From Candidatus Hydrogenedens sp. (GTDB lineage Bacteria > Hydrogenedentota > Hydrogenedentia > Hydrogenedentales > Hydrogenedentaceae): a DNA stretch of 56,029 nt. The DNA lies in assembly GCA_049968235.1 (NCBI GenBank), contig JBMFRC010000021.1:1-56029 (forward strand). Reading direction: 5' to 3'. The notes beneath the pieces are model-generated. The model did not search any database, was not told where the DNA came from, and saw only the letters and a list, made by a program, of their open reading frames with translations. Positions within the stretch are counted from its first letter, which is position 1, and each line of letters opens with the position of its first letter. The position numbers and the translations under genes are program-made. Of this stretch, positions 1-56,029 are shown one piece after another.

Positions 1-2560
1 GGGCTAAATAATAGGTCCCTTCCTGATTGCCCGGCACGGTAAAATTCGCTACGCCTCCGGACGGGTCTAAATTCATACCCATGTCTGTCCAACTACCTCC
101 TGCCCCCTGTTTATAATACATGCGATATGTCGCCACTCCACTCAAATTATCCGTCGCTGAACTATAACTAATTGGCACTGGTACCGCATTGGTATACGCA
201 GATACACTCACTACACCCAGCACCGGATTGGTTATATCGTATTTTGTGCTGGTTTTCCCATTTCCCGTAGGAGTATCGCTCCGATTACCGGCACCATCAA
301 TTACCACAACATCAAAGTAGTATGTATCTTCTCCCGATACGCCATTAAATGAAAAACTACCATTTGGTGAGGAAGAAGACCTTAAAGAACTATCTGTCCA
401 TGTGCCACTGGAGCCTTTTTTGTACCACAGTTCGACTGTATTGATTCCACTACTGGTATCCGAGGCTCCAGAATAGTTAATTGTAATTGGCAGTGTATTC
501 ACTGCGGAAGGTGCAGTAACTGTGGTAACGGAAGGTGCTTCAATATACATACCGCCACCGGTATGGGTTCCATTATTAGGTGTTCCAATCAGATTACCTG
601 CTACATCACGGACACCCGATACTGTAATGGTTACATCGCCTCCTTGCTTCATTTCACCGGAGGTCCAGATAAGACGATATGTATTCCCAGAAACATATTG
701 AACACTATTCGGATTTGTCGATAGAGTTCCTTTACCTGTGCCAGAGATACTGTAGTTTGTTGTAGTGGTTACACCCGAACCCATAGCCTCACTAAAAGTT
801 ACTTGTACCCAGCGTGCGGCTACTACTTGAACCGAGGAAACGGTAGGAGGAGTTGTATCTACTACAGTTATGGTAATGTCTTTTGCGTAACTCAGGTTAT
901 CCGGTCTCTGTCCATTATCCGTTGTGAGAATTCGGACAGGATAACTACCCGGTATCATATTTGCATTTACTGTCCTCAATATGTTCCCATCAATATAAAA
1001 GCCTGTTCCGGAAACGAGAGTGTAAGTATGAGTCTGAGCAGGGGATGCACCAGTTAAATTATCGATATCCGTAGTTGAAAGAGTTCCCACAGCATAACCT
1101 GCTGGCAGATTAGAGCCAATGGTAGAATTTGAAATAGAAATATCTGAAGGTGCTTCATTTAAAATAGGATAAAACACGGATTCAGGAATCATCTGCTTGC
1201 TTATCCCAGGACCAGACCAACTTACCTGGCAAACTGCACCACCAGTAAATTCGTCGTATTTCAACTCGAAGTAATATTTTCTTCCTCCAATTAAATTTAT
1301 GGTCCCTGAATATTCCGTAGGTGGTTGAGGTTGCCCCAATCGATTGATTATTCGAGTGCCGTTTACATATAAATCTGCACCGTCATCACTGTAAACATAG
1401 AAGGTGTAATTTCCGGTTGTTGGAATTTCAATTTTCCCAATCCAGCGACCTGCAAAGTTATCTGCGGTAACACCGAATTCCGGACTCCCTGTGCCCCAAT
1501 CGTTCCAGATACTATATTCTAAGCGTTCTGAAGCGAAGTTACTCGGAAGAGAAGTTCCTCCAGGGGGCCAGTTGGTATTGAAGTATTGTGCGATGACAAC
1601 TCCTTTAATAACTGCTATATTAAGTTGTGGAATGATTTGCTTAGTGACACCGGGACCTTCCCAACTGAGTCGTGCTACTGCCCCTCCTCCGTTTTCGTAG
1701 TATTGCATCTCTATGTTATGCCAGCCTGCGTCGAGATATATGACGCCGGAGGAGGCTTCAGTGACTCCCTGGTCTTGCCATTGATTTATTCTTTGAGTTC
1801 CATCAACCCAGAGTCTGGCTCCGTCATCTGTTATTGTATAGAAAGTCCAGTTCCCAGCAGTTGGAATATAAACATTTCCATGCCATATGACTGCAAATGT
1901 GTCAGCCCCCACATGATTATCAATATCCGGGTCTCCGGTTCCCCAGTCAAAGTTCACATTTGGGTCATAGCGATTCATCGACCAGTTCGCAAAAGTAAAT
2001 GGATTGGGAGGAGAACCACCGCTCCAGCGATAATATCTTGCGTGGATTCCTTGAAATTGGGTTACCCCTCTATTAATATCAAAGGCACTGGCAGGGATTA
2101 CTTGTTTTGAAACCCCGGGACCTTCATATAAGAAACGAGCAACAGCATTACCTGTATTCTCAAAGTAGTTCAATGCAAATTTGTTCCAACCTGGATTTAA
2201 ATTAATACTACCTGCCCATTCTATTGCCCCTTGATTACTCCAGTGGTCTATTATTAACTGGTCATTCACATATAACCGAACACCATCATCGGTAATTGTA
2301 TAAAAAGTCCAGGAGCCACTATTAGGAATATAAATCCAACCCCTCCAGCCAATCGAAAAACTATCTGCTCCAAGTCCTCCAATCCCGGGTCCACCCTCGC
2401 CCCAATCAAAATTAATATTAGCATCCAGTCGTTTTGCCCTATAATTGCTGATATTAATATCAGTACCTGTGTAATATTCCCCGAGGACATAAGCATTTGC
2501 ATATTCAGAAAGAAAAGAAAATAAAACAATTACAAGTATGAAGGGATAAAATCTTTTCAT
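1..2560 (-). CDS. secreted multi-PA14-domain adhesin-like protein (N-terminus in window; C-terminus runs off the left edge)
   Basis: Minus-strand ORF absent from the supplied track because it has no stop inside the window. The start is ATG at 2560 behind an RBS-like GGAGAGAAAT. It translates to MKRFYPFILVIVLFSFLSEYANA (signal peptide) followed by at least three tandem PA14-type repeats. A hand-translated stretch of 1560-1801 reads ...GTQRINQWQDQGVTEASSGVIYLDAGWHNIEMQYYENGGGAVARLSWEGPGVTKQIIPQ... Other repeats contain WTFYTITDDGVRLYVNDQ and YTFYVYSDDGADLYVNG, then Thr/Ser/Gly-rich Ig- or cadherin-like beta repeats. The frame was checked as still open at positions 1-58. Confidence 0.7.
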   Translation of the reverse strand, partial: MKRFYPFILVIVLFSFLSEYANAYVLGEYYTGTDINISNYRAKRLDANINFDWGEGGPGIGGLGADSFSIGWRGWIYIPNSGSWTFYTITDDGVRLYVNDQLIIDHWSNQGAIEWAGSINLNPGWNKFALNYFENTGNAVARFLYEGPGVSKQVIPASAFDINRGVTQFQGIHARYYRWSGGSPPNPFTFANWSMNRYDPNVNFDWGTGDPDIDNHVGADTFAVIWHGNVYIPTAGNWTFYTITDDGARLWVDGTQRINQWQDQGVTEASSGVIYLDAGWHNIEMQYYENGGGAVARLSWEGPGVTKQIIPQLNIAVIKGVVIAQYFNTNWPPGGTSLPSNFASERLEYSIWNDWGTGSPEFGVTADNFAGRWIGKIEIPTTGNYTFYVYSDDGADLYVNGTRIINRLGQPQPPTEYSGTINLIGGRKYYFELKYDEFTGGAVCQVSWSGPGISKQMIPESVFYPILNEAPSDISISNSTIGSNLPAGYAVGTLSTTDIDNLTGASPAQTHTYTLVSGTGFYIDGNILRTVNANMIPGSYPVRILTTDNGQRPDNLSYAKDITITVVDTTPPTVSSVQVVAARWVQVTFSEAMGSGVTTTTNYSISGTGKGTLSTNPNSVQYVSGNTYRLIWTSGEMKQGGDVTITVSGVRDVAGNLIGTPNNGTHTGGGMYIEAPSVTTVTAPSAVNTLPITINYSGASDTSSGINTVELWYKKGSSGTWTDSSLRSSSSPNGSFSFNGVSGEDTYYFDVVVIDGAGNRSDTPTGNGKTSTKYDITNPVLGVVSVSAYTNAVPVPISYSSATDNLSGVATYRMYYKQGAGGSWTDMGMNLDPSGGVANFTVPGNQEGTYYLA

Positions 2561-2700
2561 ATTTCTCTCCTTACATAATTTCCACAATGGTAGTATAATT
2601 GCTTTTATTGGTAGCTGATTTATATCTATATTATATATTTTCACATTTTAAGTGTCAAGTTTTAATTTAATCCAAAAACAATTTCATTCAAAAACCTTTA

Positions 2701-4161
2701 TTATTTACCTTTAAAATATCCATTTTTTTCAATCCATCTGGCAAGATGAGAACCTATAATGTCAGTTTTAACATCCAGTCCGAGGGGTGTCATGTGGCAA
2801 ACATCAAAGAAATGGTCGGTGCCTGCATTAAACTCTTCAGCCACAGGGATGTATAAGATTTTTTCCTGTTCACAGAATTTTTGTAATTCTTTGTTGTATA
2901 AATTGATTATTTTCAGGTATGTATCAAAGGTTACTATTATGTCTTCTAAAGGTACCCATACATTACGAAGATTAAAGTCATAATACAGTTTTGCAATTAT
3001 CTCATACCATTTTATTTTAGGATAGGCGAAACTGCAAATAGCCATTTGAACTCCTTCTTTTTTACAGGCACAATTCATCGCTCCTAAATTTCTAAAGATT
3101 GTTTTTTGCAAATAATCCGCTATGTAATCATCTGATGGTAGCAGTTTCCGATTGAAAATCTGATTCAGGAAAGCAGAGTGGGTAAGTATCCTTTTATATA
3201 TGTTCGGCAAGTTCAGCCAATAAGGGATATCATGGTAACAGATGTCGTTAAAGGCATTGTAATAGACTAATAAATCAGGTTGAAATTGAAGGAATTCATT
3301 AATCCTGCGGACTTCACCAAAGGAACGGATACCACATATCCCTGCATTGATAACATCAATATTATTGGAATGAAAATATTTGTTCAATTTTCTCTCCATA
3401 ATATTGGGATAAGTCATATCATTGGAATTCCCTTCTTCCGTCGTTGAACCTCCGATACAAACAATACGGAATACTCCTTCAGGCTTGGGCATAGTAATGT
3501 CATCATCACGAAAGCCAAAATTATTATACTGGGTAATACTGTCTGTTTTTTTCCAGTTAGGTTTATAGGAGAAGAAGGGGACAAGACAGGGACTGTCTTC
3601 AGCAATAGGTGTGTTCGGAGGTCTTAATGATAATGGGTAGTTATCTCTAATTTCCTTTGCTAATAAAATGCTTCCTTCGGGTTGTGGCAAAATTTCTACA
3701 TGATAATAATAAGTGTAGTAATATTCATATTTTAACTGCCTGGAAAACGGTAAATGTAATGGATTCTTTATTGCTTCCAGAACAGAATTCCATGAAGGTT
3801 CATAATAGCCTGATGGGATACCTTGAATAAGGTTATATATATACCTCTCTATAACAGGGTCGCCATGGGATTCTATAATGTCTCCCTTCTTATCAAATTT
3901 CATTTCGGCAATACCCTGCAAGGTAAGTTCATGGTCTTTTTTGCAGATATAATTTTGGGGAAGGATTGATGGGGTTTTCTCTCGTTTCGGGATATTAACA
4001 TTTGGTTCTGAAGGTGTGGACAAATCATTAGATAGGTTAGATTTTAATTCATCTGATAATTTTATCATCCTGTAAACTTTGAGAGTTTGTTTCTCAAATA
4101 GGGGTTTATAAAGGTAATTAGCAGTCCTTAGCAGAACTCGTGTCCCTAACTCTATGGACAA
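2701..4161 (-). CDS. SGNH/GDSL-family hydrolase (esterase or O-acyl/acetyl-transferase-like)
   Basis: 486-aa ORF. Contains block I-like IVCIGGSTTEEGNS and a C-terminal DHFFDVCHMTPLG, which looks like the Asp-x-x-His catalytic dyad of SGNH hydrolases. It starts on a TTG; no in-frame ATG lies between the upstream stop and that TTG. It sits 80 bp downstream of the membrane-TPR gene on the same strand. Confidence 0.55.
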   Translation of the reverse strand: MSIELGTRVLLRTANYLYKPLFEKQTLKVYRMIKLSDELKSNLSNDLSTPSEPNVNIPKREKTPSILPQNYICKKDHELTLQGIAEMKFDKKGDIIESHGDPVIERYIYNLIQGIPSGYYEPSWNSVLEAIKNPLHLPFSRQLKYEYYYTYYYHVEILPQPEGSILLAKEIRDNYPLSLRPPNTPIAEDSPCLVPFFSYKPNWKKTDSITQYNNFGFRDDDITMPKPEGVFRIVCIGGSTTEEGNSNDMTYPNIMERKLNKYFHSNNIDVINAGICGIRSFGEVRRINEFLQFQPDLLVYYNAFNDICYHDIPYWLNLPNIYKRILTHSAFLNQIFNRKLLPSDDYIADYLQKTIFRNLGAMNCACKKEGVQMAICSFAYPKIKWYEIIAKLYYDFNLRNVWVPLEDIIVTFDTYLKIINLYNKELQKFCEQEKILYIPVAEEFNAGTDHFFDVCHMTPLGLDVKTDIIGSHLARWIEKNGYFKGK

Positions 4162-4240
4162 ACAAAGAACTATCGTCCATATTAATAGAGAAATGATATA
4201 TAGAATACTTTAAAAATTGATTTCATAGACAATATATGAA

Positions 4241-7200
4241 TCATTCATATTCTTTCAGTAATTGCTGTAGTAAGATGTTATCCGGATATAATCGGATTGC
4301 CTTTTTGAGTAAGGAAATAGCCTCATTTCTATTTCCTGATAAGTATTCTAATTTGGCAAGGCGATAATATACCAACTGTGTGCATTCTTCCGATTTACGA
4401 GCATACCTGATAGCCTTTTTATATGTTTTTTCCGCTTCTTCTTTTTGTCGAGACAATTCATAAGCACGACCCAATCCACATAGGATACAGGGAGAATCTG
4501 GTGTTTTATCTCTCAGGTCAGACCATAAATCTATCCATTCCTTTTCGGAAAAATAATGGATATTGTCGTGTATATCTTCTATTTGGATTATTGGCTCGAG
4601 TTTATAAGGGATTATTGAAATTAAACTTGTAGAATAATAGAACATACCTTCGATATCTGTGCTATGTGATTTGAGCAGTGAGTTTACAATGGGAGGATAA
4701 ACAAGATGTAAATCAGGAGTGATTTTCAACAGGAACTTGAGTATATCTAAAGACTTCTGGTAGTCTTGATTATCCGCCGTATAAATACCTGCGGTAAGCA
4801 TATATGATATTTGTCTATGCAAAGGAAGAATTGGGCAGAGTGACTTATCAGATTCCTGTTCGTTTTTCATAGCCAGTGAAAATAGTTCTTTCAAGTTATA
4901 ATGTATGCTTGTGTAGGGGGTTGAAAGCGTAATATCTCTATTTAAGGAAATGGATTTAGAAAGTGCTTCTTTTGCAGTGCTAACATCTCCTACATTTTTT
5001 GAATAAAAAAGCCACGCCACAGAGGAATTCGGAAGTTTTGATATAATATCTTTCCAATAACTTTGTTTCTCTTCTTTTGAAAGAGTAGTCTGGGATAATA
5101 AGTTATTTAATTTAATAAACGGGATTGGGTCATGTGGTTTATTGGACATCAGTTGGAAATATACTTCCTTTGCTTGTTCAACTTGTCCCGTTTTTTCATA
5201 GATATTTGCTAATGCAAGTCCATATTCGAGAGAGTAAGGTTCTTCTTCCATAGATTTTTGTAGAATCTCATACGCTTTTGTTAGGTCTCCATTATAAAAA
5301 GCATTATTGGCATTATTGATACTCGTCCGTTTTGTAGATATTCCATACGGTTTCCAGCAGGGATTAATCATTTCTTTTGAGTACGTGGCTATTTTTTGAT
5401 ACAAATTAGGTAGTTCATCCTGCACGAGGTAATAATTTATGAATAAAGGGATATGTTCGGGATTGCATATTTTATATATTTTTTGAACTTGCAGATTATT
5501 CGTATCTTCAATTCGTATCCCTATAAAACGGTTCCAGTCAGATTTCAAATCCCTTAGGTGTTCGTAAACAGGGATAAAGTATCGAACATACATGGATTTG
5601 GTATCGGATGGTGTGTGGCGAGTTATTGTTAAATTGCAAGAAAAATCATCTAATCCATCGTATAAAACTTCGAAGCATGCAGGAAATTTGTTAACTAAAA
5701 AATCTACAACGACTATGTTCACTTCAAAAGAAGGAACTGCCATAAAACGGTCATCAAAACAGAGAGATAGAGGTTTTTCAAGAGAATAAACGGTTCCTGT
5801 TTGGGTCGTATAAGTGTTATAAGATATGGGAATTTGTTCTGCTGTTTCGTAGGAGCGAAATACTTGCGTAAGTTGATAACTCTGAATTTGTCGAGCAACA
5901 ATTAAAATACCGAGTGTAAAAAAAATCACGGTAAAAGCAATAATACAAAACCTTTTTATGATTTTCTTTATTTCATGTATATTCTCATCTAATTTTTCTT
6001 TGCCACCTTTCCATAAGTGATATAATCCGGATAAAAAGCCTTTCAAAGCTAAAAAATATAGCAGATACGGGACAAACGCAAGGTAAAAATTATGGCGAAA
6101 ATTGAATTGAAGCATCTGGATGCCCATAGCAAAAAGTAAAATCGTTGAGAAACAAATCCCTTTATGTAAGTCTATTGCCATGAAGATAACAAGAACAGCA
6201 ACTGAGAGTAATGTTCGATAGGTATTGATGGGTAAGGCACTGGTCAATATACGGTCTGAAATGCGTGCTATTGAGGAATAGGTTCGTATTATTATATCCG
6301 CAGGGAAATAGTAAAGATAGGTGAGAAATAAATTCCGTTTTTCCAGTTCTGGATTTTTTTTGATAAACAATTCGTAATCATTGAGAGATTCATGGTAATA
6401 ACTATGAACATCAGCAGTTGCAGAAACGAGCAGGTCATTATATTTAGGTATTCGTTCATAGTTTGTGCGTTGAAGTCCAGCAAGGTCATCATGTTCAGTT
6501 CCAAAGCCCATCAAGATATCATGCCAGCCTAATGTGCCAAATTTATGAAATGAATGCAAAATGGGATACGATGAAACTATGAATATCAGTATAGTGATGA
6601 TAATACCTGCTATACGGATAGGTATTTTGGGGACATTGCCTACCTTCGGGATTATTAATAGGATAAATAAAGATAAAGAGAAAAACATCATTAAATCACG
6701 ACGAAAACCTATCCCTATCCCACAGATTAGCCCTAATAATAAACAGGATACAAGGAACCGTTTGTTAGACCTTTTCCCCTGAATCAAATAGAAAAGAATG
6801 AGAATAACAGTCAGTATGAATGGAGCCCGCACAAAGTCACGAAGGATAGGGAGAATAATTAAAGTTATGTCTGATTTAACAAAATAATAACCAATAAAAA
6901 TGGCAAAATAGGAAGGAAGAAATGTCCTTGCTATGCCATAGACAATCAATACGGTCAACGCATATAAAAATACAAGGAACCAGCGCAGGATTTCCCATGA
7001 AACACCAAAAATTCGCCAGACCAGACCTACTGTGTATATTAAATAGCGGTGATACTGTTGATAAATATCTAATTCCTGTGCTTGAAATTGGGCTGGGATA
7101 TACTCTGGCGAAAATGTTTGCTCGTTGAAATCCAGAAATGAGCGAAGATGCGGGATATAAGATGGATTTGTATTTACAAAACCTTTTCCACAGGCAAAGA

Positions 7201-7363
7201 GGATAGACGGGATATATAAATCAGTGGATATACTCCCTCCGGGTCCGTGCCAACTACGCAAAAACTCCTCTGATTGTTTAGCGGGAAAAATAATTAAAAA
7301 TAGTATGAATATAATTTCAAGTAAATATTTATAATATTTTTTCAATATACGAAACAACAACAT
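4241..7363 (-). CDS. polytopic membrane protein with C-terminal TPR repeats (GT-C / PMT-like glycosyltransferase architecture, function unproven)
   Basis: 1040-aa ORF. About 12 hydrophobic helices lie in the first ~520 aa, for example LVFLYALTVLIVYGIA and ITLIILPILRDFVRAPFILTVILILFYLI. The C-terminal ~400 aa hold TPR-like repeats such as ...AYELSRQKEEAEKTYKKAIRYARKSEECTQLVYYRLAKLEYLSGNRNEAISLLKKAIRLYPDN. A membrane domain plus TPR resembles GT39/GT83-type proteins, but no diagnostic DE motif was verified. Confidence 0.5.
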   Translation of the reverse strand: MLLFRILKKYYKYLLEIIFILFLIIFPAKQSEEFLRSWHGPGGSISTDLYIPSILFACGKGFVNTNPSYIPHLRSFLDFNEQTFSPEYIPAQFQAQELDIYQQYHRYLIYTVGLVWRIFGVSWEILRWFLVFLYALTVLIVYGIARTFLPSYFAIFIGYYFVKSDITLIILPILRDFVRAPFILTVILILFYLIQGKRSNKRFLVSCLLLGLICGIGIGFRRDLMMFFSLSLFILLIIPKVGNVPKIPIRIAGIIITILIFIVSSYPILHSFHKFGTLGWHDILMGFGTEHDDLAGLQRTNYERIPKYNDLLVSATADVHSYYHESLNDYELFIKKNPELEKRNLFLTYLYYFPADIIIRTYSSIARISDRILTSALPINTYRTLLSVAVLVIFMAIDLHKGICFSTILLFAMGIQMLQFNFRHNFYLAFVPYLLYFLALKGFLSGLYHLWKGGKEKLDENIHEIKKIIKRFCIIAFTVIFFTLGILIVARQIQSYQLTQVFRSYETAEQIPISYNTYTTQTGTVYSLEKPLSLCFDDRFMAVPSFEVNIVVVDFLVNKFPACFEVLYDGLDDFSCNLTITRHTPSDTKSMYVRYFIPVYEHLRDLKSDWNRFIGIRIEDTNNLQVQKIYKICNPEHIPLFINYYLVQDELPNLYQKIATYSKEMINPCWKPYGISTKRTSINNANNAFYNGDLTKAYEILQKSMEEEPYSLEYGLALANIYEKTGQVEQAKEVYFQLMSNKPHDPIPFIKLNNLLSQTTLSKEEKQSYWKDIISKLPNSSVAWLFYSKNVGDVSTAKEALSKSISLNRDITLSTPYTSIHYNLKELFSLAMKNEQESDKSLCPILPLHRQISYMLTAGIYTADNQDYQKSLDILKFLLKITPDLHLVYPPIVNSLLKSHSTDIEGMFYYSTSLISIIPYKLEPIIQIEDIHDNIHYFSEKEWIDLWSDLRDKTPDSPCILCGLGRAYELSRQKEEAEKTYKKAIRYARKSEECTQLVYYRLAKLEYLSGNRNEAISLLKKAIRLYPDNILLQQLLKEYE

Positions 7364-7522
7364 TATTTTAACATAAAACCTTAGTTATCAGGTGGAAGTA
7401 TTATATACTTTTTTTGTGATTTCATATAACTCAAATTATTCTTCAAGAAATAAACGATAGGATAGTCTTACCGTAAGTTAAAACCTTTTAAAAAAAAACA
7501 AGCAGACATATATATTAGAAAC

Positions 7523-8175
7523 CTATGAATAAATCATACATGTAAGGTATAGAGGGGGTGTAAATTGATAGAATAAACGAGGGCTTATAAGGGGAAGGAT
7601 TTTTACTATACTTTGACCTATCGTCTCCGCCGGGCTTTTGTTATTTAACGCTCGTTGCTTATGAATATAATTATAGCAATAAATATACGGGTTCAATTTG
7701 TCCATCAATTTTCTATAATCTGTGAAGTAATGTTGTTTTAATAATTCTGTTCTTCTACCATTGAAGTATTGCACTAAGCCATTCGTTTTGAGTGTATAGA
7801 TGCTGTCAGTGTTCTATAACGAGTTCCTGATAGCGATGGTCGAAGATATGTTTACTGGATGGTTGTTTTTCTGCCCCGGCAGAAGCGGTCAGTAAATTCC
7901 TTTCCGTTTTCAGGCAAGACGGTGTAAATTGGATACGGGCAGACTGCCCTCACCTCATCTAAAAACGCTTTAGCACTCTTTGCACTATGGTCATACTTCA
8001 GATAGAACATTGTTTGTAGTTTATGGGGTCGTGATGATTTATCTCTCAAGTCTTCTCGCTTCTTCCATTTCCATATCGTCCTTGTGCTCAGATGCAACCG
8101 TTTTGTAAATGCTGTCATAGGTTTTTTCAATTCATTAATCATCTTTCGCATTTGTAGGGTAGTTCTTGCATACAT
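7523..8175 (-). mobile_element. degraded IS481-family-like (rve integrase) transposase remnant, fragmented into two ORFs (7852-8175 and 7523-7774)
   Basis: ORF 7852-8175 has an HTH-like N-terminus (...LSTRTIWKWKKREDLRDKSSRPHKL, compare IS481 ISRQTFYKWxxRY...DRSRRPH). It then jumps directly into the end of an rve core (...FLDEVRAVCPYPIYTVLPENGKEFTDRF). ORF 7523-7774 carries the transposase C-terminus (...YNYIHKQRALNNKSPAE, compare YNxxRPHsALggktP). The DDE core is mostly deleted and the reading frame is broken, so this is a pseudogenised IS copy. Confidence 0.55.
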
Positions 8176-8298
8176 TTAATACTAAATTGTAGGCATATCT
8201 TTACCCTTCTTACTTTTCTAATATTATCTGTTTTACCCTATTTTTTATCCCTTATTGGAACATATTTTACATACTATTGATATTGAACAAATAATGCT

Positions 8299-11200
8299 TT
8301 ATTTAATTTTTAGTGTTAGTAATTCACGGGGAGAGAGGGAACAGGATGTAAATGGTTCGGATTGGACCTGAAGGGACAATGTGGATGAGATTTTAACGGG
8401 TTTGGTAGTTGATGAGTTTTTGACTTGCACGGTAACGGATTCGGATGTCGGGTTGAATAATCGGACAATGTATGCCTTTTCATCCGGATTGTATTTGACA
8501 TGGTATATTACCCAATTGGGGGTTATCTGTATGGGAGGGGTCGGTAGTTTTGGTGTTTTATTTGTAGGAATTACCAGCAAATCAGAGATTATATGCTTTG
8601 CAAATGTATCCGGATTGGAGAAATCGTTCTTTTTATAGGGTTTTATGTAATATCGGAAAGTATGCCATCCGTCCTGAGAGGCTTTATAGTTTGTTTCCCA
8701 GTAGTTGTTCATCACATAAGAAAAGATGATTGGTTCAAGTATCAAACCTTTTTTCCAGCCAACGGTTATGGGGTCAACTGTAATTTTGCCTATCTCTATC
8801 ATAGGCGTATCCGGAGTGAAGAGGGTAATTCCTTTCTCGTCATTCTGGATGTCCACCCAGTCCTGGACGGTCAAATAATTTTTGCAAGAACCGGGCAACT
8901 GTTCTTCCGGTAAACGAATCGAAGCAAAAGGTGTTTGATAGCAATATTTAGGGTTATTAATATTAAATGTAAATGCATAATGAACTGCTTCCGGAGTGCG
9001 AATATCTTCTTTATCAATGGAGTTAATTATTTCAACAAACTTTGAACCTGCATATAAAATATATTCACAATGAATTTCTTTTGCACCCGGAACAGATGGA
9101 CTATGTACCACAATGCTTCCCATAACGGGACCTTTCTCTTTTACTTCTATCTGGATATTTTCGGCTTGTTTTGTGTTTTCAGGGTTTCTGCCTTCTGTAT
9201 AAAGATATTGATTTGTTTTATAGTGATTATCATCTTTTATAAATTCGTTTCCATCGGGTTGCATTTTTAATGATTTAATGGTGCCTGTTTTGGGGTCAAT
9301 AAGCAGTTCAATGTGTCCGTTCTGGATCATATTATCGCTGACAAGCACAGGATTTTCAGGAGGTGCCGGGTCTTCTTCTGTAATAGTAAAAACCGCATGT
9401 CCCCATGCAGGGATTTCATTGGCGATGAATACAAGGTCGTTGGATTGTAAGGTTTGTGAAGGGATAGGCACTCCCTCTTTTAATACACGATTGCCTTTTC
9501 GTCCCCATGATGCAGGGATAGTTATAACTTGTGTCAGGTTAATAGGCGTCGGATTGATAACTACAATTTGTGATACTTTCTGATAGTCGGGTTGAAAATT
9601 ATTGATAAAGAGGTTGAGCAGGTCTTTCTGAATCTTTTCTGCATTATCTGCAAAGGATTTTTTTATAGCCCATTGTTCTTTTACGAATGGACTATCCGGT
9701 TCCGAAATGCTGTTATGTGCTCCCCATGTATGTTCATCATACAGTATTGCATTTTCCCATGCTGATTGGAACTTATCCGCGGGATATTTATCAGGGAAAA
9801 ATAACGCCCATACTGTTTCCACTTTCATAAGATTCCGCACTGTATTTCTATTTAGTGCTGTTTCCCGTGCGGAGGATGCAGAACCATCTTCCCAGTAGGG
9901 AGTAATTTCCCCAGCATAAGCAGGAAGTTCCTGTCCATATTTCTCCTCAAAAGTTTTTAGTGCTTTCCGTGCTGTTGTAATTGCCAGTTTCGGGGTTTTA
10001 TGTTGTTCATTCCATTGTTTTACAAAATCCGGTAGTTTATCATCCGGTGGACCATTGTCACTGGCAATGCTATACCGTACAATCGTTATGTCATAGGGGA
10101 AATTCCGTTCCCCCAATTCTGCAAGGTAATTGCGAATTTGTTCTGGCATAGCATTGGTTCCGCCGAAGAACCAACTATATCCCGCAAAACCAATCCATGT
10201 AAGGACTTTATGCTTCCCACAGGGAGAAATCCAGTAGAAAGGCTTGTCTCCCCAAACTTCGAGAATATTTCCTATCCGCCAGGATAGGTTGGGACCGATA
10301 GAGAAATATTTTACACCCGCTTGAGCCAGAACCGGAATTAATCCCCATGTGTATCCCGGAACATCTGTTATAAGAGCGGAATCAATCGTTGTCCCCAATT
10401 CTTTTGATAAATAATGGGCTTCATCGAGAAGATGTGTAAGTTCTTCTCCATTACAAAGACCGGTGAGTTGATTTGAAAAAAGAGCCGGTAGTTCAAAGTA
10501 TCCTTCATGAACCGCTTTTTTAAATCGCTCTTTTGTGGCTTTATCTGCGAGTTGCCAAAAACTTTTTACTGCCCATAATACCTCTGCTGACCAATGAAAC
10601 TGTGCTTCCGGAGGATAGTCCTTTGTCTTCTCAATAAGGTCTAATGCTTTAGCAATATTCTCCTGTTGTATTTTTAATACATCCGTTTGTATATGAGTAT
10701 AACCAATGTCATTGTGAGAATGAGGGACAAGGTATAAAATTGTGGGTTTTGCAGGAGGGATAACAAAGTCACGGGTCGCAACCGTTTTGTCTTCTTTTTT
10801 AATTTCAATGGATGAAAAAGTATCCTTATCCACCTCTTTTATTTTGTAATATAGGGTATTCCAGCCAGGTTGAAGGCTTATATCAATAGGGTCGTTATTT
10901 GTTATCGACATTTTGCCCTCAAAAGATTGTCCATAACAACGAACAGGGACTTTTATCTCTCGCATTTCCTTATCCTCTACAGATTTAACAAGAGGAATGG
11001 GTATAGGTTTACCAATTCGCAATACAGTCTTTTGGGGTTCCGCTAACTCAAATTTATTCGGAGTAAATAACTGAACTGCATCATAAATGAACCAACTTCC
11101 ACCTGATACCGTAAACTGAATGACATTTTCTCCCAATCGTAATAATGAGGATGGAAATGGAATTTCTATTCTTCTCGCAGAAGGAACAGAACCATCAAAG

Positions 11201-11661
11201 GTATTTAAAAAATCATCCGTTCCATTCCCGGGAGGAAGACGAACCGGAAAATTTACTCCGTTCACATACACCGTTAAATTGGGCGGATAATTTCTATTAA
11301 ACTCCAATAAAAACAAATTTAACTGACTGTTCTCCCGGGTCTCTACAGATTTTAAGTAAAATAGAACTGTAAAAATATGGGGTATCGTTTGAGCCCATTC
11401 ATCTTTAGGTCCGGGGTGAATATAACACCAATCTTCCGCAGGATTGGAATGTCCGACCATGAAATAGGAATCTTCTCTATATTTACTATAATTTGTAGGT
11501 GCCAGAGCCAACTCCAAACACCTGTTATCCGGCGAACCTATCTCCCAGAGCAATTTCGGTGGAGATGTGGTGACAGGACCACTATCTTGTCCCATTGCAA
11601 CGATAGAAAAATGCAAGAAAAAAACAACAAAAAGAATTTGTAAAAAAAGTCGTTTTTTCAT
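8299..11661 (-). CDS. secreted glycoside hydrolase, GH38 (alpha-mannosidase-like) family candidate
   Basis: 1120-aa ORF with signal peptide MKKRLFLQILFVVFFLHFSIVAMG. An internal YLVPHSHNDIGYTHIQTD matches the GH38 N-terminal HSHxDxGW/Y signature. It has a long N-terminal beta-rich extension and is large like class II mannosidases. Confidence 0.5.
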   Translation of the reverse strand: MKKRLFLQILFVVFFLHFSIVAMGQDSGPVTTSPPKLLWEIGSPDNRCLELALAPTNYSKYREDSYFMVGHSNPAEDWCYIHPGPKDEWAQTIPHIFTVLFYLKSVETRENSQLNLFLLEFNRNYPPNLTVYVNGVNFPVRLPPGNGTDDFLNTFDGSVPSARRIEIPFPSSLLRLGENVIQFTVSGGSWFIYDAVQLFTPNKFELAEPQKTVLRIGKPIPIPLVKSVEDKEMREIKVPVRCYGQSFEGKMSITNNDPIDISLQPGWNTLYYKIKEVDKDTFSSIEIKKEDKTVATRDFVIPPAKPTILYLVPHSHNDIGYTHIQTDVLKIQQENIAKALDLIEKTKDYPPEAQFHWSAEVLWAVKSFWQLADKATKERFKKAVHEGYFELPALFSNQLTGLCNGEELTHLLDEAHYLSKELGTTIDSALITDVPGYTWGLIPVLAQAGVKYFSIGPNLSWRIGNILEVWGDKPFYWISPCGKHKVLTWIGFAGYSWFFGGTNAMPEQIRNYLAELGERNFPYDITIVRYSIASDNGPPDDKLPDFVKQWNEQHKTPKLAITTARKALKTFEEKYGQELPAYAGEITPYWEDGSASSARETALNRNTVRNLMKVETVWALFFPDKYPADKFQSAWENAILYDEHTWGAHNSISEPDSPFVKEQWAIKKSFADNAEKIQKDLLNLFINNFQPDYQKVSQIVVINPTPINLTQVITIPASWGRKGNRVLKEGVPIPSQTLQSNDLVFIANEIPAWGHAVFTITEEDPAPPENPVLVSDNMIQNGHIELLIDPKTGTIKSLKMQPDGNEFIKDDNHYKTNQYLYTEGRNPENTKQAENIQIEVKEKGPVMGSIVVHSPSVPGAKEIHCEYILYAGSKFVEIINSIDKEDIRTPEAVHYAFTFNINNPKYCYQTPFASIRLPEEQLPGSCKNYLTVQDWVDIQNDEKGITLFTPDTPMIEIGKITVDPITVGWKKGLILEPIIFSYVMNNYWETNYKASQDGWHTFRYYIKPYKKNDFSNPDTFAKHIISDLLVIPTNKTPKLPTPPIQITPNWVIYHVKYNPDEKAYIVRLFNPTSESVTVQVKNSSTTKPVKISSTLSLQVQSEPFTSCSLSPRELLTLKIK

Positions 11662-11959
11662 AGGGATACTCCACTAAATAGTAATACAAAATTACTGAAT
11701 AAATTTTATCAAAGGGCTACATAGAAAATATTATAGAAGAAGCAGACCGAAAAGATAAATCGAACTACAAAAGAATACGGGAAATAAATACAGACACATA
11801 AATGATATTACTGAAAAGATTAAATCTTGTATATGGCAGTAAAATAGAGCCAGTGAATAGAAGAAAATAGAGAGCAAGGACGAGTTACTGAAAGAGGTCA
11901 TGTATAAGAAAAATGGGGCGGAGTTTATCAGATTGTAATGAAGATTCTACTTGTAGATA

Positions 11960-14476
11960 CTAAATATTTTTCTTTTGTTGGTCTAAGACTTTCCGTATTC
12001 GACGGACAAGGTCTCGGGCTACAATGGGTTTCATAACAATTTCATCTATCCCCAATCGAGATAATTCTTCGGGTGAATATTCCCCGCTAAACCCGGTAAA
12101 AAGGATTACGGGGATGTCGGGACGGAGTTCTTTTACCCATCGTGCCAGAACTTCACCGGACATTTTGGGCATTGACTGGTCTGTTACGAGAAGATCAAAA
12201 CGGTCTGGATTCTGTGTAAAGACCGCTAAAGCGGACAGAGCATTCTGGCATACTTCAACATTATAGCCCCATTGGGTTAATACGCGTTTTCCCAATTTAC
12301 ATACAGATTCCTCATCATCTACAAACAGGATTCGCTCCTGTCCTTCTAAGGGTTCTTCATCTTGTTTCTTCTCAAGAATGATCGGATTATCAATTCGTGG
12401 GAAATAAGTGTAGAAAGTTGAACCCATTCCCGGTTTACTCTCCACAATGATAGTTCCACCATGTGCGGTTACAATGCCATGTACAACCGCCAATCCCATT
12501 CCCGTTCCTTCGCCCGGCTTTTTCGTGGTAAAGAACGGGTCAAAGATACGCTCTAAAATGGAAGGTTCCATTCCGTGTCCATTATCACGAACCGTTAATT
12601 TTACATAGGTTCCGGGTTTCAATTTGGGATGAATTTGAGAAGCATCGCTATCCAGGGTAACATCACGCACTTCTACTTCTAATTTTCCCCCTTTAGGCAT
12701 TGCTTGTATAGCATTGGTGCAGTAATTCATTACGACCTGATGTATTTGTGAGGGATTACCCATAATGGCACCGGAATGGACATCTATATTATCAATAATA
12801 TCAATGGTAGGTGAAGTAGTTGCTTTTAGAAGTTTTAAGGCTTCCCGTACAATTACATGCAAATATAAGGGGCTACTTTCCTCGCCTGTTTGCCGGCTAA
12901 ATGTAAGAATCTGTTTTACGAGGTCTTTAGCACGATGTGCTGCCTGTAAAACCTCTTTCAGGTCTTCATATAACGGCGTTTTTTTAGGAACTTCACTGAT
13001 TGCCATATCTGTAAGACCGATAATAACTGCCAATAAATTATTAAAATCGTGGGCTATCCCCCCTGCTAACACACCTAAACTTTCCAATCGCTGAGAATGC
13101 TGAACCTGTTGTTCTGCTCTTCTTCGTTCTTCTTCTTCCTGCTTTTGAATGGTAATGTCTTTTATAGAGCCTAATATTCTATAGGCTTCGCCGGTAGCAT
13201 CAGGTAAAACGACCCCCTGGTCTTCTACATACCGATATTCACCACTTTTATGTCGTAGTCGGTATTCTACTCGAAATTTTCCAATCTCCTGCTTGGCTAC
13301 TTCAATGTGTGCTTTAACTCGAGGCAAATCTTCTACATGGATATGGTCTGTCCATCGTTGTAAATTTATGGTATCTAACTCTCGCGGGAGATAGCCTGTT
13401 ACCTGAGTTACCGCTCCTCCCCATTTAACCTTACCGGTATGAAGGTTGCAATCATAAATCATCATACCGGTTTGAGCAGCTAAAATACGGTAACGGGAGA
13501 TACTTTCGGAGAGACGCTCTGATGTAATACTCTGCGTATCTTCCAGAGGTTCTCCTATGGCGATAATGCAGGGCTGATTATCGGTATTAAAACTCCGTGC
13601 TTGAACTTCTATCGGAATTTGTCTACCATCTTTGGCTAAAATTACAGTTTCAAAGGATACCTGTTGATGTTGGAGGATAGTCTCAATTCTACCCTGTATT
13701 CCTTCAATTCGATTTTTAGGAATAATATCTTTCAGACGTAATTGTAAAAACTCTTCTCGTGTAAAGCCGGTCATACGGAAAACAAAAGTATTGGCATCAA
13801 GGAAACGGCTTTCCTGTATATTATCATTCAGTTCAAAGATTATCACCGGATTACTGCAATTATCCAATAAAAAGCGGTTTAATGAGTCGTATACAAACAA
13901 GGCACGCGACCGTTCCTCTGCAAGTTCCATCAATCTGCGATTTGTTTCCCAGAGCCCTACTTCTGCCTGTTTCATTCGAAGTAAAATGCGAATACGGGTT
14001 ATTAATTCCGTTATATCGCATGGATACATTAAAAAATCATCTATTCCTGCTGCCATCAATTCCCATCGGCGGGAAGTAGGTATCTCATAGCTCGCTATAA
14101 GTAATACAGGAATTTTTGCAGTGTTTAATGAGGTCTTCCAATACCTGCATAATGTAAGACAGGCATCATCTCCCAGAGAACAATCAATAATCAAGCAATC
14201 CGGTACAAACACCTTAATATAATCCATTACCTCTTTTACGGAATTTACACGGTCAATATGACATTCCGGAAGATACTCTAAAATTGCCGGGAAAAGGGAT
14301 TGGTGCGGTCCCTGTTGAGATTGAACGGATAGAACACGATATAATTTAGATGGAAATATAATGTTTTTAGGAGGGACATCTTCAGAAGTTTCGTTTCTGT
14401 TTATCTCAGAATTTTCCGATTCTTCCAATGTTAATAATACTTCTTTTTCTGTTGGCACTTTCTTTTTCATAGGCAT
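11960..14476 (-). CDS. hybrid sensor histidine kinase / response regulator with PAS domains
   Basis: 838-aa ORF. It has an N-terminal receiver-like domain, PAS-like repeats, a HisKA block (GGIAHDFNNLLAVIIG), an HATPase_c block (GHGMEP...GTGMGLAVV) and a C-terminal receiver (ILFVDDEE...LLVTDQSMPKMSG). The stop is TAG. Confidence 0.8.
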   Translation of the reverse strand: MPMKKKVPTEKEVLLTLEESENSEINRNETSEDVPPKNIIFPSKLYRVLSVQSQQGPHQSLFPAILEYLPECHIDRVNSVKEVMDYIKVFVPDCLIIDCSLGDDACLTLCRYWKTSLNTAKIPVLLIASYEIPTSRRWELMAAGIDDFLMYPCDITELITRIRILLRMKQAEVGLWETNRRLMELAEERSRALFVYDSLNRFLLDNCSNPVIIFELNDNIQESRFLDANTFVFRMTGFTREEFLQLRLKDIIPKNRIEGIQGRIETILQHQQVSFETVILAKDGRQIPIEVQARSFNTDNQPCIIAIGEPLEDTQSITSERLSESISRYRILAAQTGMMIYDCNLHTGKVKWGGAVTQVTGYLPRELDTINLQRWTDHIHVEDLPRVKAHIEVAKQEIGKFRVEYRLRHKSGEYRYVEDQGVVLPDATGEAYRILGSIKDITIQKQEEEERRRAEQQVQHSQRLESLGVLAGGIAHDFNNLLAVIIGLTDMAISEVPKKTPLYEDLKEVLQAAHRAKDLVKQILTFSRQTGEESSPLYLHVIVREALKLLKATTSPTIDIIDNIDVHSGAIMGNPSQIHQVVMNYCTNAIQAMPKGGKLEVEVRDVTLDSDASQIHPKLKPGTYVKLTVRDNGHGMEPSILERIFDPFFTTKKPGEGTGMGLAVVHGIVTAHGGTIIVESKPGMGSTFYTYFPRIDNPIILEKKQDEEPLEGQERILFVDDEESVCKLGKRVLTQWGYNVEVCQNALSALAVFTQNPDRFDLLVTDQSMPKMSGEVLARWVKELRPDIPVILFTGFSGEYSPEELSRLGIDEIVMKPIVARDLVRRIRKVLDQQKKNI

Positions 14477-14535
14477 TCATGATTAAAATATAAATAATAA
14501 TAGTCTATATTAATATACCGTATAAAGGAAATACT

Positions 14536-17445
14536 GTGAGAAAAAAATTAATTCGAATAATAAAATATACCATCATCAGCATTGCAATCTTCATATTCAT
14601 CATCATTATATCTCTTTTCGTTATTTGGTCACTATTTCTAATAAAAGATTCTGTATCTTTCAACCCTACAAAAAATATTTCCATTACTCTATCCGGTTTT
14701 TCTGTTTTTCCGAAGATTTCTCTAAAAAATGTGGCTATTCAGGTGAACGATTATAACACAGATGTGGAGTTTCAGAATATCCAGTTACAATCCTTTATAA
14801 AAAACCGACATATTTATATCGAAGCATGTAATATCTATATTGACACAACATTTCAACCCTCCCATACAACGAAAGAAGAAAGAAAATCTAATCAAAAAAA
14901 GGATGTCTTCAATTTCCAATCTTTTTTTACCTATTTACCTCAAAAATTATTTGTCAAAAACATTTCTGTATTTATTAAAAATACCGAAAGAACATTTTTT
15001 ATATCAGGTATCCCGCTTACAATAGATAATGCACAAAACCTTATTTCCTTTTCTTCTACAGATGCTGTTATGGGAATTGTCTATAATGGACAGAAAAAAT
15101 CTATCACAGGGACAGTTGATATATATTACAAATTCCTGCAGGATTCTCAGGAAATTGGAAGCAATATCCAGTTTTCACCTTACATGCTTGCTCGTGCAAA
15201 AGTAACTTTTGATAACACAACACAAAAAATTAACATGGAGGATATATATTTATCTCTTGATGAAAATGTATCTCAATCTTTGTCTCCATTGCTTCGTTCC
15301 GTGTTTTCTTTCCCGGTAGACTGGCAAAAAATTCAAATAAATAATCTTCATGGCAGTTTTTATTATCAAAACGCTCGATGGATACCCAAAAATATCAATG
15401 GTTATCTCTCCTGCTCTTCTCTAAAAATAGGAGATAAAGAAAAACCATGGCTCCACTATACCTCAGAGATTCATATACATTCCCAATATATAGAAAACGA
15501 AAAAATAACAGAAGTGGTGATGAATACGGATAAAGACCCTTTATGGGAAATGAACTGGAAATATAATCATGGGAACCAAAATACCTTTCTGGATTTTTCC
15601 TGCAGAACTATACAAGGAAAAACCATTCAGAATATATCGCCTTTTTTATACCATACTTTCTTATTAAAACAAATAGAGCCCTTTTCCGCAGAATGTTCTT
15701 TGTCTCTACAAGGGCTTTTCCCTGCTCTGGGAGGGAATATTCGAGGGAAATTGTCCCTTTTTGATGTTAATAATATACAACTCAATAGCAGTCTAAAAAT
15801 TTCACCATCCAATAATGGCTCTAACTCAATGAAATGGTCTGGAGATGTAAACATTTTATCCAACCCCATTCATTTTTCTGCGGAATTTACACCTCCTACC
15901 TCTTTTATATCCCATATTCATACAGAAAATCTGCCAACAAAATTTATACAATCGTTGACACCTTCTTTAGTAAAAAATGTATTCGACAAATCGCTTGCAG
16001 ATATGGATATTACAATTAAGGGGACCGATTGGAAAAATATGGATTTGCAATTCAAAGGGGAATTAACATCGGGAAACGAGGACGAGGAATATCTACCTAT
16101 TGTGCCGTCACAATTTCATTTTCAGGGAACAATTCAAAATTTAGATACTCTTGTTGGTGCTTTTCATCTATCTTCAGAGAATTCTGCCGATTTCGAGTTA
16201 AATCCTTGCACATTACATCTTTTCCCTTTATCACTGGAAGGCGATGTAAAAACAAAAGTTTATCTTTCAACGATTGCTTTAGAATTCATTCCTTTTTATA
16301 TTCCGGGCAAAGCAAGTTTTGGGGGGAAACTCTATTGGAATGGCGATTGGGGAATTAAGATTCAGGGGTCAGGTTCAGGAGAAGGCTTAGGAATAAACGG
16401 ATATACGCTTCCGGAAGGAATTCCTTTATGTTTCAATACCAATCTAACCGGGGATTTTTTAGATTATACCTGTGCGTTTGAAAATTTAAAATTGGGATTT
16501 GCAAATTGTGAATTGGGAAATATTCAAAAATGCAAGATACTTCTGCCCAAGGATAACCAGAATTTTACCCTAAACATTCAAAATCTGGACATTAAAGGGA
16601 AATTTGAGGATTTACATGATTGGGGAATTTCACAAGATAGTCAGGGAACATTCTATCTCTCAGTAAAGAATTTTGAATATAAGGATAACACGATTAATAG
16701 TGGGGAGATAGAATGGGATGTAAATATTACAAATTTAAGCATACCTACATGGCAAATACAAATAAATCATTTGATAACGCAATCCCAGACTCAAAATTTA
16801 ACGAATACAGATTTGACAACGAACATTAAAATAGACGAATTTACTTTGCAGAAAATAAAAGTGGCTCAAATAGAAAATAGATTGAAATTTCAATTACTAC
16901 CGCTTAAAGTAGAGATAACAAACATGAATGGGAATTTATGGAATGGCACATTTAATACACGGGGAACTCTTCAAAAAATAGAAGATTCATTAGTGGGAAA
17001 TATTATCGGTGAATATAGAGGTATTGATTTATCTCAATTCACAACAGAACTTCGCCCACCCTGGGTAAATCTATCCGGACGAGGCAATGGAAATTTTGAT
17101 GCCAATATTAACTTCACCACAGGGCAACTTGTCGAGGGAAATTTTAGTCTCGCATGTCCAGAAGGATTAACTATTAACCGAGATGTCCTGCTCCAGTTAA
17201 TCCTATATTTACAAAATGTCAGTATCGTTCAGAAGCAACTTGAAAAATTATTGGGAGAAGAAGACCCAAAACCATTTACAAACGGAGAATTAACTATAGG
17301 ATTTAAAGATAGTCAGGCAACGGTTTCCTTACTCCTAACAACGCCAAACATTAATTTAGCACCTATCTTTTATATCAATGCAGATTGGAAAACACTTTGG
17401 TCCCTTTTAACAACCCAATCTGGTGTCCAGATAGAAATCAAATAA
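14536..17445 (+). CDS. large membrane-anchored hypothetical protein (AsmA-like architecture guess)
   Basis: 969-aa ORF with a GTG start. It has an N-terminal transmembrane anchor (IISIAIFIFIIIISLFVIWSLFLI), then an Asn/Ile/Thr-rich beta-prone sequence with no catalytic motif I recognise. It is divergently transcribed from the hybrid HK. Confidence 0.5.
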   Translation: MRKKLIRIIKYTIISIAIFIFIIIISLFVIWSLFLIKDSVSFNPTKNISITLSGFSVFPKISLKNVAIQVNDYNTDVEFQNIQLQSFIKNRHIYIEACNIYIDTTFQPSHTTKEERKSNQKKDVFNFQSFFTYLPQKLFVKNISVFIKNTERTFFISGIPLTIDNAQNLISFSSTDAVMGIVYNGQKKSITGTVDIYYKFLQDSQEIGSNIQFSPYMLARAKVTFDNTTQKINMEDIYLSLDENVSQSLSPLLRSVFSFPVDWQKIQINNLHGSFYYQNARWIPKNINGYLSCSSLKIGDKEKPWLHYTSEIHIHSQYIENEKITEVVMNTDKDPLWEMNWKYNHGNQNTFLDFSCRTIQGKTIQNISPFLYHTFLLKQIEPFSAECSLSLQGLFPALGGNIRGKLSLFDVNNIQLNSSLKISPSNNGSNSMKWSGDVNILSNPIHFSAEFTPPTSFISHIHTENLPTKFIQSLTPSLVKNVFDKSLADMDITIKGTDWKNMDLQFKGELTSGNEDEEYLPIVPSQFHFQGTIQNLDTLVGAFHLSSENSADFELNPCTLHLFPLSLEGDVKTKVYLSTIALEFIPFYIPGKASFGGKLYWNGDWGIKIQGSGSGEGLGINGYTLPEGIPLCFNTNLTGDFLDYTCAFENLKLGFANCELGNIQKCKILLPKDNQNFTLNIQNLDIKGKFEDLHDWGISQDSQGTFYLSVKNFEYKDNTINSGEIEWDVNITNLSIPTWQIQINHLITQSQTQNLTNTDLTTNIKIDEFTLQKIKVAQIENRLKFQLLPLKVEITNMNGNLWNGTFNTRGTLQKIEDSLVGNIIGEYRGIDLSQFTTELRPPWVNLSGRGNGNFDANINFTTGQLVEGNFSLACPEGLTINRDVLLQLILYLQNVSIVQKQLEKLLGEEDPKPFTNGELTIGFKDSQATVSLLLTTPNINLAPIFYINADWKTLWSLLTTQSGVQIEIK

Positions 17446-17617
17446 CACCTATTTGAGTTAAATAAATGTACTTCCTGTATATTTTTAACACAATGTAAGA
17501 TATGTGATAACTATAAGGTATATCAATGATAAGAATAGGGCAGAACCGAATTAAAAAGCAAGAAAATAAAACATAATCACATAATTATGCATTACCTGAA
17601 TAGTAAAACTACTGAAG

Positions 17618-18384
17618 AATGAGACCTCTGAACAATTCGTGTAAGATGTTATGGTATAAGTTATATATGTTTTTACGAGATAAAATCCCGATGAGAAATT
17701 AACATACAAAAGTCTGTATCTCTACTTTTATCCATTTTATTTGCTATTTTCTGTCAGGTTTTTTATTTTCTTATTACCTATGTATATCTTTCCTCTTGCA
17801 CCCTTAATTCCCCATACATCCGCTTCAAATTATATGCAATCGTTAACAGGAAATGATATACTCCTCTCTATATGCACCTCTGTATCCTCTGTGCTCCTCC
17901 GTGTCCTCCGTAGTGAAAAAGATATAATCAACCAGAGAGACACAGAGAAATTATAACTCACTGCTCAACAATACATACAATAGTAAGGACAAAAGCCTCC
18001 ATTATTCCCAGTTCGCTTTATATACTCCTTTCTCTATTATGCACCTCTGCTCAAATTTCCTTCCATTCCATCACTTCTTGCATCTGCCTCAAAAAATATC
18101 TACGACAGATCAGTTTCTGATAGAACATCTCGTAATCTACAAAATCTCTTTGTTCTATCTCTATCTATAAAACTTATTTCCTCCATCTCTTATATACCAT
18201 ACTGCGAGGACCTTTCTTCATTTTTAGTTTTTCCTTGCTTTGTTATTCAAACCAATACAATACCTCTACAATATGTATATGCTATATCCATACACTTCTT
18301 TTTCTCATCTCGTCTCATCTTTTCCTGCCTACTTCTCGTATAAAACATATCTCATTAACCATATGATTTATCCAGAGGTCTCAG
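17618..18384 (+). repeat. MITE-like non-coding element, copy A (~767 bp), with 16-bp terminal inverted repeats TGAGACCTCTGAACAA / TTATCCAGAGGTCTCA
   Basis: Left terminus aaTGAGACCTCTGAACAAttcgtg at 17618. Right terminus ttTATCCAGAGGTCTCAgat ends at 18384. The interior is roughly 80% identical, with indels, to the reverse complement of 37918-38618. For example, cactgctcaacaatacatacaatagtaaggac and ctcttgcatctgcctcaaaa are shared. No conserved ORF is present and the top strand is pyrimidine-rich. Confidence 0.75.
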
Positions 18385-18538
18385 ATATGGATTTTGCAAA
18401 TGAATGCGAAGGATTTTTTCATCTATTAATTCTTTTTTTTCTGTCTCTCTGGTCCCATAACACGGATACGATAGTTATACACATATTTGCCCCCATGGAG
18501 GACAGTATTAATTAAACCTTTGTTTCCTGTTTCCCCCC

Positions 18539-20395
18539 TTATAATCCAGGGCAGTAGCGGTCTTCGCCGTCTGGACAAGGATGGTAGCCACCTATGTTAA
18601 AGTACTGGATTAACCGCAATAATTCGGATAGGTTTATCATCCAATCCTGAGGATTATAGTCTGATGCATGCGGTATGCAACTCTTATCCCCTTCAAATCC
18701 AGGAATATAGCCATCCTCTGACTCCTCTCCCGGCAAGGCACAATGATACCCTTGCATATTGAAAAACTGTATCACGCGTAATAACTCGGGTAGATTTATC
18801 TGCCAATCTCCATTTTGGTCTGCACTATGTGATGGTGTTTCCCCCTCGCCTTCAGTCATTCCTTCGCCTTCTACTGCTCCTTCCACGATACCTTCGCCAT
18901 CAGCACTACCTTCGGATATCCCTTCCGTTGTACCTTCGACGGTGCCTTCAACTGTCCCTTCGCCATCAGGGGTTCCTTCGAGAGTCCCTTCTGCGATACC
19001 TTCGCCTTCCATTACTCCTTCACCCTCGATAATTCCTTCGCCTTCAAAACTACCTTCGGATATACCTTCTGTGGTGCCTTCAAATGTCCCTTCGCCATCA
19101 GGGGTTCCTTCGCCTTCGGGTAAGGCAAGACAATCTGTTGGAATTTCGTCCGTATTACGGTTATCAACTGGGTCTAAATAATTCGGAATACCATCATTAT
19201 CTGAATCCCATGGTAACGGGTCATATACATCCCGAATGAGGTCGCAATCGTCGTCTAAATCATCCGGGTCCATCCAACCATCTTCATCAAGGTCGTCATA
19301 AGGTCGCATATATGGTGTAATTCCGATATCTGTGGTAAATATAAACTGTCCATTAGAAAAGTTAATCTCAATAAAGTATGCTTTCCACCCTGTTTCAGGT
19401 GGTATTACTGTTGCAAGATATGTTTTTGAACCGGGTGATGTTTCGCTTAAATTAGAAGATGTCCATGTTGGTCCTGCTCCATCGTAATAGCGGAAATCAC
19501 GAGCATTTGGATTTAGAGCCTGCCATAACTTTACAGAAGTTGGATTTGTTGCCACCTGCACCTGAATACTCCCATCGGGTAAAAATTGCCAGGAATAGTT
19601 AGGTCTGCTTCCGCCACTTGTAACAGAGTTAAAATAGGTAATAAGAGCAATAATACTATTGTAATCACTGGTTAGATTTTCCAGACTATGCCCCGAATTG
19701 GGGACATATCTTAAACGCTTTTCGCCGGGCAGTTCATTGTAATAAAAACGGGAAGAATCGGGTAGGAAAAATTCATCTCCACTGGCATTGATTATAAATT
19801 TTGGCATTGTATAGTTATTCAGGTAAGAATAGGGGTCTACAATCTGTCTCAGGGCATATCCTCCGGGGGTACTCATTCGTTCAAATATATGCAATTCATT
19901 ATAAGGGGTTAATCTCTCTGAGAAGAAGCCATAACATTTGTATTGATGGTCCATCTGAACATTCATCTTAAGGACATCAATTACAATGGGGACAATGGCA
20001 ATGACTCGTGAATCAACCGCTCCCGTTAGCCAAGTAGTCCAACCTCGTTTGGATGCACCCCCAATGACAAAACCACTTATTGTTTTGCCATGATTATTTA
20101 ATACAATCTCTTCGATAGTGTCCATGGCACGGACAGCACTTTTTACCATCGGCAAAAGGACAGGCCAGTAAGGGTCTGGTGTCCCTGCATTATAAGTTTG
20201 CAAATATTTATCAAAACTGTAAGCAATAATTTGGTCCTCTGTCCGACTAAGAGTCTCGTCTTTGAAAAGAAGCGGTTGATTGGGAACCTGTTCAAGTAAT
20301 GCAACAGGAGCACCGGTTAATATTGCAACATACTGAGCATAATCCCGAAGGTTAGTGGCGGAGGAGCCGTTGTTTCCTCCGGATATTATCAACAA
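18539..20395 (-). CDS. PhoPQ-activated pathogenicity-related (PqaA-family, alpha/beta-hydrolase-like) secreted protein with TSP3-like Ca-binding repeats, an (EGx)n linker and two C-terminal dockerin-like repeats; main body downstream of an in-frame TGA
   Basis: VIGGASKRGWTTWLTGAVD is the PqaA-family signature. Then come DDLDEDGWMDPDDLDDDCDL...DSDNDGIPNYLDPVDN (thrombospondin-type-3-like). About 35 Glu-Gly-x triplets follow, encoded by a 9-nt periodic DNA repeat at 18840-19140. Two dockerin-like segments close the protein: DQNGDWQINLPELLRVIQFFN and DYNPQDWMINLSELLRLIQYFN. The same frame continues upstream through TGA at 20447-20449 into ORF 20447-20671. Confidence 0.6.
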   Translation of the reverse strand: MLIISGGNNGSSATNLRDYAQYVAILTGAPVALLEQVPNQPLLFKDETLSRTEDQIIAYSFDKYLQTYNAGTPDPYWPVLLPMVKSAVRAMDTIEEIVLNNHGKTISGFVIGGASKRGWTTWLTGAVDSRVIAIVPIVIDVLKMNVQMDHQYKCYGFFSERLTPYNELHIFERMSTPGGYALRQIVDPYSYLNNYTMPKFIINASGDEFFLPDSSRFYYNELPGEKRLRYVPNSGHSLENLTSDYNSIIALITYFNSVTSGGSRPNYSWQFLPDGSIQVQVATNPTSVKLWQALNPNARDFRYYDGAGPTWTSSNLSETSPGSKTYLATVIPPETGWKAYFIEINFSNGQFIFTTDIGITPYMRPYDDLDEDGWMDPDDLDDDCDLIRDVYDPLPWDSDNDGIPNYLDPVDNRNTDEIPTDCLALPEGEGTPDGEGTFEGTTEGISEGSFEGEGIIEGEGVMEGEGIAEGTLEGTPDGEGTVEGTVEGTTEGISEGSADGEGIVEGAVEGEGMTEGEGETPSHSADQNGDWQINLPELLRVIQFFNMQGYHCALPGEESEDGYIPGFEGDKSCIPHASDYNPQDWMINLSELLRLIQYFNIGGYHPCPDGEDRYCPGL

Positions 20396-20446
20396 ACCTT
20401 TTGTTTTTGTTATCGAAGTAGGGACAATGATTGTTAGCCAGTGTTT

Positions 20447-20671
20447 TCATAATGTCCTATTAACTTCAGAAGAACTTCGCCAGGTCTGAGATGTAAGGTC
20501 CACCACATAGTAAGTATGAGTTATAGTATTCTCCTGTGATGTAATGGTATAAGTGTAGGAAGAGTCAGGCATGTTTACATAATCTTCTAAAGGACCTGCG
20601 TAAGCACAATAAGAAAAAAGAAATGAAAAAATGACAAATGAAAAATAACTTGCGAGATGGCTTTTGCGCAT
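20447..20671 (-). CDS. N-terminal fragment (signal peptide plus first PqaA-family block) of the 18539-20395 gene, separated from it by a single in-frame TGA
   Basis: MRKSHLASYFSFVIFSFLFSYCAYA signal peptide, then GPLEDYVNMPDSSYTYTI, which is typical of the PqaA-family N-terminus. Reading through the TGA gives ...NRTL*KHWLTIIVPTSITKTKGLLIISGGNNGSS... with no frame change. Confidence 0.5.
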   Translation of the reverse strand: MRKSHLASYFSFVIFSFLFSYCAYAGPLEDYVNMPDSSYTYTITSQENTITHTYYVVDLTSQTWRSSSEVNRTL

Positions 20672-20753
20672 TGGTAAACACCCTTATGTTATTCAAAGCA
20701 TTTTTAATAATTATACTATAAAATTAAGTTATAATGTCTTTTTTTCTTTTTAT

Positions 20754-20783
20754 TTGATATAAGTCCTATGAATTTGTTATAAT
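20754..20783 (+). promoter_or_regulatory. candidate sigma-70 promoter of the rpsB operon (TTGATA-N18-TATAAT)
   Basis: TTGATA at 20754-20759 and TATAAT at 20778-20783, about 120 nt upstream of the rpsB ATG. An imperfect hairpin (GGAGCC...GGCTCC, 20819-20870) lies in the leader. Confidence 0.35.
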
Positions 20784-20904
20784 TTTAACTCTTTATGAGA
20801 TTTTTAACAAAAACACAGGAGCCTCCCGCCTTTGTTTTGGGTGCTCATAAAAAATGAGTTCCAGCGGGCTCCAAGGTTAAACCCAAACAGATAAGGATAT
20901 AACT

Positions 20905-21783
20905 ATGTCAGTTGTAACCCCTCGTGAATTGCTTGAAGTAGGAGCGCATTTTGGTCATCAAACTCGCCGTTGGAACCCTAAAATGGCACGGTTCATTTAT
21001 GGTGAAAAGAATGGTATTTACATTATTGACCTGAAGCATACCCTTAAGCAGTTATATAAGGCGTATGCACTGGTTAGCGAAACCGTTGCCAATGGGGGAA
21101 CGGTTCTTTTCGTAGGCACAAAACGGCAGGCACAGGAAGCCATTAAACGTGAAGCGGAACGTTGTGGTATGTTCTATGTCAATAGCCGGTGGTTAGGCGG
21201 AACATTAACCAATTTCCGCACCATTCGAAGCAGTATTTCGGAATTACTCCGATTGAAGGATTTGGAAGAAACGGGCAAGATTGACCAATATGGTAAAAAG
21301 GAAGGGATTCAATTAAGAAAACGCATTGCTAAATTGGAAAAAAATCTCTGTGGTATTGTCAATATGATAGAGCCACCGAGTATTGTTTTCGTTGTGGATA
21401 CCAATCATGAAGAAATAGCGGTTCGTGAATCGGCACGATTGAAAATTCCGTGTATTGGCATTGTTGATACCAATGCGGACCCTGACGCAGTTTCCCTTCC
21501 GATTCCGGGAAATGATGATGCCATACGCTCTGTATCTCTCTATTGCAAAGTAATTGCGGATGCGGTATTAGAGGGTAAGAATATTCAGGAAAAGGGGTCT
21601 GCGACAGAGGCAAAGGTTAAGCCTATTTCCCGAAGAGTAAAGCGTGTAACTGATGAAGAGATAAAGCCTGTTGTATCTGTTTCTGAAGAAGATATGAAAG
21701 AAAATGAAGTAGAAGATGAAAGCACATCCTCTGATGAATCAGAAGAAATTCAACAAGAAACATCTGTAGTTGAAGAAAATTAA
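20905..21783 (+). CDS. rpsB: 30S ribosomal protein S2 (with acidic C-terminal tail)
   Basis: [43 protein letters not shown] is a canonical S2 N-terminus. The acidic Glu/Ser-rich C-terminal extension is unusual but in frame. Confidence 0.95.
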
Positions 21784-21810
21784 TTATTAATAAATACAGG
21801 AGAAGAATAA

Positions 21811-22485
21811 ATGAGTATTAGTGCGAGTGATGTAAAAAAATTAAGAGAACAAACCAATGCACCCATGATGGATTGTAAAAAAGCACTTATGGAGTGCGGT
21901 GGTGATATGGATAAAGCGGTCAAATGGTTGCGTGAGCGTGGAATTATGAAAGCGGCATCACGTGCAAATCGTGTTGCGGCGGAAGGGTGTATAGCTTCTT
22001 ATGTACACATGGGCGGGAAAATTGGAGTGCTTGTAGAAGTAAACTCAGAAACCGATTTTGTGGCTCGTGGTGCAGAATTTCAAACCTTTGTAAAAGATAT
22101 TTGCCTGCAAATATGTTCTTCCGCACCGAAATGGATTGGCAAAGAGGACATTCCTGCGGAAGCATTAGAAGAAGAAAAACAATTATATGTAAAGCAGGCT
22201 CTGGACACAGGCAAACCTCAGAATGTTTGTGAGAAGATAGCAGAAGGCAAATTGAACAAATGGTTCGAAGAAGTTTGCTTATTAGAACAAGTTTCAGTAA
22301 AGCCTGAACATGATGGTAAAAAGATAAAAGATTTATTAGGCGAATTAACCGCTAAGTGCGGTGAAAAGATAGAAATCCGACGCTTTGTTCGTTGGATTCT
22401 CGGTGAAGGTATCGAAAAGAAACAAACCAATTTTGCAGAGGAAGTTGCCGCAGAATTAGCGAAATCCGCCAATAAAGAGGCATAA
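21811..22485 (+). CDS. tsf: elongation factor Ts (short form)
   Basis: MSISASDVKKLREQTNAPMMDCKKALMECGGDMDKAVKWLRERG is a UBA-like EF-Ts N-terminus. It sits immediately downstream of rpsB, in conserved synteny. Confidence 0.9.
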   Translation: MSISASDVKKLREQTNAPMMDCKKALMECGGDMDKAVKWLRERGIMKAASRANRVAAEGCIASYVHMGGKIGVLVEVNSETDFVARGAEFQTFVKDICLQICSSAPKWIGKEDIPAEALEEEKQLYVKQALDTGKPQNVCEKIAEGKLNKWFEEVCLLEQVSVKPEHDGKKIKDLLGELTAKCGEKIEIRRFVRWILGEGIEKKQTNFAEEVAAELAKSANKEA

Positions 22486-22488
22486 AGA

Positions 22489-23208
22489 GTGAGTATTCCA
22501 ATTTACAAACGGGTATTATTAAAACTCAGTGGAAATGCTTTATCCTCAGATGGGGAGAATATAGGCTCAAAAGCATTAAGTCATCTATGTGATGAAGTTG
22601 CATCGGCATATAAGACCGGTGCTCAGATAGGATTGGTCGTAGGGGGTGGAAATATCCTTCGCGGAAATCAATGGTCAAAAGCATCTGGCGTCGACCGTGC
22701 TACCGCAGATTACATGGGAATGCTTGCTACCGTAATAAATGCTCTTGCCCTTCAATCTGCACTGGAAAAACATGGGCTTGAGACCAGGGTGCTTAGTGCT
22801 ATAGAGATGAGACCGGTGGCAGAACCTTACATAAGACGACGTGCTTTGCGACATTTAGAAAAAGGGCGAATTGTGATTTTTGCTGCAGGGACCGGAAATC
22901 CTTTCCTCACCACTGATACTGCTGCAGCATTACGTGCCAGTGAAATAGATGCAGATATATTGATGAAAGCCACGCGGGTAGATGGGGTTTATTCTGCGGA
23001 CCCGGAAAAAGACCCTACTGCCAGAAGATATGACCATTTAACTTATCAACAGGTTCTTTCACAGGACCTGAAAGTGATGGATGCAGCAGCAATATCTATT
23101 TGTCGTGAAAAGAACATACCTATTTTGGTATTCTCTTTCTTAGAAAAGAACTGTATTGTTCATGCGGTTTGTGGGAACTCTATTGGAACTATAGTTAAGG
23201 GAGATTAA
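22489..23208 (+). CDS. pyrH: UMP kinase
   Basis: [31 protein letters not shown]...[10 protein letters not shown] is the UMP kinase signature. The rpsB-tsf-pyrH-frr order is conserved. Confidence 0.9.
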
Positions 23209-23211
23209 CCT

Positions 23212-23769
23212 ATGTCACACCCACTTATTAAAGAAGCCGAACAAAAAATGGATAAAAGTGTGGAAAGTTTGCAACAAGAACTCTCTGGCTTTCGCACAGG
23301 AAGAGCTACACCTACCTTATTAGATGTTGTTCATGTGGATGCGTATGGCAGTAAAATGAAGATTAATCAATTAGGAAATGTAACTGTCCCGGATTCTCAT
23401 CTTATCGTTATTGACCTCTGGGATAAATCACTTATCGGTGCTGTGGAAAAAGCGATTATGGCTTCACCGCTTGGTGTAAATCCATCGAATGATGGCAGAT
23501 TAATTCGCATACCTATTCCTCCTCTGAGTGAAGAGCGTCGTAAAGAACTTACAAAGGTTGCCAATAAAATGGCAGAAGAAGCCCGTGTTGCTGTTCGCAA
23601 TATTCGCCGTCATATTTTAGAAACCCTGAAAAAAGAGCAGAAAGACGGCAAGATAACCGAAGATGACCTGCATCGCCTTTCAGATGAAGTCCAGAAACTC
23701 ACCGATAAACATATTGAAAAAATAGACCAGGTTCTTAAAGCCAAAGAAAAAGACATAATGGAAGGCTGA
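23212..23769 (+). CDS. frr: ribosome recycling factor
   Basis: 185 aa with ...SGFRTGRATPTLLDVVHVDAYGSKMKINQLGNVTVPD... as the RRF fold signature. The stop is TGA. Confidence 0.9.
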   Translation: MSHPLIKEAEQKMDKSVESLQQELSGFRTGRATPTLLDVVHVDAYGSKMKINQLGNVTVPDSHLIVIDLWDKSLIGAVEKAIMASPLGVNPSNDGRLIRIPIPPLSEERRKELTKVANKMAEEARVAVRNIRRHILETLKKEQKDGKITEDDLHRLSDEVQKLTDKHIEKIDQVLKAKEKDIMEG

Positions 23770-23834
23770 ACTTCTATTTATCCTCTGACAATTTTACAGT
23801 TATTATCTGAACATTCAAATCAGGTTTTATATCC

Positions 23835-24614
23835 ATGCGAAAACTTCCTGCGGACTTAGACCCCCGAGTTAATGTAGAGCGGTTACCCCGACATATTGCT
23901 GTTATTATGGATGGCAATGGTCGCTGGGCAAAACGTCACGGGAAGAAAACGACCGAAGGGCATGAAGCAGGAACAGAAGGGGTGCGGGAAGTATTAAAGG
24001 GTTGCCGTGAGTTAGAGATTCCGTGCCTTTCTCTATATGCTTTTTCAACAGAAAATTGGTCTCGTCCCAAGGAAGAAGTAGATTCCCTCTTCCAATTAAT
24101 GAGTAAATATATCCGCAAAGAAATTGATGAGATAAATAAATATGGTATCCGTGTATTGTTTATGGGCGAATGGAGAGAATTACCTTCAACCGCTGTGCGG
24201 GACCTCGAATATTGTCTGGAACAAACCCGAGATAATAGAGATATGACCGTTGTCGTAGGATTAAATTACGGGGGAAGGCAGGAAATACTTCGCTGTGCCA
24301 AAATAATGGCAGAAAAAGTTCAAAAAGGCGAATTGCTACCAGAGGAAATTACTGAAAGTCTTTTTAATCAACATTTATATATACCTGAATTTCCCGATGT
24401 TGACCTTTTAATCCGCACCAGTGGAGAACAACGGGTTAGTAATTTTATGCTATGGCAGTTATCTTATGCGGAGATGGTCTTTTTGCCTGTTCTCTGGCCA
24501 GACTTTCGGCGAAAACATCTCTGGGAAGCCATAGTTCATTACCAGCAAAGGGAACGACGATTTGGCTCCCGTACAGATGAAACAGACCCTGGTGCATCGG
24601 AAATTCATACCTGA
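23835..24614 (+). CDS. uppS: isoprenyl transferase / undecaprenyl-diphosphate synthase
   Basis: HIAVIMDGNGRWAKRHG...YAFSTENWSRPKEEV...LIRTSGEQRVSNFMLWQLSYAEMVF are cis-prenyltransferase motifs. The stop is TGA. Confidence 0.9.
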   Translation: MRKLPADLDPRVNVERLPRHIAVIMDGNGRWAKRHGKKTTEGHEAGTEGVREVLKGCRELEIPCLSLYAFSTENWSRPKEEVDSLFQLMSKYIRKEIDEINKYGIRVLFMGEWRELPSTAVRDLEYCLEQTRDNRDMTVVVGLNYGGRQEILRCAKIMAEKVQKGELLPEEITESLFNQHLYIPEFPDVDLLIRTSGEQRVSNFMLWQLSYAEMVFLPVLWPDFRRKHLWEAIVHYQQRERRFGSRTDETDPGASEIHT

Positions 24615-24637
24615 ACATCGAAGAGAGGAAGCCCCCT

Positions 24638-25444
24638 GTGTTTCAGCGAATTATTACAGGAAGTATTTTAGTTATACTCACCGCCATCCTCATCTGGGTG
24701 CCGGGCTTGCATATTCCTTTGGGTATTTTTATCGCCTGTTTAACCACAATTGCTGTCCGTGAATACTTCCACATCGTTGAACCTGCTAATAAAAATATTC
24801 TCAGTATCCTAACTTTAGGGCTCGTTCCTCTCACTGTACTAACAGGAATTTTGCATACTCTTATTATGCTACATCTGTTTTTTATTCTTTCTTTTGGGCT
24901 TTTATCCATTATCTATACATTCAACAGAACTACTTCTATAAATAAATTTGCACATTCATTCTTCGGGCTATTTTATTTTGGTTGGGTCCCTGCACATCTG
25001 TTAATACTTCATAAGACACCCGGAGGTCCCGGACTAATAACCCTGTTTATTACCGCAGTGGCTCTATGCGATTCAGGTGCGTATTGTATTGGAAAACTTT
25101 TTGGGAAACACGCCCTTGCTCCGGAGATTAGTCCTAATAAGACCTGGGAAGGAAGTATGGGTGGGATTATTTTCAGTACCGTTGGGACTTTTGTTCTCTG
25201 GATATTGCATAAAGCCATTTTTACACAATTCTTGCCTGTTCGGAGTATTGGTTTTTATCTCCAATGGGGTATAATACTTGCCATATTAAGCCAATTCGGT
25301 GATTTGTTAGAATCACGATGGAAACGGGAAGTAGGTATTAAAGACTCCGGAACTATTTTCCCGGGACATGGGGGTGTTCTTGACCGCTGTGATGGGATGT
25401 TATTTGCCTTTCCGTTCTTCTTTTATTTAATAAAATTTTTATAA
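24638..25444 (+). CDS. cdsA: phosphatidate cytidylyltransferase
   Basis: Multi-TM protein with the C-terminal CdsA signature ...SQFGDLLESRWKREVGIKDSGTIFPGHGGVLDRCDGMLFAFP. Confidence 0.85.
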   Translation: MFQRIITGSILVILTAILIWVPGLHIPLGIFIACLTTIAVREYFHIVEPANKNILSILTLGLVPLTVLTGILHTLIMLHLFFILSFGLLSIIYTFNRTTSINKFAHSFFGLFYFGWVPAHLLILHKTPGGPGLITLFITAVALCDSGAYCIGKLFGKHALAPEISPNKTWEGSMGGIIFSTVGTFVLWILHKAIFTQFLPVRSIGFYLQWGIILAILSQFGDLLESRWKREVGIKDSGTIFPGHGGVLDRCDGMLFAFPFFFYLIKFL

Positions 25445-25479
25445 CATTGTTTTGAGGATTAAGGAATTTTGAATTTGTT

Positions 25480-26595
25480 ATGTATGAATTAGAAATACAA
25501 GCGATAGAAAACTTAAAACAGCGATTGGTAGAACTCCGTACCTGCTTGAATGTAGAAGGGATACAGGAACGAATTGCGAAGTTGGAACGGAGTATGGAAG
25601 ATTCGGAGTTCTGGAATGACCCCGAACAGGCACAAAAAGTTTTGCAGGAGATTAAGAATTTAAAAACAGTTATAGAAACCCCGGAAACACTTCAGAAAGA
25701 ACTGGAAGATGCGGAAGCATTTGTTCGTATGGCTGAAGAGGAAGCGGATATATCCCTTCAATTGGAAATACAGCAGTTGAAAGATAGGTTAGAAAAAGAA
25801 GTTCATCAATTGGAAATCAAAAGCCTATTCATAGACCCGCGAGATACCAAACCCGCTATTGTTAGTTTTCATCCGGGGGCAGGTGGAACGGAATCTTGCG
25901 ATTGGGCACAAATGCTTTATCGCATGATTACACGATACTGTGAAGAGAAAGGTTTTACCGTTGAATTAATAGATTATCAACCGGGGGAAGAGGCGGGTAT
26001 TAAAAGTGCCACGCTACGGGTGTCTGGTCTTTATGCATACGGTTTATTAAAATCCGAAAGTGGTGTGCATCGTCTCGTCCGTATTTCCCCATTCGATGCA
26101 AATAAGAGACGGCATACCTCTTTTACTGCCATTGAGGTGCTTTCAGAGGTAGATGACGATATAAAGATAGAAATTCGTGAAGAAGATATAAAAATGGATA
26201 CTTTCCGTTCCAGTGGTGCAGGCGGACAGAAAGTAAATAAAACCAGTTCAGCTGTCCGACTAACACATGTGCCCACAGGTTTCGTCGTTACCTGTCAAAT
26301 TGAGCGTTCACAACACCGCAATCGTGCTACTGCACTACAAATGCTCAAAGCGAAGTTGTATGATATTGAGATGAAAAAAAAGGAAGCAGAAGTTTTCGCT
26401 CAAAGAGAAGGACAAACGGAAGTTGCCTGGGGTAATCAGATTCGAAGTTATATCCTTCAACCTTATCAACTGGTTAAAGACCATAGAACCGGTGCGGAAA
26501 CCAGTAATGTAGATAGGGTTTTGGATGGAGATTTAGATATATTTGTAGAAGCTTACTTAAAATGGAATTTAGAAAAGAAAGGTGTGGGAATCTAA
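25480..26595 (+). CDS. prfB: peptide chain release factor 2, encoded in a single continuous frame (no programmed +1 frameshift site)
   Basis: SPF tripeptide (RISPFDANKRRHTSF) and GGQ (SSGAGGQKVNKTSSAVRLTHVPTG). The N-terminus MYELEIQAIENLKQRLVELRTCLNVEG is contiguous with the body. No CTT-TGA-C shifty site is present. Confidence 0.9.
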   Translation: MYELEIQAIENLKQRLVELRTCLNVEGIQERIAKLERSMEDSEFWNDPEQAQKVLQEIKNLKTVIETPETLQKELEDAEAFVRMAEEEADISLQLEIQQLKDRLEKEVHQLEIKSLFIDPRDTKPAIVSFHPGAGGTESCDWAQMLYRMITRYCEEKGFTVELIDYQPGEEAGIKSATLRVSGLYAYGLLKSESGVHRLVRISPFDANKRRHTSFTAIEVLSEVDDDIKIEIREEDIKMDTFRSSGAGGQKVNKTSSAVRLTHVPTGFVVTCQIERSQHRNRATALQMLKAKLYDIEMKKKEAEVFAQREGQTEVAWGNQIRSYILQPYQLVKDHRTGAETSNVDRVLDGDLDIFVEAYLKWNLEKKGVGI

Positions 26596-26597
26596 CT

Positions 26598-28103
26598 ATG
26601 GATGAACAATTCAAAGAACACTCTACTTTACAGGAATTACGCGAAAATCGTATTCGCAAAATGAACCATTTCCGTGAACGCGGAGATAATCCTTATAAAT
26701 ATATCTTTCACCGAAGTGCTATCGTATCAACAATTCGAGAACAATTTGAAAAGGTAGAACAGGAACAACCCGAACAGGCACAGGAGGGAATCCCGGCAAT
26801 GCTGGCGGGTCGTATTACTGCACGAAGAGAGCAAGGGAAAAGCACTTTTATGGACCTGCGTGATGAAAGCGGTCGCATCCAATTATTCTTCGGTGAAAAA
26901 CAGGTAGGTGAAGATAAGTATGAATTTTTGAAAGATTTTGATTTAGGTGATTTTATCGGTGTCGAGGGTCTTGTCCGAAGAACAAAACGGGGGGAAATAA
27001 CTCTTTTTGTAAAAGAATTCCAGATTTTAACCAAGTCCTTACGCTCTTTACCGGAAAAGTTTCATGGTTTAACAGATGTAGAGACCCGCTATCGTCAACG
27101 GTATCTTGACCTCGTAGCCAATCCCGAAGTGATGAAAATCTTCCAAAAGCGCACAAAGATGATTGATGCTATTCGCACCTATCTGAAAGAACGCAATTTT
27201 TTAGAGGTCGAGACACCTATGCTTCATCCGATACCGGGAGGTGCTACAGCACGACCGTTTATCACACATCATAACGCATACGATACGGACCTCTATTTAC
27301 GCATTGCTCCTGAACTTTATTTGAAACGACTTATTGTAGGTGGATTTGAGCGTGTATTTGAGATTAACCGCTGCTTCCGTAATGAAGGTGTGGATACAAA
27401 ACATAATCCGGAATTTACCATCATGGAACTCTATGAAGCGTATCAAGATTACTTAGGATTAATGGAAGAAACGGAAGATTTGTTCTACACTGTAATGACT
27501 CAGATTATTGGAGCAGAGAATTTTACCTATCAAGAACAAGAAATTTCATTGACCCGTCCCTGGAAGCGTATTCCTTTGCATGAAGCCATTCGTCAATTTG
27601 CAGGAATTGACCTGGAAGCAACAAGAGACCGTGATAAAGCCAAACAGTTAGCAGAAGAAGTCGGTGTAGAGATTCGTCCCGAAATGGGTTATGGTAAAAT
27701 TGTTGACGAAGTAATGTCTGTTAAAGTGAAACCCCATCTTATTCAACCGACTTTCCTTTATGATTATCCTATTGAAATATCTCCGCTGGCAAAGAGAAAA
27801 CGTGATAACCCAGCATTGACAGAACGCTACCAGTTATTTATCGGTGGATTAGAAGTATGTAATGCCTTTTCAGAATTGAACGACCCCTTAGACCAGAGAG
27901 AACGATTCATGGAACAGGTACGCCTGCGCGAAGCAGGAGACGATGAAGCCCAATACCTCGATGAGGATTTCCTGACCGCATTGGAAGTGGGTATGCCTCC
28001 AACAGCGGGATTAGGTATCGGAATTGACCGACTGGCTATGCTTTGCACGAACTCGTCATCCATTCGTGATGTAATTCTGTTTCCCTTACTTAGAAAACTG
28101 TAA
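26598..28103 (+). CDS. lysS: lysine--tRNA ligase (class II)
   Basis: Anticodon-binding OB fold, then class-II motifs (...FLEVETPMLHPIPGGATARPF..., ...CFRNEGVDTKHNPEFTIMELY..., ...GMPPTAGLGIGIDRLAML...). ATG 26598, directly after the prfB TAA, is preferred over the track start 26562, which would overlap prfB. Confidence 0.9.
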   Translation: MDEQFKEHSTLQELRENRIRKMNHFRERGDNPYKYIFHRSAIVSTIREQFEKVEQEQPEQAQEGIPAMLAGRITARREQGKSTFMDLRDESGRIQLFFGEKQVGEDKYEFLKDFDLGDFIGVEGLVRRTKRGEITLFVKEFQILTKSLRSLPEKFHGLTDVETRYRQRYLDLVANPEVMKIFQKRTKMIDAIRTYLKERNFLEVETPMLHPIPGGATARPFITHHNAYDTDLYLRIAPELYLKRLIVGGFERVFEINRCFRNEGVDTKHNPEFTIMELYEAYQDYLGLMEETEDLFYTVMTQIIGAENFTYQEQEISLTRPWKRIPLHEAIRQFAGIDLEATRDRDKAKQLAEEVGVEIRPEMGYGKIVDEVMSVKVKPHLIQPTFLYDYPIEISPLAKRKRDNPALTERYQLFIGGLEVCNAFSELNDPLDQRERFMEQVRLREAGDDEAQYLDEDFLTALEVGMPPTAGLGIGIDRLAMLCTNSSSIRDVILFPLLRKL

Positions 28104-28125
28104 ATCGCAATATAGGAAGATCCCC

Positions 28126-29379
28126 TTGAAATTCGAAACCTTTGTAGCCCTGCGATATTTGAGAAGCAAGCGGAGAAACCGCTTCATTAGTCTTATCTCG
28201 ATTATATCTATTGCAGGCGTCAGTGTCGGTGTTATAACACTAATTATTGTCATGAGTGTGATGACAGGTTTCGATATTGCCCTTCGAGAAACGATTATCG
28301 GGAATCGCTCTCATTTGAGTATTTATGAAATAGGGGGAAAAATTCAGGATTACGAAAGTATTATAGAAAAGATAGAAGCAATATGCCCAGAAATTGTTGC
28401 CAGTGGACCAATTATTCAGGTGGAGGCTTTGTTTAAGAATGGGGAATACACCACCGGCGGACTTATTTTAGGTGTAGACCCGGAGCGAGAAAGTAAAGTA
28501 ACAGACCTTGCAAAGAATTTGACCGAAGAAGGAGGGCGTCTTTTTGGAAAAGGGAAACTCCCCAAAGAAAAAGAAATTGTTTTAGGGTATCGATTAGCAA
28601 ATCGCATTTCTGCACGATTGGGTTCGCAATTGCAGATAGTAACAGCACGTGCTATTATTCGTCCTTTCCTGGGTAGACAGTTGGGGTCGCAACTTTGGCT
28701 TACCGTAAGTGGTATATCCCATGCACGAATGTCAGAGTTTGATGAAGTGTATGCCTTTGTAGATTTGCCCACCGCCTACATGCTAACCGGTGAAAAAGGA
28801 GTGGATGCTATCCATGTAAAATTAACAAATCCATTTCTTGCGGATGTTGTAGCACGACGCATTCGGGAAAATTTAGGCTACCAAACGAAAACATGGTATG
28901 AGGACCAGCAGGCATTTTTTGACGCACTACGACAGGAAAAATTAGCCATGTTTATCATTTTAGCGTTCATTATTCTTGTTGCTGCATTCAATATTACCAG
29001 CACACTCATTATGATTGTTATGGAGAAACGACGGGACATCGGTATCCTTCGCACCTTAGGTGCCAGTACTAACTCTATATTATTAACTTTCATACTTCAG
29101 GGGTTATTCATCGGAGTTATCGGCACAGTTATAGGATTGTGCATAGGTATCGTTCTTGCATGGAACATAAACCCAATAGCCCAATTTATTGCAAAATTAC
29201 TCGGTTGGGACTTATTCAACAGCACTATTTATTACTTTGAAGGGATACCTGTTGCAATTGTTCCTTTTGATGTCATGTGTATAGCCATTTCTGCTGTATT
29301 ATTAACTTTCCTTTCAACCTTATATCCTGCATACAGCGCAGCGAGGATTAATCCGGTGGATGCAATACGATATGAATAA
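28126..29379 (+). CDS. lolC: lipoprotein-releasing system permease (LolC/LolE family, FtsX-like)
   Basis: MKFETFVALRYLRSKRRNRFISLISIISIAGVSVGVITLIIVMSVMTGFD is the LolC/E N-terminus. It has four TM segments with a large periplasmic loop. TTG start with AGGAAG RBS. Confidence 0.8.
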   Translation: MKFETFVALRYLRSKRRNRFISLISIISIAGVSVGVITLIIVMSVMTGFDIALRETIIGNRSHLSIYEIGGKIQDYESIIEKIEAICPEIVASGPIIQVEALFKNGEYTTGGLILGVDPERESKVTDLAKNLTEEGGRLFGKGKLPKEKEIVLGYRLANRISARLGSQLQIVTARAIIRPFLGRQLGSQLWLTVSGISHARMSEFDEVYAFVDLPTAYMLTGEKGVDAIHVKLTNPFLADVVARRIRENLGYQTKTWYEDQQAFFDALRQEKLAMFIILAFIILVAAFNITSTLIMIVMEKRRDIGILRTLGASTNSILLTFILQGLFIGVIGTVIGLCIGIVLAWNINPIAQFIAKLLGWDLFNSTIYYFEGIPVAIVPFDVMCIAISAVLLTFLSTLYPAYSAARINPVDAIRYE

Positions 29380-30052
29380 TGTCATTATTTGTGAAAATAT
29401 TCATAAGAAATTCTATGACGGCTCAAGAACACTACATATCCTGCGTGGGGTTAATTTTGAGGTTCCGGAGGGGAAAATTATGGCTATTAGCGGGCCCTCA
29501 GGAGTCGGAAAAAGCACATTACTGCATATTGTAGGGACATTAGACACACCAACCGATGGAAAAGTTATTATCAGTGGGAAAGAAATACAAAAATTATCAA
29601 GACATGAAATCAATCAATTAAGAAATAACGATATCGGCTTTGTTTTCCAATTCTATCATTTACTCCCGGAATTTACTGCATTAGAGAATGTGATGATGCC
29701 CGCCTTATGCAAAGGGAAAAGTAAAAAGGAATGTATCCCTCGCGCGGAGGAATTATTATACAAGGTGGGACTTAAAGAGCGAACAACGCACAAACCCGGC
29801 GAATTAAGCGGAGGAGAACAACAACGAGTCGCTATCGCCCGTGCTTTATTCAATTCACCACGAGTGGTCCTTACCGACGAGCCCACAGGAAATTTAGATG
29901 AGGAAACAAGTGCCGACGTTATTGATTTATTATGGAAATTGCATGAAGAGGATAAGATTACTATCGTCATCGTTACGCATGATGAAAGTCTTGCACAAAA
30001 GGCACACCATTGGATTTATCTCCATGATGGACAGGCTCATATCCGCAAATAA
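29360..30052 (+). CDS. lolD: lipoprotein-releasing system ATP-binding protein (ABC ATPase)
   Basis: Walker A GPSGVGKST, ABC signature LSGGEQQRVAIARAL and Walker B VVLTDEPTGNLD. It overlaps the lolC stop. An alternative ATG at 29372 (ATGA overlap) is equally plausible. Confidence 0.85.
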   Translation: MQYDMNNVIICENIHKKFYDGSRTLHILRGVNFEVPEGKIMAISGPSGVGKSTLLHIVGTLDTPTDGKVIISGKEIQKLSRHEINQLRNNDIGFVFQFYHLLPEFTALENVMMPALCKGKSKKECIPRAEELLYKVGLKERTTHKPGELSGGEQQRVAIARALFNSPRVVLTDEPTGNLDEETSADVIDLLWKLHEEDKITIVIVTHDESLAQKAHHWIYLHDGQAHIRK

Positions 30053-30338
30053 TGTGGAGATTCTGTTTAATCGCTTACTCATTTACCTACCTGAACAATA
30101 GATAAATACACACCTGATACATTTAGAGGAAAATAATGCTTCTCCCCTACAAAACTATAATTTGTTTTTAGCAAATAAACAGAAAGGTATGTATCTGTAA
30201 CAATGCAATTTTTCCTACCGAAGTAAAAACACCTTTGTCGTAGGCAAAATTAAGTGCGTAATCTGTTGAAGAGGATTGGTGGATTTATTTATTTCATTTC
30301 CATACTGTCCTATGGAGACTACCTACGGGTTCTTCTTT

Positions 30339-32225
30339 TTACTCAACAACGAAACCTTCCTTTTCGAGAAGTGCTTTAATTTCAGATAGTAGCATACCCC
30401 GCGAATAGACTGTATGGTTAGGAGAAATGGGGTGAAGTATCTCGGAAAGTTTCTTGCGGTGCATTAAATCGGCAATTATGACAGAATCCTGTGCCTCTAT
30501 TAAAATAACCGGGCGTACCTTTACTCGTTTAACCGTATGCATCCAATCTTCCATTGTGGAGATAACTATATCCGGAATTTGTTGCTTACGGGTATTCTGG
30601 AATAAGTATTGTATGAATTGGTTCGGGTCTGCACCACTCTGCACTCCCTTCAGGAAGGATTCCTTAGTAATTGAATATATTGAAACAGGTCCACCATTAC
30701 TTTTCTTTTGAGCAAAAAGTTCTATCCAGATTAATTGTAACGGGTCTACTTTAATTGTGGGAACAATAATTTCAAAGTTAGGCTGGACTATCCATTCCTG
30801 TTTTTTGTTGTATTTTTCTTTCAACTTCTTTGTAGGTTCTGAAGAGAATAAAAGATATTCCCCAATTTCACTGATACGGAAATAACGGTCTTTTTTGGCA
30901 TAACCAAATTCAATAATGCCAAACCAGAAGAAAGTATTATCTATAAAATGTATATAGTTCTTCTCATCACAATTGTCTTCGGAAGGTAAATATTCCCAGA
31001 AATTGTCTTTCGTTTGTTTTAATTCATAACGGGATAACTCACAATGTCGAGCGTAAACTCTTTTCCCAAACTCATTCAGAGAATACCATGTGTAAGGTTT
31101 TAATCCCTGTAACTCCGAAAGAGTTGCCGATAAAGATAAATTTGTTTCTTCCGCTTTGATGGCTGTTTCATAAATCTTTTTAAGTCTCTCCGGAAACGAC
31201 ATATTTACAAGTTCTTCAAGGTTTACAATACGGAGTGTGTTATCCACCTGTGCAAGCAAACCTGCTTTCTCAGCCAGCCGGACCAGTGTCTCGATAGGTG
31301 GATATGCATTTTCAGGCTCATCACGGGAAATGCGTTGTTCATCGGCACGAGTAATTTGTCCCGATGAGGTTATGCGTAAGGGAGATACTGCAATTTTGCC
31401 AAGAAGATGAGATATGCGTTCTGCCAATGAAACACCACAACTCTCAATACGGCTGATTTTAATATTTGTAGGTGTGATTTGTTGTTTCAATATCTCTTTC
31501 GATTCTTTTCTCTTTTCTCTATAATGCCGAATTTCGGATAGGATACTAATAAAACGGTTAAGTCTGTTTTGCCCATTGAAACGGAAAAGTTCAAAGAGAA
31601 CAAACTGATTGAGTAATTCATCTAATGCTTCTTCAATTTCTGTATTATTATATTTAGGAAACCTTTGCCGTATTTGCTGAACAGGGACAACCCCAGTCTT
31701 GCTTTGCCATAAGAAATCAAATATTTCCCTGGCTAATCCGGAAAAAGAATAACCCGCAACATATTCCAGAACAGATTCGGGGGTTTTATATAAATTTTCT
31801 ATGATTTCATTGGCTAATGACATCCACCCAATTACACGATTTATCTTTAATTTTTGTTCCAATTCCCTGCGTTCAGAATTGGAATAATTTTGTAACGATT
31901 TATAAATAGAATTAATGTCCCCCAGACTGTTCAAGTTATCCTGAACTCTACGAATAATAGGAAGAGCTTCCGGAACTACTTTAACGCGGTTTAAATCAAA
32001 AAAGAAAAGTTTTGGGTAAAGTTTGTAAATGTAATTAATCGTTTCTTCTGAGGTTTCAAGTTTTGCGGATAAATACCGGCTCGTTAGCCCTCCCCGGCTA
32101 TTCGCAGACAACTCAAGAGCCATATAAAACGATGTTAAGTCCATCCCTTCAAAGGCGGACAATAGACTATAACTATAACGCATTATCTCGCGGACCTTTT
32201 CAAAATACAGTTTACCTTGCACCAA
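30339..32225 (-). CDS. orphan hypothetical protein (628 aa) with a C-terminal segment reminiscent of the XPB damage-recognition / helicase-associated (PF13625-like) domain
   Basis: No catalytic motif was recognised. The C-terminal ~110 aa (...DWMHTVKRVKVRPVILIEAQDSVIIADLMHRKKLSEILHPISPNHTVYSRGMLLSEIKALLEKEGFVV) resemble the small alpha/beta domain found N-terminal to XPB-type helicases. It is convergent with lolD. Confidence 0.5.
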   Translation of the reverse strand: MVQGKLYFEKVREIMRYSYSLLSAFEGMDLTSFYMALELSANSRGGLTSRYLSAKLETSEETINYIYKLYPKLFFFDLNRVKVVPEALPIIRRVQDNLNSLGDINSIYKSLQNYSNSERRELEQKLKINRVIGWMSLANEIIENLYKTPESVLEYVAGYSFSGLAREIFDFLWQSKTGVVPVQQIRQRFPKYNNTEIEEALDELLNQFVLFELFRFNGQNRLNRFISILSEIRHYREKRKESKEILKQQITPTNIKISRIESCGVSLAERISHLLGKIAVSPLRITSSGQITRADEQRISRDEPENAYPPIETLVRLAEKAGLLAQVDNTLRIVNLEELVNMSFPERLKKIYETAIKAEETNLSLSATLSELQGLKPYTWYSLNEFGKRVYARHCELSRYELKQTKDNFWEYLPSEDNCDEKNYIHFIDNTFFWFGIIEFGYAKKDRYFRISEIGEYLLFSSEPTKKLKEKYNKKQEWIVQPNFEIIVPTIKVDPLQLIWIELFAQKKSNGGPVSIYSITKESFLKGVQSGADPNQFIQYLFQNTRKQQIPDIVISTMEDWMHTVKRVKVRPVILIEAQDSVIIADLMHRKKLSEILHPISPNHTVYSRGMLLSEIKALLEKEGFVVE

Positions 32226-32325
32226 TTGAACATAACATTATATAGGAAATGCTGTGCGAGTTCAAATCGCAAAGAAGGATAATGAAAAGCCATACCTGCT
32301 CATGAAATTGGTCTTTATTCCTGTG

Positions 32326-32379
32326 CTATGCAAAAATTGCAGAGTAATTGGTGAAAAGTGCAGGTTTTGCATAGAAATT
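32326..32379 (+). promoter_or_regulatory. pair of inverted enhancer-like dyads (ATGCAAAAATTGCAG and its near-reverse-complement GTGCAGGTTTTGCAT; TGCA-N5-TGCA cores), candidate UAS for the adjacent NtrC-type activator
   Basis: 32329-32341 tgcaaaaattgca and 32360-32372 tgcaggttttgca lie about 31 bp apart (three helical turns). They sit 45-90 bp upstream of the sigma-54 -24/-12 element. Confidence 0.4.
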
Positions 32380-32402
32380 TGCGATAAGTCGTTTATAATA
32401 CA

Positions 32403-32420
32403 TTGGCATAAGTATTGCTT
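32403..32420 (+). promoter_or_regulatory. sigma-54 (RpoN) -24/-12 promoter: TGGCAT-N5-TTGCT
   Basis: GG at 32405-32406 and GC at 32417-32418 have exactly 10 nt between them, matching the consensus TGGCAC-N5-TTGCW. It lies ~45 nt upstream of ATG 32467 and an AGGAGA RBS. An NtrC-family activator is encoded 1.5 kb downstream. Confidence 0.6.
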
Positions 32421-32466
32421 ATTTATTATAGGAAAACAAAAAACCTTAACAATAAGGAGAAAGAAG

Positions 32467-32820
32467 ATGAAACAGAGATTCGTATTCACACTAAGTTTAC
32501 TGGCAGTCGTCCTGATGCTGAGTGGGATTACTATGGCACAAGGAAATGGACAGGGTGCTCAGCGAGGTTATTGCAAAACCAATTGCTATGTGGACAAAAA
32601 TGGCGATGGTGTCTGCGATAACTTCAAAGACGCCAACAATGATGGTAGATGTGATAATTGCACATGCCCGGCATCCTGCGGGAAAGGTAAAGGAAACTGC
32701 TGTAGCAATTTTGTAGATTCCAATAATGATGGCAGATGCGATAATTGCCAAAATTCTAATGCCTACTATGGTAATGGTAGGGGAAAATGCAATAGAAGAT
32801 GTTGCCCTGTAAACAAATAA
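32467..32820 (+). CDS. small secreted Cys-rich protein with three tandem Ca-loop-like repeats (D-x-N-x-D-G-x-C-D-N)
   Basis: MKQRFVFTLSLLAVVLMLSGITMAQG is a Sec signal peptide. The mature ~91 aa carry 14 Cys and the repeats VDKNGDGVCDNF, DANNDGRCDNC and DSNNDGRCDNC. The RBS is AGGAGAAAGAAG. The real start is 32467, not the track start 32254. Confidence 0.65.
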   Translation: MKQRFVFTLSLLAVVLMLSGITMAQGNGQGAQRGYCKTNCYVDKNGDGVCDNFKDANNDGRCDNCTCPASCGKGKGNCCSNFVDSNNDGRCDNCQNSNAYYGNGRGKCNRRCCPVNK

Positions 32821-32839
32821 GAAACAAAGGAAAATCATT

Positions 32840-32878
32840 GGCTTGCTCTTTAATAAAAAGGGCAAGCCTTTATTTTAT
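32840..32878 (+). terminator. rho-independent terminator after the Cys-rich protein gene
   Basis: GGCTTGC (32840-32846), a 15-nt loop, then GCAAGCC (32862-32868) followed by TTTATTTTAT. Confidence 0.6.
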
Positions 32879-32908
32879 AATATAATTATGATACATTAAA
32901 GAAAATAT

Positions 32909-34246
32909 ATGTTCTGGCAAAATAGAAAATTACTTTTTGTTTTTACAGCAATTATTGTCGGCGTAATTATTTTTATTCTTCTGGTTTCTTTTTTACGAGA
33001 GCGACAGCATAACCAACAGGTCTTTGTAGAACGAGGACAAACACTATTGCAAATTCTTTCCTCCTCTTTATCACTTCAAACACGCATGGGCTGTTATCGT
33101 GCCCAGCGAGTTGTGGAAATAATAAATAGTGTTTCGTTATCCCCGGGTATTTTGTATGTAGCGTTATTAAATCATGAAGGGAAAATAATTGCCAGTGCAG
33201 GTGAAACATCCGTCTCCCCAATAAATAAAATTGCAAAAGGAAAACATATTTATTGGGATAACGAATGTGTTTGTTTATCACAAACGATTTCTATGGACGA
33301 ACTTCAAAAAGGTCGTCAACACCGATATGGAATGGCAGTATGTCCTGACCCAACATGTGCAAATGAAAGTATGATTCCCTGGAGTGAATGGGGAACGGGT
33401 CCTTTTCTTCTGATGGTTTGTCTGAATACTCAAGAATTGAAAGGAATGAACAAATCAACCTCTATTCGGTTTGGGATATTTGCCCTGTTGAGTATGGGCA
33501 TAAGTATATTGGGCTTTGTTGTTCTGGAATTGTATCAACGAAAAGAATTGTATGCTTATGACCTAAAATTAACCCGGGAAAAAGCAAGATATAACGAACA
33601 TTTAGCACAAATAGGGGCAGGACTGGCACATGAGACAAAAAACCCATTAAGCATTGTTCGTGGGCTTGCTCAGGCAATACAGGAGGAAGTGGAGCCAATT
33701 TCAGATGCATATAAATATGCCAGTAAAATAATTGATGAGACAGACCGTTCTGTCCGGCAGATAAACAATTTTTTGGAACTGACACATCCTCATACTCCCG
33801 AAAAGAAACCTATCTCTTTACAATCTATCATTGAACAGTTGTTGAATTTGACAGATACAGATATAAAAAATAAAGGCATTTCCATTGAAGTAAAAGGAAC
33901 AGATATAACCATAGAAGCAGACCCCGAATATCTTCGTCGTGCTTTGTTAAATCTCCTTCTGAATGCAATACAGGCATGTTCCGCAGGAGATAAAATTACC
34001 CTTCAAATAGAACCCCTCGGCGATTGGATAGCCCTTCACATTATAGATACAGGAGTCGGTATTTCAGCAGAAGATTTACCTCATGTAGTAAAGCCGTATT
34101 ATTCCAAACGGAAAGGAGGCACAGGGCTTGGTTTGAGTATTGTAAATGAAATAGTTCTATTGCATGGATGGGAATTTTCTATCCAATCTCAAAAGGGAGA
34201 AGGAACAAAGGTAACTATTTCCCATATCCGCCGAATTAACAGTTGA
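32909..34246 (+). CDS. sensor histidine kinase with Cys-containing periplasmic sensing domain
   Basis: TM1 LLFVFTAIIVGVIIFILLVSF. The periplasmic ~150 aa include ...DNECVCLSQ...MAVCPDPTCANES.... TM2 IRFGIFALLSMGISILGFVVL. HisKA LAHETKNPLSIVRG. HATPase ...GVGISAEDLPHVVKPYYS...GGTGLGLSIVNEIV. Confidence 0.8.
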   Translation: MFWQNRKLLFVFTAIIVGVIIFILLVSFLRERQHNQQVFVERGQTLLQILSSSLSLQTRMGCYRAQRVVEIINSVSLSPGILYVALLNHEGKIIASAGETSVSPINKIAKGKHIYWDNECVCLSQTISMDELQKGRQHRYGMAVCPDPTCANESMIPWSEWGTGPFLLMVCLNTQELKGMNKSTSIRFGIFALLSMGISILGFVVLELYQRKELYAYDLKLTREKARYNEHLAQIGAGLAHETKNPLSIVRGLAQAIQEEVEPISDAYKYASKIIDETDRSVRQINNFLELTHPHTPEKKPISLQSIIEQLLNLTDTDIKNKGISIEVKGTDITIEADPEYLRRALLNLLLNAIQACSAGDKITLQIEPLGDWIALHIIDTGVGISAEDLPHVVKPYYSKRKGGTGLGLSIVNEIVLLHGWEFSIQSQKGEGTKVTISHIRRINS

Positions 34247-34303
34247 GGTATGTTTATAGTATGATGAATAAAATATAGAGATGAAATACCCTTTGTTAAT
34301 TCC

Positions 34304-35614
34304 ATGAAAAAAGAAAACGCAGAAAAAGTAATTCTACTTGTTGATGATGATAATGCTCAGAGAGAATTACTCTCTCGCTATCTAACTCGGGCAGGCTTTT
34401 CTGTCCTTGCTGTTGCTAATTACAAAGATGCAAAGCCCCTTTTCGGACATGCACATCTTATTCTTCTGGATGTTCGTCTGCCGGATGCCAATGGGGTGGA
34501 GAAAATACCGGAGATAAAGGAACAGTTTCCGGGAATTCCTGTGATTTTGCTCACCGCTTTTATTGATGTCCGCGATGCCGTTCAGGCAATTAGACAGGGT
34601 GCTGTGGATTACCTTGAAAAGCCTGTAGATTTAGATGAGTTAATTGAAGTAATCCAAGAACAGCTGGGAACACTTCCGACAGATAGGACAGAAGATAGCG
34701 AATTGCCGGAAGACTTTATCTGTTATAGCACATCCATGCAAAAAGTGGTGCAGGATTGCCTTCGTGTATCTCCCACCAAAGCCACAGTGCTTATTACCGG
34801 AGAAAGTGGTGCAGGGAAAGAATGGATAGCAAGACTTATTCACCAATTTAGTGAGCGTAAAAATAAACCTCTTGTTGTTATAGATTGCACACATCTGCCA
34901 GAAACACTTGCAGAAAGTATTTTGTTTGGTCATGAACCCGGCGCTTTCACAGGGGCTATAACACAACAAAAAGGGCAACTTGAAGAGGCTAATGGAGGAA
35001 CTCTTTTTTTGGATGAAGTAGGAGAATTGCCCCTATCAGTGCAACCAAAACTATTGCGTGTTCTGGAAGGGTCACCTTTCCGAAGGATTGGTGGGACAAA
35101 AGATATACATGTTGACCTGCGTATTATTTCTGCGACCAATCGGAATTTAGAAACAGAGGTGCAGGAAGGAAAATTTCGTCAGGATTTGTTCTATCGCCTT
35201 CATGTAATCACCATTCATGTCCCTCCTTTACGAGAACGAGTAGATGATATTCTACCTCTGGCAGAATTTTTTTTGAAGCCGTATAACAAAACTTTATCAC
35301 CATCCGTACAGAGATTACTCCTCCGCTATCCGTGGTTCGGAAATGTTCGCGAATTAAGAAATGCTATGGAACGTTCTGCTATTCTTGCTAATGGTCCCAT
35401 GATTATGCCCGAAGACCTTCCAGAGATTATTCAAAATTATTCACCTTCCGATGAATCCCATCAGCCCCCTTCTTCATTACGATTGGATGAGTTAGAACGG
35501 GAGGCGATTCTTAACGCATTAAAAGAAGCAGGGGGAAATCGAACACGAACTGCGGAAATTTTAGGAATTAGTAGACGTACACTTATATATAAATTGCGGG
35601 CATACGGGTTATAA
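34304..35614 (+). CDS. sigma-54-dependent response regulator (NtrC family bacterial enhancer-binding protein)
   Basis: Receiver domain (ILLVDDDNAQRELL...LILLDVRLPDANG). AAA+ sigma-54 activation domain with Walker A GESGAGKE, the GAFTGA loop (HEPGAFTGA) and ESELFGHE-like ESILFGHE. C-terminal Fis-type HTH (GGNRTRTAEILGISRRTLIYKLRAYGL). Confidence 0.85.
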   Translation: MKKENAEKVILLVDDDNAQRELLSRYLTRAGFSVLAVANYKDAKPLFGHAHLILLDVRLPDANGVEKIPEIKEQFPGIPVILLTAFIDVRDAVQAIRQGAVDYLEKPVDLDELIEVIQEQLGTLPTDRTEDSELPEDFICYSTSMQKVVQDCLRVSPTKATVLITGESGAGKEWIARLIHQFSERKNKPLVVIDCTHLPETLAESILFGHEPGAFTGAITQQKGQLEEANGGTLFLDEVGELPLSVQPKLLRVLEGSPFRRIGGTKDIHVDLRIISATNRNLETEVQEGKFRQDLFYRLHVITIHVPPLRERVDDILPLAEFFLKPYNKTLSPSVQRLLLRYPWFGNVRELRNAMERSAILANGPMIMPEDLPEIIQNYSPSDESHQPPSSLRLDELEREAILNALKEAGGNRTRTAEILGISRRTLIYKLRAYGL

Positions 35615-35660
35615 TTTGTTTTATAATGAGGATAGGTAAATTACTTTTGTAGGACATTGT

Positions 35661-36908
35661 ATGAATATCCATGAACACCAACCATACCCTCCTTTAAGAA
35701 ATATCGAGGCATTCCCCATTCATCATCAAGGACAAACACTTATCTGCCTTCATGACCCACTGGGATATGTAAACACCGAAATTACACTCTCACCCGCTGC
35801 ATTCTTTATTGCCGCATGTCTGGATGGAAATCATACCTCGCGGGATATTCAACTGGAATTTGCTCGTGAATTTCAAGGGGCTTTAATCCCTCGTGAACAG
35901 ATAGAAAAAATAGTTGAGTTCCTGGATGAACATGGCTTCCTCCTAAATGAACGCTTCGAGGAAATTAAAAGCAAAACAGAAAAGGATTTTTTACAGCAAG
36001 TTGTTCGCCTTCCTTATCATGCAGGGCAATCTTATTCTTCTGCAAAGCATGAATTGGGTGCCTTTTTATCCACAATTTTTACACGAACAGGGGGACCGGG
36101 ACCTTTGCCCGATAAACAACAATCTTCTGAGGATTGTATGGTCGGTTTAATTGTTCCACATATTGATTTTCAACGGGGTGCTCTGGGTTATGCCCATGCC
36201 TACTATCGACTTTATCAATGTAAAAAACCGGATACAGTTATTATCTTTGGGGTAAGTCATCAAGGGGGAGAAACACCTTATATCTTAACACGCAAACATT
36301 ACAGCACACCTTTAGGAACTATTAAAACACATCAGGATTGTGTTGAGTATTTAGCCCAGAATTCACAATTCGACCCGTTCAAATCTGAAATTATGCATCG
36401 TATGGAACATTCCATTGAATTTCAGGTGCTAATGTTGAATTATCTCTTTGGCACAGATATTCAGATAGTCCCTGTGTTATGTACCTCTATTTCAGAAGAT
36501 AGAGAACTCTCCCCAGAGGATATTCCGGAAATCCAACAATTTCTGCAAACATGTATCCAATATATCGAACATAGTGGAGAGCGAGTATTGGTCTTGTCTG
36601 CATCAGATTGGGCACATGTCGGAAAACGATTCGGTGACTCGTTTGATATTACCGAAGATATTCAAATTCAGATAAAAAACCGCGATGACGAAGACATAAA
36701 AGTAGCTTTAAATATAAACCCGGAGCATTTTTTCCATTCTGTTATGAAAGACAAAAACAGCCGTCGAGTATGTGGATTATACTCTATTTATTCTACATTG
36801 AAAGTCATAAAAGGAACCGCACACCGTGCTGAATTTCTGCATTATGGACAAGCCCCTGACCCTATTGGCGGGATTGTCTCCTTTTCAAGTATTGCCTACT
36901 TTAAGTAA
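35661..36908 (+). CDS. fusion protein with an N-terminal PqqD-like (RiPP-recognition-element-like) domain and a C-terminal MEMO1 / AmmeMemoRadiSam-protein-B-like domain
   Basis: MEMO signatures: MVGLIVPHIDFQRGALGYAHAY (compare GxIxPHAGYxYSG), MEHSIEFQVLMLNYLF (compare EHSxExQLPFL) and LSASDWAHVGKRFGD (compare SsDfSHyG). The N-terminal residues ~30-95, EITLSPAAFFIAACLDGNHTSRDIQLEFAREFQGALIPREQIEKIVEFLDEHGFLL, align by eye with PqqD ([29 protein letters not shown]...DDVVEFLQ...WI). Confidence 0.6.
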   Translation: MNIHEHQPYPPLRNIEAFPIHHQGQTLICLHDPLGYVNTEITLSPAAFFIAACLDGNHTSRDIQLEFAREFQGALIPREQIEKIVEFLDEHGFLLNERFEEIKSKTEKDFLQQVVRLPYHAGQSYSSAKHELGAFLSTIFTRTGGPGPLPDKQQSSEDCMVGLIVPHIDFQRGALGYAHAYYRLYQCKKPDTVIIFGVSHQGGETPYILTRKHYSTPLGTIKTHQDCVEYLAQNSQFDPFKSEIMHRMEHSIEFQVLMLNYLFGTDIQIVPVLCTSISEDRELSPEDIPEIQQFLQTCIQYIEHSGERVLVLSASDWAHVGKRFGDSFDITEDIQIQIKNRDDEDIKVALNINPEHFFHSVMKDKNSRRVCGLYSIYSTLKVIKGTAHRAEFLHYGQAPDPIGGIVSFSSIAYFK

Positions 36909-36917
36909 GGTGTAAAG

Positions 36918-37916
36918 ATGAATAGGAATACTATTTTGCTTATATTATTCTTCGGAATTATTTGTAATTTGCCCTGCCAATCGTATCATACCTTGATCGA
37001 CTTACATACCGCACCGGGATGGGCTTCGGAAAATGGTGGGACAACAGGCGGAGGAAAATCAAAACCTACTACAATTAAAACGATAGAAGAACTTCAAACT
37101 CTGGTCTCTACAGAAGAACCACAAACAATACTTGTAAGTGGGACCATGGGAGCAGGACTTTCTACAAAAATAAAAGTAAACTCAAACAAGACTATCATGG
37201 GTTTAGACAAGGCACTTATAAAAGGCAGTTTTACCATTAAAGATGCAAAAAACATTATCATCCGGAATTTGACGATTGAGGGTCCCGGTGCCATTGATGT
37301 GAATGCTCCATACTGTATTACAATAGATAATTCAACAAATATATGGTTAGACCATCTTGATATATACGATGGTTAGGATGGAAATGTTGATATTGTTAAT
37401 GGTTCTAACTACATTACCATATCATGGTGCAAGTTCCATTATACTTCTGCTTCGAAAAATCATAAATTGTCAACACTCATTGGTAATTCAGATGAAAAAA
37501 TATCCGACAGAGGAAAATTGAAAACTACAATGGTATATAACTGATGGGCAGAAGGCGTTGATTCGCGTACGCCAAGAGTTCGCTTTGGACAGGTGCATGT
37601 CATAAACAATCTCTACACATGCACAGAAAATGATTACTGCATTCTGGCAGGCATGGAAGCAAACTTGAGAATCGAATATAATTTATTTGTAAATGTAAGA
37701 GAACCTATCAATTTATCTCAAAAAACATTTACTGCTGTTAGCGACTCAAACAATAAATTCCTATCAGTCAAAGGGAACACTGAGGGAAAAGGAGACGCCT
37801 TTAAGCCCCCCTATAATATAACCATTATCCCATTAAATAAATTAGAAATGATTATAAAAAAGTATGCAGGAGCCAATCTTCCTCATATTAAAAACGAAAT
37901 ATTCTGTGAACAATAG
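36918..37916 (+). pseudogene. pectate lyase (polysaccharide lyase family 1) with two in-frame nonsense codons (TAG 37374-37376, TGA 37542-37544) and no frameshift
   Basis: Signal peptide, then GWASENGGTTGGGKS...ILVSGTM...IKVNSNKTIMGL...IIRNLTIEG...IWLDHLDIYDG*DGNVDIVNGSNYITISWCKFHYTSASKNHKLSTLIGNSDEKISDRGKLKTTMVYN*WAEGVDSRTPRVRFGQVHVINNLYT.... This closely parallels Bacillus or Erwinia PL1 motifs (GYASxNGGTTGG, vWIDHxxfs...DGxxDIkxgSdyVTvSwn.F..HdKxmLiGhSD, RMPRVRFGqvHvyNNYY). The track reports only the flanking pieces 36918-37376 and 37593-37916. Confidence 0.7.
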
Positions 37917-37917
37917 A

Positions 37918-38618
37918 ATGAGACCTCTGAATAAGTCATTCGAGTTAAGTAGTATATTTATATAGGGGAAGAGGATGGGTGGAAAATGAAACGAGAAGAG
38001 GGAAAAGTGGTATATATATAGCAGAAGTATTGGGGGATGAATGACAAAACAAGGAAGAACTAAAAATAAAGAAAGGTCAACGCAGTATGGTATATAAGGG
38101 ATGGAGGGAATAAGTTTTATAGATAGAGATAGAGCAAATAGATTTTATATATTATGTGATGTCCTATCATAAACCGCCCCGTCGTAGACGTCTTTTGAGG
38201 CAGATGCAAGAGGTAATACCATAAAGGAATTTTGAGCAGAGGTGCGTATAGAGAAGAGTATATAAAGTAAACTGGGAAGAACGGAGACTTCCATCTTTAC
38301 TATTGTGTGCATTGTTGAGCAGTGAGTGATGATTTCTTTATATTCTCTTTGCAGGGAATTTAATCGGTGGCGGTAAAACGATTTTTTTCTACGTTTCTCT
38401 ATGTCTTCTATGGTGATTATATTTTTAATTCCAAAGGGAGCAAAAGGAGAAATATGCATAGACAAAAAAGATAGAAAAATAGACAGAAAATAACAAATAA
38501 AATGGGTAATTTTAGAGATACAGAATTTTGTATTTTAATTTCTCACCGTGATTTTATCTCATAAAAACATATATAACTTATACCCTTACCTCTTACACCA
38601 CTTGTTCAGAGGTCTCAG
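37918..38618 (-). repeat. MITE-like non-coding element, copy B (~701 bp), inverted relative to copy A; same TIRs TGAGACCTCTGAAYAA
   Basis: Left terminus aaTGAGACCTCTGAATAAgtc at 37918, 1 bp after the PL1 stop. Right terminus cttgTTCAGAGGTCTCAgtt at 38603-38618. The reverse complement aligns with 17618-18384, for example gtataagttatatatgtttttatgagataaaatcacggtgagaaatt versus gtataagttatatatgtttttacgagataaaatcccgatgagaaatt. Confidence 0.75.
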
Positions 38619-38710
38619 TTGCATAAAAAGATATTTTTTAATTAATTTAAATTTGACATTTGCGGAAATAAGTTATAAAATAAAAGTAATATAAAATAGC
38701 AAAATATGTT

Positions 38711-39733
38711 ATGCAAAACAAGGGGTTTACGCTGATTGAGTTGTTGGTAGTCATCGGGATTATTGCAATTTTGGGTGCTATTCTTTTACCGGCATTGGCA
38801 AGGGCACGTGAAGCAAGTCGTCGTGCAAGTTGTCAAAATAATCTTAAACAATGGGGTAGCATTTTTAAGATGTATGCTAATGAGAATAAAGCGGAACGCT
38901 ATCCACCTGTTCAGATAGAAATTATGCCTTTATCTGACCGTCCTAATCGTATGGATGCTTTTGCTGCACCGGGTCCGATGGTTCATTGTATTTATCCGGA
39001 ATACCTTACAGACCCTTCAATTATTATCTGTCCTTCGGATGCTCAGGACTCTATTCGGGATTTAAAATTTACTGAGGATACTTCTTTTGCTCGTGCAGGC
39101 GATTGGAAGTTTCCCTATTATCTCTGGGAGAAGGGTTGTGTTACAGCCATATCTGCAAGCTATATCTATTATGGATGGGTTCTGGACCGAATGGGTTCGA
39201 GACCGGAAGAAGTTGCGGTATTAAATACATTGCCGGAGATTAGTATTCTTATTAGCCTCTTAGGAGCGGATTTTTATGCAGAATATACTTTTCCGATACA
39301 GTTTATTATGTCTGCTTATCAGTTAGCATCGAACAATCTGGTTGCTGTGGAAGGATTATTAGACCCGGCATCGGCTACGGAGGAACAACGAAAAGCAATC
39401 CGTGATGCCCTTGACCAGGATATAACCGGTCCTTCAATTCAACAATATCATTGTGGGAATGGTGGTGGGAATACGGTGTATCGAATGCGGGAAGGTATCG
39501 AGCGATTTATGATAACGGACATTAATAATCCGGGTGTTGGAGCACTTGCGCAGAGTGAGATTATAGTTATGTTTGACCAGATAGGTTCTCAGCAGGGAAT
39601 ATCTTTGTATAATCATATTCCCGGTGGTTGCAATGTATTGTATATGGATGGGCATGTGGAATTTATCCGATATCCAACAAAAGCCCCTGCTATTGAACCT
39701 GTAGTTAATACACTATTGTTATTGTTTTACTAA
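38711..39733 (+). CDS. DUF1559-family protein with prepilin-type N-terminal cleavage/methylation domain (pseudopilin-like)
   Basis: [49 protein letters not shown] is a type IV prepilin leader plus the hydrophobic helix and SCxNNLKQ motif typical of DUF1559. C-terminal ...[15 protein letters not shown]. Confidence 0.85.
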
Positions 39734-39739
39734 ATTGTC

Positions 39740-39773
39740 TCCGGAAAAAAGGAGGTTATTTTTTTTGTTCAAG
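39740..39773. terminator. weak bidirectional terminator-like hairpin between convergent genes
   Basis: tCTCCggaaaaaaGGAGgttattttttttg. The stem is only 4-5 bp, flanked by T8 on the plus strand and an A-run upstream. Confidence 0.25.
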
Positions 39774-42665
39774 TAGTTGAAGGAATTGGGGGTTAACGGG
39801 ATGATTCCCTTTCTGACAGGTTTGAATAATTTCGCGAGCACGGTCAAAATCTCCTAAATAGTAATACACAATTGCCATTTGCTCTTTTACAAAATAGTTC
39901 TGGGGTTGGATTTGTTCTAATTGTGTGAGTGCCTTTAATGATTCGTTCCATTTTCCCTGTGCAAAATATAATGAAGCTAAATTTGACAATATTGTAGGTT
40001 CTAATGCAGGTTCTTTTCCCTGAACAGTTTTTAATATTTTTTCTGCCCGTTCGAATTGTTTCTGCTGGATTAGCATACTAGAAAGGTTCACCTGAATATT
40101 AATTAGATTGGGGTCTTTTGCGAGGGCTTTTTCCCATGTTTCTATGGCAGATGTATTGTTGCCGGACTGAGCATAAGCCATGCCTAAAAGGATGTATCCT
40201 TTCACCTCATTGGGCATCCGTTCTACTAATTTCTTTGACCAGACGACTGCTTCCGCGAATCGTTTTTCCTGTATGAGCAATTGTGCCAATATAACATAAG
40301 CATCATTAAAATGAGGTCGTTGCTGAATAATATTCAGTAAGGCCTGTATTGCTTGCTGGTTTTGTCCCTTTTCTGCTTTTTGAATGATTCTTGTTAAACG
40401 ACGGATATAGGGGGTCTCTTCGGTAAGCGAGACCATAGGTGCTAATAAATTTTCTACCGGAGCATACTGGTCTGTAAGTATCGGTGCATGATTGTAAGCA
40501 TGAAGTTGTTTCATTTTTTCTTCGGGGATATAATACCCATTTGAACCATACTTTGTAGAGACCCAGTCTTTTATCTCTTCCGCAGGTATTGGATTTTTTG
40601 AACAGATAAGAATGAATGTATCCCTTACCATAGGGTCGTTCATGGTGGAATAAACATATACATGTGGAAACACTTCTCTGAGAGTTTTATACATGGAAGT
40701 AATAAATTGAGCAAATTGTAGGCAATCTATCATATTACACATATAAATACCCCGGGGTGATAAAATTGTATAGATATCTTCTACGAACTCTTTTGTAGTT
40801 AAATGAAATGGAACGGTATAGTCGCTGAAAGAGTCATTAATAACGCAATCGTAATAACTTTTCTGTTCCCCTTTCTTTATCTGCTTCACTAAATCTTCCA
40901 CACGATTTCGACCATCCTGATGGTAAATAGATAGATGTGTAGTGTCAGGTAATCCGAATGCAATATGGGCTGTTTTTGTAACCTCTGGGTCTATTTCTGC
41001 TACTTCGATATTACTTTCTGGATATTCTACTTCTAAGAAATGGCAAAAAGTATATCCCCCTCCGCCGATAACAAGAATATTTTTAGGACCGGTATCTTGA
41101 AAAGCAAACCGAAGCCCTGCATCAAAGAAATGTTCATAGATACCCATTAATTTTAATGGCTGGCTCATATCTTTGCGGTTATGAATCATTTTATCCAAAA
41201 TAAGGTCTCTAATATAAGGGCGTTCGGGGTCTGGAATTCGAACTTTGATATAGTTGTAATGGCTTTCTTTCTCAAGGACAACATCAGGCGTATGATAGGT
41301 TTTTAGTGCCAATTGTATGGCGAGGGTATCCCATGGGAAACGAGGAGACACAGCACTGAAAAGCAGAAGAAGGCTGAACCCGAAATAAGGAATGGCAAGC
41401 CACCTGTTCTTTGCCATCCATAAAAAGAGTAGTGCCGATACCAATACGATAAACATCAGCGTTAAATTAGAACCCCAATGTGCAATGGTATAATATCCGG
41501 TTATCAAAACACCGATTATTCCCCCGACTGCATTCATTGCATAAATCTTACCAATTTTCTCCCCCTGAATTTCTTCACTTACCTCAGAATGAATTATACA
41601 TACTAAAAGGGGAGGTAAGGCTCCGAAAGCAATACTTGCGGGTCCAAAAACGATGATGGAATGTATAAATATTTGAACAGGCCAGGAAAGGTCCCAAAAT
41701 AAAGAATTCCACGGCAATAGTAAATGGGACAGAGGAATAAGTAATGTGGACACACTTGTCAAAAATAAAAAAAAGGTTATTACCTTTCGTGGGTTGAAAT
41801 GTTGACCTAAATATCCACCTATATATCCACCTGCGGAAAGAGAACCTAATACTACACCGATTATTGTTGTCCATGTGTATAATGAATTACCGAAATTTTG
41901 TGCCAAAAGTCTACCGGCTACAATCTCCAGTATCATTATTCCTGAACCTGCCCAGAAAGAGAGTAGAAGTAATTTATAAAAAGGTTGTGCATCTTCCCCC
42001 TGTGAATAGTCCTTTGTTTTCACTTGATTATTAGATGGTTCATTATCTAATTTTAAAATAGGTATAGATATGCTCCCCACTAAAAAATAGGCTATAGAAA
42101 TAACAAACAGAATACCTGAGGATATAGAAAGTAAGGTTGTATAAGAAAAGTGGGCAAGTAAAATATATCCTGTTGTAAAAGTTCCGATAAGACTTCCCAA
42201 TAAAGAAAAAGCAAAGAAAATACCTATACGGGTCCCTGCCGGGGAATTAATCTGTATTAGTAAATGGGTCAGGACAGGGGATATCGTACCTAACAGGAAA
42301 AAAGGGATTATAAATAGCAGAAAAATATGGGTAAAAATACGCCACTTCCATGGCATATTAAGAAGTAATCCGAAACTCCCAAGAAGTTGGTTTCCATAAA
42401 AAATAAGAAGAATAAATATAGATGCGGAAAGGAACTGAATCGGGATTGTGCGATGGTTTGGAAACTTATCAGCCAGTATCCCACCTATATGATTACCCAG
42501 AGCAATACCTGCAAGTGTTGTAGCAATAATTCCCGTCCAGGTGAATAAACTTTGTCCTAAATATTGGGCTATTACCCTGCCTGCAACCAGTTGCAAAAAC
42601 ATAATCGCCATACTGGAAGCAAACACTGTGAAATAAATTATTAAGGGCAGGGTTTTTAATTTCAT
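39756..42665 (-). CDS. fused MFS-like membrane domain / spermidine-synthase-like domain protein with C-terminal TPR repeats
   Basis: Two repeats of a multi-TM module (…VIAQYLGQSLFTWTGIIATTLAGIALGNHIGGILADKF… and …LLAQNFGNSLYTWTTIIGVVLGSLSAGGYIGGYLGQHF…). A SpeE-like methyltransferase-fold block follows (NILVIGGGGYTFCHFLEVEYPESNIEVAEIDPEVTKTAHIAFGL...YDCVINDSFSD). About 250 aa of TPR repeats close the protein. Confidence 0.65.
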   Translation of the reverse strand: MKLKTLPLIIYFTVFASSMAIMFLQLVAGRVIAQYLGQSLFTWTGIIATTLAGIALGNHIGGILADKFPNHRTIPIQFLSASIFILLIFYGNQLLGSFGLLLNMPWKWRIFTHIFLLFIIPFFLLGTISPVLTHLLIQINSPAGTRIGIFFAFSLLGSLIGTFTTGYILLAHFSYTTLLSISSGILFVISIAYFLVGSISIPILKLDNEPSNNQVKTKDYSQGEDAQPFYKLLLLSFWAGSGIMILEIVAGRLLAQNFGNSLYTWTTIIGVVLGSLSAGGYIGGYLGQHFNPRKVITFFLFLTSVSTLLIPLSHLLLPWNSLFWDLSWPVQIFIHSIIVFGPASIAFGALPPLLVCIIHSEVSEEIQGEKIGKIYAMNAVGGIIGVLITGYYTIAHWGSNLTLMFIVLVSALLFLWMAKNRWLAIPYFGFSLLLLFSAVSPRFPWDTLAIQLALKTYHTPDVVLEKESHYNYIKVRIPDPERPYIRDLILDKMIHNRKDMSQPLKLMGIYEHFFDAGLRFAFQDTGPKNILVIGGGGYTFCHFLEVEYPESNIEVAEIDPEVTKTAHIAFGLPDTTHLSIYHQDGRNRVEDLVKQIKKGEQKSYYDCVINDSFSDYTVPFHLTTKEFVEDIYTILSPRGIYMCNMIDCLQFAQFITSMYKTLREVFPHVYVYSTMNDPMVRDTFILICSKNPIPAEEIKDWVSTKYGSNGYYIPEEKMKQLHAYNHAPILTDQYAPVENLLAPMVSLTEETPYIRRLTRIIQKAEKGQNQQAIQALLNIIQQRPHFNDAYVILAQLLIQEKRFAEAVVWSKKLVERMPNEVKGYILLGMAYAQSGNNTSAIETWEKALAKDPNLINIQVNLSSMLIQQKQFERAEKILKTVQGKEPALEPTILSNLASLYFAQGKWNESLKALTQLEQIQPQNYFVKEQMAIVYYYLGDFDRAREIIQTCQKGNHPVNPQFLQLLEQKK

Positions 42666-42708
42666 AAAGATATTTAATATATTGTTTTATTAATCGCTAC
42701 CGTTAGTT

Positions 42709-44415
42709 TTAAGCATTATCACCGTTACGGTCTCTACGGATAATAAATATTGTCCCTGCAATGAAATATGCTAATGTGGGATAAATCAAGATGCGATGAA
42801 ACGATTGAAGATTTTGGATGAACCCATTTGTGCCTTTTAAGAACACCGAAATTGCCAGTACTAAACAAACCACCAATGATAAGCCGGCAATAATACCTGA
42901 CAGAACTAATATAGAGTCTATTTGAGAAGAAGATACTTTGTTCTTTTGTGTTTCTGACACAACTTTGGCTTCCCGATTTTCCGCTGTAGGAATAATTTCC
43001 TTTGCATCTGCAGGCACATCCCGGGCCCCCATAAGTATAGACAGCACGATATATAATATAGATGTCATAACCCACACAGGGACAAATAAGAAGAATAAGT
43101 GTAAAGTGCCCGTTTTTTCTAAAGTTATGGCAACAGCAATAGAGATTAACCAACTTAATAAAGCAGGCCAATTCATTAGCAATCGTTTCTTCTCTGCCCA
43201 GTAACGGGTAAGTCCTATTTTAGGGAATATCCAGTATTCTGTAAATGCTACGGCACCTAAGGGCATAAGGAGTAAACCATAATAACCTACAAAATCGAGT
43301 AATTTTGTAAATACAAAAGGAGAACAGGCTATAACCGTTGTTCCTGCTCCCGCTAATAAGGTTACCAACCAACGAGGCCAGCCGGGAGTAACAGCTTGTA
43401 ACGCTAATCCTGCGCGATACAAGGTGGGGTTTGATGTTGTCCAGCCTGCTAATACCACGGCAATTAATCCAGAGATGCCTAATGCCTCTGTTGCCACAGC
43501 ACCGGAATCCAATTGAGTAATACTTTTTTGCAGTAATAAAGCAGACATGGCTCCCATTATACCTGCACATATCCACGCTAAATAATGACCTAAGAACATA
43601 CCAAAAGCAGAAAACAAACCATAAGCGGATGACCTGGCATAACGGAAAATTGCCATATCTGATAACCCACCATGCATTGCCAGATTACAAATCCATGCAA
43701 AGGCGGAAACATGCCAGAAAGAAATCGGTTCTTTCCCATCCGGACGAACTCCGGTCCATATCTTTTGTGTGGCAATCTGCCAGAAATCGTTCCAGTTGCG
43801 AATATCAATGCCCGCTGCTGGTAATAAGGCAATTGCTCCTGCGATAAACATCAAGAACATCCATGGTGAACATACAACAGAAAATTGGGATAGTCGTTTA
43901 AATCCCAATATTGCGAGAGTAACCACAACAGCACCTACCACAAGAACAACCAGAACAAATCGGAAATCTGTTGGTATCCACTCTGTCTGGGCTGGTATTC
44001 CCAAAGGGACACGAACCGCCGAAGCAGAAACGGTTATCATGCAACCTGCCAATATACAGAATAAGAAAGCATTGAGGACATTGTATATTGTTGTTACCAC
44101 AGGTCCTGCAACTTTTCTTAAAAACCAGTATAATGTTAGTCGTGTTCGAACAGCAATTGGGGCACATATCAAAGTCCATGTCAATACTGCCATCAGATTT
44201 CCGAGCAATAAACCGACAAAAATATCATAAGCATTAACACCCCAACTAACAAACAAAGCACCGATAACGAATTCCGTCCCTGCAACATGCTCACCTGCAA
44301 ATAGCCCTGCAAAATATCTACCTGGCTGAAGTTTATCTTCGGTTACAGGTTCTCGCTCAAATTCGTATAACAAATCCAGTGCTTCTGTTGCTTTTATAAC
44401 TTTCTCTTCACTCAA
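42709..44415 (-). CDS. NCS1-family-like nucleobase/cation symporter (cytosine/purine/allantoin permease-type) with extra C-terminal TM helices
   Basis: 568 aa with 12 or more TM helices. The N-terminal region ...GRYFAGLFAGEHVAGTEFVIGALFVSWGVNAYDIFVGLLLGNLMAVLTW... parallels the CodB/NCS1 TM1-3 pattern (…LIGNLLLG…). The assignment is a motif-level judgement only. Confidence 0.5.
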   Translation of the reverse strand: MSEEKVIKATEALDLLYEFEREPVTEDKLQPGRYFAGLFAGEHVAGTEFVIGALFVSWGVNAYDIFVGLLLGNLMAVLTWTLICAPIAVRTRLTLYWFLRKVAGPVVTTIYNVLNAFLFCILAGCMITVSASAVRVPLGIPAQTEWIPTDFRFVLVVLVVGAVVVTLAILGFKRLSQFSVVCSPWMFLMFIAGAIALLPAAGIDIRNWNDFWQIATQKIWTGVRPDGKEPISFWHVSAFAWICNLAMHGGLSDMAIFRYARSSAYGLFSAFGMFLGHYLAWICAGIMGAMSALLLQKSITQLDSGAVATEALGISGLIAVVLAGWTTSNPTLYRAGLALQAVTPGWPRWLVTLLAGAGTTVIACSPFVFTKLLDFVGYYGLLLMPLGAVAFTEYWIFPKIGLTRYWAEKKRLLMNWPALLSWLISIAVAITLEKTGTLHLFFLFVPVWVMTSILYIVLSILMGARDVPADAKEIIPTAENREAKVVSETQKNKVSSSQIDSILVLSGIIAGLSLVVCLVLAISVFLKGTNGFIQNLQSFHRILIYPTLAYFIAGTIFIIRRDRNGDNA

Positions 44416-44504
44416 AGTAGGACCCTTTCTTTTAATAGATTTAATTGCTTACCATCCAAAGAATAAATATATAAAACGATATAAGAATTAGATACCCATT
44501 TTCA

Positions 44505-44540
44505 AATAGTAACCCCGCAGGGAACATATACCCTGCGGGG
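44505..44540 (-). terminator. rho-independent terminator downstream of the outer-membrane beta-barrel gene
   Basis: Perfect 10-bp inverted repeat CCCCGCAGGG-aacatata-CCCTGCGGGG at 44513-44540. On the minus-strand transcript it is followed by UUACUAUUUG. It lies ~45 nt after the stop at 44582. Confidence 0.5.
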
Positions 44541-44581
44541 CTATAAGGGATTTAACCCTTAAATTTCAAGCAATGTGTGAA

Positions 44582-45811
44582 TTAGAAGCTGATTTCGGTT
44601 TCTGCGAACAGGTAATTGAAATCCTGGTCTTCAAGAAGTTCTTGACCGAAGAAGTGGGAATAACCAGCACGGATAACTAAATCTTCACTGTAATTGTAAG
44701 CACCCGTTAACTGAATTTCCCAACCTAATTCATCATCACCACCCATGTCTTCATCAAGTACATAGTATTGTCCTTCAAGACCAAGTTTCACTGCTTCGGT
44801 CGGCTGGACACCTAAACCAAGGCGATAGACAAATACATTGGTGATTTGAGTATTGTCTAAGAAATCACTGTATTCCCAGTTAGAGAATAAGCGATTGAAG
44901 GCTAAATCAAGGTCATCTTTGGCAAACCAGTTCCTGTCATAATCCGGTCCTTTAAGATATGCAAAACCGGCATAAATACGAGGTTGCCAGGAGATGTCAA
45001 AGGTGTAACCGGCTTCTAAGTTAACACCCCATGCATTATAGTCACGGTCAACACCGAAAATCCACCAACCGGTGTCATTGGCATCGCCTAACTGATAAGC
45101 AACTTCCGCTTCAAAGTCGAAGGCACCGACTTTGCCAGCACCACGAAGACCTAAAGTATGAAGGTCGGATTCAAGGGCTGTAGCATCATCGCGGATATAC
45201 ATCCAGTAGGCATCAATAACGATGTCTTCAAGACCTGTGTAACTTCCATAAATGGCATACAGATCAACATCATCTTCAGCAAAATCGCCCATGGATTCGA
45301 CTAATTTAGCTGCTATGGCATCGACACTGACCATGTCAGTAACATAGCTCAAACGAAGTGCATCAAAGGAAAGACCGGTGAATCTCCAACGTTTGTCATT
45401 TGTGCCAACAAGCCAGCCACTGCCTAATGTGATTTCCTGGCGACCAACACGGGCACGAAGCGGTGTTCCCCACATCTCGCGTGCTTCGATGTAGGCTTGA
45501 TAAACTTCTACATCATCAACGCTCGCCTGACGAGCATCTACACCCGTGATGTAGTTCTGGGAACGAAAATCTTCGCCCCAAATGTCATAACTATCTAATT
45601 CGATAAATGCAGTTACTTCATCTGTGAAGTCTGCTTTCACATTTAATCTGGTTCTCTGTTCGATGAAGCTGGATTCTCCCCTATCATCATAATCTAACCA
45701 GTTCGCACGAATACGAATTTTACCACCGACTTCTACATTTTGAAGTTCGGCATAAGCCATAGTACCAAGAATTACTAAAGATACTGCGATAATTAACATG
45801 CTTTTACGCAT
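44582..45811 (-). CDS. outer-membrane beta-barrel protein (porin / alginate-export-like)
   Basis: Signal peptide MRKSMLIIAVSLVILGTMAYA. The sequence has alternating amphipathic beta strands rich in Tyr/Gly/Asp and ends in the aromatic C-terminus ...AETEISF, an OMP beta-signal. Confidence 0.65.
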   Translation of the reverse strand: MRKSMLIIAVSLVILGTMAYAELQNVEVGGKIRIRANWLDYDDRGESSFIEQRTRLNVKADFTDEVTAFIELDSYDIWGEDFRSQNYITGVDARQASVDDVEVYQAYIEAREMWGTPLRARVGRQEITLGSGWLVGTNDKRWRFTGLSFDALRLSYVTDMVSVDAIAAKLVESMGDFAEDDVDLYAIYGSYTGLEDIVIDAYWMYIRDDATALESDLHTLGLRGAGKVGAFDFEAEVAYQLGDANDTGWWIFGVDRDYNAWGVNLEAGYTFDISWQPRIYAGFAYLKGPDYDRNWFAKDDLDLAFNRLFSNWEYSDFLDNTQITNVFVYRLGLGVQPTEAVKLGLEGQYYVLDEDMGGDDELGWEIQLTGAYNYSEDLVIRAGYSHFFGQELLEDQDFNYLFAETEISF

Positions 45812-46319
45812 AGTTTTTACTCCTTACAGTTTAATTTAATATGAGGTAATTTTGTTTTTTTTCTGTGTCTGCCCTCACAGACACAAGGATGTTCTAATTT
45901 TATCGGACACATCGCTCTTCCCAACTCCAGCGAGTTATCTCGTTATTATTCATTCCTCCTTTCTGCTCGCAGATTTCGGAATTGGTGACGATGAACTTTC
46001 ATATTAAATTTGAAGTATGTTATCACATAATAAAACCCTTTGTCAAGTAAAAATATTCAAATTTTTAAAAAATATTTAAAAAATCTTTTTTTTTCTAAAA
46101 CACAATATTTTGTGCGAATTATTAATTTTAATCACTATATAACAGCCTGAAGAGAGAATAGTCCATATAAATTCCATTTAATACTTAAACTTAACTTTTC
46201 AGCCACACAAAGAAAAAATATAAAAAAAATAAATGATATTCAAAATATTTCCCCGCCTATCTCTTAATAAAATCTTATCGTGTTTTTTACCCATAGATAA
46301 AAATATAAGGAGTAAAAAA

Positions 46320-46763
46320 ATGGAAAAAGATGTAATGAGAACTAATCATTGCAAATCCAAACCAGTAGACATCAAATCCCCGGATAATTTTCGGAATACG
46401 ATTTTTGTATCATCGCAATTCTTAGAAGAAATTTCTGAAACGCAATCTTTATGGTATGAGACACCTGAAGAAATTGAGAGGAAAATTCAATGGGGGAAAG
46501 AAAAAGCCCATCTACTTAATTGGGTAAAGAAGCAAATGGAAAGGAAGTTAACTTTAAAAGAAAAGAAATATATTGAGTGTTATTACTTGCAAGGAGAAAC
46601 ACTTGAGGTTATATCTAAACGATTTCACAGTCATCCTGCCAATATTCACCGAACCATACGACGCGGGATAAAAAAACTTATTCAATTAACAAAAAATGAA
46701 AATCTCCATTTTCATTTAGTTCGTATGAAGCGTTCAAGGAAATCTCTTCATAAAGACAAATAA
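46320..46763 (+). CDS. small sigma-70 region-4-type HTH protein (sigma-factor-like / transcription regulator)
   Basis: C-terminal LTLKEKKYIECYYLQGETLEVISKRFHSHPANIHRTIRRGIKKL matches the sigma-70 region 4 / ECF HTH pattern (LpxRxRxVfxLxxxeGlSxxEIAxxLgxsxxtVKsrlxRArkkL). ATG 46320 with RBS AAGGAG is preferred over the track start 46233. Confidence 0.55.
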   Translation: MEKDVMRTNHCKSKPVDIKSPDNFRNTIFVSSQFLEEISETQSLWYETPEEIERKIQWGKEKAHLLNWVKKQMERKLTLKEKKYIECYYLQGETLEVISKRFHSHPANIHRTIRRGIKKLIQLTKNENLHFHLVRMKRSRKSLHKDK

Positions 46764-46835
46764 AATTTTATTTTTCTAATCACTCAATATAAAATATCTA
46801 TAAAATTTGATTTAAACACGAATGTGGAGTAGAAA

Positions 46836-47345
46836 ATGAAGAATAATATTGTACTTATTGGTATGCCCTGGTCTGGAAAAAGTACCCTTGGAGTGTTATT
46901 AGCGAAATCATTGCGATGGAATTTTATCGATACCGATTTATTAATCCAATCGGACATGGGTAAATCTCTTCAACAAATCATTGATGAACAGGGTGTCGAG
47001 GTATTCCGCCACATCGAAGAAAAGTATGTTTTATCTATTCATCCAGAAAAATGTGTCATTGCTACGGGTGGAAGTGTCGTATATAGCGATAAATCTATGG
47101 AACACTTAAAAAATCTCGGGATAATTATTTATTTAAAATATCCTTTTGAAGAAATCAACCGACGGGCAAAAAGTGTAGAAGAACGAGGTTTAGTTCGGAT
47201 GAAAGGGCAGACATTGTTCGACTTATATCAAGAAAGAACCCCACTGTACGAACGATGGGCAGAAATTTCTATTGAATGTAACCAACAGAATCACGAACAG
47301 GTGGTTGAGAAAATCCTCTCCGCTATCAAAACAAATTGTTCGTAA
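46836..47345 (+). CDS. aroK: shikimate kinase
   Basis: NIVLIGMPWSGKSTLGVLLA is the P-loop. ...FIDTDLLIQ is the shikimate-binding Asp-Thr-Asp region. ...IATGGSVV is the GGG-like lid motif. Confidence 0.8.
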   Translation: MKNNIVLIGMPWSGKSTLGVLLAKSLRWNFIDTDLLIQSDMGKSLQQIIDEQGVEVFRHIEEKYVLSIHPEKCVIATGGSVVYSDKSMEHLKNLGIIIYLKYPFEEINRRAKSVEERGLVRMKGQTLFDLYQERTPLYERWAEISIECNQQNHEQVVEKILSAIKTNCS

Positions 47346-47455
47346 AATATACAAAAAATCTTTGCATGGTTTTTAACCTTTTGATATACTTACTTTCAAA
47401 GAGAATGAACGATATACGCAAATAAAAAACATATAAAACAAAGAGGATACATGTA

Positions 47456-47545
47456 TGATTGAATTTTTAACAGTTATATTTATTTTTCTGATGGATGCAG
47501 TTCTTCTTTTACTTGCTATTTTCGGTTATAACGAACTCTTTTAAC
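47456..47545 (+). CDS. candidate small hydrophobic peptide (29 aa) MIEFLTVIFIFLMDAVLLLLAIFGYNELF
   Basis: ATG with an AAGAGGA RBS 8 nt upstream. A single TM-helix peptide, below the size cut-off of the ORF track. The evidence is weak: no homology, only RBS and hydrophobicity. Confidence 0.25.
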
Positions 47546-47570
47546 TTTTCAGGAATAGGAGTGTAAAACT

Positions 47571-47672
47571 GTGGAAATTTTAGATGACCTTGCATATATT
47601 GGTTTATGGATAATGGGTTTCCTTATAAAAGTTCTTGCGATACTCTCAGGAATATATCTCTTTTCTTTATAG
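47571..47672 (+). CDS. candidate small hydrophobic peptide (33 aa, GTG start) VEILDDLAYIGLWIMGFLIKVLAILSGIYLFSL
   Basis: GTG with an AGGAGTG RBS 7 nt upstream. It sits in tandem with the preceding mini-ORF, between aroK and the SDR gene. The evidence is weak. Confidence 0.2.
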   Translation: MEILDDLAYIGLWIMGFLIKVLAILSGIYLFSL

Positions 47673-47714
47673 TACAAACGAATTGAGATACTTTATCCAT
47701 TAGGAGAAATTTCA

Positions 47715-48539
47715 ATGCCTCAAACTTTCTTTTTAACAGGTTGTGCCAGTGGGATGGGTCGGCACATGACCACTGTCTTCGTAAGGCAGGGGCATCGCGT
47801 AGTTGCAACGGACATTGCTGGTGAACGATTGGAACAAATAGCCAGTGAAGAAGGGTGGTCTCCATCACAGGTTCGGCTTTTTCAATTAGATGTTACAAAG
47901 TATGAGGTATGGGAAGAGGTTTTTAATAAAGCAATAAAGGAATGGGAGGGGATTGATGTTACCATTAATTTTGCTGGGTTACTCCTTTCCTCCTGGGTAA
48001 CAGAGACGCCTCTGAAAGAAATTCATTCACAAATTGATGTAAATCTCAAAGGAACGATTTTCGGAACACAAATATCTGCACGACACATGGCCGAACGCGG
48101 ACACGGACATATTATCAATATTTCATCTATAGCGGGTATTGTGCCTGTTCCTGGATTATCCATTTATTCCGCAAGTAAACATGCTGTTCGGGCTTATTCC
48201 CTCTCGGCAGGTATGGAACTTCGTAAGAAAGGGGTATTTGTTACTGTGATTTGTCCTGCCACTGTTCAGACACCCATGCTGGATAATCAACTGGATGTGG
48301 ATGCGGCAGAACTTTACTTCTCCGGACTACGAATTTTAACTGTCCATGACATTGAAAAGGCAATTGTAAAACGGGCACTTCGCAAAAAACCTATGGAAAT
48401 TTTTTTGCCTCGATTTAAGGTCAAACTCCTCCAAATTGTATCCCTTATGCCATGGTTAGGACCTTATATCTCACCCATATATCAATGGGCGGGTAGATGG
48501 AGACAGAACCGTAGACGCAAAAATTTATCTAAACAATAA
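47715..48539 (+). CDS. SDR-family NAD(P)-dependent oxidoreductase
   Basis: TGCASGMGRHM is the Rossmann TGxxxGxG. NISSIAG...YSASKHAV is the catalytic Ser and YxxxK. The RBS is TTAGGAGAAAT. Confidence 0.8.
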   Translation: MPQTFFLTGCASGMGRHMTTVFVRQGHRVVATDIAGERLEQIASEEGWSPSQVRLFQLDVTKYEVWEEVFNKAIKEWEGIDVTINFAGLLLSSWVTETPLKEIHSQIDVNLKGTIFGTQISARHMAERGHGHIINISSIAGIVPVPGLSIYSASKHAVRAYSLSAGMELRKKGVFVTVICPATVQTPMLDNQLDVDAAELYFSGLRILTVHDIEKAIVKRALRKKPMEIFLPRFKVKLLQIVSLMPWLGPYISPIYQWAGRWRQNRRRKNLSKQ

Positions 48540-48708
48540 CCATCTCTCCTCTTTTTACAATTTAATGGAAGCATATCAATTTATTTATCCTTTTCTTTGT
48601 ATCCCTGTAATGAAAAATTTTTCCTTTTCGACTACTCATTAGATATCCTTTTTCGTTATAATAAATATCATATTATCAGCACACTAAATCTTATCAGAGG
48701 GAAATTTA

Positions 48709-49371
48709 ATGAAACAGATTTTTTTCTCACTAATACTATTACTTTTTTCCTGTTCTATTTTTTGTTCCTGTATCCCCAGTCAACCAACACCGCCCCCCCC
48801 CCCTGAAATGGCTGAACCTGGCTCTTCATCCGTCCCCAATTCTCCCCCACAAAATACCCCCGACTCAACAACTACCCCTGTTCCGGAAAACAAATCGAAT
48901 CCGGATATTTCAAAAAAGGCATCGGAAACATCCGCATCTATAGACAAGAAATCTAAAGCCACAGTGCGTTTTGGGGTAGCGGGAGCAGGATTTCCTTTCT
49001 CCATTCAACAAACACCCCTCGTTGGACAGGAAGGATTTTCTATAAAAGGTTCTTTTGGGCTCAATGGCACCATAACCCGTCCGGACAAAACCAAAGATTT
49101 ATGGGTATTTTCCGGACAATTTGAACTCCCTTCTGAAGATTATAAAATTGGTGAAGTAACTTATGATGTTCTCAATGCACCCATAGAATACTATACACAA
49201 AAGAAGCCTTTACCCCCCACGCTCATTCCTCAGGTCATGATAACTATACCCGTAAAATTACCGCCTAACGCAAAAGATGAAAAGGGAAATGTAAAAGTTC
49301 CTTTTCATCTTGAAATTCCTGTCTCTGCAAAAGCCCAGTTCCTTTTCACACTGGTAGATAAATCTTCTTAA
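48709..49371 (+). CDS. putative lipoprotein with Pro-rich linker
   Basis: MKQIFFSLILLLFSCSIF is a signal peptide with a lipobox-like LFSC. A Pro/Ser/Thr-rich linker follows, then a beta-rich domain. The coding sequence contains a C11 homopolymer at 48793-48803. Confidence 0.55.
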   Translation: MKQIFFSLILLLFSCSIFCSCIPSQPTPPPPPEMAEPGSSSVPNSPPQNTPDSTTTPVPENKSNPDISKKASETSASIDKKSKATVRFGVAGAGFPFSIQQTPLVGQEGFSIKGSFGLNGTITRPDKTKDLWVFSGQFELPSEDYKIGEVTYDVLNAPIEYYTQKKPLPPTLIPQVMITIPVKLPPNAKDEKGNVKVPFHLEIPVSAKAQFLFTLVDKSS

Positions 49372-49377
49372 CCCGAT

Positions 49378-50307
49378 ATGGAACATCCTAAAGAAGAAAA
49401 GAGAATTGATTCTTATATCCGCACATCAGAGGGACTGCGATTGGAAAAACCTTCCTTAAAAGAGTTATGTCAGAGATATAATATTCGTTTCAAAAAACGA
49501 TTGGGACAGAATCTTCTCCTCGATGATAATATCCACCGTATTATGGTGGAATCATCTTATCTGAGCCGGGATGATGCAGTAATTGAAGTAGGTGCCGGAT
49601 TGGGTGCTCTTACCTGGCACCTGGTCCAACATGCAGGGCAAGTACTGGCTGTGGAAATAGACCCCTCTTTTATCCCTTGTTTACAGGACCGATTTGGACA
49701 CTTGCCTTATGTAAAATTATTCCGCGGGGATATATTAAATCACAAATTAGAAGAACTTGTTCGTGAATTTATCCCTGATGCACAACATTACAAGATGCTT
49801 TCAAATTTGCCCTACTATATTACTACCCCTATTCTATTCCAATTTTTAGAATCTGCAGTAAATTTTGAATTGATTGTCATCATGGTCCAATATGAAGTTG
49901 GGTTAAGAATGTCCGCAAGATTTGGTACTAAAGATTATGGGGTATTAAGTCTTGCTGTGCAGTCTTTATATCATGTAGATTTGGTGCATTCTGTTCCACG
50001 AACCTGTTTTATTCCGCGTCCCGAGGTTGACAGCTGCATTGTTCGACTGCGAAAAATTGTGCCTCCTCTCATGTCTGAAGATAAAAGGAAAAAAGTACTT
50101 CGGATTGTTCACTCCGCTTTTTCCCAACGGAGAAAAAGTCTCAAAAATGCGTTGAGTAAATCTCCTCTGTTGCACTATTCGCCTGCACAGGTGTTATCCG
50201 CATTGCAAGATACAGGCATTGACCCATCTCGTCGCGCGGAAACATTAACATGGCAGGATTTTGTTCTACTCACGGAAGCCTTAGAAAAGATTGAACCGAA
50301 ACCTTAA
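49378..50307 (+). CDS. rsmA: 16S rRNA (adenine1518/1519-N6)-dimethyltransferase
   Basis: KRLGQNLLLDDNIHRIM matches the KsgA GQNFLxD motif. VIEVGAGLGALT is the SAM-binding motif I. It carries an N-terminal extension of ~33 aa. Confidence 0.85.
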   Translation: MEHPKEEKRIDSYIRTSEGLRLEKPSLKELCQRYNIRFKKRLGQNLLLDDNIHRIMVESSYLSRDDAVIEVGAGLGALTWHLVQHAGQVLAVEIDPSFIPCLQDRFGHLPYVKLFRGDILNHKLEELVREFIPDAQHYKMLSNLPYYITTPILFQFLESAVNFELIVIMVQYEVGLRMSARFGTKDYGVLSLAVQSLYHVDLVHSVPRTCFIPRPEVDSCIVRLRKIVPPLMSEDKRKKVLRIVHSAFSQRRKSLKNALSKSPLLHYSPAQVLSALQDTGIDPSRRAETLTWQDFVLLTEALEKIEPKP

Positions 50308-50345
50308 AAAATTATAATCTAAGTATAGTTATTGAAAGTAAATTT

Positions 50346-51437
50346 ATGAATAATCCTGTTGATTACATAGCCCATAGTGTAATACAAAATCTGGAAAGTG
50401 GTGTTCTTGTTATTAATGATGAAGGTAAAATTTTAATTATTAATTCTTCCGCTCTGAAACATCTCAAAATAAAACCTCAAATATTACATCCGGGAGAAAC
50501 TATCTATAATATTAAAGAATTAGCCCCTTTTATAGAGATTTATAACGAACTACTTGATAAGAAAGAATCTATATCCCGAAGGAAGATAACATTAGACATA
50601 GAAGGAGAAAAAATCTTAGGTCTAACCAGTTCTTTAATTAAAGAAGGAGAGAAGATTCTCGGGGCGGTATTTTTATTCACAGACCTTACACAGATAAAAA
50701 AACTACAACATGAAGCGGAAGTTAACAAGCAATTAGCACAAATAGGGACTTTAACTGCAAGTATTGTCCATGAGTTTCGCAATCCTTTAGGTGTTATCTC
50801 GGGTATGACAGAGTTTTTGATTCAAAAATCAGCAGATAAACCGGAACTTGTAAAAAACCTGAATCTTATATTAAAGGAAACGGAACAATTGAACCTTCTG
50901 GTAAATCAATTCCTTAGTTTTGCCAGACCTCAGGAAGTATATATTCAAAAACAAACCACAGACTTTATTATTCAGGAAGCAATCCATATTTGCTCGCACA
51001 TTATTGAAAAATACTCCGCAACTATAGAAGTAGAACAAATCCCCAAAAATCTCCAATTCATATTTGCTGATGCGGATAAACTATCCACCGCTATTGCCAA
51101 TCTGATTCGCAATGCTATTGAGGTACAAATTGAACAGGATAAAAAATGGGTACGAATTTCTGTTGATTCAGATGGCGAATGTATGATTATCCGTGTAGAG
51201 GATAAGGGCCCTGGCTTACCGGAGAAAATAAAAAAGCATGAATTATTTAAGCCATTCATTACAAAGAAAAAAGGTGGAACAGGGCTGGGGCTATCTATTG
51301 TTCAGCGAATTGTTATGGGGCATCGCGGTTGGGTAAATTGCCATAACCGACAGCCCAAAGGTGCCGTTTTTGAAATAGGTATCCCTCTGGAACCTTCTGC
51401 AGATTTCCCGAATCCAATGCCTCTACAATCCGTATAA
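50346..51437 (+). CDS. cytoplasmic PAS-domain sensor histidine kinase
   Basis: No TM segments. PAS-like N-terminus, HisKA VHEFRNPLGVISG, and HATPase_c ...DKGPGLPE...GGTGLGLSIVQRIV. Confidence 0.8.
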   Translation: MNNPVDYIAHSVIQNLESGVLVINDEGKILIINSSALKHLKIKPQILHPGETIYNIKELAPFIEIYNELLDKKESISRRKITLDIEGEKILGLTSSLIKEGEKILGAVFLFTDLTQIKKLQHEAEVNKQLAQIGTLTASIVHEFRNPLGVISGMTEFLIQKSADKPELVKNLNLILKETEQLNLLVNQFLSFARPQEVYIQKQTTDFIIQEAIHICSHIIEKYSATIEVEQIPKNLQFIFADADKLSTAIANLIRNAIEVQIEQDKKWVRISVDSDGECMIIRVEDKGPGLPEKIKKHELFKPFITKKKGGTGLGLSIVQRIVMGHRGWVNCHNRQPKGAVFEIGIPLEPSADFPNPMPLQSV

Positions 51438-51453
51438 GGGGAACCGCAGTTTT

Positions 51454-52119
51454 ATGTTTGAAGTTTTCATTTATAAGAATTTACAAAATTATGAAACGAT
51501 TTACCGACAACAAACAAAACGAAGGGAACAATTACAAAACAGCATGGCAGAAGAATGCCTTTTTCTTCTTGAACATACCCCTGTTTTTACCGCAGGACGA
51601 CAGTTCCAACAGCAACATCTCCTTATTTCACCCGAAATTTGCAAACAACGAGGCATCTCTTTTATACACACGGACCGCGGAGGAGATATAACCTATCACG
51701 GACCTGGACAATTGGTAGGTTATCCTATTCTTAATCTTGCATCTCACAAAATGTCTGTTCATCAGTATATTCGAAAATTAGAAGAAACGATAATGGATAC
51801 ACTCGCTTGCTATAACATTTCATCACAAACGATAAAGTCTCTTACAGGCGTCTGGGTTGAGGATAAAAAAATTTCTGCAATTGGAATTGGAGTAAAAAAT
51901 AGTATTACCTGGCATGGTTTTAGTATTAATATAAATCTTGACTTAACTCCTTTCCAATGGATTATCCCTTGCGGAATATCGAATAAAAAAGTTACCTCAC
52001 TCAAGAACGAAATAAATGGACATCTACCCTGCCCTACCTGCGAAGAATTTATTCATACTTTCCTCCCTATTTTCTCTAAACATTTTTGCATACCGGAAAT
52101 ATCCATAATCGAAATCTGA
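51454..52119 (+). CDS. lipB: lipoyl(octanoyl) transferase
   Basis: RGGDITYHGPGQLVGYPILNL matches LipB RGGxxTYHGPGQ. ISAIGIGVKNSITWHGFSINI is the catalytic Lys region. Confidence 0.85.
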   Translation: MFEVFIYKNLQNYETIYRQQTKRREQLQNSMAEECLFLLEHTPVFTAGRQFQQQHLLISPEICKQRGISFIHTDRGGDITYHGPGQLVGYPILNLASHKMSVHQYIRKLEETIMDTLACYNISSQTIKSLTGVWVEDKKISAIGIGVKNSITWHGFSININLDLTPFQWIIPCGISNKKVTSLKNEINGHLPCPTCEEFIHTFLPIFSKHFCIPEISIIEI

Positions 52120-52156
52120 TATTTCAATAGAACAAGACATGCCCCTGTTTTTCACC

Positions 52157-52588
52157 TCACAGTTCTATCTCGCCGATTTTGTAAAAAGTTCCCTTTCCAT
52201 ATCCAATTATATCTTTTCCGGAATAAACCTTACCTTCTGCAAATAACACATGTTTCCCTGCATGAACTACTTTACCTTCCGCATATAAAGTCGTATCAAA
52301 TGCTCCACCTTTTGGAAATGCTATGGATATATCAACCGTTACAGACTTAATACCTAAACTTCGTACCGCATTACCCATAACCGCATCCAATAGGGACATA
52401 ACCAAACCCCCATGAACAAATCCCATAGGGTTAGCATGTTTTGTCTCCGGCACAGCATACATTACCACTTCGCCCTTCGATAATGAATCCAGGTGAATTC
52501 CTAACAAATTATAATAGGGAGTAGTTTCAATTGATTGATGTAGATACTCAAATAATTTTTTATCAATTCCTTTATTTTTAATTTCCAT
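52157..52588 (-). CDS. PaaI-family hotdog-fold thioesterase
   Basis: 143 aa with NPMGFVHGGLVMSLLDAVMGNAV, the PaaI/4HBT HGG motif region. Confidence 0.7.
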   Translation of the reverse strand: MEIKNKGIDKKLFEYLHQSIETTPYYNLLGIHLDSLSKGEVVMYAVPETKHANPMGFVHGGLVMSLLDAVMGNAVRSLGIKSVTVDISIAFPKGGAFDTTLYAEGKVVHAGKHVLFAEGKVYSGKDIIGYGKGTFYKIGEIEL

Positions 52589-52668
52589 TATTTCTTTCCA
52601 TAATGATTGTATAAATTGAAATCATGCCCCAGTTATATATTTCTAAACATTAATATATAACATCTGCT

Positions 52669-55665
52669 TTACTTTGAATTATCATGCTTTTCTTCTGAAG
52701 GTTCAACTGCCTGTATAGTATTATCCTTTTCCGAATGCTCACCGGGTAATGCAACAATGGGCTCATTAACATAGTCATATTCGATACTCAAACCGCATTT
52801 TTCAATAATCTCTTTTATATCATTGAAAACACTGTCGGGTGTGCGAAGTGATTTTCTCAACAATACCTTTTTCTTCCCTTTCCCTTTCTCTTTTTCAAGT
52901 AATTGAGGCAATTCGGATAGACTAACTTTTTGTCCACCTATAAATAGCGTTCCATTATTTCCCACAGAAACGCGTACTTCTGATTTTCGGTCAGGATATG
53001 CCTGTTCATGAAGTTTACCCCAGAGATTACGGGATTCATAACGAACATCCTCTGAAATTTTGTCCTCAGCACGTGTAAGCATTTCTGCTTCCGGATGGGT
53101 ATATTCATCAACAACCGTCGTAGTTATAAAAATAAGTAAATTGTTATTCCCTGCTGTCCTCGATGGATTTCGGAATAACTTCCCTAAAAGAGGAATGTCT
53201 CCTAATAAAGGTGTTTTCGTTACCAGATGCGAACTCCGACTTCTCCGCAATCCTCCTAAAACAACGGTTTCACCACTTTTTACCCGAAGTTGTGTTTCTG
53301 CATGGCGTATCGTTTTTTCCGGAACGGTCGATGTTTGGTCATATGCTTTGATTTCCTTATCCTTATAGGAACTATCCTCAGCACTAATATCCAGCAAAAT
53401 ACTGTTTTCTTCTGTAATACGAGGAACAACGGATAAGATGGTTCCTACATCAATAAATTCAACTCGATTGTATCCACCATAATAACCGCCATAATAGGGA
53501 TAACTATAGTATGGGTTATATTGATTGTTCGTAGTGGTTCCGCTTGTAGTTTGACGGTAATTATAAGTATATGGAGAATATCCTCCTGCAGTTCCGGAGA
53601 TATATGGGACACGTGTGGCGTTCTCAAAAATGGCTTCTTCACCATCCTGAACTACAACCCGCGGAGATGAGAGAATGGTTGCCTTATTCTGGCGGTCAAG
53701 ATAATTTAAGGCTACGGAAAGATTATTCCCGAGGAAATGGTCAATCACAGGCTTATTCTGAAGTGTTTGAAGTTGAGGTCGTGTAATATTTCCACTATTG
53801 TCCACAGTCAAAGGACCAAAACGCGGAACCAATGAGGGCAATTGTCCAACACTCATTGATTCTCCACTGCCGGAAGGAGATGCTATATCTTTTACGCCGG
53901 AACCTCCATGAATAACGATTGGCACATTACCTGAAGTACCATAATATGACCAGTTGATACCTAAAGAACGCTCTAACTCCGTATCCATTTCTACAATAAA
54001 GGCTTCTATCAATACCTGCTTCCGTTTTATATCCCATGTTTTTATCAATTCATCAATTTCTGCAATACGACTTGGTAAAGCGGTAACCGTTATTTGATGG
54101 GTCATATCATCAACCACAACCTGTCCCATATCGGAAGGAACTAGATTTTCTATCTGGTCGGCAATAAAATCAATATCTGCATACTTAATTACCCATGTGC
54201 GGGTTTCAAGCCGTATATCTAATGTCTTTATAAATTCACCGATACGGTCTAATCGCGAGGGCAAATCTGTTACGATGATTACATTGGTTCGTGGGTCTAC
54301 CTGCACGACCCCTCTCTGTGAAATCATTTCCCCGAGGGAATCGGCTATATTCTCAACATCTACATATTGAATAGAAAAACTTCTCGTCTCCATCGGGACA
54401 TCCAGACGGGCAACCACTTCTTCCATTTTTTCTAATGAAGTAGGGGAATCCCAAACAAAGATATTTCCACTTCGTGTATCCACCAGAAGGCTTCCATTTG
54501 AAGTCAACATAGAAGTTAAAACAGTTTCTACATCGGATACATCAGCATGTTTAATAGTGAAAATTTTCTTCTCCAGTGGGACGTCCAGTTCTTTCACTGT
54601 TTTCTCCATTTGATTGATATTATCTTCAATATCCCACACATAGATAACACCGGTTCGTGTATCCGTTATCATTTTCCCGATACCGGATAAAAGAGAGGAT
54701 ATAATGGCTTCCATATAGGATATATCTGCGTTTTTAATCTTAAATTCATGCGGTTTCAAATCCCCAAATGTTTTTATTAACCATTCCTCCTTTGTAAAAA
54801 CACGCATAAAATTTGTCTTTTCATCAAATTCATAGAAAATATCATAAAATTTTAATACTTCCAATGCCTCTTTCGGTTTTTTATCTACAATCCAGAAATT
54901 CATCTGCAAATCTTTGGCACCATCAGAGACAATAATATTCCAGTTCGTTGCTAAATGAATGGCTTCCAAAAATTCTCCCACAGTCATCGGACCCGGTAAA
55001 GTTAATGGCTCCCCCACATCAGGCAATTCGGAGTATTTTAATTTTCTACTAAATAAAATATCAAAGAAACCGGGGACAGTCCCCCCCTGTTGTGTTCCTG
55101 TAGTTCCAGTGGCTCCCACAGCTTGTCCTATACTGGATAATAAACCTTTGAATCCCGGTGCAGGGGGCGTTGTTCCAGATGAAGTACCACCTCCGGAAAG
55201 CATAGAGGGAGTTCGAGGTCCCGGGGGGGTAGGTGGGGTTGTCCCTCCTGCAGGTGGGGCAGGTGTTAAGGTTTGCTGAGCACCTTGACCCTCTTTCTTT
55301 CCCGAAGAACCTGTTATTGTTTTTGTTCCTGTACGTTTTTCTTTTTGAGATGTAGTTTCTTCTTTGGGTTTCTCTTCCTTAGGTTTTGTTTCTGATGTTT
55401 TTGTTTTATCCGATTCTTCTTTTTGTTTCATACCTTGACTTCTCAAAGAAGAACCTTGTTGTGTCATATCACTACCGAATCCACCACCTGGACTATTTAA
55501 ATTAAATCGTGTGGGTTGTTTTCGAACAGAAGATGATGTTTTACCGGTATTCCTTGTTGAAGGACGGGCAACGGGACTGGTCGGTGACTGTTGCGCAAAA
55601 GAGAGAAAATCCATTAATAGAAATATGGAAAAAAGAATTATCATCTGTAAAATAATTTTTTTCAT
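52669..55665 (-). CDS. type IV pilus / type II secretion secretin (PilQ/GspD family), long form with multiple N domains
   Basis: Signal peptide MKKIILQMIILFSIFLLMDFLSFAQQ, with the start set at 55665 (RBS GGAAG) rather than the track start 55719. A Pro/Thr/Gly-rich low-complexity region is followed by repeated secretin-N (NolW-like) modules. C-terminal secretin domain: ...KATILSSPRVVVQDGEEAIFENATRVPYIS... and ...GETVVLGGLRRSRSSHLVTKTPLLGDIPLLGKLFRN. Confidence 0.85.
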   Translation of the reverse strand: MKKIILQMIILFSIFLLMDFLSFAQQSPTSPVARPSTRNTGKTSSSVRKQPTRFNLNSPGGGFGSDMTQQGSSLRSQGMKQKEESDKTKTSETKPKEEKPKEETTSQKEKRTGTKTITGSSGKKEGQGAQQTLTPAPPAGGTTPPTPPGPRTPSMLSGGGTSSGTTPPAPGFKGLLSSIGQAVGATGTTGTQQGGTVPGFFDILFSRKLKYSELPDVGEPLTLPGPMTVGEFLEAIHLATNWNIIVSDGAKDLQMNFWIVDKKPKEALEVLKFYDIFYEFDEKTNFMRVFTKEEWLIKTFGDLKPHEFKIKNADISYMEAIISSLLSGIGKMITDTRTGVIYVWDIEDNINQMEKTVKELDVPLEKKIFTIKHADVSDVETVLTSMLTSNGSLLVDTRSGNIFVWDSPTSLEKMEEVVARLDVPMETRSFSIQYVDVENIADSLGEMISQRGVVQVDPRTNVIIVTDLPSRLDRIGEFIKTLDIRLETRTWVIKYADIDFIADQIENLVPSDMGQVVVDDMTHQITVTALPSRIAEIDELIKTWDIKRKQVLIEAFIVEMDTELERSLGINWSYYGTSGNVPIVIHGGSGVKDIASPSGSGESMSVGQLPSLVPRFGPLTVDNSGNITRPQLQTLQNKPVIDHFLGNNLSVALNYLDRQNKATILSSPRVVVQDGEEAIFENATRVPYISGTAGGYSPYTYNYRQTTSGTTTNNQYNPYYSYPYYGGYYGGYNRVEFIDVGTILSVVPRITEENSILLDISAEDSSYKDKEIKAYDQTSTVPEKTIRHAETQLRVKSGETVVLGGLRRSRSSHLVTKTPLLGDIPLLGKLFRNPSRTAGNNNLLIFITTTVVDEYTHPEAEMLTRAEDKISEDVRYESRNLWGKLHEQAYPDRKSEVRVSVGNNGTLFIGGQKVSLSELPQLLEKEKGKGKKKVLLRKSLRTPDSVFNDIKEIIEKCGLSIEYDYVNEPIVALPGEHSEKDNTIQAVEPSEEKHDNSK

Positions 55666-55786
55666 AGAAGTTTTTCTTCCTATAACTCTTCGGAGACGAA
55701 ACATATTTGCAATCATCATTCTGTCCTTGATGTTATACTTTTTCCTATGTATGATACATAGAGTGAGTGTTGTTTCACAAGATAAA

Positions 55787-56029
55787 TTATTCGCGATTTA
55801 TGGTATAGGGGATTTCTTCCTTTCCTTCTGCCCAGAAATATACAAATGTTACCGTGCTTCGGTCAAAGGATTGTAATTTACAACCTTTTACAGTATCTCC
55901 AACTCCAACCAATACTCCACGAGGTTCTTCCGGTGTAAATATCTTTATTTTTTGTCCAATTTGTTGCCGAGAAGCCTTTACTCCTTGCAACATTTGAGCC
56001 ACATCCGGTTTTTTAGGTGGCGGCGGTGG
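55787..56029 (-). CDS. PilP-like pilus assembly / secretin-interacting protein, C-terminal part (N-terminus beyond right edge)
   Basis: The ORF continues through the window end (…PPPPPKKPDVAQMLQGVKASRQQIGQKIKIFTPEEPRGVLVGVGDTVKGCKLQSFDRSTVTFVYFWAEGKEEIPYTINRE). A Pro-rich linker plus a C-terminal beta domain immediately upstream of the secretin matches the pilP/gspC position and pattern. Confidence 0.5.
   Translation of the reverse strand, partial: PPPPPKKPDVAQMLQGVKASRQQIGQKIKIFTPEEPRGVLVGVGDTVKGCKLQSFDRSTVTFVYFWAEGKEEIPYTINRE

What the first reader, a model, noticed from the sequence alone, without database searches (positions are those of the whole stretch)
32467..32820. Small secreted protein with 14 Cys and three D-x-N-x-D-G-x-C-D-N(C/F) repeats
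After a Sec signal peptide, the mature ~91 residues contain tandem motifs VDKNGDGVCDNF, DANNDGRCDNC and DSNNDGRCDNC. These combine an EF-hand / thrombospondin-type-3 / dockerin-like calcium loop (DxNxDGxxD) with paired cysteines. The protein is flanked by Gly-rich ends and finishes in ...KCNRRCCPVNK. No family I can name has this exact arrangement. The neighbouring sensor kinase has a periplasmic domain that also carries clustered Cys (CVC...CPDPTC). This suggests a secreted metal, redox or peptide signal sensed in the periplasm.
Basis: seen in the sequence. Interest (0 to 1): 0.6.

Follow-up and report, generated by a model that had tools for sequence, protein, structure and literature searches.

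The report
Sigma-54-controlled secreted Cys-rich repeat protein
This is a real gene for a small exported, cysteine- and aspartate-rich repeat protein that is switched on by the neighbouring sensor-kinase and sigma-54 regulator pair. It belongs to a large, unstudied protein family that in many bacteria sits directly beside regulators that sense conditions outside the cell membrane, so it probably binds metal ions there; that function is not proven.

Summary
ORF 32467-32820 (+) encodes 117 aa: a Sec-type signal peptide, then 93 residues with 14 Cys and three D-x-N-x-D-G-x-C-D-N loops. It is identical to a hypothetical protein of a Candidatus Hydrogenedens MAG.

It is not an orphan. It is the most Cys-rich branch of a large uncharacterised family of exported proteins. 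The family has about 1600 clusters at 50% identity and the consensus F-V-D-[AE]-[DN]-G-D-G-[VI]-C-D-N. No paper and no solved structure was found. Relatives carry only faint hits to Pfam PF27309 (MJ0753_N).

New here:
- The gene has its own conserved sigma-54 promoter (32404-32419).
- Two conserved TGCA-N5-TGCA palindromes lie upstream of that promoter.
- A conserved terminator (32840-32868) follows the gene.
- Next come a ZraS-like kinase and an NtrC-family sigma-54 activator.

Across 81 loci the family gene sits next to sigma-54 two-component systems, OmpR-type systems or ECF sigma/anti-sigma pairs. It is often the first gene behind the matching promoter.

The best reading is a regulated periplasmic metal-binding accessory protein. 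It would be a non-homologous functional analogue of ZraP or CnrX. Regulation is well supported. Metal binding is inferred. AlphaFold gives no confident fold.

The parts
32326..32341 (+). Upstream enhancer-like site 1 (CTATGCAAAAATTGCA; contains the palindrome TGCA-N5-TGCA), about 97 bp upstream of the inferred transcription start.
   Evidence: It is one arm of inverted repeat I1. It is conserved in orthologous loci L001 and L004. Its role as a binding site for the downstream sigma-54 activator is inferred.
32359..32374 (+). Upstream enhancer-like site 2 (TGCAGGTTTTGCATAG; TGCA-N5-TGCA), 33 bp centre-to-centre from site 1.
   Evidence: It is the second arm of inverted repeat I1 and is conserved in L001 and L004.
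32404..32419 (+). Sigma-54 (-24/-12) promoter, TGGCAT-N5-TTGCT.
   Evidence: It is the only match to TGGCAY-N5-TTGCW in the 56 kb window, where 0.08 are expected. It is invariant in the orthologues. A match of at least 10 of 11 consensus positions lies upstream of the family gene in 9 of 15 loci linked to a sigma-54 regulator, against a background of 0.09 per kb.
32454..32459 (+). Ribosome-binding site AAGGAG, 7 nt before the ATG.
   Evidence: Read directly from the sequence. It is conserved in the alignment.
32467..32820 (+). Coding sequence of the 117-aa exported Cys-rich repeat protein. The signal peptide is 32467-32538 and the mature protein 32539-32817.
32587..32661 (+). Tandem repeats 1 and 2 (YVDKNGDGVCDNF / KDANNDGRCDNC), 12 residues apart.
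   Evidence: They match the family consensus F-V-D-x-[DN]-G-D-G-[VI]-C-D-N. A 12-residue spacing is the commonest in the family. The motif columns are invariant.
32710..32748 (+). Repeat 3 (FVDSNNDGRCDNC).
32840..32878 (+). Intrinsic terminator: a 12-bp stem, a 5-nt loop and a T-run, lying between the small gene and the kinase gene.
   Evidence: Found by the terminator scan. The fold has z = -4.95. The stem is kept in L001, L010 and L004 through compensatory changes.
32909..34246 (+). Membrane sensor histidine kinase (445 aa) with a ZraS-like overall layout. Its periplasmic domain carries Cys at C62, an ECVCL stretch and a CPDPTC insert.
   Evidence: Pfam finds HisKA and HATPase_c. The best NCBIfam model is ZraS over the full length, at 203 bits and below the 479-bit cut-off. 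The sensor domain alone hits ZraS at E = 3.7e-7. The best PDB match is ZraS 9jfj at 2.4e-34. The Cys insert is restricted to the close clade.
34304..35614 (+). NtrC-family response regulator and sigma-54 activator (receiver, AAA+ and Fis-type HTH domains; 436 aa).
   Evidence: Pfam hits are Sigma54_activat at 2e-67, Response_reg and HTH_8. The AtoC, NtrC and ZraR models all score below their equivalog cut-offs.

Best explanation
The gene encodes a Sec-exported periplasmic protein of about 93 residues. The protein is largely unstructured on its own and is rich in Asp, Asn, Gly and Cys.

Transcription starts at the gene's own sigma-54 promoter. The NtrC-family activator encoded two genes downstream switches that promoter on from two upstream TGCA-N5-TGCA sites, after phosphorylation by the ZraS-like membrane kinase. 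A terminator after the small gene lets it be made in large excess over the kinase and the regulator.

In the periplasm, each D-x-N-x-D-G-x-C-D loop offers carboxylate and amide oxygens plus one thiolate. The 11 extra Cys (CxxC, CxC and CC pairs) add ligands of the kind seen in metallothioneins. The protein would therefore bind and buffer divalent metal ions. It probably also reports back to the kinase's Cys-bearing sensor domain. This makes it a non-homologous functional analogue of ZraP in ZraPSR, and of CnrX in ECF systems.

- Shown: the gene, export signal, repeats, promoter, terminator, gene order and family-wide linkage to regulators.
- Inferred: activation by this particular regulator, metal binding, the identity of the metal, and feedback on the kinase.
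For: **Regulation**
- The window has a single sigma-54 consensus match, 48 bp before the ATG. It is conserved together with two palindromes in the orthologues.
- The same promoter type lies upstream of distant family members in other Hydrogenedentota that also have a kinase and sigma-54 regulator downstream (9 of 15 loci; background 0.09 per kb).
- The terminator is conserved and covaries.
- The order small gene, kinase, regulator is kept in four loci whose upstream neighbours differ.

**Family-wide linkage to regulators**
- Among 150 immediate neighbour ORFs, 20 are ECF sigma factors, 13 are kinases and 9 are response regulators.
- Among second neighbours, 13 are RsgI-like anti-sigma factors.
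- phmmer places a regulator on the same strand within 3.5 kb in about 50 of 81 loci.
- In Firmicutes, a conserved ECF-type promoter TGAATGGATT-N13/14-TCGTATTA precedes the family gene in 14 of 17 loci.

**Hints of metal chemistry**
- The kinase is ZraS-like, including part of its sensor domain.
- Cation-efflux (CDF) genes lie directly downstream in L005 and L015. ArsR, DUF305 and DUF2202 genes also occur among the neighbours.
- His/Cys/Gly-rich tails occur in many family members and in the co-encoded anti-sigma factors.
- This clade has the highest Cys content of 224 family proteins, 15-17.5% against a median of 3.8%. The Cys positions and number vary (14, 15, 14, 14), including an odd count.
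- The CPDPxC insert in the kinase sensor occurs only in this same clade.
- AlphaFold finds no regular structure in the mature part. That is the behaviour expected of a protein that folds around metal ions.

**Precedents in the literature**
- ZraP is a sigma-54/ZraR-dependent periplasmic zinc-binding protein of ZraPSR (PMC4987338, PMC12314577).
- CnrX is a periplasmic metal sensor working with an ECF sigma/anti-sigma pair (PMC6851896).
Against: - There is no direct evidence of metal binding, and no homology to ZraP, CpxP or CnrX (no Pfam or NCBIfam hit).
- The kinase and regulator score well below the ZraS and ZraR equivalog cut-offs. The regulator is as close to AtoC and NtrC as to ZraR. The stimulus is therefore unknown.
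- Metal-related neighbours (CDF, ArsR, DUF305) are a small minority of loci.
- The low AlphaFold confidence could simply reflect a poor alignment of a repeat protein.
- Being first in an autoregulated operon fits a stress effector or a signal as well as an accessory sensor.
- The match between the Cys-rich protein and the Cys insert in the kinase rests on a single clade.
Confidence: 0.45

Rival explanations
1. It is a calcium-stabilised, disulfide-linked extracellular structural 'wire', similar in principle to thrombospondin type-3 repeats. It would be produced as cargo of an envelope-stress response, for example as a surface or matrix component, and would have no sensing or buffering role.
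For: - The loops fit D-x-[DN]-x-D-G-x-x-D, and the repeats lie 12 residues apart.
- The model shows no secondary structure. Repeats built around ions and disulfides look like this.
- Some relatives carry T9SS sorting tails or peptidoglycan-binding domains, which points to a surface location.
- This protein has an even number of Cys (14).
Against: - Pfam gave no hit at all, so no TSP_3, dockerin or EF-hand hit.
- The closest orthologue has 15 Cys, and many family members have odd Cys counts.
- The motif Cys is replaced by Asn in 8% of repeats.
- As I read the organism names, the family is concentrated in anaerobic lineages, where extracytoplasmic disulfides are less expected.
Confidence: 0.2
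2. It is an auto-induced secreted protein signal. The exported protein would itself be the ligand of the adjacent kinase, giving a positive feedback loop as in peptide quorum sensing.
For: - The gene sits immediately upstream of the kinase and is driven by a promoter that the kinase's partner regulator would activate.
- Cys-rich elaborations appear together in the protein and in the kinase sensor domain.
Against: - Repeat number varies from 1 to 14, tails are of low complexity, and the same family pairs with three unrelated receptor architectures. This argues against specific ligand-receptor recognition.
- The protein has an ordinary Sec signal peptide and no processing or export genes next to it.
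Confidence: 0.1
3. It is a sacrificial periplasmic thiol or redox buffer, for example against oxidants, electrophiles or polysulfide. In that case the Asp-rich loops are incidental.
For: The protein is 15% Cys with CxxC, CxC and CC pairs. It is under the control of a system of the envelope-stress type.
Against: The feature conserved across the whole family is the Asp/Asn/Gly loop with a single Cys, not Cys richness. No thioredoxin, DsbA or peroxidase genes are among the enriched neighbours.
Confidence: 0.1
4. It is a Cys-rich antimicrobial peptide, or a RiPP precursor that the neighbouring Memo-like protein modifies.
For: The product is small, secreted and Cys-rich. The Memo-like gene downstream has an N-terminal extension with a weak PqqD/RRE-like hit (E = 0.0034) and stays in the same gene order in the close clade.
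Against: - The protein has a Sec signal peptide, not a leader peptide.
- No radical-SAM, AMMECR1, cyclase, protease or immunity gene lies nearby.
- Memo is linked only in the four closely related loci and not elsewhere in the family.
Confidence: 0.05

Closest known systems
ZraP of the ZraPSR envelope-stress system (Enterobacteria)
   Same: Both are small periplasmic proteins expressed from a sigma-54 promoter and controlled by an adjacent kinase and NtrC-family activator. The kinase here is ZraS-like. ZraP binds zinc and represses ZraSR (PMC4987338, PMC12314577). From my own recollection of the ZraP sequence, not checked here, both proteins also have Gly-rich ends containing Cys.
   Different: There is no sequence homology: no LTXXQ or Metal_resist hit. 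ZraP is a helical oligomeric chaperone, whereas this protein is predicted to be coil-like loops. The gene lies on the same strand upstream of the kinase, separated by a terminator, rather than divergently. The stimulus and the metal are unknown.
CnrX of the CnrYXH system (Cupriavidus metallidurans)
   Same: CnrX is a small extracytoplasmic metal sensor encoded with an ECF sigma/anti-sigma pair and sharing their autoregulated promoter (PMC6851896). Family members in Firmicutes and Bacteroidota sit directly upstream of an ECF sigma and an anti-sigma factor, behind an ECF-type promoter.
   Different: There is no homology. CnrX is a membrane-anchored four-helix bundle. The protein in this window pairs with a two-component system, not with an ECF sigma.
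D-x-D-x-D-G calcium loops (thrombospondin type-3 repeats, integrin FG-GAP, dockerin, EF-hand)
   Same: The loop pattern D1-x-[DN]3-x-D5-G6-x-x-D9 is the same. The loops occur in tandem in extracytoplasmic proteins. As in TSP3, Cys lies close to the loops.
   Different: Pfam gave no hit at E <= 1, so none to TSP_3, Dockerin_1 or EF-hand models. Relatives give only sub-threshold EF-hand_5 hits, E = 0.06-0.8. The unit is 12 residues with a conserved Cys at position 8 and no acidic residue at position 12.
Pfam PF27309 (MJ0753_N), a domain of unknown function
   Same: Family relatives at E = 1e-11 to 1e-27 carry precomputed PF27309 hits, labelled MJ0753_N.
   Different: Where a strength is given, the hits are marked 'faint'. 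No hit is on record for this protein itself or its three orthologues. The model is not in the local Pfam copy, and no literature was found.
Metallothioneins and exported Cys-rich copper storage proteins (Csp1)
   Same: The protein is 15% Cys with CxC, CxxC and CC pairs, and no stable fold is predicted without metal. From my own knowledge, Csp1 shows that exported Cys-rich metal stores exist.
   Different: There is no homology. The protein contains Tyr and Phe and the Asp-rich loops. Csp1 is a Tat-exported helical bundle.

Membership tests
Unnamed FVDxNGDGxCDN-repeat family of exported proteins | Significant match to a profile built from family members. | tested here: met
   The profile of A3 scores P0001 at E = 3.1e-21. 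A single-sequence search reaches Kapaibacteria members at 1.5e-11. The profile includes the query itself, so the single-sequence result is the independent one.
Unnamed FVDxNGDGxCDN-repeat family of exported proteins | N-terminal signal peptide followed by two or more [FY]-V-D-x-[DN]-x-D-G-x-C-D-N units and a Gly-rich tail. | tested here: met
   The protein has three units at residues 41-53, 54-65 and 82-94, a signal peptide at 1-24 and a GNGRGK tail.
Pfam PF27309 (MJ0753_N) | Match to the Pfam HMM at or above its gathering score. | tested here: inconclusive
   The model is absent from the local Pfam copy. The precomputed annotation shows no hit for P0001, P0002, P0003 or P0052. More distant relatives carry hits, marked 'faint' where a strength is given.
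Thrombospondin type-3 repeat (PF02412) | HMM match and the D-x-D-x-D-G-x-x-D-x-x-D-x-C unit. | tested here: not met
   Pfam gave no hit at E <= 1. The unit is shorter and the Cys sits at loop position 8.
Dockerin type I (PF00404) and EF-hand | HMM match; paired 12-residue loops with an acidic residue at position 12 and flanking helices. | tested here: not met
   Pfam gave no hit at E <= 1 for the query. Relatives give only EF-hand_5 at E = 0.06-0.78, below the cut-off. No helices are predicted in the mature part.
ZraP / CpxP / Spy / CnrX periplasmic accessory proteins | Sequence membership (LTXXQ or Metal_resist HMMs). | tested here: not met
   No Pfam or NCBIfam hit at E <= 1.
ZraP / CpxP / Spy / CnrX periplasmic accessory proteins | Exported small protein encoded next to, and transcribed under the control of, an envelope-sensing regulator. 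For ZraP this means a sigma-54 promoter plus a ZraS-like kinase and an NtrC-family activator. | tested here: met
   The sigma-54 promoter with upstream palindromes is conserved. The ZraS-like kinase and sigma-54 activator lie directly downstream. Activation by this regulator was not tested experimentally.
ZraP / CpxP / Spy / CnrX periplasmic accessory proteins | Binds metal and modulates the cognate sensor. | not testable with these tools
   This needs biochemistry and genetics.
Metallothionein | High Cys content with CxC, CxxC and CC motifs; few aromatic residues; forms metal-thiolate clusters. | tested here: inconclusive
   The Cys content (15%) and the motifs are present. The protein also has 4 Tyr and 2 Phe, and no metallothionein HMM hit. 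Cluster formation cannot be tested here.
RiPP precursor | A leader peptide instead of a Sec signal, and an adjacent maturation enzyme (radical SAM, cyclase, protease or transporter). | tested here: not met
   The N-terminus is of the Sec type. No such enzymes are in the neighbourhood. There is only a weak PqqD-like hit in the Memo-like protein.

The most novel reading that the evidence does not exclude
The FVDxNGDGxCDN-repeat proteins would be a previously unrecognised, widespread class of extracytoplasmic metal-ion-binding accessory proteins. On their own they are unstructured strings of loops that fold around ions. They would serve as the co-sensor and buffer of at least three unrelated signalling architectures: sigma-54 two-component systems, OmpR-type two-component systems and ECF sigma/RsgI-like anti-sigma pairs. 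They occur mostly in anaerobes, including abundant gut Lachnospiraceae, Oscillospiraceae and Bacteroidales. The Hydrogenedens version would be a hyper-Cys variant that has co-evolved with a Cys insert in its kinase's sensor domain.
Probability: 0.3. Interest if true: 0.7.

Novelty: new variant of a known kind. Interest (0 to 1): 0.55.

Why it matters
Small periplasmic accessory proteins such as ZraP, CpxP, Spy and CnrX are how well-studied bacteria tune envelope and metal stress sensing. Almost all are known from Proteobacteria and share one helical fold.

This locus points to an unrelated protein family that occupies the same genomic and regulatory niche. The family has about 1600 clusters at 50% identity, no paper and no structure. 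It spans Hydrogenedentota, Ignavibacteria/Kapaibacteria, Chloroflexota, Bacteroidota, gut Firmicutes and even ANME archaea.

If the family binds metals, it would give a handle on metal and envelope sensing in anaerobes and gut commensals. It would also add a new ion-binding repeat with mixed oxygen and thiolate ligands. Several cultured hosts carry family members and offer experimental entry points: Clostridium methylpentosum, Pseudoflavonifractor phocaeensis and Haliovirga abyssi.

Tried and rejected
- **Family scans of the small protein.** Pfam and NCBIfam at E <= 1 gave nothing. TSP3, dockerin, EF-hand, ZraP/CpxP and metallothionein membership are therefore rejected.
- **Solved structures.** A PDB sequence search and a family-profile search gave only chance-level hits, E >= 0.14.
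- **Structure prediction.** Two AlphaFold runs, with 45 and 127 aligned sequences, gave pLDDT 54.5 and 59.9 with no secondary structure in the mature part. A Foldseek search of the PDB with the better model found nothing. No conclusion about the fold can be drawn.
- **Literature.** Searches for MJ0753, PF27309 and the motif strings returned no papers.
- **RNA.** An Rfam scan of the window found no RNA family.
- **RiPP or bacteriocin idea.** No radical-SAM, AMMECR1 or other maturation genes are nearby. Memo linkage is limited to the four close loci.
- **Sigma-54 promoter in Ignavibacteria/Kapaibacteria loci.** None was found directly upstream of the family gene in L013, L014, L050, L055, L060 or L079. 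In L013, L014 and L050 the gene lies between the kinase and regulator genes.
- **Extra neighbour scans.** Unannotated neighbours in L060, L079, L005 and L051 gave no Pfam hit.

Full report
**1. The observation**

The ORF at 32467-32820 (+) exists as described. An AAGGAG ribosome-binding site lies 7 nt upstream of the ATG. The product is 117 aa. It starts with a typical Sec signal peptide (MKQRFVFTLSLLAVVLMLSGITMA|QG), which AlphaFold models as a helix over residues 3-22.

The 93-residue mature part holds 14 Cys (15%), 18% Asn and 15% Gly. It contains three loops: YVDKNGDGVCDNF (41-53), KDANNDGRCDNC (54-65) and FVDSNNDGRCDNC (82-94). It ends in KCNRRCCPVNK.

No other ORF in the window carries two or more such motifs. 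The protein is identical to hypothetical protein ACP5UA_11845 of a Candidatus Hydrogenedens MAG.

**2. It belongs to a large unstudied family**

A single-sequence search found three orthologues of 76, 63 and 53% identity. It also found more distant relatives at E = 1e-11 in Kapaibacteria. A profile of 11 mature sequences then found:
- at least 2234 proteins at E <= 1e-3 in the 90%-identity collection;
- 1600 clusters at 50% identity, 211 of them at E <= 1e-10.

Members are mostly 100-250 aa. They have a signal peptide or lipobox, 2-14 repeats and Gly/Arg-rich tails that are often also His- or Cys-rich.

From 850 repeats, the consensus is F(81%) V(73%) D(100%) A/E D/N G D(89%) G(100%) V/I C(89%; N 8%) D(100%) N(64%). 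The commonest spacing between repeats is 12 residues.

Hosts include Hydrogenedentota, Ignavibacteria/Kapaibacteria, Bacteroidales, Lachnospiraceae/Oscillospiraceae, Chloroflexota, Desulfobacterota and Methanosarcinales/ANME. As I read the names, these are mostly anaerobic lineages.

Nothing is known about the family:
- Local Pfam and NCBIfam give no hit.
- There is no PDB relative by sequence or by profile.
- No paper was found for the motif strings, MJ0753 or PF27309.
- Some relatives carry precomputed hits to Pfam PF27309 (MJ0753_N), marked 'faint' where a strength is given. This protein carries none.

The 14 Cys are a clade-specific elaboration. The four Hydrogenedens-type proteins are the four most Cys-rich of 224 family proteins, at 15-17.5% against a median of 3.8%. 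Their Cys number and positions vary: 14, 15, 14 and 14.

**3. The gene is a self-contained sigma-54 transcription unit**

- TGGCATAAGTATTGCT at 32404-32419 is the only match to the -24/-12 consensus in the 56 kb window, where 0.08 are expected.
- Upstream lie two 16-nt arms, 32326-32341 and 32359-32374. Each contains TGCA-N5-TGCA, and their centres are 33 bp apart.
- The promoter and both sites are conserved in the orthologous loci, while the rest of the intergenic region is not.
- Downstream, a 12-bp hairpin and T-run (32840-32878) separates the gene from the kinase gene. The hairpin is kept in three orthologous loci through compensatory stem changes, with z-scores from -4.2 to -7.1.
- Next come a 445-aa membrane histidine kinase and a 436-aa receiver/AAA+/Fis-HTH sigma-54 activator.

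The kinase's best NCBIfam model is ZraS over its full length, at 203 bits and below the 479-bit equivalog cut-off. Its sensor domain alone still hits ZraS at E = 3.7e-7. Its cytoplasmic part is closest to the ZraS structure 9jfj. The regulator is a generic NtrC-family protein: the AtoC, NtrC and ZraR models all score below their cut-offs.

Only 30 bp lie between the terminator and the kinase start codon. From this I infer that the kinase and regulator are expressed mainly by read-through. The small protein would then be made in excess.

**4. The linkage holds beyond this clade**

The order small gene, kinase, activator, Memo-like gene, pectate lyase is kept in four loci whose upstream neighbours differ.

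In 15 loci of several phyla, a family gene lies on the same strand as a kinase and a bona fide sigma-54 activator. In 9 of these a sigma-54 consensus matching at least 10 of 11 positions lies 45-112 bp upstream of the family gene. These include distant Hydrogenedentota members with 6-14 repeats. The background rate is 0.09 per kb.

A Pfam census of the nearest neighbour ORFs of 76 loci gave ECF sigma factors (20 of 150 ORFs), histidine kinases (13) and response regulators (9: 4 sigma-54 type, 5 OmpR type). It also gave a few Cation_efflux, DUF2202, DUF305, NUBPL-type ParA and Nitro_FeMo-Co genes. Second neighbours add RsgI-like (13) and zf-HC2 (3) anti-sigma factors and ArsR regulators (3).

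In Firmicutes the order is family gene, ECF sigma 12-50 bp downstream, then anti-sigma. A conserved ECF-type promoter, TGAATGGATT-N13/14-TCGTATTA, lies upstream of the family gene in 14 of 17 loci.

So in at least two independent regulatory architectures the family gene is the first gene behind the promoter type that its neighbouring regulator uses.

**5. Mechanism**

The part shown by the data is this: an exported repeat protein whose expression is wired to an adjacent regulator that senses conditions outside the cytoplasm.

I infer that it binds divalent metal ions in the periplasm. It would act like ZraP in ZraPSR: a sigma-54/ZraR-dependent periplasmic zinc-binding protein that also represses its system (PMC4987338, PMC12314577). 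It would also resemble CnrX, which works with an ECF sigma/anti-sigma pair (PMC6851896).

Supporting hints:
- The loop pattern D-x-[DN]-x-D-G-x-x-D is the calcium-loop pattern, here with a conserved thiol at position 8.
- The clade has added CxxC, CxC and CC pairs.
- Cys counts are variable and sometimes odd, which argues against a fixed disulfide framework.
- His/Cys/Gly-rich tails occur in family members and in the co-encoded anti-sigma factors.
- CDF efflux genes lie directly downstream in the Kapaibacteria loci L005 and L015.
- The kinase resembles ZraS.
- The CPDPxC insert, with other Cys, in the kinase sensor domain occurs only in the clade with the hyper-Cys protein.
- AlphaFold predicts no regular structure with either 45 or 127 aligned sequences (pLDDT 54.5 and 59.9). 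This fits ion-dependent folding but is weak evidence. Foldseek found nothing.

None of this shows metal binding, identifies the metal or demonstrates feedback on the kinase.

**6. Rivals**

- A Ca-stabilised, disulfide-linked surface 'wire' of the TSP3 type.
- A thiol or redox buffer.
- A RiPP or antimicrobial peptide.

The RiPP reading has the least support. The N-terminus is a Sec signal. No radical-SAM or AMMECR1 genes are nearby. Memo linkage is limited to four closely related loci. The signal reading is weakened by the variable repeat number and by the family pairing with three unrelated receptor types.

**7. Comparison, novelty and verdict**

In context and regulation the locus works like ZraP-ZraSR. 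The protein is not a member of the ZraP/CpxP/CnrX, TSP3, dockerin, EF-hand or metallothionein families, because it hits none of their HMMs. Its own family is real and large but uncharacterised.

I rate it a new variant of a known kind: a non-homologous protein family occupying the accessory-protein niche of envelope and metal sensing systems. Interest is moderate (0.55). The regulatory wiring and the breadth of the family are solid and unpublished as far as the searched library shows. The biochemical function remains inferred.

Noticed in passing
window 36918-37916 (+): The pectate-lyase gene downstream of the Memo-like gene has two in-frame stop codons: TAG at 37374 and TGA at 37542. The 78%-identical orthologue in L001 has CAG (Gln) and TGG (Trp) at those positions. 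Both changes are transitions. The gene is probably a pseudogene or carries assembly errors in this MAG.
   Followed up: partly
window 35661-36908 (+): The Memo-like protein passes the cut-off of TIGR04336 (AmmeMemoRadiSam system protein B). It has an N-terminal extension of about 115 aa with a weak PqqD/ScmD-like hit (E = 0.0034). No AMMECR1 or radical-SAM partner lies nearby. It follows the two-component system in all four close loci.
   Followed up: partly
window 32909-33550 (kinase residues 1-213): The CPDPxC insert and the other Cys of the kinase's periplasmic domain are present only in the four close orthologues. That is the same clade in which the small protein is hyper-Cys. The more distant Hydrogenedentota kinases lack the insert.
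   Followed up: partly
L004 4383-5732 and L010 4396-5742 (- strand): In two orthologous loci, a divergent operon shares the intergenic region that holds the sigma-54 promoter and palindromes. The operon encodes an outer-membrane efflux protein, a membrane-fusion protein and two ABC-2 permeases. It may be co-regulated. In the window this position is taken by a Helicase_C_3/Tfb2-like gene (30339-32225, - strand).
   Followed up: no
Firmicutes loci L007, L021, L023, L025, L033, L049, L058, L059, L069, L071, L073, L074, L076 and L080, about 60-100 bp upstream of the family gene: A conserved ECF-type promoter motif, TGAATGGATT-N13/14-TCGTATTA, precedes the operon of family gene, ECF sigma and RsgI-like anti-sigma (14 of 17 loci).
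   Followed up: yes
L058 6767-7636, L073 6885-7676, L023 1361-2197, L069 6701-7546: The RsgI-like anti-sigma factors encoded after the family gene also end in extracytoplasmic Gly/Asn-rich tails. Some of these tails are His-rich (for example GGHHGNGGHHGGR and GHGHGHGYGHDD). They resemble the tails of the family proteins.
   Followed up: no
L005 6001-7568 and L015 5878-7397: The Kapaibacteria family members carry a T9SS C-terminal sorting domain. A cation-diffusion-facilitator (CDF) gene follows directly, and a divergent Mrp/NBP35-type ATPase gene precedes them.
   Followed up: partly
window 14536-17445 (+) and 42709-44415 (-): Two large ORFs, of 969 and 568 aa, have no Pfam hit at E <= 1e-5.
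   Followed up: no
L013 10229-10690 (-), L032, L037, L050 and L085: Several genomes carry two family paralogues within a few kb of each other. Some lie head to tail (for example L037 1969-2901 and 2965-3450; L085 5128-5754 and 5815-6429).
   Followed up: no

Follow-up and report, generated by a model that had tools for sequence, protein, structure and literature searches.

The gene examined here lies in a 56,029-nucleotide stretch of DNA from Candidatus Hydrogenedens sp. (the window) and encodes a fusion protein, RRE-Memo, in which a predicted RiPP-recognition-element (RRE, PqqD-fold) domain is joined through a linker helix to a Memo (LigB-fold) domain (Table 1). The open reading frame has exactly the position, strand and length claimed in a preliminary description of this DNA. 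A putative Shine-Dalgarno sequence, AGGA, lies 6 nt 5' of its ATG, and about 30 nt 5' of the ATG there is a TATAAT motif that is shared with L009, the locus of an 87% identical relative. The protein has no signal peptide and is, from its sequence, predicted to be cytoplasmic. As also described earlier, the gene directly follows a histidine kinase/sigma-54 activator pair, and 2.8 kb upstream there is a gene for a Cys-rich secreted protein, preceded by a sigma-54-like promoter. Rfam gave no matches over positions 30000..40000.

Table 1. Features of the RRE-Memo locus, with positions in the window; L009 is the locus of an 87% identical relative.
Feature	Position	Strand	Remarks
Self-contained sigma-54 unit	32329..32868	+	Neighbour, outside the RRE-Memo gene
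-24/-12 site of Cys-rich gene	32404..32418	+	Nearest good sigma-54 site to RRE-Memo
Cys-rich secreted ORF	32467..32820	+	Sec signal peptide on product
Terminator after Cys-rich gene	32840..32868	+	12-bp stem; likewise in L009
Histidine kinase	32909..34246	+	Neighbour, outside the RRE-Memo gene
NtrC-type sigma-54 activator	34304..35614	+	Neighbour, outside the RRE-Memo gene
RRE-Memo fusion gene	35661..36908	+	415 aa
RRE (PqqD-fold) domain, N-terminal, predicted	35682..35945	+	Residues ~8-95
Linker helix, predicted	35949..35996	+	Residues 97-112
Memo (LigB-fold) domain	36012..36905	+	Residues 118-415
His167 codon	36159..36161	+	Aligns with MEMO1 metal ligand H49; invariant in 121 homologues
His200 codon	36258..36260	+	Aligns with MEMO1 metal ligand H81; invariant in 121 homologues
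Second-shell His250, Asp316, His319	36408..36617	+	Align with MEMO1 H131, D189, H192; all invariant
Cys371 codon	36771..36773	+	Aligns with MEMO1 metal ligand C244; invariant in 121 homologues

The Memo domain was matched by Pfam PF01875 over residues 118-400 (E 4.5e-44, 151.1 bits against a cut-off of 27), and the three motifs noted earlier were all found (VPHIDFQRGALGYAHAYY, MEHSIEFQ and SASDWAHVG). A single-sequence phmmer search with the whole protein against PDB sequences returned nothing at E <= 1e-3, so a profile of 121 sequences was needed to reach human MEMO1, which it matched with an E-value of 4e-16 at about 21% identity. The predicted structure has the same fold as MEMO1 (PDB 3BCZ, 7KQ8, 7L5C), as shown by the comparison that had been proposed at the outset (Foldseek E 4.9e-16, target-normalised TM 0.79 for 7kq8 and 3bcz). 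Sequence alignment shows that the domain holds a complete predicted 2-His-1-Cys Fe/Cu site of the MEMO1 type, with conserved second-shell residues around it. In MEMO1 itself, H49, H81 and C244 are the crystallographic Fe/Cu ligands and glutathione adjoins the iron (PMC11081632), while a phosphopeptide is reported to bind in the cleft of its active site (Qiu 2008, cited in PMC7694686). Human MEMO1, however, has no N-terminal RRE, and its eukaryotic signalling roles are not applicable to RRE-Memo. The LigB-type extradiol dioxygenases (LigAB, DesB and aminophenol 1,6-dioxygenase) share the superfold and have an equivalently placed metal site (Foldseek E 1e-7 to 1e-4), but their third ligand is Glu rather than Cys, they are only ~10-14% identical, and aromatic-degradation genes are absent near RRE-Memo. 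Human MEMO1 has been linked to the motility of cancer cells and to iron homeostasis, and to our knowledge no catalytic activity has been demonstrated for it. A survey of the Memo/LigB superfamily by Burroughs and colleagues in 2019 is said to link Memo to nucleotide-base and isoprenoid modification.

Sequence matches for the N-terminal domain were weaker. The domain's own sequence scored below the gathering threshold of Pfam PqqD (PF05402, E 0.06), and in NCBIfam it matched the PqqD-related ScmD (E 5.9e-4) and, weakly, PqqD itself (TIGR03859, E 0.1). PF05402 was nevertheless matched by 12 of 23 orthologous N-terminal domains, the best with an E-value of 3.4e-6. Among the closest known systems are discrete and fused RREs, namely TfuB1 and TbiB1 (lasso peptides), PqqD, and the RREs of TigE, LynD and NisB; the similarity of RRE-Memo to PF05402 is weak but recurrent. 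Searching PDB sequences with an N-terminal-domain profile gave non-significant matches only (ZnuA, 0.23; PqqD 3g2b, 0.63), which made a fold comparison necessary. In that comparison the domain was structurally similar to solved RREs, and leader-binding RREs were its top matches. The predicted model (pLDDT 95.4) shows an RRE fold, with strands at residues 16-22, 25-31 and 41-43 followed by helices at 45-53, 60-70 and 78-90 (DSSP, two models), and shows the RRE and Memo domains packed together in a single confident model. A conserved P-x-P-P-L-R segment, which includes residue 12, precedes the RRE. Mean pairwise identity is 41.7% for the RRE and 44.4% for the Memo domain, which shows that, at the level of sequence, the RRE roughly matches the catalytic domain in conservation; the linker helix is the least conserved region (29.7%). 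The fusion of a PqqD-like domain to Memo that had been read from the sequence by eye is thus genuine as judged by fold.

Could the N-terminal domain instead be an ordinary winged-helix module for DNA binding or dimerisation, so that the protein would act as a one-component regulator, or else as a Memo enzyme carrying a structural appendage, and would not be peptide-directed? We consider this improbable, given the PF05402 matches among the orthologues and the independent classification of the fusion as a high-confidence RRE (PMC12710340).

RRE-Memo is not the unusual fusion it had been taken for. A homology search found 1665 homologues, and the best 120 of these are all full length. Scanning genomes identified 549 species genomes as candidates, and the best 80 of them all contain proteins spanning residues ~10-413. 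These 80 come from Hydrogenedentota, Methylomirabilota/Rokubacteria, Dadabacteria, Thermodesulfobacteriota and Binatia, and from Nitrospinota, Elusimicrobia, Sumerlaeota, Verrucomicrobiota and Acidobacteria. As judged from these alignments, RRE-Memo is a large orthologous family found in more than 10 phyla, with at least 80 verified full-length orthologues. The RRE profile retrieved 1407 clusters (50% identity), of which the ones checked proved to be RRE-Memo or fragments of it, so that this RRE subtype occurs essentially only on Memo proteins. The architecture had already been catalogued in 2025: the updated RRE-Finder (mSystems 2025, PMC12710340) includes a model, Memo_RRE (RREFam044), for an RRE joined to a Memo-like protein (PF01875), described as a high-confidence AlphaFold-predicted fusion 'unprecedented in RiPPs' and entered with neither a substrate nor a genomic context or function assigned. 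RRE-Memo has the same architecture as this class, to which we assign it on that basis. One apparent new architecture, P0180 (986 aa), was rejected: it consists of an RRE and a truncated Memo start joined to an unrelated TPR-like region, and is probably a chimera.

The preliminary description had placed the gene in a sigma-54-regulated operon and proposed the Cys-rich secreted protein as a substrate or signal, which would make RRE-Memo the tailoring enzyme of a local peptide-modification or signalling system. Several features of the locus fit this proposal. The four genes lie on one strand with short gaps, no terminator is predicted between the activator and RRE-Memo genes, and a good sigma-54 site precedes the Cys-rich gene, whose unit also contains two enhancer-like TGCA-N5-TGCA palindromes. 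The arrangement of kinase, activator and Cys-rich gene is also kept in L009. It is kept only there, however: the kinase/activator neighbourhood is missing from relatives that are 75% and 70% identical, as it is from 86 other loci, and the Cys-rich gene was not found beside any family member other than that of L009. Sigma-54 activators are no commoner beside the gene (2 of 72) than at 4-9 kb from it (4 of 91). No -24/-12 site is present in the 46-nt gap (35615..35660) upstream of RRE-Memo, although the activator gene precedes it. The strong terminator isolates the Cys-rich gene in both genomes, so that, from its sequence features, this gene forms a monocistronic sigma-54 unit of its own in the window as well as in L009. 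The protein it encodes has a Sec signal peptide, while RRE-Memo is predicted to be cytoplasmic. The kinase and activator genes are possibly co-transcribed with RRE-Memo, within the genus only, and the most likely target of this genus-specific cassette is the Cys-rich gene next to it. Comparative context thus largely refutes the local sigma-54 system, which we now regard as very unlikely indeed. Other candidate partners were also set aside. A membrane ORF of 106 aa that carries a CPIC motif lies downstream in four 70%-identical relatives and is absent from the window, and small ORFs in the gap 37917..38710 were examined and dropped.

A second setting is suggested by annotation. NCBI applies the name AmmeMemoRadiSam system protein B to the closest homologues of RRE-Memo, and the Memo domain does score above the (permissive) cut-off of the corresponding model (TIGR04336, residues 116-400, 112 bits, cut-off 26). 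RRE-Memo could act as protein B of an AmmeMemoRadiSam system whose genes are dispersed, AMMECR1 and the radical-SAM activase being encoded elsewhere. Its RRE would then dock the radical-SAM partner or a shared substrate, in the way that PqqD is described as binding both peptide and PqqE (PMC10906245). An AMMECR1 gene lies 2.5-4 kb from RRE-Memo in two loci (L021 and L022), but in both it is paired with a canonical Memo of its own. As the canonical Memo beside AMMECR1 in L022 (158.9 bits on TIGR04336) is only ~25% identical to RRE-Memo, the latter is a separate paralogue. Neither AMMECR1 nor radical-SAM genes occur in the 56-kb window, as had been noted before, and an ad hoc HMM for AMMECR1 (TIGR04335) found none in the window or in 86 other loci. 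None of the radical-SAM genes found near family members matches TIGR04337; their matches are to MnmL/YtqA, to HemW and, below cut-offs, to SPASM-type families. RRE-Memo therefore differs from AmmeMemoRadiSam protein B in its added RRE and in having no adjacent A or radical-SAM partner, and membership of a dispersed system appears decidedly unlikely.

Does the family have any conserved partner? With ORFs in GC-rich loci called using a GC3 criterion, the most widespread neighbour families reached at most 18 of 89 loci. Short ORFs within 700 nt of the gene did not recur across lineages, and every cluster of such ORFs was a single-lineage shadow of a neighbouring gene. Known RREs are clustered with a precursor peptide and class-defining enzymes; RRE-Memo has neither, since no precursor gene is co-located and no RiPP enzymes are nearby. 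The survey of 88 loci therefore gave the outcome that the preliminary description had named as counting against its proposal, neither a partner gene nor a small ORF being conserved at the family level. A dedicated local peptide-modification cluster is accordingly unsupported, while the broader idea of a peptide-directed enzyme stands as the best reading.

A rival reading is a true RiPP-type enzyme that has no cluster. It would act in trans to mature a ribosomal peptide, or a cofactor derived from a peptide, with the precursor encoded at another place in the genome. The similarity to leader-binding RREs and the restriction of this RRE subtype to Memo would both fit, and uncharacterised radical-SAM/SPASM genes lie 3-6 kb away in two loci (L015 and L023) and divergently adjacent in a third (L033). 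These three loci are, however, the only ones with such neighbours, and the 88 loci hold no conserved nearby small ORF or RiPP enzyme. The broad, ortholog-like phyletic pattern and the conserved RRE are, moreover, atypical of natural-product clusters; the cross-phylum conservation of this RRE is far above that of known RREs. We therefore think a maturase of this kind unlikely.

Hydrolase genes were recurrent neighbours. Among 72 co-directional neighbours within 200 nt, the counts were 10 for M20, 7 for M19, 7 for hydantoinase-B and 5 for Lon, whereas in a control set of 91 genes located 4-9 kb from it, the 25 commonest families included no peptidase. The ArgE/DapE-type M20 gene overlaps the RRE-Memo gene by 4 nt, and in L006 a Tricorn protease lies upstream. 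An amide-bond hydrolase thus adjoins the gene co-directionally in four lineages (M20, M19 with hydantoinase-B, Lon, and Tricorn), an association noticed post hoc that amounts to 3-4 independent lineage events. It is absent in Hydrogenedentota, the phylum of the window itself. The M20 neighbour, as an ArgE/DapE-type deacylase, need not act on peptides, and Lon may be a simple housekeeping neighbour.

What, then, might RRE-Memo do? Our preferred reading, to which we give a probability of a little over one half (about 0.55), is that it is an orphan, housekeeping-like, cytoplasmic, peptide-directed metalloenzyme, possibly tied to peptide turnover. The RRE would bind a stretch of extended peptide by taking it up as an additional beta-strand, the way solved RREs do, and a neighbouring part of the captured peptide would be presented to the Memo metal centre. 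There it may undergo a metal-dependent transformation, probably redox or oxygen-dependent, or the centre may serve in metal handling. The high conservation of the RRE and the lack of a precursor gene in the vicinity make a cluster-specific RiPP leader a less probable ligand than either a conserved segment of a cellular peptide or protein, or a class of peptides released by proteolysis. The adjoining amide-bond hydrolases in four lineages suggest that its physiological role lies in the turnover of peptides or proteins. A more specific version, which we hold only tentatively and consider doubtful as it stands, is that RRE-Memo is a conserved housekeeping enzyme of intracellular turnover, in which RRE-bound peptides would be acted on at the MEMO1-type Fe/Cu centre with M20-, M19-, Lon- or Tricorn-type hydrolases as partners. 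Within such turnover, it is possible that degradation is halted at some residue or modification and that the enzyme removes or transforms this block.

These results bear on annotation and genome mining as well as on function. The name 'AmmeMemoRadiSam system protein B' is given by NCBI to a paralogue without the partners of that system, and an RRE need not signal a RiPP cluster, which matters where RREs are used as cluster beacons. As Memo is here permanently fused to a predicted peptide-docking domain, equally conserved across more than 10 phyla, it may be argued that at least this branch of the Memo family has peptides as its native substrates, and the fusion would provide a built-in affinity handle for substrate discovery. 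If the turnover reading is true, RRE-Memo would hold the first RRE outside natural-product biosynthesis, and would offer a tractable bacterial handle on the activity of the Memo family, human MEMO1 included.

The product of RRE-Memo, the fusion gene of the window, has two domains. PF01875 (Memo) spans residues 118-400 (E 4.5e-44) and TIGR04336 (AmmeMemoSam_B) residues 116-400 (112 bits), bearing out the Memo domain assigned in the preliminary description. Residues 1-117 matched no Pfam family above threshold (PqqD, E 0.06), and in NCBIfam the PqqD relative ScmD reached E 5.9e-4 and PqqD E 0.1. This region is strongly conserved among homologues, and 12 of 23 orthologous N-terminal domains matched PF05402 (best E 3.4e-6). 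A full-length AlphaFold2 model from 121 homologues (pLDDT 95.4, pTM 0.92) places strands at 16-22, 25-31 and 41-43, then helices at 45-53, 60-70 and 78-90, a linker helix at 97-112 and finally the Memo domain. The N-terminal domain modelled separately had identical elements (pLDDT 93.3), and Foldseek agreed with an RRE fold; ordinary DNA-binding winged helices scored ~5 in the structure comparison. The PqqD-like assignment was thus upheld, with the domain's identity settled by predicted structure rather than by sequence.

Human MEMO1 superposes on the Memo half of the model (E 4.9e-16, TM 0.79), in keeping with the MEMO1-like assignment made previously, and the two domains are predicted with confidence to sit together. 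Profile alignment placed H167, H200 and C371 on MEMO1 H49, H81 and C244, which coordinate Fe or Cu in crystal structures (PMC11081632), and H250, D316 and H319 on H131, D189 and H192. All six residues are invariant in 121 sequences. The protein is cytoplasmic and is predicted to carry an intact MEMO1-type metal site.

Coordinates of features in the window and in related loci
Feature	Coordinates	Strand	Remarks
RRE-Memo ORF	35661..36908	+	415 aa
Cys-rich secreted ORF	32467-32820	+	true start ATG 32467; 117 aa
Two TGCA-N5-TGCA palindromes	32329-32341 and 32359-32371		upstream of Cys-rich ORF
-24/-12 site TGGCAT-N5-TTGC	32404..32418		upstream of Cys-rich ORF
Terminator	32840..32868		12-bp stem, directly 3' of Cys-rich ORF
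Small membrane ORF, locus L004	11349-11672		
Small membrane ORF, locus L008	9322-9642		
Small membrane ORF, locus L010	1465-1785		
Small membrane ORF, locus L011	11301-11660		

The fusion had been described as unusual, but it is not rare. A protein search returned 1665 homologues, the nearest from Candidatus Hydrogenedens; the best 120 were all 386-446 aa long with at least 93% query coverage and identity down to 44%. Scanning one genome per GTDB species gave 549 candidate relatives, and the best 80 all matched residues ~10-413 and came from Hydrogenedentota, Methylomirabilota/Rokubacteria, Dadabacteria, Thermodesulfobacteriota, Binatia, Nitrospinota, Elusimicrobia, Sumerlaeota, Verrucomicrobiota, Acidobacteria and others. 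Searching with the N-terminal-domain profile alone gave 1407 clusters at 50% identity, of which 643 had E <= 1e-10. Among the top 150, almost all were ~400-420 aa with the domain N-terminal, or shorter fragments, and Memo was present in the clusters that were checked. Mean pairwise identity across 72 species-level sequences was 41.7% for the RRE, 44.4% for the Memo domain and 29.7% for the linker; the RRE is about as conserved as the enzyme domain. The family's distribution is ortholog-like. The 2025 RRE-Finder update calls RRE fusions to "Memo-like proteins (PF01875)" unprecedented in RiPPs and includes RREFam044 "Memo_RRE" in its model table without an assigned function (PMC12710340); by architecture, the window protein belongs to this catalogued class. 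One 986-aa protein of the representative library (P0180) has the same RRE and first Memo residues, followed by an unrelated region with weak TPR matches, and is possibly a chimeric assembly or a decayed fusion.

RRE-Memo does directly follow the histidine kinase/sigma-54 activator pair, as first described, with a gap of 46 nt. Within this gap there was neither a sigma-54-like site nor a predicted terminator. Read-through into RRE-Memo is possible, but even if real it would not make the gene sigma-54-dependent. Of the related loci, only L009, from an 87%-identical relative, has the Cys-rich gene, the kinase and activator genes and the pectate lyase gene around RRE-Memo. In L007 (75% identity) RRE-Memo has unrelated neighbours, and in L004, L008, L010 and L011 (70%) it is flanked by a gene for a sulfatase and one of the DUF1559/N-methyl type; the window has the DUF1559/N-methyl gene downstream as well (38711..39733). 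The sigma-54 cassette was therefore acquired at genus level, beside an older gene. Across loci, sigma-54 activators made up 2 of 72 adjacent co-directional neighbours, versus 4 of 91 control genes 4-9 kb away. The proposed sigma-54-regulated operon thus did not hold.

The same applies to the link proposed between RRE-Memo and the Cys-rich protein. The latter carries a Sec-type signal peptide and three calcium-binding-like D-x-N-x-D-G-x-C-D-N repeats, and matched nothing in Pfam or NCBIfam. As its gene has its own promoter site and terminator, and the L009 gene is arranged alike, with a hairpin of its own and a perfect TGGCAC-N5-TTGCT site, it forms a separate sigma-54 unit (32329-32868). Most plausibly, this unit is what the adjacent kinase and activator actually control.

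Directly after RRE-Memo lies a pectate lyase gene (36918-37916) with two in-frame nonsense codons and no frameshift: TAG at 37374, where the intact orthologue of L009 encodes Gln, and TGA at 37542, where it encodes Trp. The gene is either a recent pseudogene or a population or assembly variant; recoding is unlikely because the stops are of two kinds. Loci of the 70%-identity group, unlike the window, have a small membrane ORF immediately 3' of RRE-Memo. It encodes 106-119 aa, with a C-x7-C-P-I-C motif and R-A-P-P at the C terminus; public gene calls for L004 show in its place a gene of 60 aa on the complementary strand.

The AMMECR1 and radical-SAM partners of AmmeMemoRadiSam were correctly reported as absent from the window, which has neither a radical-SAM gene nor a match to an AMMECR1 profile. 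This profile, built ad hoc from archaeal sequences in PDB alignments and a human sequence checked against the PDB, matched only L021 and L022 among the 88 loci and the window. In both, AMMECR1 (TIGR04335, 155.9 bits) has a canonical Memo of its own as partner (TIGR04336, 158.9 bits; ~25% identity to RRE-Memo), and RRE-Memo is therefore a paralogue, not the system's B protein. In these Hydrogenedentota loci, a sulfatase, AMMECR1 and the canonical Memo, which has a hydrophobic N-terminus, lie on the opposite strand 1-4 kb from RRE-Memo (L022 12203-15415, L021 ~3680-5380), and no TIGR04337 radical-SAM gene was seen beside them. The gene next upstream of RRE-Memo in L004, L008 and L011 likewise encodes a sulfatase. 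No radical-SAM gene of any locus matched TIGR04337. Uncharacterised radical-SAM/SPASM-type genes below all NCBIfam cut-offs occur 3.4 kb (L015 8102-9274) and 6.4 kb (L023 17600-18781) downstream of RRE-Memo and divergently adjacent to it (L033 3106-4290), but three loci are too few for an association. The closest database homologues of RRE-Memo are named 'AmmeMemoRadiSam system protein B'. As RRE-Memo reaches 112 bits without system partners, against a TIGR04336 cut-off of 26 bits, this name is probably a systematic over-annotation of RRE-Memo paralogues.

Clustering of all predicted proteins from the 88 loci and the window gave no family exceeding 18 of 89 loci and no short ORF cluster crossing lineages, so the conserved partners or precursor-like ORFs envisaged previously did not emerge. 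The window protein belongs to both the Memo family and the RRE fold class, but fell outside a RiPP cluster, an AmmeMemoRadiSam system and a sigma-54 operon on the tests for each; overall, the preliminary domain assignment stood and the regulatory and peptide-system story around it did not. Two long ORFs, of 969 aa (14536-17445) and 568 aa (42709-44415), matched nothing in Pfam at E <= 1e-3 or 1e-4; otherwise the window holds ordinary chromosomal genes (rpsB-tsf-pyrH-frr-uppS-cdsA-prfB-lysS, lolE/lolD-like genes, a secretin and GH38).

Lineage-specific neighbours in operon-like arrangement do occur. In Methylomirabilota/Rokubacteria (L038-L086) an ArgE/DapE-type M20 hydrolase overlaps the start codon by 4 nt; in Thermodesulfobacteriota/Dadabacteria (L042-L079) hydantoinase-B lies upstream and an M19 dipeptidase downstream; Lon lies 4-18 nt upstream in a Syntrophorhabdus-containing group (L048-L083); and one Planctomycetota genome (L006) has a Tricorn protease neighbour. 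Pfam assigned 22 of the 72 co-directional genes lying within 200 nt to M20, M19 or Lon and a further 7 to hydantoinase-B, and peptidase families were absent from the top 25 among 91 control genes 4-9 kb away. This adjacency of amide-bond hydrolases, noticed post hoc and representing three or four independent events, is suggestive. The Methylomirabilota operon also encodes three small uncharacterised proteins (~110 aa without matches, DUF1285-like and PCYCGC-like).

What might the fusion do? We know of no demonstrated activity for MEMO1 itself. It is described as having a peptide-binding cleft (Qiu 2008, cited in PMC7694686), and glutathione adjoins its iron (PMC11081632); both are consistent with small-peptide ligands. 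Like the RREs of RiPP enzymes, the RRE would bind an extended peptide and hand an adjacent segment to the metal centre. Because the RRE is conserved and there is no local precursor, the ligand is probably a conserved cellular peptide or protein, or peptides derived from proteolysis, and the hydrolase neighbours suggest peptide turnover as the setting.

What the first reader, a model, noticed from the sequence alone, without database searches (positions are those of the whole stretch)
36918..37916. Pectate lyase gene kept in frame but punctuated by two nonsense codons (TAG and TGA)
The three pieces read in one continuous frame and align through the PL1 core, including the catalytic-site region WLDHLDIYDG*DGNVDIVNGSNYITISW and ...KLKTTMVYN*WAEGVDSRTPRVRFGQVHVINNLYT. 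There are no indels, and the two stops are different. The codon count shows both stops add positions to the frame rather than replacing conserved residues. Two independent nonsense hits without any frameshift in a 1 kb gene is either recent pseudogenisation or a sign of stop-codon readthrough or suppression. A third in-frame TGA occurs in the PqaA-like gene (separate finding).
Basis: seen in the sequence. Interest (0 to 1): 0.55.

Follow-up and report, generated by a model that had tools for sequence, protein, structure and literature searches.

The report
Dead pectate lyase gene, two nonsense mutations
This is an ordinary broken copy of a pectin-degrading enzyme gene in an uncultured Candidatus Hydrogenedens bacterium: two single-base changes made stop codons and an essential catalytic residue is also lost, so it does not point to an unusual genetic code.

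Summary
Window 36918-37916 (+) is one 333-codon frame with in-frame TAG (37374-37376, codon 153) and TGA (37542-37544, codon 209) and no indels.

- **Family and orthologues.** It is a PL1 pectate lyase. Intact 327-332 aa orthologues exist in Candidatus Hydrogenedens, best 78% identity, with the same upstream gene order.
- **The stops replace residues.** Codon 153 is Gln in 13/13 close homologues and CAG in both orthologue DNAs. Codon 209 is Trp in 55/60 homologues and TGG in both.
- **Catalytic damage.** An Asp invariant in 60/60 homologues, equivalent to Ca2+ ligand D122 of VdPelB, is Tyr here (GAC>TAC). An independent 99.93%-identical sibling assembly has the same Tyr.
- **No recoding.** An intact prfB (RF2) lies in the window. 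Seven genes end in TGA and two in TAG. There are 246 TGG codons against two in-frame TGA. The third in-frame TGA, in the PhoPQ_related gene, is TGG in a sibling strain.

Verdict: a decaying pseudogene. Consensus error at the two stops cannot be excluded without reads. Side observations are a 700-bp inverted-repeat element just 3' of both stop-bearing genes and a G:C>A:T excess against siblings.

The parts
36918..37916 (+). PL1 pectate lyase pseudogene (333 codons, signal-peptide-like N-terminus, two internal stops)
   Evidence: frame. (PF00544, 97.8 bits). (PDB 3zsc, 1.3e-32). (intact 327-332 aa orthologues, 78% identity). (conserved HisKA - sigma54 regulator - Memo - pel gene order).
37374..37376 (+). 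In-frame TAG, codon 153, derived from CAG (Gln). It lies directly before Ca2+ ligand Asp154.
   Evidence: A1 has Gln in 13/13 close homologues. L004 and L007 have CAG. The aligned residue in VdPelB precedes D151.
37542..37544 (+). In-frame TGA, codon 209, derived from TGG (Trp)
   Evidence: Trp in 55/60 homologues. L004 and L007 have TGG.
37311..37313 (+). TAC (Tyr132) in place of the invariant Asp (GAC/GAT in orthologues), equivalent to Ca2+ ligand D122 of VdPelB. Sibling assembly L001 has the same codon.
   Evidence: Asp in 60/60 homologues. Codons. L001 is identical here, since the only mismatch in the pel part is at 37302. Role of D122 from bioRxiv 10.1101/2022.11.09.515409, with the alignment.
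37569..37571 (+). ACG (Thr218) in place of Met (58/60 homologues, ATG in orthologues), next to catalytic Arg217
37302..37302 (+). Strain polymorphism inside pel: window A (Asn129), sibling G (Asp129)
37919..38617 (+). 699-bp non-coding element with 18-nt terminal inverted repeats (MITE-like). It starts 3 nt after the pel stop codon and marks the point where synteny with relatives ends.
   Evidence: repeat of 17620-18383. (alignment A2). (inverted terminal repeats). (no Rfam match). Sibling contigs L002 and L003 begin inside it.
17620..18383 (-). Second copy of the same element (764 bp), 156 nt 3' of the PhoPQ_related gene, in the same orientation relative to that gene
   Evidence: No conserved ORF.
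18539..20671 (-). PhoPQ_related (PqaA-like) gene with one in-frame TGA (codon 75, + strand 20447-20449). It is TGG in the sibling assembly.
   Evidence: (PF10142, 1.4e-118). (the sibling gene is called through the site). (window T, sibling C at 20447).
25480..26595 (+). Intact prfB (release factor 2) followed by lysS, which shows that UGA is read as stop in this organism
   Evidence: TIGR00020, 515.7 bits, cut-off 370. (gene order in the sibling).

Best explanation
The locus is a non-functional, decaying copy (pseudogene) of a secreted PL1 pectate lyase in a Candidatus Hydrogenedens population.

The ancestral gene was an intact enzyme of about 330 aa in a conserved HisKA - sigma54 regulator - Memo - pel arrangement. 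In this lineage the gene lost constraint.
- The first Ca2+-coordinating Asp became Tyr (GAC>TAC). This change is already present in a sibling strain.
- Met218, beside the catalytic Arg, became Thr.
- Two ordinary G:C>A:T transitions turned Gln153 (CAG) into TAG and Trp209 (TGG) into TGA.

Inferred consequence: translation ends at codon 153. The product would be a 152-residue N-terminal fragment lacking Asp154, Asp158, Lys183, Arg217 and Arg222. No pectate lyase is made.

The stops are read as stops. The organism has RF2 and uses TGA and TAG to end other genes. The absence of frameshifts is a small-sample outcome, not a signal.
For: Shown:
- One frame with two stops.
- PL1 identity.
- Intact orthologues with conserved upstream gene order.
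- Both stops lie in ungapped conserved columns and differ by a single base from orthologue codons: CAG>TAG, TGG>TGA.
- D132Y at a residue that is Asp in 60/60 homologues and equals Ca2+ ligand D122 of VdPelB. Independent sibling assembly L001 has the same Tyr.
- M218T at a column that is Met in 58/60 homologues.
- 15 window-specific changes at conserved columns, against 4 on the P0001 path and 10 on the P0002 path.
- Pairwise dN/dS for pel is 0.13-0.14 with the window and 0.096 between the two orthologues. Flanking genes give 0.05-0.14.
- prfB is intact.
- Stops of 37 gene models: 28 TAA, 7 TGA, 2 TAG.
- Only 3 in-frame stops in 16,795 codons, with 246 TGG and 262 CAG codons.
- The third TGA is TGG in a strain 99.9% identical.

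Inferred:
- Termination at codon 153 and loss of activity.
- The order of the mutational events.
Against: - No reads were available, and no sibling contig covers 37363-38028. Neither stop is independently replicated, so each could be a consensus error.
- There are no indels in 1 kb, and pairwise dN/dS is still well below 1. Inactivation is therefore recent relative to the divergence from the orthologues. Taken alone, the D132Y change could reflect altered function rather than death.
- Only 56 kb of the genome was seen. A suppressor tRNA elsewhere cannot be excluded.
Confidence: 0.8

Rival explanations
1. One or both stops are sequencing or consensus artefacts (or minority alleles promoted into the consensus of a metagenome-assembled genome), and the gene in the cells has an open frame.
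For: - Compared with two sibling assemblies over about 33 kb, the window shows 13 transitions where the window has A/T and the sibling has G/C, against 2 in the reverse direction (binomial p=0.007).
- Coding differences are 11 missense, 1 nonsense and 4 synonymous, which is roughly the unselected expectation. This pattern fits cytosine-deamination damage or base-calling error as well as very recent mutation.
- Both pel stops are of the same G:C>A:T type.
- The stops lie in the only stretch that no sibling contig covers. Contig L001 ends 12 nt before the TAG.
Against: - The Tyr at the invariant Asp position is replicated in an independent assembly. The gene is catalytically compromised whether or not the stops are real.
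- The window-versus-sibling difference density is about 1 per 1.6 kb. Two errors 170 nt apart that both create stops would be improbable.
- No shared sequence motif is visible around the variant sites.
- No frameshifted gene is seen among the 37 gene models.
Confidence: 0.13
2. The stops are decoded: programmed readthrough, suppressor tRNAs or partial code reassignment (TAG as Gln, TGA as Trp) yields a full-length protein.
For: - The stops sit exactly where Gln and Trp are conserved. These are the amino acids assigned to TAG and TGA in known variant codes.
- A further in-frame TGA lies at a Trp codon in another gene.
- UGA is known to be somewhat leaky through near-cognate tRNA-Trp (established knowledge).
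Against: - CAG>TAG and TGG>TGA are also the only one-step transitions that make these stops, so the match is expected for plain mutation.
- prfB is intact. Loss of prfB is a canonical marker of UGA reassignment (bioRxiv 10.64898/2025.12.01.691617).
- TGA ends 7 genes and TAG ends 2.
- There are 2 in-frame TGA against 246 TGG, and 1 in-frame TAG against 262 CAG.
- The third TGA is TGG in a 99.9%-identical strain.
- No tRNA gene occurs in the window or in six sibling loci.
- No Rfam match, including SECIS families, at E<=1 in 36500-39000.
- A read-through product would still carry Tyr at the Ca2+-ligand position.
Confidence: 0.03
3. The stops belong to a burst of cytosine-deamination mutagenesis in this strain (for example loss of uracil repair, or exposure to a DNA deaminase toxin) and not to slow background decay.
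For: - The asymmetry of G:C>A:T changes against siblings is 13:2 (p=0.007).
- The ratio of non-synonymous to synonymous differences is near the neutral expectation (12:4).
- 9 of 15 changes are in a 5'-TC context (p=0.02) and 14 of 15 in a 5'-[A/T]C context (p=0.003).
- One confirmed and two probable nonsense changes are of this type.
Against: - The sample is small.
- Of the 8 sites that two siblings can polarise, only 3 of the 5 window-specific changes are C>T.
- G:C>A:T is the commonest spontaneous mutation in bacteria anyway, and recent differences between close strains typically look unselected (established knowledge).
- The same pattern could be a sequencing artefact.
- D132Y (G>T) and M218T (T>C) are not of this type.
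Confidence: 0.07

Closest known systems
PL1 pectate lyases (Pfam PF00544), e.g. Thermotoga maritima PelA (PDB 3zsc), Verticillium dahliae VdPelB (PDB 7bbv) and intact Candidatus Hydrogenedens orthologues (P0001, P0002)
   Same: - Full-length collinear similarity: E=1.3e-32 to 3zsc and 78% identity to P0001.
- Same length and the same upstream gene neighbourhood as the orthologues.
- It retains the equivalents of VdPelB D151, D155, K175, R208 and R213, namely D154, D158, K183, R217 and R222.
   Different: - Two premature stops, at Gln153 and Trp209.
- Tyr replaces the invariant Ca2+-ligand Asp (VdPelB D122).
- Thr replaces the near-invariant Met218.
- It is a dead member of the family, not an enzyme.
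Bacterial pseudogenes formed by nonsense point mutation in dispensable or accessory genes
   Same: - Single-base G:C>A:T transitions at CAG and TGG codons.
- Additional damaging missense changes.
- Location at a synteny breakpoint beside a repeat element.
- Intact orthologues in relatives.
   Different: Nothing essential differs. The only slightly unusual point is two nonsense changes and no indel, which is compatible with chance for so few events.
UGA-to-Trp (code 4) and UAG-to-Gln (code 15) reassignments
   Same: In-frame TGA aligns with Trp, and in-frame TAG aligns with Gln.
   Different: - prfB is present.
- TGA and TAG are used as genuine terminators.
- In-frame stops are confined to 2 of 37 genes.
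- One of them is polymorphic between near-identical strains.
- No suppressor tRNA was seen.

Membership tests
PL1 pectate lyase (PF00544) | Sequence match to the family profile above the curated threshold | tested here: met
   PF00544 scores 97.8 bits against a cut-off of 24. 25 PDB PL1 chains match, best 3zsc at 1.3e-32.
PL1 pectate lyase (PF00544) | Acidic Ca2+-binding triad (VdPelB D122, D151, D155) | tested here: not met
   D154 and D158 are present. The D122 equivalent is Tyr132, where 60/60 homologues have Asp.
PL1 pectate lyase (PF00544) | Catalytic Arg base and substrate-binding Lys/Arg (VdPelB R208, K175, R213) | tested here: met
   R217, K183 and R222 are conserved in alignments A1 and A3 and in the 7bbv alignment.
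PL1 pectate lyase (PF00544) | Uninterrupted reading frame encoding the whole beta-helix | tested here: not met
   TAG at codon 153 and TGA at codon 209.
PL1 pectate lyase (PF00544) | Right-handed parallel beta-helix fold | not tested
   No structure prediction was run. The fold is implied only by sequence similarity to solved PL1 structures.
UGA-to-Trp reassigned genetic code (code 4) | [quoted passage not shown] | tested here: not met
   Intact prfB at 25480-26595: TIGR00020, 515.7 bits, cut-off 370. The marker is described in bioRxiv 10.64898/2025.12.01.691617.
UGA-to-Trp reassigned genetic code (code 4) | UGA widespread at conserved Trp positions and not used as a terminator | tested here: not met
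   2 in-frame TGA against 246 TGG in 37 gene models. 7 genes end in TGA. One in-frame TGA is TGG in a sibling strain.
UGA-to-Trp reassigned genetic code (code 4) | tRNA-Trp with UCA anticodon (or a modified tRNA-Trp CCA) | not testable with these tools
   No tRNA gene occurs in the window or in six sibling loci. The rest of the genome is not available.
UAG-to-Gln reassignment / amber suppression | In-frame TAG recurrent at Gln positions, with a tRNA(CUA) | tested here: not met
   1 in-frame TAG against 262 CAG and 407 CAA codons. 2 genes end in TAG. No tRNA was found. prfA and the rest of the genome were not seen.
Selenoprotein (UGA = Sec) | UGA at a Cys/Sec-aligned position, with a SECIS hairpin | tested here: not met
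   The column is Trp in 55, Tyr in 4 and His in 1 of 60 homologues, never Cys. No Rfam match at E<=1 in 36500-39000.
MITE-like non-autonomous transposable element (for 37919-38617) | Terminal inverted repeats, small size, no coding capacity, several copies | tested here: met
   18-nt arms, 94% complementary. 699 and 764 bp, two copies at 77% identity. No conserved ORF.
MITE-like non-autonomous transposable element (for 37919-38617) | Target-site duplication and a related autonomous element | tested here: inconclusive
   No direct repeat is evident at the flanks on reading alignment A2. A conserved 25-mer found nothing in genome contigs or metagenome contigs.

The most novel reading that the evidence does not exclude
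The window strain may carry the footprint of a recent, largely unselected burst of cytosine-deamination mutagenesis in a wild Hydrogenedens population. The evidence is an excess of G:C>A:T transitions in 5'-[A/T]C context compared with near-identical sibling strains. Such a burst, for example from a uracil-repair defect or a DNA-deaminase toxin, would have produced the premature stops in both secreted-protein genes. Separately, both of those genes are followed at their 3' ends by the same 700-bp inverted-repeat element. That could mean the element marks or causes silenced, dispensable loci.
Probability: 0.07. Interest if true: 0.5.

Novelty: new member of a known kind. Interest (0 to 1): 0.1.

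Why it matters
- **Annotation.** The locus should be labelled a pectate lyase pseudogene. It should not count towards the pectin-degrading capacity of this Hydrogenedens population, and it is not evidence for an alternative genetic code.
- **General lesson for genome scans.** In-frame TAG at Gln and TGA at Trp are exactly what plain CAG>TAG and TGG>TGA mutations produce. The match to known recodings carries no weight unless release factors, tRNAs and genome-wide codon use agree.
- **Leads.** The strain-level G:C>A:T excess and the repeat element next to both broken genes are minor leads. They are not findings.

Tried and rejected
1. **Looking for the same region in other assemblies.** The window's 152-aa and 107-aa pel fragments are not on record. 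The repaired full-length and partial variants are not on record either. A 44-nt pattern around the TAG with N at the variable base found nothing in genome contigs or metagenome contigs. The two sibling assemblies both lack 37363-38028, so the stops could not be checked in a second genome.
2. **Extending sibling coverage to the first 19 kb.** Four further exact-protein look-ups failed.
3. **Global recoding.** Rejected on prfB, terminator usage and codon counts.
4. **Selenocysteine or pyrrolysine.** Rejected because the columns are Trp and Gln, not Cys or Lys, and there is no Rfam match.
5. **Other apparent same-frame ORF pairs split by one stop.** tsf/pyrH/frr at 21811-23769, 48709-50307 and Memo/pel are separate, tightly packed genes with distinct Pfam families. 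The pair at 386-1054 is non-coding-looking sequence antisense to a long - strand gene.
6. **A methylation-motif base-calling artefact.** No shared motif surrounds the variant sites.
7. **Remnants of the relatives' downstream genes (DUF4411, Peptidase_M78) in 37917-38710.** None was found by tblastn.
8. **A structured RNA in the downstream element.** No Rfam match, at E<=1 locally or at gathering score window-wide.
9. **A repeat explaining why sibling contig L001 stops at 37362.** None was found.
10. **Literature on Hydrogenedentes with pectate lyase or stop-codon recoding.** Nothing relevant.

Full report
**1. The observation**

Window 36918-37916 on the + strand reads as one frame of 333 codons. 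It has an in-frame TAG at 37374-37376 (codon 153) and an in-frame TGA at 37542-37544 (codon 209). The terminal TAG is at 37914-37916. All three pieces belong to one PL1 pectate lyase.
- With X at the stops, the translation matches Pfam PF00544 at 97.8 bits, against a cut-off of 24.
- It matches 25 solved PL1 chains. The best are Thermotoga maritima PelA 3zsc (E=1.3e-32) and Verticillium dahliae VdPelB 7bbv (E=2.8e-28).
- It matches 609 database proteins. The best are intact 327-332 aa pectate lyases named Candidatus Hydrogenedens sp., at 78% and 77% identity over 98% of the length.

The coordinates, the frame, the two different stops and the absence of indels are therefore correct and far beyond chance.

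**2. What the stops replace**

- In the alignment with 13 close homologues (A1) both stops sit in ungapped columns. Codon 153 is Gln in 13/13. Codon 209 is Trp in 12/13.
- In a wider alignment of 60 homologues (A3), codon 209 is Trp in 55.
- In the DNA of two orthologues (L004, L007) the codons are CAG and TGG.

Each stop is therefore a single G:C>A:T transition (CAG>TAG, TGG>TGA).

**3. Orthology and context**

The orthologues sit in the same HisKA - sigma54 response regulator - Memo - pel arrangement as in the window. Synteny ends exactly at the 3' end of pel. The relatives have DUF4411 and Peptidase_M78 genes there. The window has about 800 bp of non-coding DNA followed by a prepilin-type DUF1559 protein.

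A sibling protein is annotated 'MAG: Candidatus Hydrogenedens sp.'.

**4. Further damage**

Asp132 is invariant in 60/60 homologues. In the window it is Tyr, TAC against GAC/GAT in the orthologues.
- From the 7bbv alignment together with the multiple alignment, this column is D122 of VdPelB.
- The VdPelB paper describes D122 as one of the residues that directly coordinate the catalytic Ca2+, together with D151 and D155. R208 is the base, and K175 and R213 bind substrate (bioRxiv 10.1101/2022.11.09.515409).
- The window keeps the equivalents D154, D158, K183, R217 and R222.
- It also has Thr in place of Met218, which is Met in 58/60 homologues and lies next to R217.

The Tyr codon is also present in an independent assembly. 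Contig JBMFLO010000270.1 of GCA_049971155.1 (L001) is 99.93% identical to window 32994-37362, and its only difference inside pel is at 37302. The catalytic lesion is therefore real and older than the split of these strains.

**5. Tempo**

At columns conserved in seven outgroup sequences, the window has 15 private changes including the two stops. The path to P0001 has 4 and the path to P0002 has 10.

Pairwise dN/dS for pel is 0.143 and 0.132 in the pairs that include the window, and 0.096 between the two orthologues. The three upstream genes give 0.05-0.14.

My inference is that most of the divergence (dS about 0.9) happened under purifying selection. Constraint was then relaxed late on the window lineage, but well before the 0.06% divergence between the sibling strains. 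Two nonsense changes and no indel is an unremarkable outcome for so few events.

**6. Is the code unusual?** No.
- The window carries rpsB-tsf-pyrH-frr-uppS-cdsA and an intact prfB followed by lysS. prfB scores 515.7 bits on TIGR00020, against a cut-off of 370.
- Loss of prfB, a tRNA-Trp(UCA) and UGA aligned to Trp genome-wide are the canonical markers of UGA reassignment (bioRxiv 10.64898/2025.12.01.691617).
- The 37 gene models end in TAA 28 times, TGA 7 times and TAG 2 times.
- In 16,795 codons covering 90% of the window there are 246 TGG, 262 CAG and only three in-frame stops. Two are in pel and one is in the PhoPQ_related gene.
- That third stop is codon 75, at + strand 20447-20449. It is TGG in sibling contig L008, where the gene is called straight through the site.
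- No tRNA gene is present in the window or in six sibling loci.
- No Rfam family matches.

**7. Can the stops be artefacts?**

I could not test this directly. Both sibling assemblies have contig breaks that leave 37363-38028 uncovered. No other copy is in the collections.

Over the roughly 33 kb that siblings do cover, the differences are:

| Type of difference | Count |
|---|---|
| Transitions with A/T in the window and G/C in a sibling | 13 |
| Transitions in the reverse direction | 2 |
| Transversions | 4 |
| Homopolymer indel | 1 |

- The 13:2 asymmetry has binomial p=0.007.
- Within genes the differences are 11 missense, 1 nonsense and 4 synonymous. For G:C>A:T changes in this window the unselected expectation is 67% missense, 6.7% nonsense and 27% synonymous.
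- Counting the two pel stops as well, 9 of 15 changes are in 5'-TC context and 14 of 15 in 5'-[A/T]C (p=0.02 and p=0.003).
- Only 8 sites can be polarised by two siblings. There, 3 of the 5 window-specific changes are C>T.

The pattern fits very recent unpurged mutation, DNA damage or base-calling error, or a deamination-prone strain. It does not discriminate among them. Whatever the answer, the replicated D132Y change means the gene does not encode a normal enzyme.

**8. Surroundings**

The non-coding stretch starting 3 nt after the pel stop is a 699-bp element (37919-38617).
- It has 18-nt terminal inverted repeats, TGAGACCTCTGAATAAGT / ACTTGTTCAGAGGTCTCA.
- A second copy (17620-18383, 764 bp, 77% identical overall) lies 156 nt 3' of the PhoPQ_related gene, in the same orientation relative to that gene.
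- It has no conserved ORF and no Rfam match.
- A conserved 25-mer was not found in the genome or metagenome collections.
- Sibling contigs L002 and L003 start inside it, which explains those assembly breaks. The end of L001 at 37362 remains unexplained.

Both copies in the window flank the only two genes with premature stops. That is noteworthy but rests on two cases. The simplest reading is that insertions and gene decay are both tolerated at dispensable, rearrangement-prone loci.

**9. Verdict**

This is an ordinary, fairly young pseudogene of a PL1 pectate lyase. It is not a recoding signal. Interest is low.

Noticed in passing
window 37919-38617 and 17620-18383: Two copies (77% identical) of a roughly 700-bp non-coding element with 18-21 nt terminal inverted repeats. 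Each lies just 3' of, and in the same orientation relative to, one of the only two genes in the window with premature stops (pel and PhoPQ_related). A lone inverted-repeat-like site is at 7517-7537.
   Followed up: partly
window 20447-20449 (- strand gene 18539-20671): The in-frame TGA of the PhoPQ_related (PqaA-like) gene is a strain polymorphism. Sibling assembly GCA_049971155.1 has TGG (Trp) at the same codon in otherwise 99.9%-identical DNA.
   Followed up: yes
window 19074-56029 against L001, L002, L003, L008, L009, L010: Differences from two sibling assemblies are strongly asymmetric: 13 transitions with window A/T and sibling G/C, against 2 in the reverse direction. They are mostly non-synonymous (12 of 16 coding) and mostly in 5'-[A/T]C context. 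The cause could be a recent mutation burst, DNA damage or a platform artefact. It is undecided.
   Followed up: partly
window 37362 (end of L001): Sibling contig JBMFLO010000270.1 ends 12 nt before the TAG codon. No repeat or divergent tail explains the break. Both sibling assemblies lack 37363-38028.
   Followed up: partly
L005 7068-8717 compared with L007 7070-8697: In relatives, the DUF4411 and Peptidase_M78 genes just downstream of pel are whole in L007 (164 and 378 aa). They are split in L005 (95+53 and 60+295 aa) and partly split in L004. The same synteny breakpoint therefore carries broken genes in other lineages too.
   Followed up: no
window 47386-47424 compared with L009 4546-4574: Sibling contig L009 aligns to the window in two blocks that overlap by 39 window bases, with 27 extra bases between them. 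This suggests a short tandem duplication or insertion in the sibling in the intergenic region before 47715.
   Followed up: no
window 21811-23769: tsf, pyrH and frr lie in the same reading frame, and each start codon immediately follows the previous stop codon. On a mechanical scan this mimics a single gene with in-frame TAA stops, but they are three distinct genes.
   Followed up: yes
window 19025-19073 compared with the start of L008: The 3' part of the PhoPQ_related gene encodes a long Glu/Gly/Thr-rich repetitive linker. The sibling contig ends there with a cluster of mismatches, probably a repeat-induced assembly problem.
   Followed up: no
window 38653-38681: A near-consensus sigma-70-like promoter (TTGACA, 17 nt spacer, TAAAAT; 11 of 12 matches) lies directly after the right end of the inverted-repeat element and 30 nt upstream of the 38711 gene.
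   Followed up: no

What the first reader, a model, noticed from the sequence alone, without database searches (positions are those of the whole stretch)
37918..38618. Copy B of the TIR element is inserted 1 bp after the stop codon of the nonsense-disrupted pectate lyase and ahead of the DUF1559 gene
The left TIR starts at 37918, and the PL1 stop TAG is at 37914-37916. So the element abuts, and may have trimmed, the 3' end of the pectate lyase gene. Its other end lies ~90 bp upstream of the DUF1559 pseudopilin gene, where it could supply promoter or terminator activity. Copy B is 66 bp shorter than copy A because of internal indels, which suggests an old insertion.
Basis: seen in the sequence. 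Interest (0 to 1): 0.5.

Follow-up and report, generated by a model that had tools for sequence, protein, structure and literature searches.

The report
Decayed MITE-like repeat beside dead pectate lyase
A 699-bp non-coding repeat with inverted ends sits between a dead pectate lyase gene and a pilin-like gene in an uncultured Candidatus Hydrogenedens genome; it looks like an old, inactive miniature transposon that neither cut the lyase gene nor supplies the neighbour's promoter, so it is ordinary.

Summary
Copy B is window 37919-38617 (699 bp). It ends in TGAGACCTCTGAA...TTCAGAGGTCTCA, a perfect 13-bp TIR (17/18 when extended). It starts 2 nt after the lyase TAG and ends 93 bp before the DUF1559 ATG. 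Copy A (17620-18383, 764 bp, opposite strand) is 65 bp longer. The two copies are 77% identical over aligned columns, and their similarity starts and stops exactly at the TIRs.

The contig is a Candidatus Hydrogenedens MAG. The element has no conserved ORF, no Pfam remnant, no Rfam hit and no structure conservation between copies. It is absent from orthologous loci of related species and from about 158 kb of their DNA. A third, diverged copy is implied in another Hydrogenedens MAG.

Best reading: an old non-autonomous TIR element, MITE-like. Two weaknesses remain: neither copy has a target-site duplication, and no parent transposase was found.

- The lyase is not trimmed. It has 332 codons against 327-332 in orthologues, and it was killed by two point nonsense mutations.
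- DUF1559 has its own TTGACA-17-TAAAAT promoter outside the element.

Both copies lie at synteny breakpoints. Interest is low.

The parts
37919..38617 (+). Copy B of the repeat, 699 bp. Non-coding; the + strand is purine-rich (A 36.5%, G 22%, T 29.5%, C 12%).
   Evidence: Also 100% identical at the same site in the same-species MAG contigs L001 and L002.
37919..37936 (+). Left terminal inverted repeat of copy B: TGAGACCTCTGAATAAGT.
   Evidence: I1: 18 nt, 94% complementary; first 13 nt perfect.
38600..38617 (+). Right terminal inverted repeat of copy B: ACTTGTTCAGAGGTCTCA.
17620..18383 (-). Copy A of the repeat, 764 bp, in inverted orientation relative to B. It lies between the convergent 3' ends of a 969-aa protein with no Pfam domain and a PhoPQ-related protein.
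   Evidence: TIR arms are 17620-17638 and 18365-18383, 84% complementary over 19 nt.
36918..37916 (+). Pectate lyase (PL1, PF00544) pseudogene. 332 codons, with in-frame TAG at 37374-37376 and TGA at 37542-37544. Its length is normal.
38653..38681 (+). Sigma-70-like promoter match (TTGACA-17-TAAAAT, 11/12) for the DUF1559 gene. It starts 36 bp beyond the element's right end.
   Evidence: An equivalent site exists in the element-free orthologue L019.
38711..39733 (+). DUF1559 / prepilin N-methyl domain gene, 340 aa.

Best explanation
Copy B and copy A are old, decayed copies of a non-autonomous, TIR-bounded transposable element. It is MITE-like, about 700-760 bp, with TG...CA ends and the terminus TGAGACCTCTGAA, and it appears confined to Candidatus Hydrogenedens.

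Inferred mechanism: a transposase encoded elsewhere once bound the conserved termini and moved the element into intergenic DNA. No such enzyme is encoded in this window, and today the copies are inert.

Shown:
- Two copies lie in unrelated contexts, and their similarity begins and ends exactly at the TIRs.
- The termini are far better conserved than the adjacent interior.
- There is no coding capacity.
- The element is absent from orthologous positions in relatives.
- Copy B has no demonstrable effect on its neighbours. The lyase has its full length and was killed by two point mutations, and DUF1559 keeps its own promoter in the 93-bp spacer.

Inferred:
- Transposition itself.
- That the missing target-site duplications and the position of both copies at synteny breakpoints reflect age and/or recombination between copies.
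For: - TIRs: all four termini match the 13-mer at 0-1 mismatch, which is well above chance. A/B similarity starts at TGAGACC and ends at GGTCTCA, and the flanks are unalignable.
- Termini conservation: 18/20 identical at each end, against 65% in the adjoining left 110 bp.
- No coding capacity: no ORF is shared by the copies. Six-frame Pfam scans of all six frames of B and the three purine-strand frames of A found nothing above cut-off.
- Third copy: an exhaustive phmmer search with B's longest ORF against 1.84 billion proteins found a single hit. It is a 55-aa 'hypothetical protein' (MGC8739773.1) from another Ca. Hydrogenedens MAG, 53% identical, in a frame that is broken in copy A. This implies a third, diverged copy in another genome.
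- Absence from orthologous loci: L013/L014 (lyase side), L019 (DUF1559 side, 66-bp spacer to lgt), and L020-L022 (copy A side). An nhmmer profile of A+B found only A, B, L001 and L002 in the window plus about 158 kb of related Hydrogenedens loci.
- Boundary: homology to L013 ends at window 37920.
Against: - No target-site duplication at either copy for k=2-12, with boundaries shifted by up to 4 nt, or with flanks swapped as an A/B inversion would produce (plus reading of the flanks).
- No clean empty site. In every relative the gene order also changes at the element position, so insertion cannot be separated from rearrangement.
- No autonomous partner or transposase was found. There is none in the window.
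- Scans with the 21-nt right end returned only chance hits from 185,579 species genomes and from JGI metagenomes.
- Only two full copies were seen.
- Contig breaks inside the element in L001 and L002 are weak evidence of multicopy status. These MAGs also break in unique sequence (L016 ends inside the lyase; P0245's contig ends inside the 969-aa gene).
Confidence: 0.65

Rival explanations
1. It is the decayed remnant of a very small autonomous insertion sequence (700-770 bp, the size of IS1 or IS200) whose transposase gene has eroded beyond recognition, rather than an element that was always non-coding.
For: The size is compatible with the smallest IS elements. Copy B keeps a 106-codon ORF. The strong strand asymmetry (G about 2x C) is the kind of bias that coding sequence can leave.
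Against: The 106-codon ORF lies on the purine-poor strand and is frame-broken in copy A. It has no homologue among 1.84 billion proteins other than a spurious ORF on another copy. Six-frame Pfam scans are empty.
Confidence: 0.1
2. It is a dispersed, non-mobile repeat, or a recombination scar. The sequence spread or was retained through genome rearrangements, and the inverted termini are a by-product.
For: Both copies sit exactly where gene order differs from every relative examined. There are no target-site duplications. Conservation between the copies is mosaic, block by block.
Against: Recombination alone does not explain why both copies end in the same 13-bp inverted repeat, or why these termini are the best-conserved part. 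Synteny among these relatives is poor in general, so coincidence with breakpoints is weak evidence.
Confidence: 0.12
3. It is the gene for a large purine-rich non-coding RNA whose 5' and 3' ends pair (the 'TIR' being a closing stem).
For: The purine-rich strand folds better than shuffles: z = -3.9 for B and -8.1 for A. The strand asymmetry is shared by both copies.
Against: No Rfam family matches at gathering score or at a meaningful E-value. Base pairs of one copy's MFE structure are kept in the other no better than a substitution-matched null, z = -0.5 to +0.4 on either strand. No promoter-like or terminator-like site is shared by the copies. The complementary strand of B also folds better than shuffles, z = -3.4, and the terminal repeat pairs in every fold. 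The test has low power with only two sequences.
Confidence: 0.06
4. It is an invertible DNA switch (inverton): a recombinase flips the 670-bp segment between the inverted repeats to switch the downstream pilin-like DUF1559 gene.
For: Copy B lies directly upstream of a surface-structure-type gene and is bounded by inverted repeats.
Against: Copy A lies between two convergent 3' ends, where a promoter switch has no target. There is no recombinase in the window. DUF1559 has its own promoter outside the segment. The same-species contigs L001 and L002 show the same orientation as the window. There is no outward-facing promoter match at the right end.
Confidence: 0.04

Closest known systems
Bacterial MITEs (miniature inverted-repeat transposable elements: non-autonomous deletion derivatives of IS elements)
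   Same: Small size (about 700 bp). Perfect or near-perfect terminal inverted repeats. No transposase. Intergenic location. More than one copy per genome. Absent from orthologous sites in relatives.
   Different: No target-site duplication at either copy. It is at the upper end of the MITE size range. No parent IS with the same termini has been identified. Only two complete copies were seen.
IS families with TG...CA termini (IS3, IS21, IS481; retroviral-integrase-type DDE transposases). This is recalled from general knowledge, so it is a lead and not a test.
   Same: The element begins 5'-TG and ends CA-3'.
   Different: No transposase. None of the 3-8-bp duplications that these families make.
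Invertons (fimS-like or Bacteroides-type invertible promoters)
   Same: Inverted repeats bound a few-hundred-bp segment upstream of a pilin-like gene (copy B).
   Different: A second homologous copy sits between convergent gene ends. There is no recombinase nearby, no internal outward promoter, and a single orientation in three assemblies.

Membership tests
MITE / non-autonomous TIR transposon | Terminal inverted repeats at the exact ends of the repeated unit | tested here: met
   13/13 complementary in B and 12/13 in A. A/B similarity begins and ends at these repeats.
MITE / non-autonomous TIR transposon | Small size and no transposase coding capacity | tested here: met
   699 and 764 bp. No shared ORF, no Pfam match in six-frame scans, and no protein homologue apart from a spurious ORF.
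MITE / non-autonomous TIR transposon | Direct target-site duplication flanking each copy | tested here: not met
   No match for k=2-12 at either copy, with boundary shifts of up to 4 nt or with swapped flanks. Decay or inter-copy recombination could explain this, but neither is shown.
MITE / non-autonomous TIR transposon | Multiple dispersed copies in a genome | tested here: inconclusive
   Two copies in 56 kb. A third, diverged copy is implied in another MAG. The rest of the genome could not be searched, and contig breaks in L001/L002 are ambiguous.
MITE / non-autonomous TIR transposon | Empty sites: otherwise collinear orthologous loci that lack the element | tested here: inconclusive
   The element is absent from orthologous loci L013, L014, L019 and L020-L022, but the neighbouring genes also differ there.
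MITE / non-autonomous TIR transposon | A cognate autonomous IS with the same termini | not testable with these tools
   Exact scans with the right-end 21-mer gave only chance hits in the genome and metagenome collections. The source MAGs could not be searched by DNA.
Inverton | Both orientations present in a population; a site-specific recombinase; a promoter inside the segment | tested here: not met
   Same orientation in the window, L001 and L002. No recombinase among the window ORFs. No conserved internal promoter. Reads were not available.
Known structured RNA families (Rfam 15) | Match to a covariance model at gathering score | tested here: not met
   No hits at gathering score. Only E>2 noise in E-value mode, for both copies.
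Composite transposon (two element copies mobilising the DNA between them) | Flanking copies that are transposition-competent, with accessory cargo between them | tested here: not met
   The 19.5 kb between A and B carries core genes: rpsB, tsf, pyrH, frr, uppS, cdsA, a release factor, lysS and others. The block is not contiguous in relative L013. The copies encode no transposase.

The most novel reading that the evidence does not exclude
The element represents an undescribed family of TIR elements, specific to Hydrogenedentes, that insert without duplicating their target. Alternatively, its copies may act mainly as recombination substrates, which would explain why both sit at synteny breakpoints and so contribute to the unusually scrambled gene order of these genomes. 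A less likely version is that the purine-rich strand is a new large non-coding RNA.
Probability: 0.2. Interest if true: 0.4.

Novelty: new member of a known kind. Interest (0 to 1): 0.2.

Why it matters
It matters mainly for annotation.
- The 699 bp between the lyase pseudogene and the DUF1559 gene is repeat DNA. It is not a regulatory region or a gene.
- A 55-aa 'hypothetical protein' in another Hydrogenedens MAG (MGC8739773.1) is probably a spurious call on a copy of the same repeat.
- The lyase was lost through point mutations, not through the element.

If the family proves abundant, it could serve as a marker for strain typing and for studying rearrangements in an uncultured phylum. Nothing here bears on an open question.

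Tried and rejected
- DNA scans for more copies. The right-end pattern ACNANTTGTTCAGAGGTCTCA returned 5 hits in genome contigs and 4 in metagenome contigs. A 16-mer returned 1 hit in viral contigs. All share only the roughly 20-nt seed with the element, so they are chance matches.
- blastn of copy B against plasmids and phages: no match.
- Exact look-ups of 11 element ORFs in the 15-billion-protein collection: none present. P0241's contig could not be fetched.
- Same-species look-ups with the PhoPQ-related and rpsB proteins: not on record.
- Inversion between copies A and B. Relatives do not place the 969-aa gene next to the lyase, or the PhoPQ gene next to DUF1559. Swapped flanks give no duplication either.
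- The two 969-aa ORFs near the two copies are unrelated. One is an MFS/spermidine-synthase/TPR fusion; the other has no Pfam domain.
- The RNA-gene reading found no support.
- Literature searches returned nothing relevant.

Full report
**What is in the sequence**

Window 37919-38617 is a 699-bp segment. It begins TGAGACCTCTGAATAAGT and ends ACTTGTTCAGAGGTCTCA. The first and last 13 nt are perfectly complementary, and 17 of 18 are when the repeat is extended.

A second copy lies at 17620-18383 (764 bp) on the opposite strand. A search for the 13-mer with up to two mismatches found all four termini at 0-1 mismatch. The four other matches, at 2 mismatches, are unrelated. That is 8 matches in total against 1.2 expected, and no shuffle of 100 reached 8.

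Aligning the copies with their flanks shows that similarity starts at the T of TGAGACC and stops at the A of GGTCTCA. The flanks do not align. Identity is 531/692 aligned columns (77%), with 79 gapped columns. By region it is:
- 90% at the termini;
- 65% in the next ~110 bp on the left;
- 82% in the centre;
- about 51% in a poorly alignable middle-right block, where copy A carries an extra ~48 nt including 9-nt repeats;
- 84% on the right.

- The lyase TAG is at 37914-37916.
- The element starts 2 nt later, at 37919.
- It ends 93 bp before the DUF1559 ATG at 38711.
- Copy B is 65 bp shorter than copy A.

**Source organism and context**

The window is a complete 56,029-bp contig of a Candidatus Hydrogenedens MAG (the nearest homologues are also named Hydrogenedens).

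Copy B lies between a PL1 pectate lyase reading frame and a DUF1559/prepilin gene. Copy A lies between the convergent 3' ends of a 969-aa protein with no Pfam domain and a PhoPQ-related protein.

The 19.5 kb between the copies holds core genes: rpsB, tsf, pyrH, frr, uppS, cdsA, a release factor, lysS, a lolCE-like pair, and a two-component system. No ORF of 110 aa or more in the window matches a transposase or recombinase family.

**Is it coding or an RNA?**

No ORF is shared by the two copies. Six-frame translations hit no Pfam family above cut-off.

The longest ORF is 106 codons, on the minus strand of copy B. It was scored against 1.84 billion representative proteins and found one hit. The hit is a 55-aa 'hypothetical protein', MGC8739773.1, from a different Ca. 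Hydrogenedens MAG. It is 53% identical over window 38148-38312, and that frame is broken in copy A. I read this as a spurious gene call on a third, diverged copy of the repeat in another genome. Its DNA could not be fetched.

Rfam gave nothing for either copy.

Both strands fold somewhat better than shuffles (z = -3.9 and -3.4 for B, -8.1 for the purine-rich strand of A). The terminal repeat pairs in every fold. I mapped one copy's MFE pairs onto the other and compared them with a substitution-matched null. Pairs are kept no better than chance (z between -0.5 and +0.4, both strands, both directions). With only two sequences this test is weak, but it gives no support for a structured RNA.

The element does have a marked strand bias, with G about twice C, shared by both copies. 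I cannot explain this.

**Is it an insertion?**

- Same species. Contigs from two other MAGs (L001, L002) carry copy B at the same site with 100% identity, and both end inside it. These assemblies also break in unique sequence, so the breaks are only weak evidence of a multicopy repeat.
- Lyase side. In a relative whose lyase is 78% identical (L013/L014), the order HisKA - sigma-54 regulator - Memo - lyase is kept and the lyase is intact. It is followed by unrelated genes, and no element is present. DNA homology with the window runs to 37920, the element's first bases.
- DUF1559 side. In a relative whose DUF1559 protein is 94% identical and whose downstream 969-aa MFS/spermidine-synthase/TPR protein is 84% identical (L019), DUF1559 is preceded by lgt with a 66-bp spacer and no element. 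Three further relatives lack DUF1559 at this position.
- Copy A side. In relatives L020-L022 the histidine kinase and the 969-aa gene are kept. Homology stops at the stop codon (17445), and different genes follow.
- Wider search. An nhmmer profile of A+B found only A, B, L001 and L002 in the window plus about 158 kb of related loci.

However, both copies sit exactly at synteny breakpoints, so no clean empty site exists. In addition, neither copy has a target-site duplication at any length from 2 to 12, with shifted boundaries, or with flanks swapped as an A/B inversion would produce.

**Effects on the neighbours**

The lyase frame has 332 codons. Its ten closest homologues are 327-332 aa and end at the same alignment position, so nothing was trimmed. 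It is disrupted by a TAG where all ten homologues have Q, and by a TGA where all have W. Each is one transition away from CAG and TGG respectively. Neither mutation is connected with the element.

The DUF1559 gene has an 11/12 match to the sigma-70 consensus (TTGACA-17-TAAAAT, 38653-38681) in the spacer, starting 36 bp outside the element. The element-free orthologue L019 has TTGACA-17-TATAAT at the same 29-nt distance from its ATG.

The weak promoter-like and terminator-like matches inside copy B have no counterpart in copy A.

**Interpretation**

The best-supported reading is an old, inert, non-autonomous TIR element: MITE-like, with TG...CA ends. Its termini have stayed nearly invariant while the interior diverged, as expected for transposase-binding ends.

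I do not file it as a proven MITE, for three reasons:
- The duplication test failed.
- No parent IS is known.
- The copy number is unknown.

Age and recombination between copies could explain both the missing duplications and the breakpoint positions, but that is inference. Rivals are a decayed tiny IS, a non-mobile repeat or rearrangement scar, an RNA gene, and an inverton. Each has specific evidence against it, listed above.

**Searches that found nothing**

- Exact scans with the right-end 21-mer in species-representative genomes and in JGI metagenomes gave only chance hits.
- Phage and plasmid collections gave no match.
- The literature search found nothing relevant.

**Verdict**

Of the interpretation, 'old mobile-type repeat' is reasonable, while 'trimmed the lyase' is refuted and 'supplies the promoter' is unsupported. 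This is an ordinary feature of low interest. Its value is for annotation of Hydrogenedens MAGs.

Noticed in passing
window 17620-18383 and 37919-38617, compared with L013, L017-L023: Both repeat copies lie exactly where gene order differs from every related Hydrogenedens contig examined. Synteny is kept up to the stop codon of the adjacent gene and then lost. The two copies are inverted relative to each other and bracket 19.5 kb of core genes.
   Followed up: partly
window 37374-37376 and 37542-37544: The two in-frame stops in the pectate lyase replace a Q (TAG) and a W (TGA) that are invariant in ten orthologues. Both are single transitions. The only same-species contig covering the gene (L016) ends before the first stop, so a sequencing or assembly error could not be excluded.
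   Followed up: partly
protein MGC8739773.1 (P0241), another Ca. Hydrogenedens MAG, contig of 10,290 bp: This annotated 55-aa 'hypothetical protein' is 53% identical to a non-conserved reading frame inside copy B. It is probably a spurious gene call on a diverged copy of the repeat.
   Followed up: partly
window 14536-17445 (+): A 969-aa protein with no Pfam domain. It has only five homologues in 5.8 billion clusters, with named sources all Ca. Hydrogenedens. In the window and in the three related loci fetched it lies next to a divergently transcribed PAS/HisKA/receiver hybrid kinase. Its function is unknown.
   Followed up: no
window 18830-19117 (inside ORF 18539-20395, minus strand): A region of 18-nt-periodic imperfect repeats (CCTTCGCCTTC...) lies inside the PhoPQ-related gene. 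The 3' end of the gene (18538-18691) shows 66-76% DNA similarity to the 3' end of an unrelated 813-aa PASTA-domain gene in L013/L014. This may reflect a shared C-terminal domain.
   Followed up: no
window 38682-38713 versus L019 4945-4975: The DUF1559 gene in the window has no obvious Shine-Dalgarno sequence and has two ATGs 5 nt apart (38706, out of frame, and 38711). Its 94%-identical orthologue in L019 has AAGGAGG upstream of the start.
   Followed up: no
window 37920-37925 and 38611-38616; 17621-17626 and 18377-18382: The termini of both copies contain outward-facing GGTCTC, the recognition sequence of BsaI/Eco31I-type IIS enzymes. This is probably coincidental; the hexamer occurs 22 times in the window.
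   Followed up: no
window 46001-47000: This is the lowest-GC stretch of the contig (0.29, against about 0.34-0.44 elsewhere). It lies around a 176-aa ORF with no Pfam match (46233-46763).
   Followed up: no
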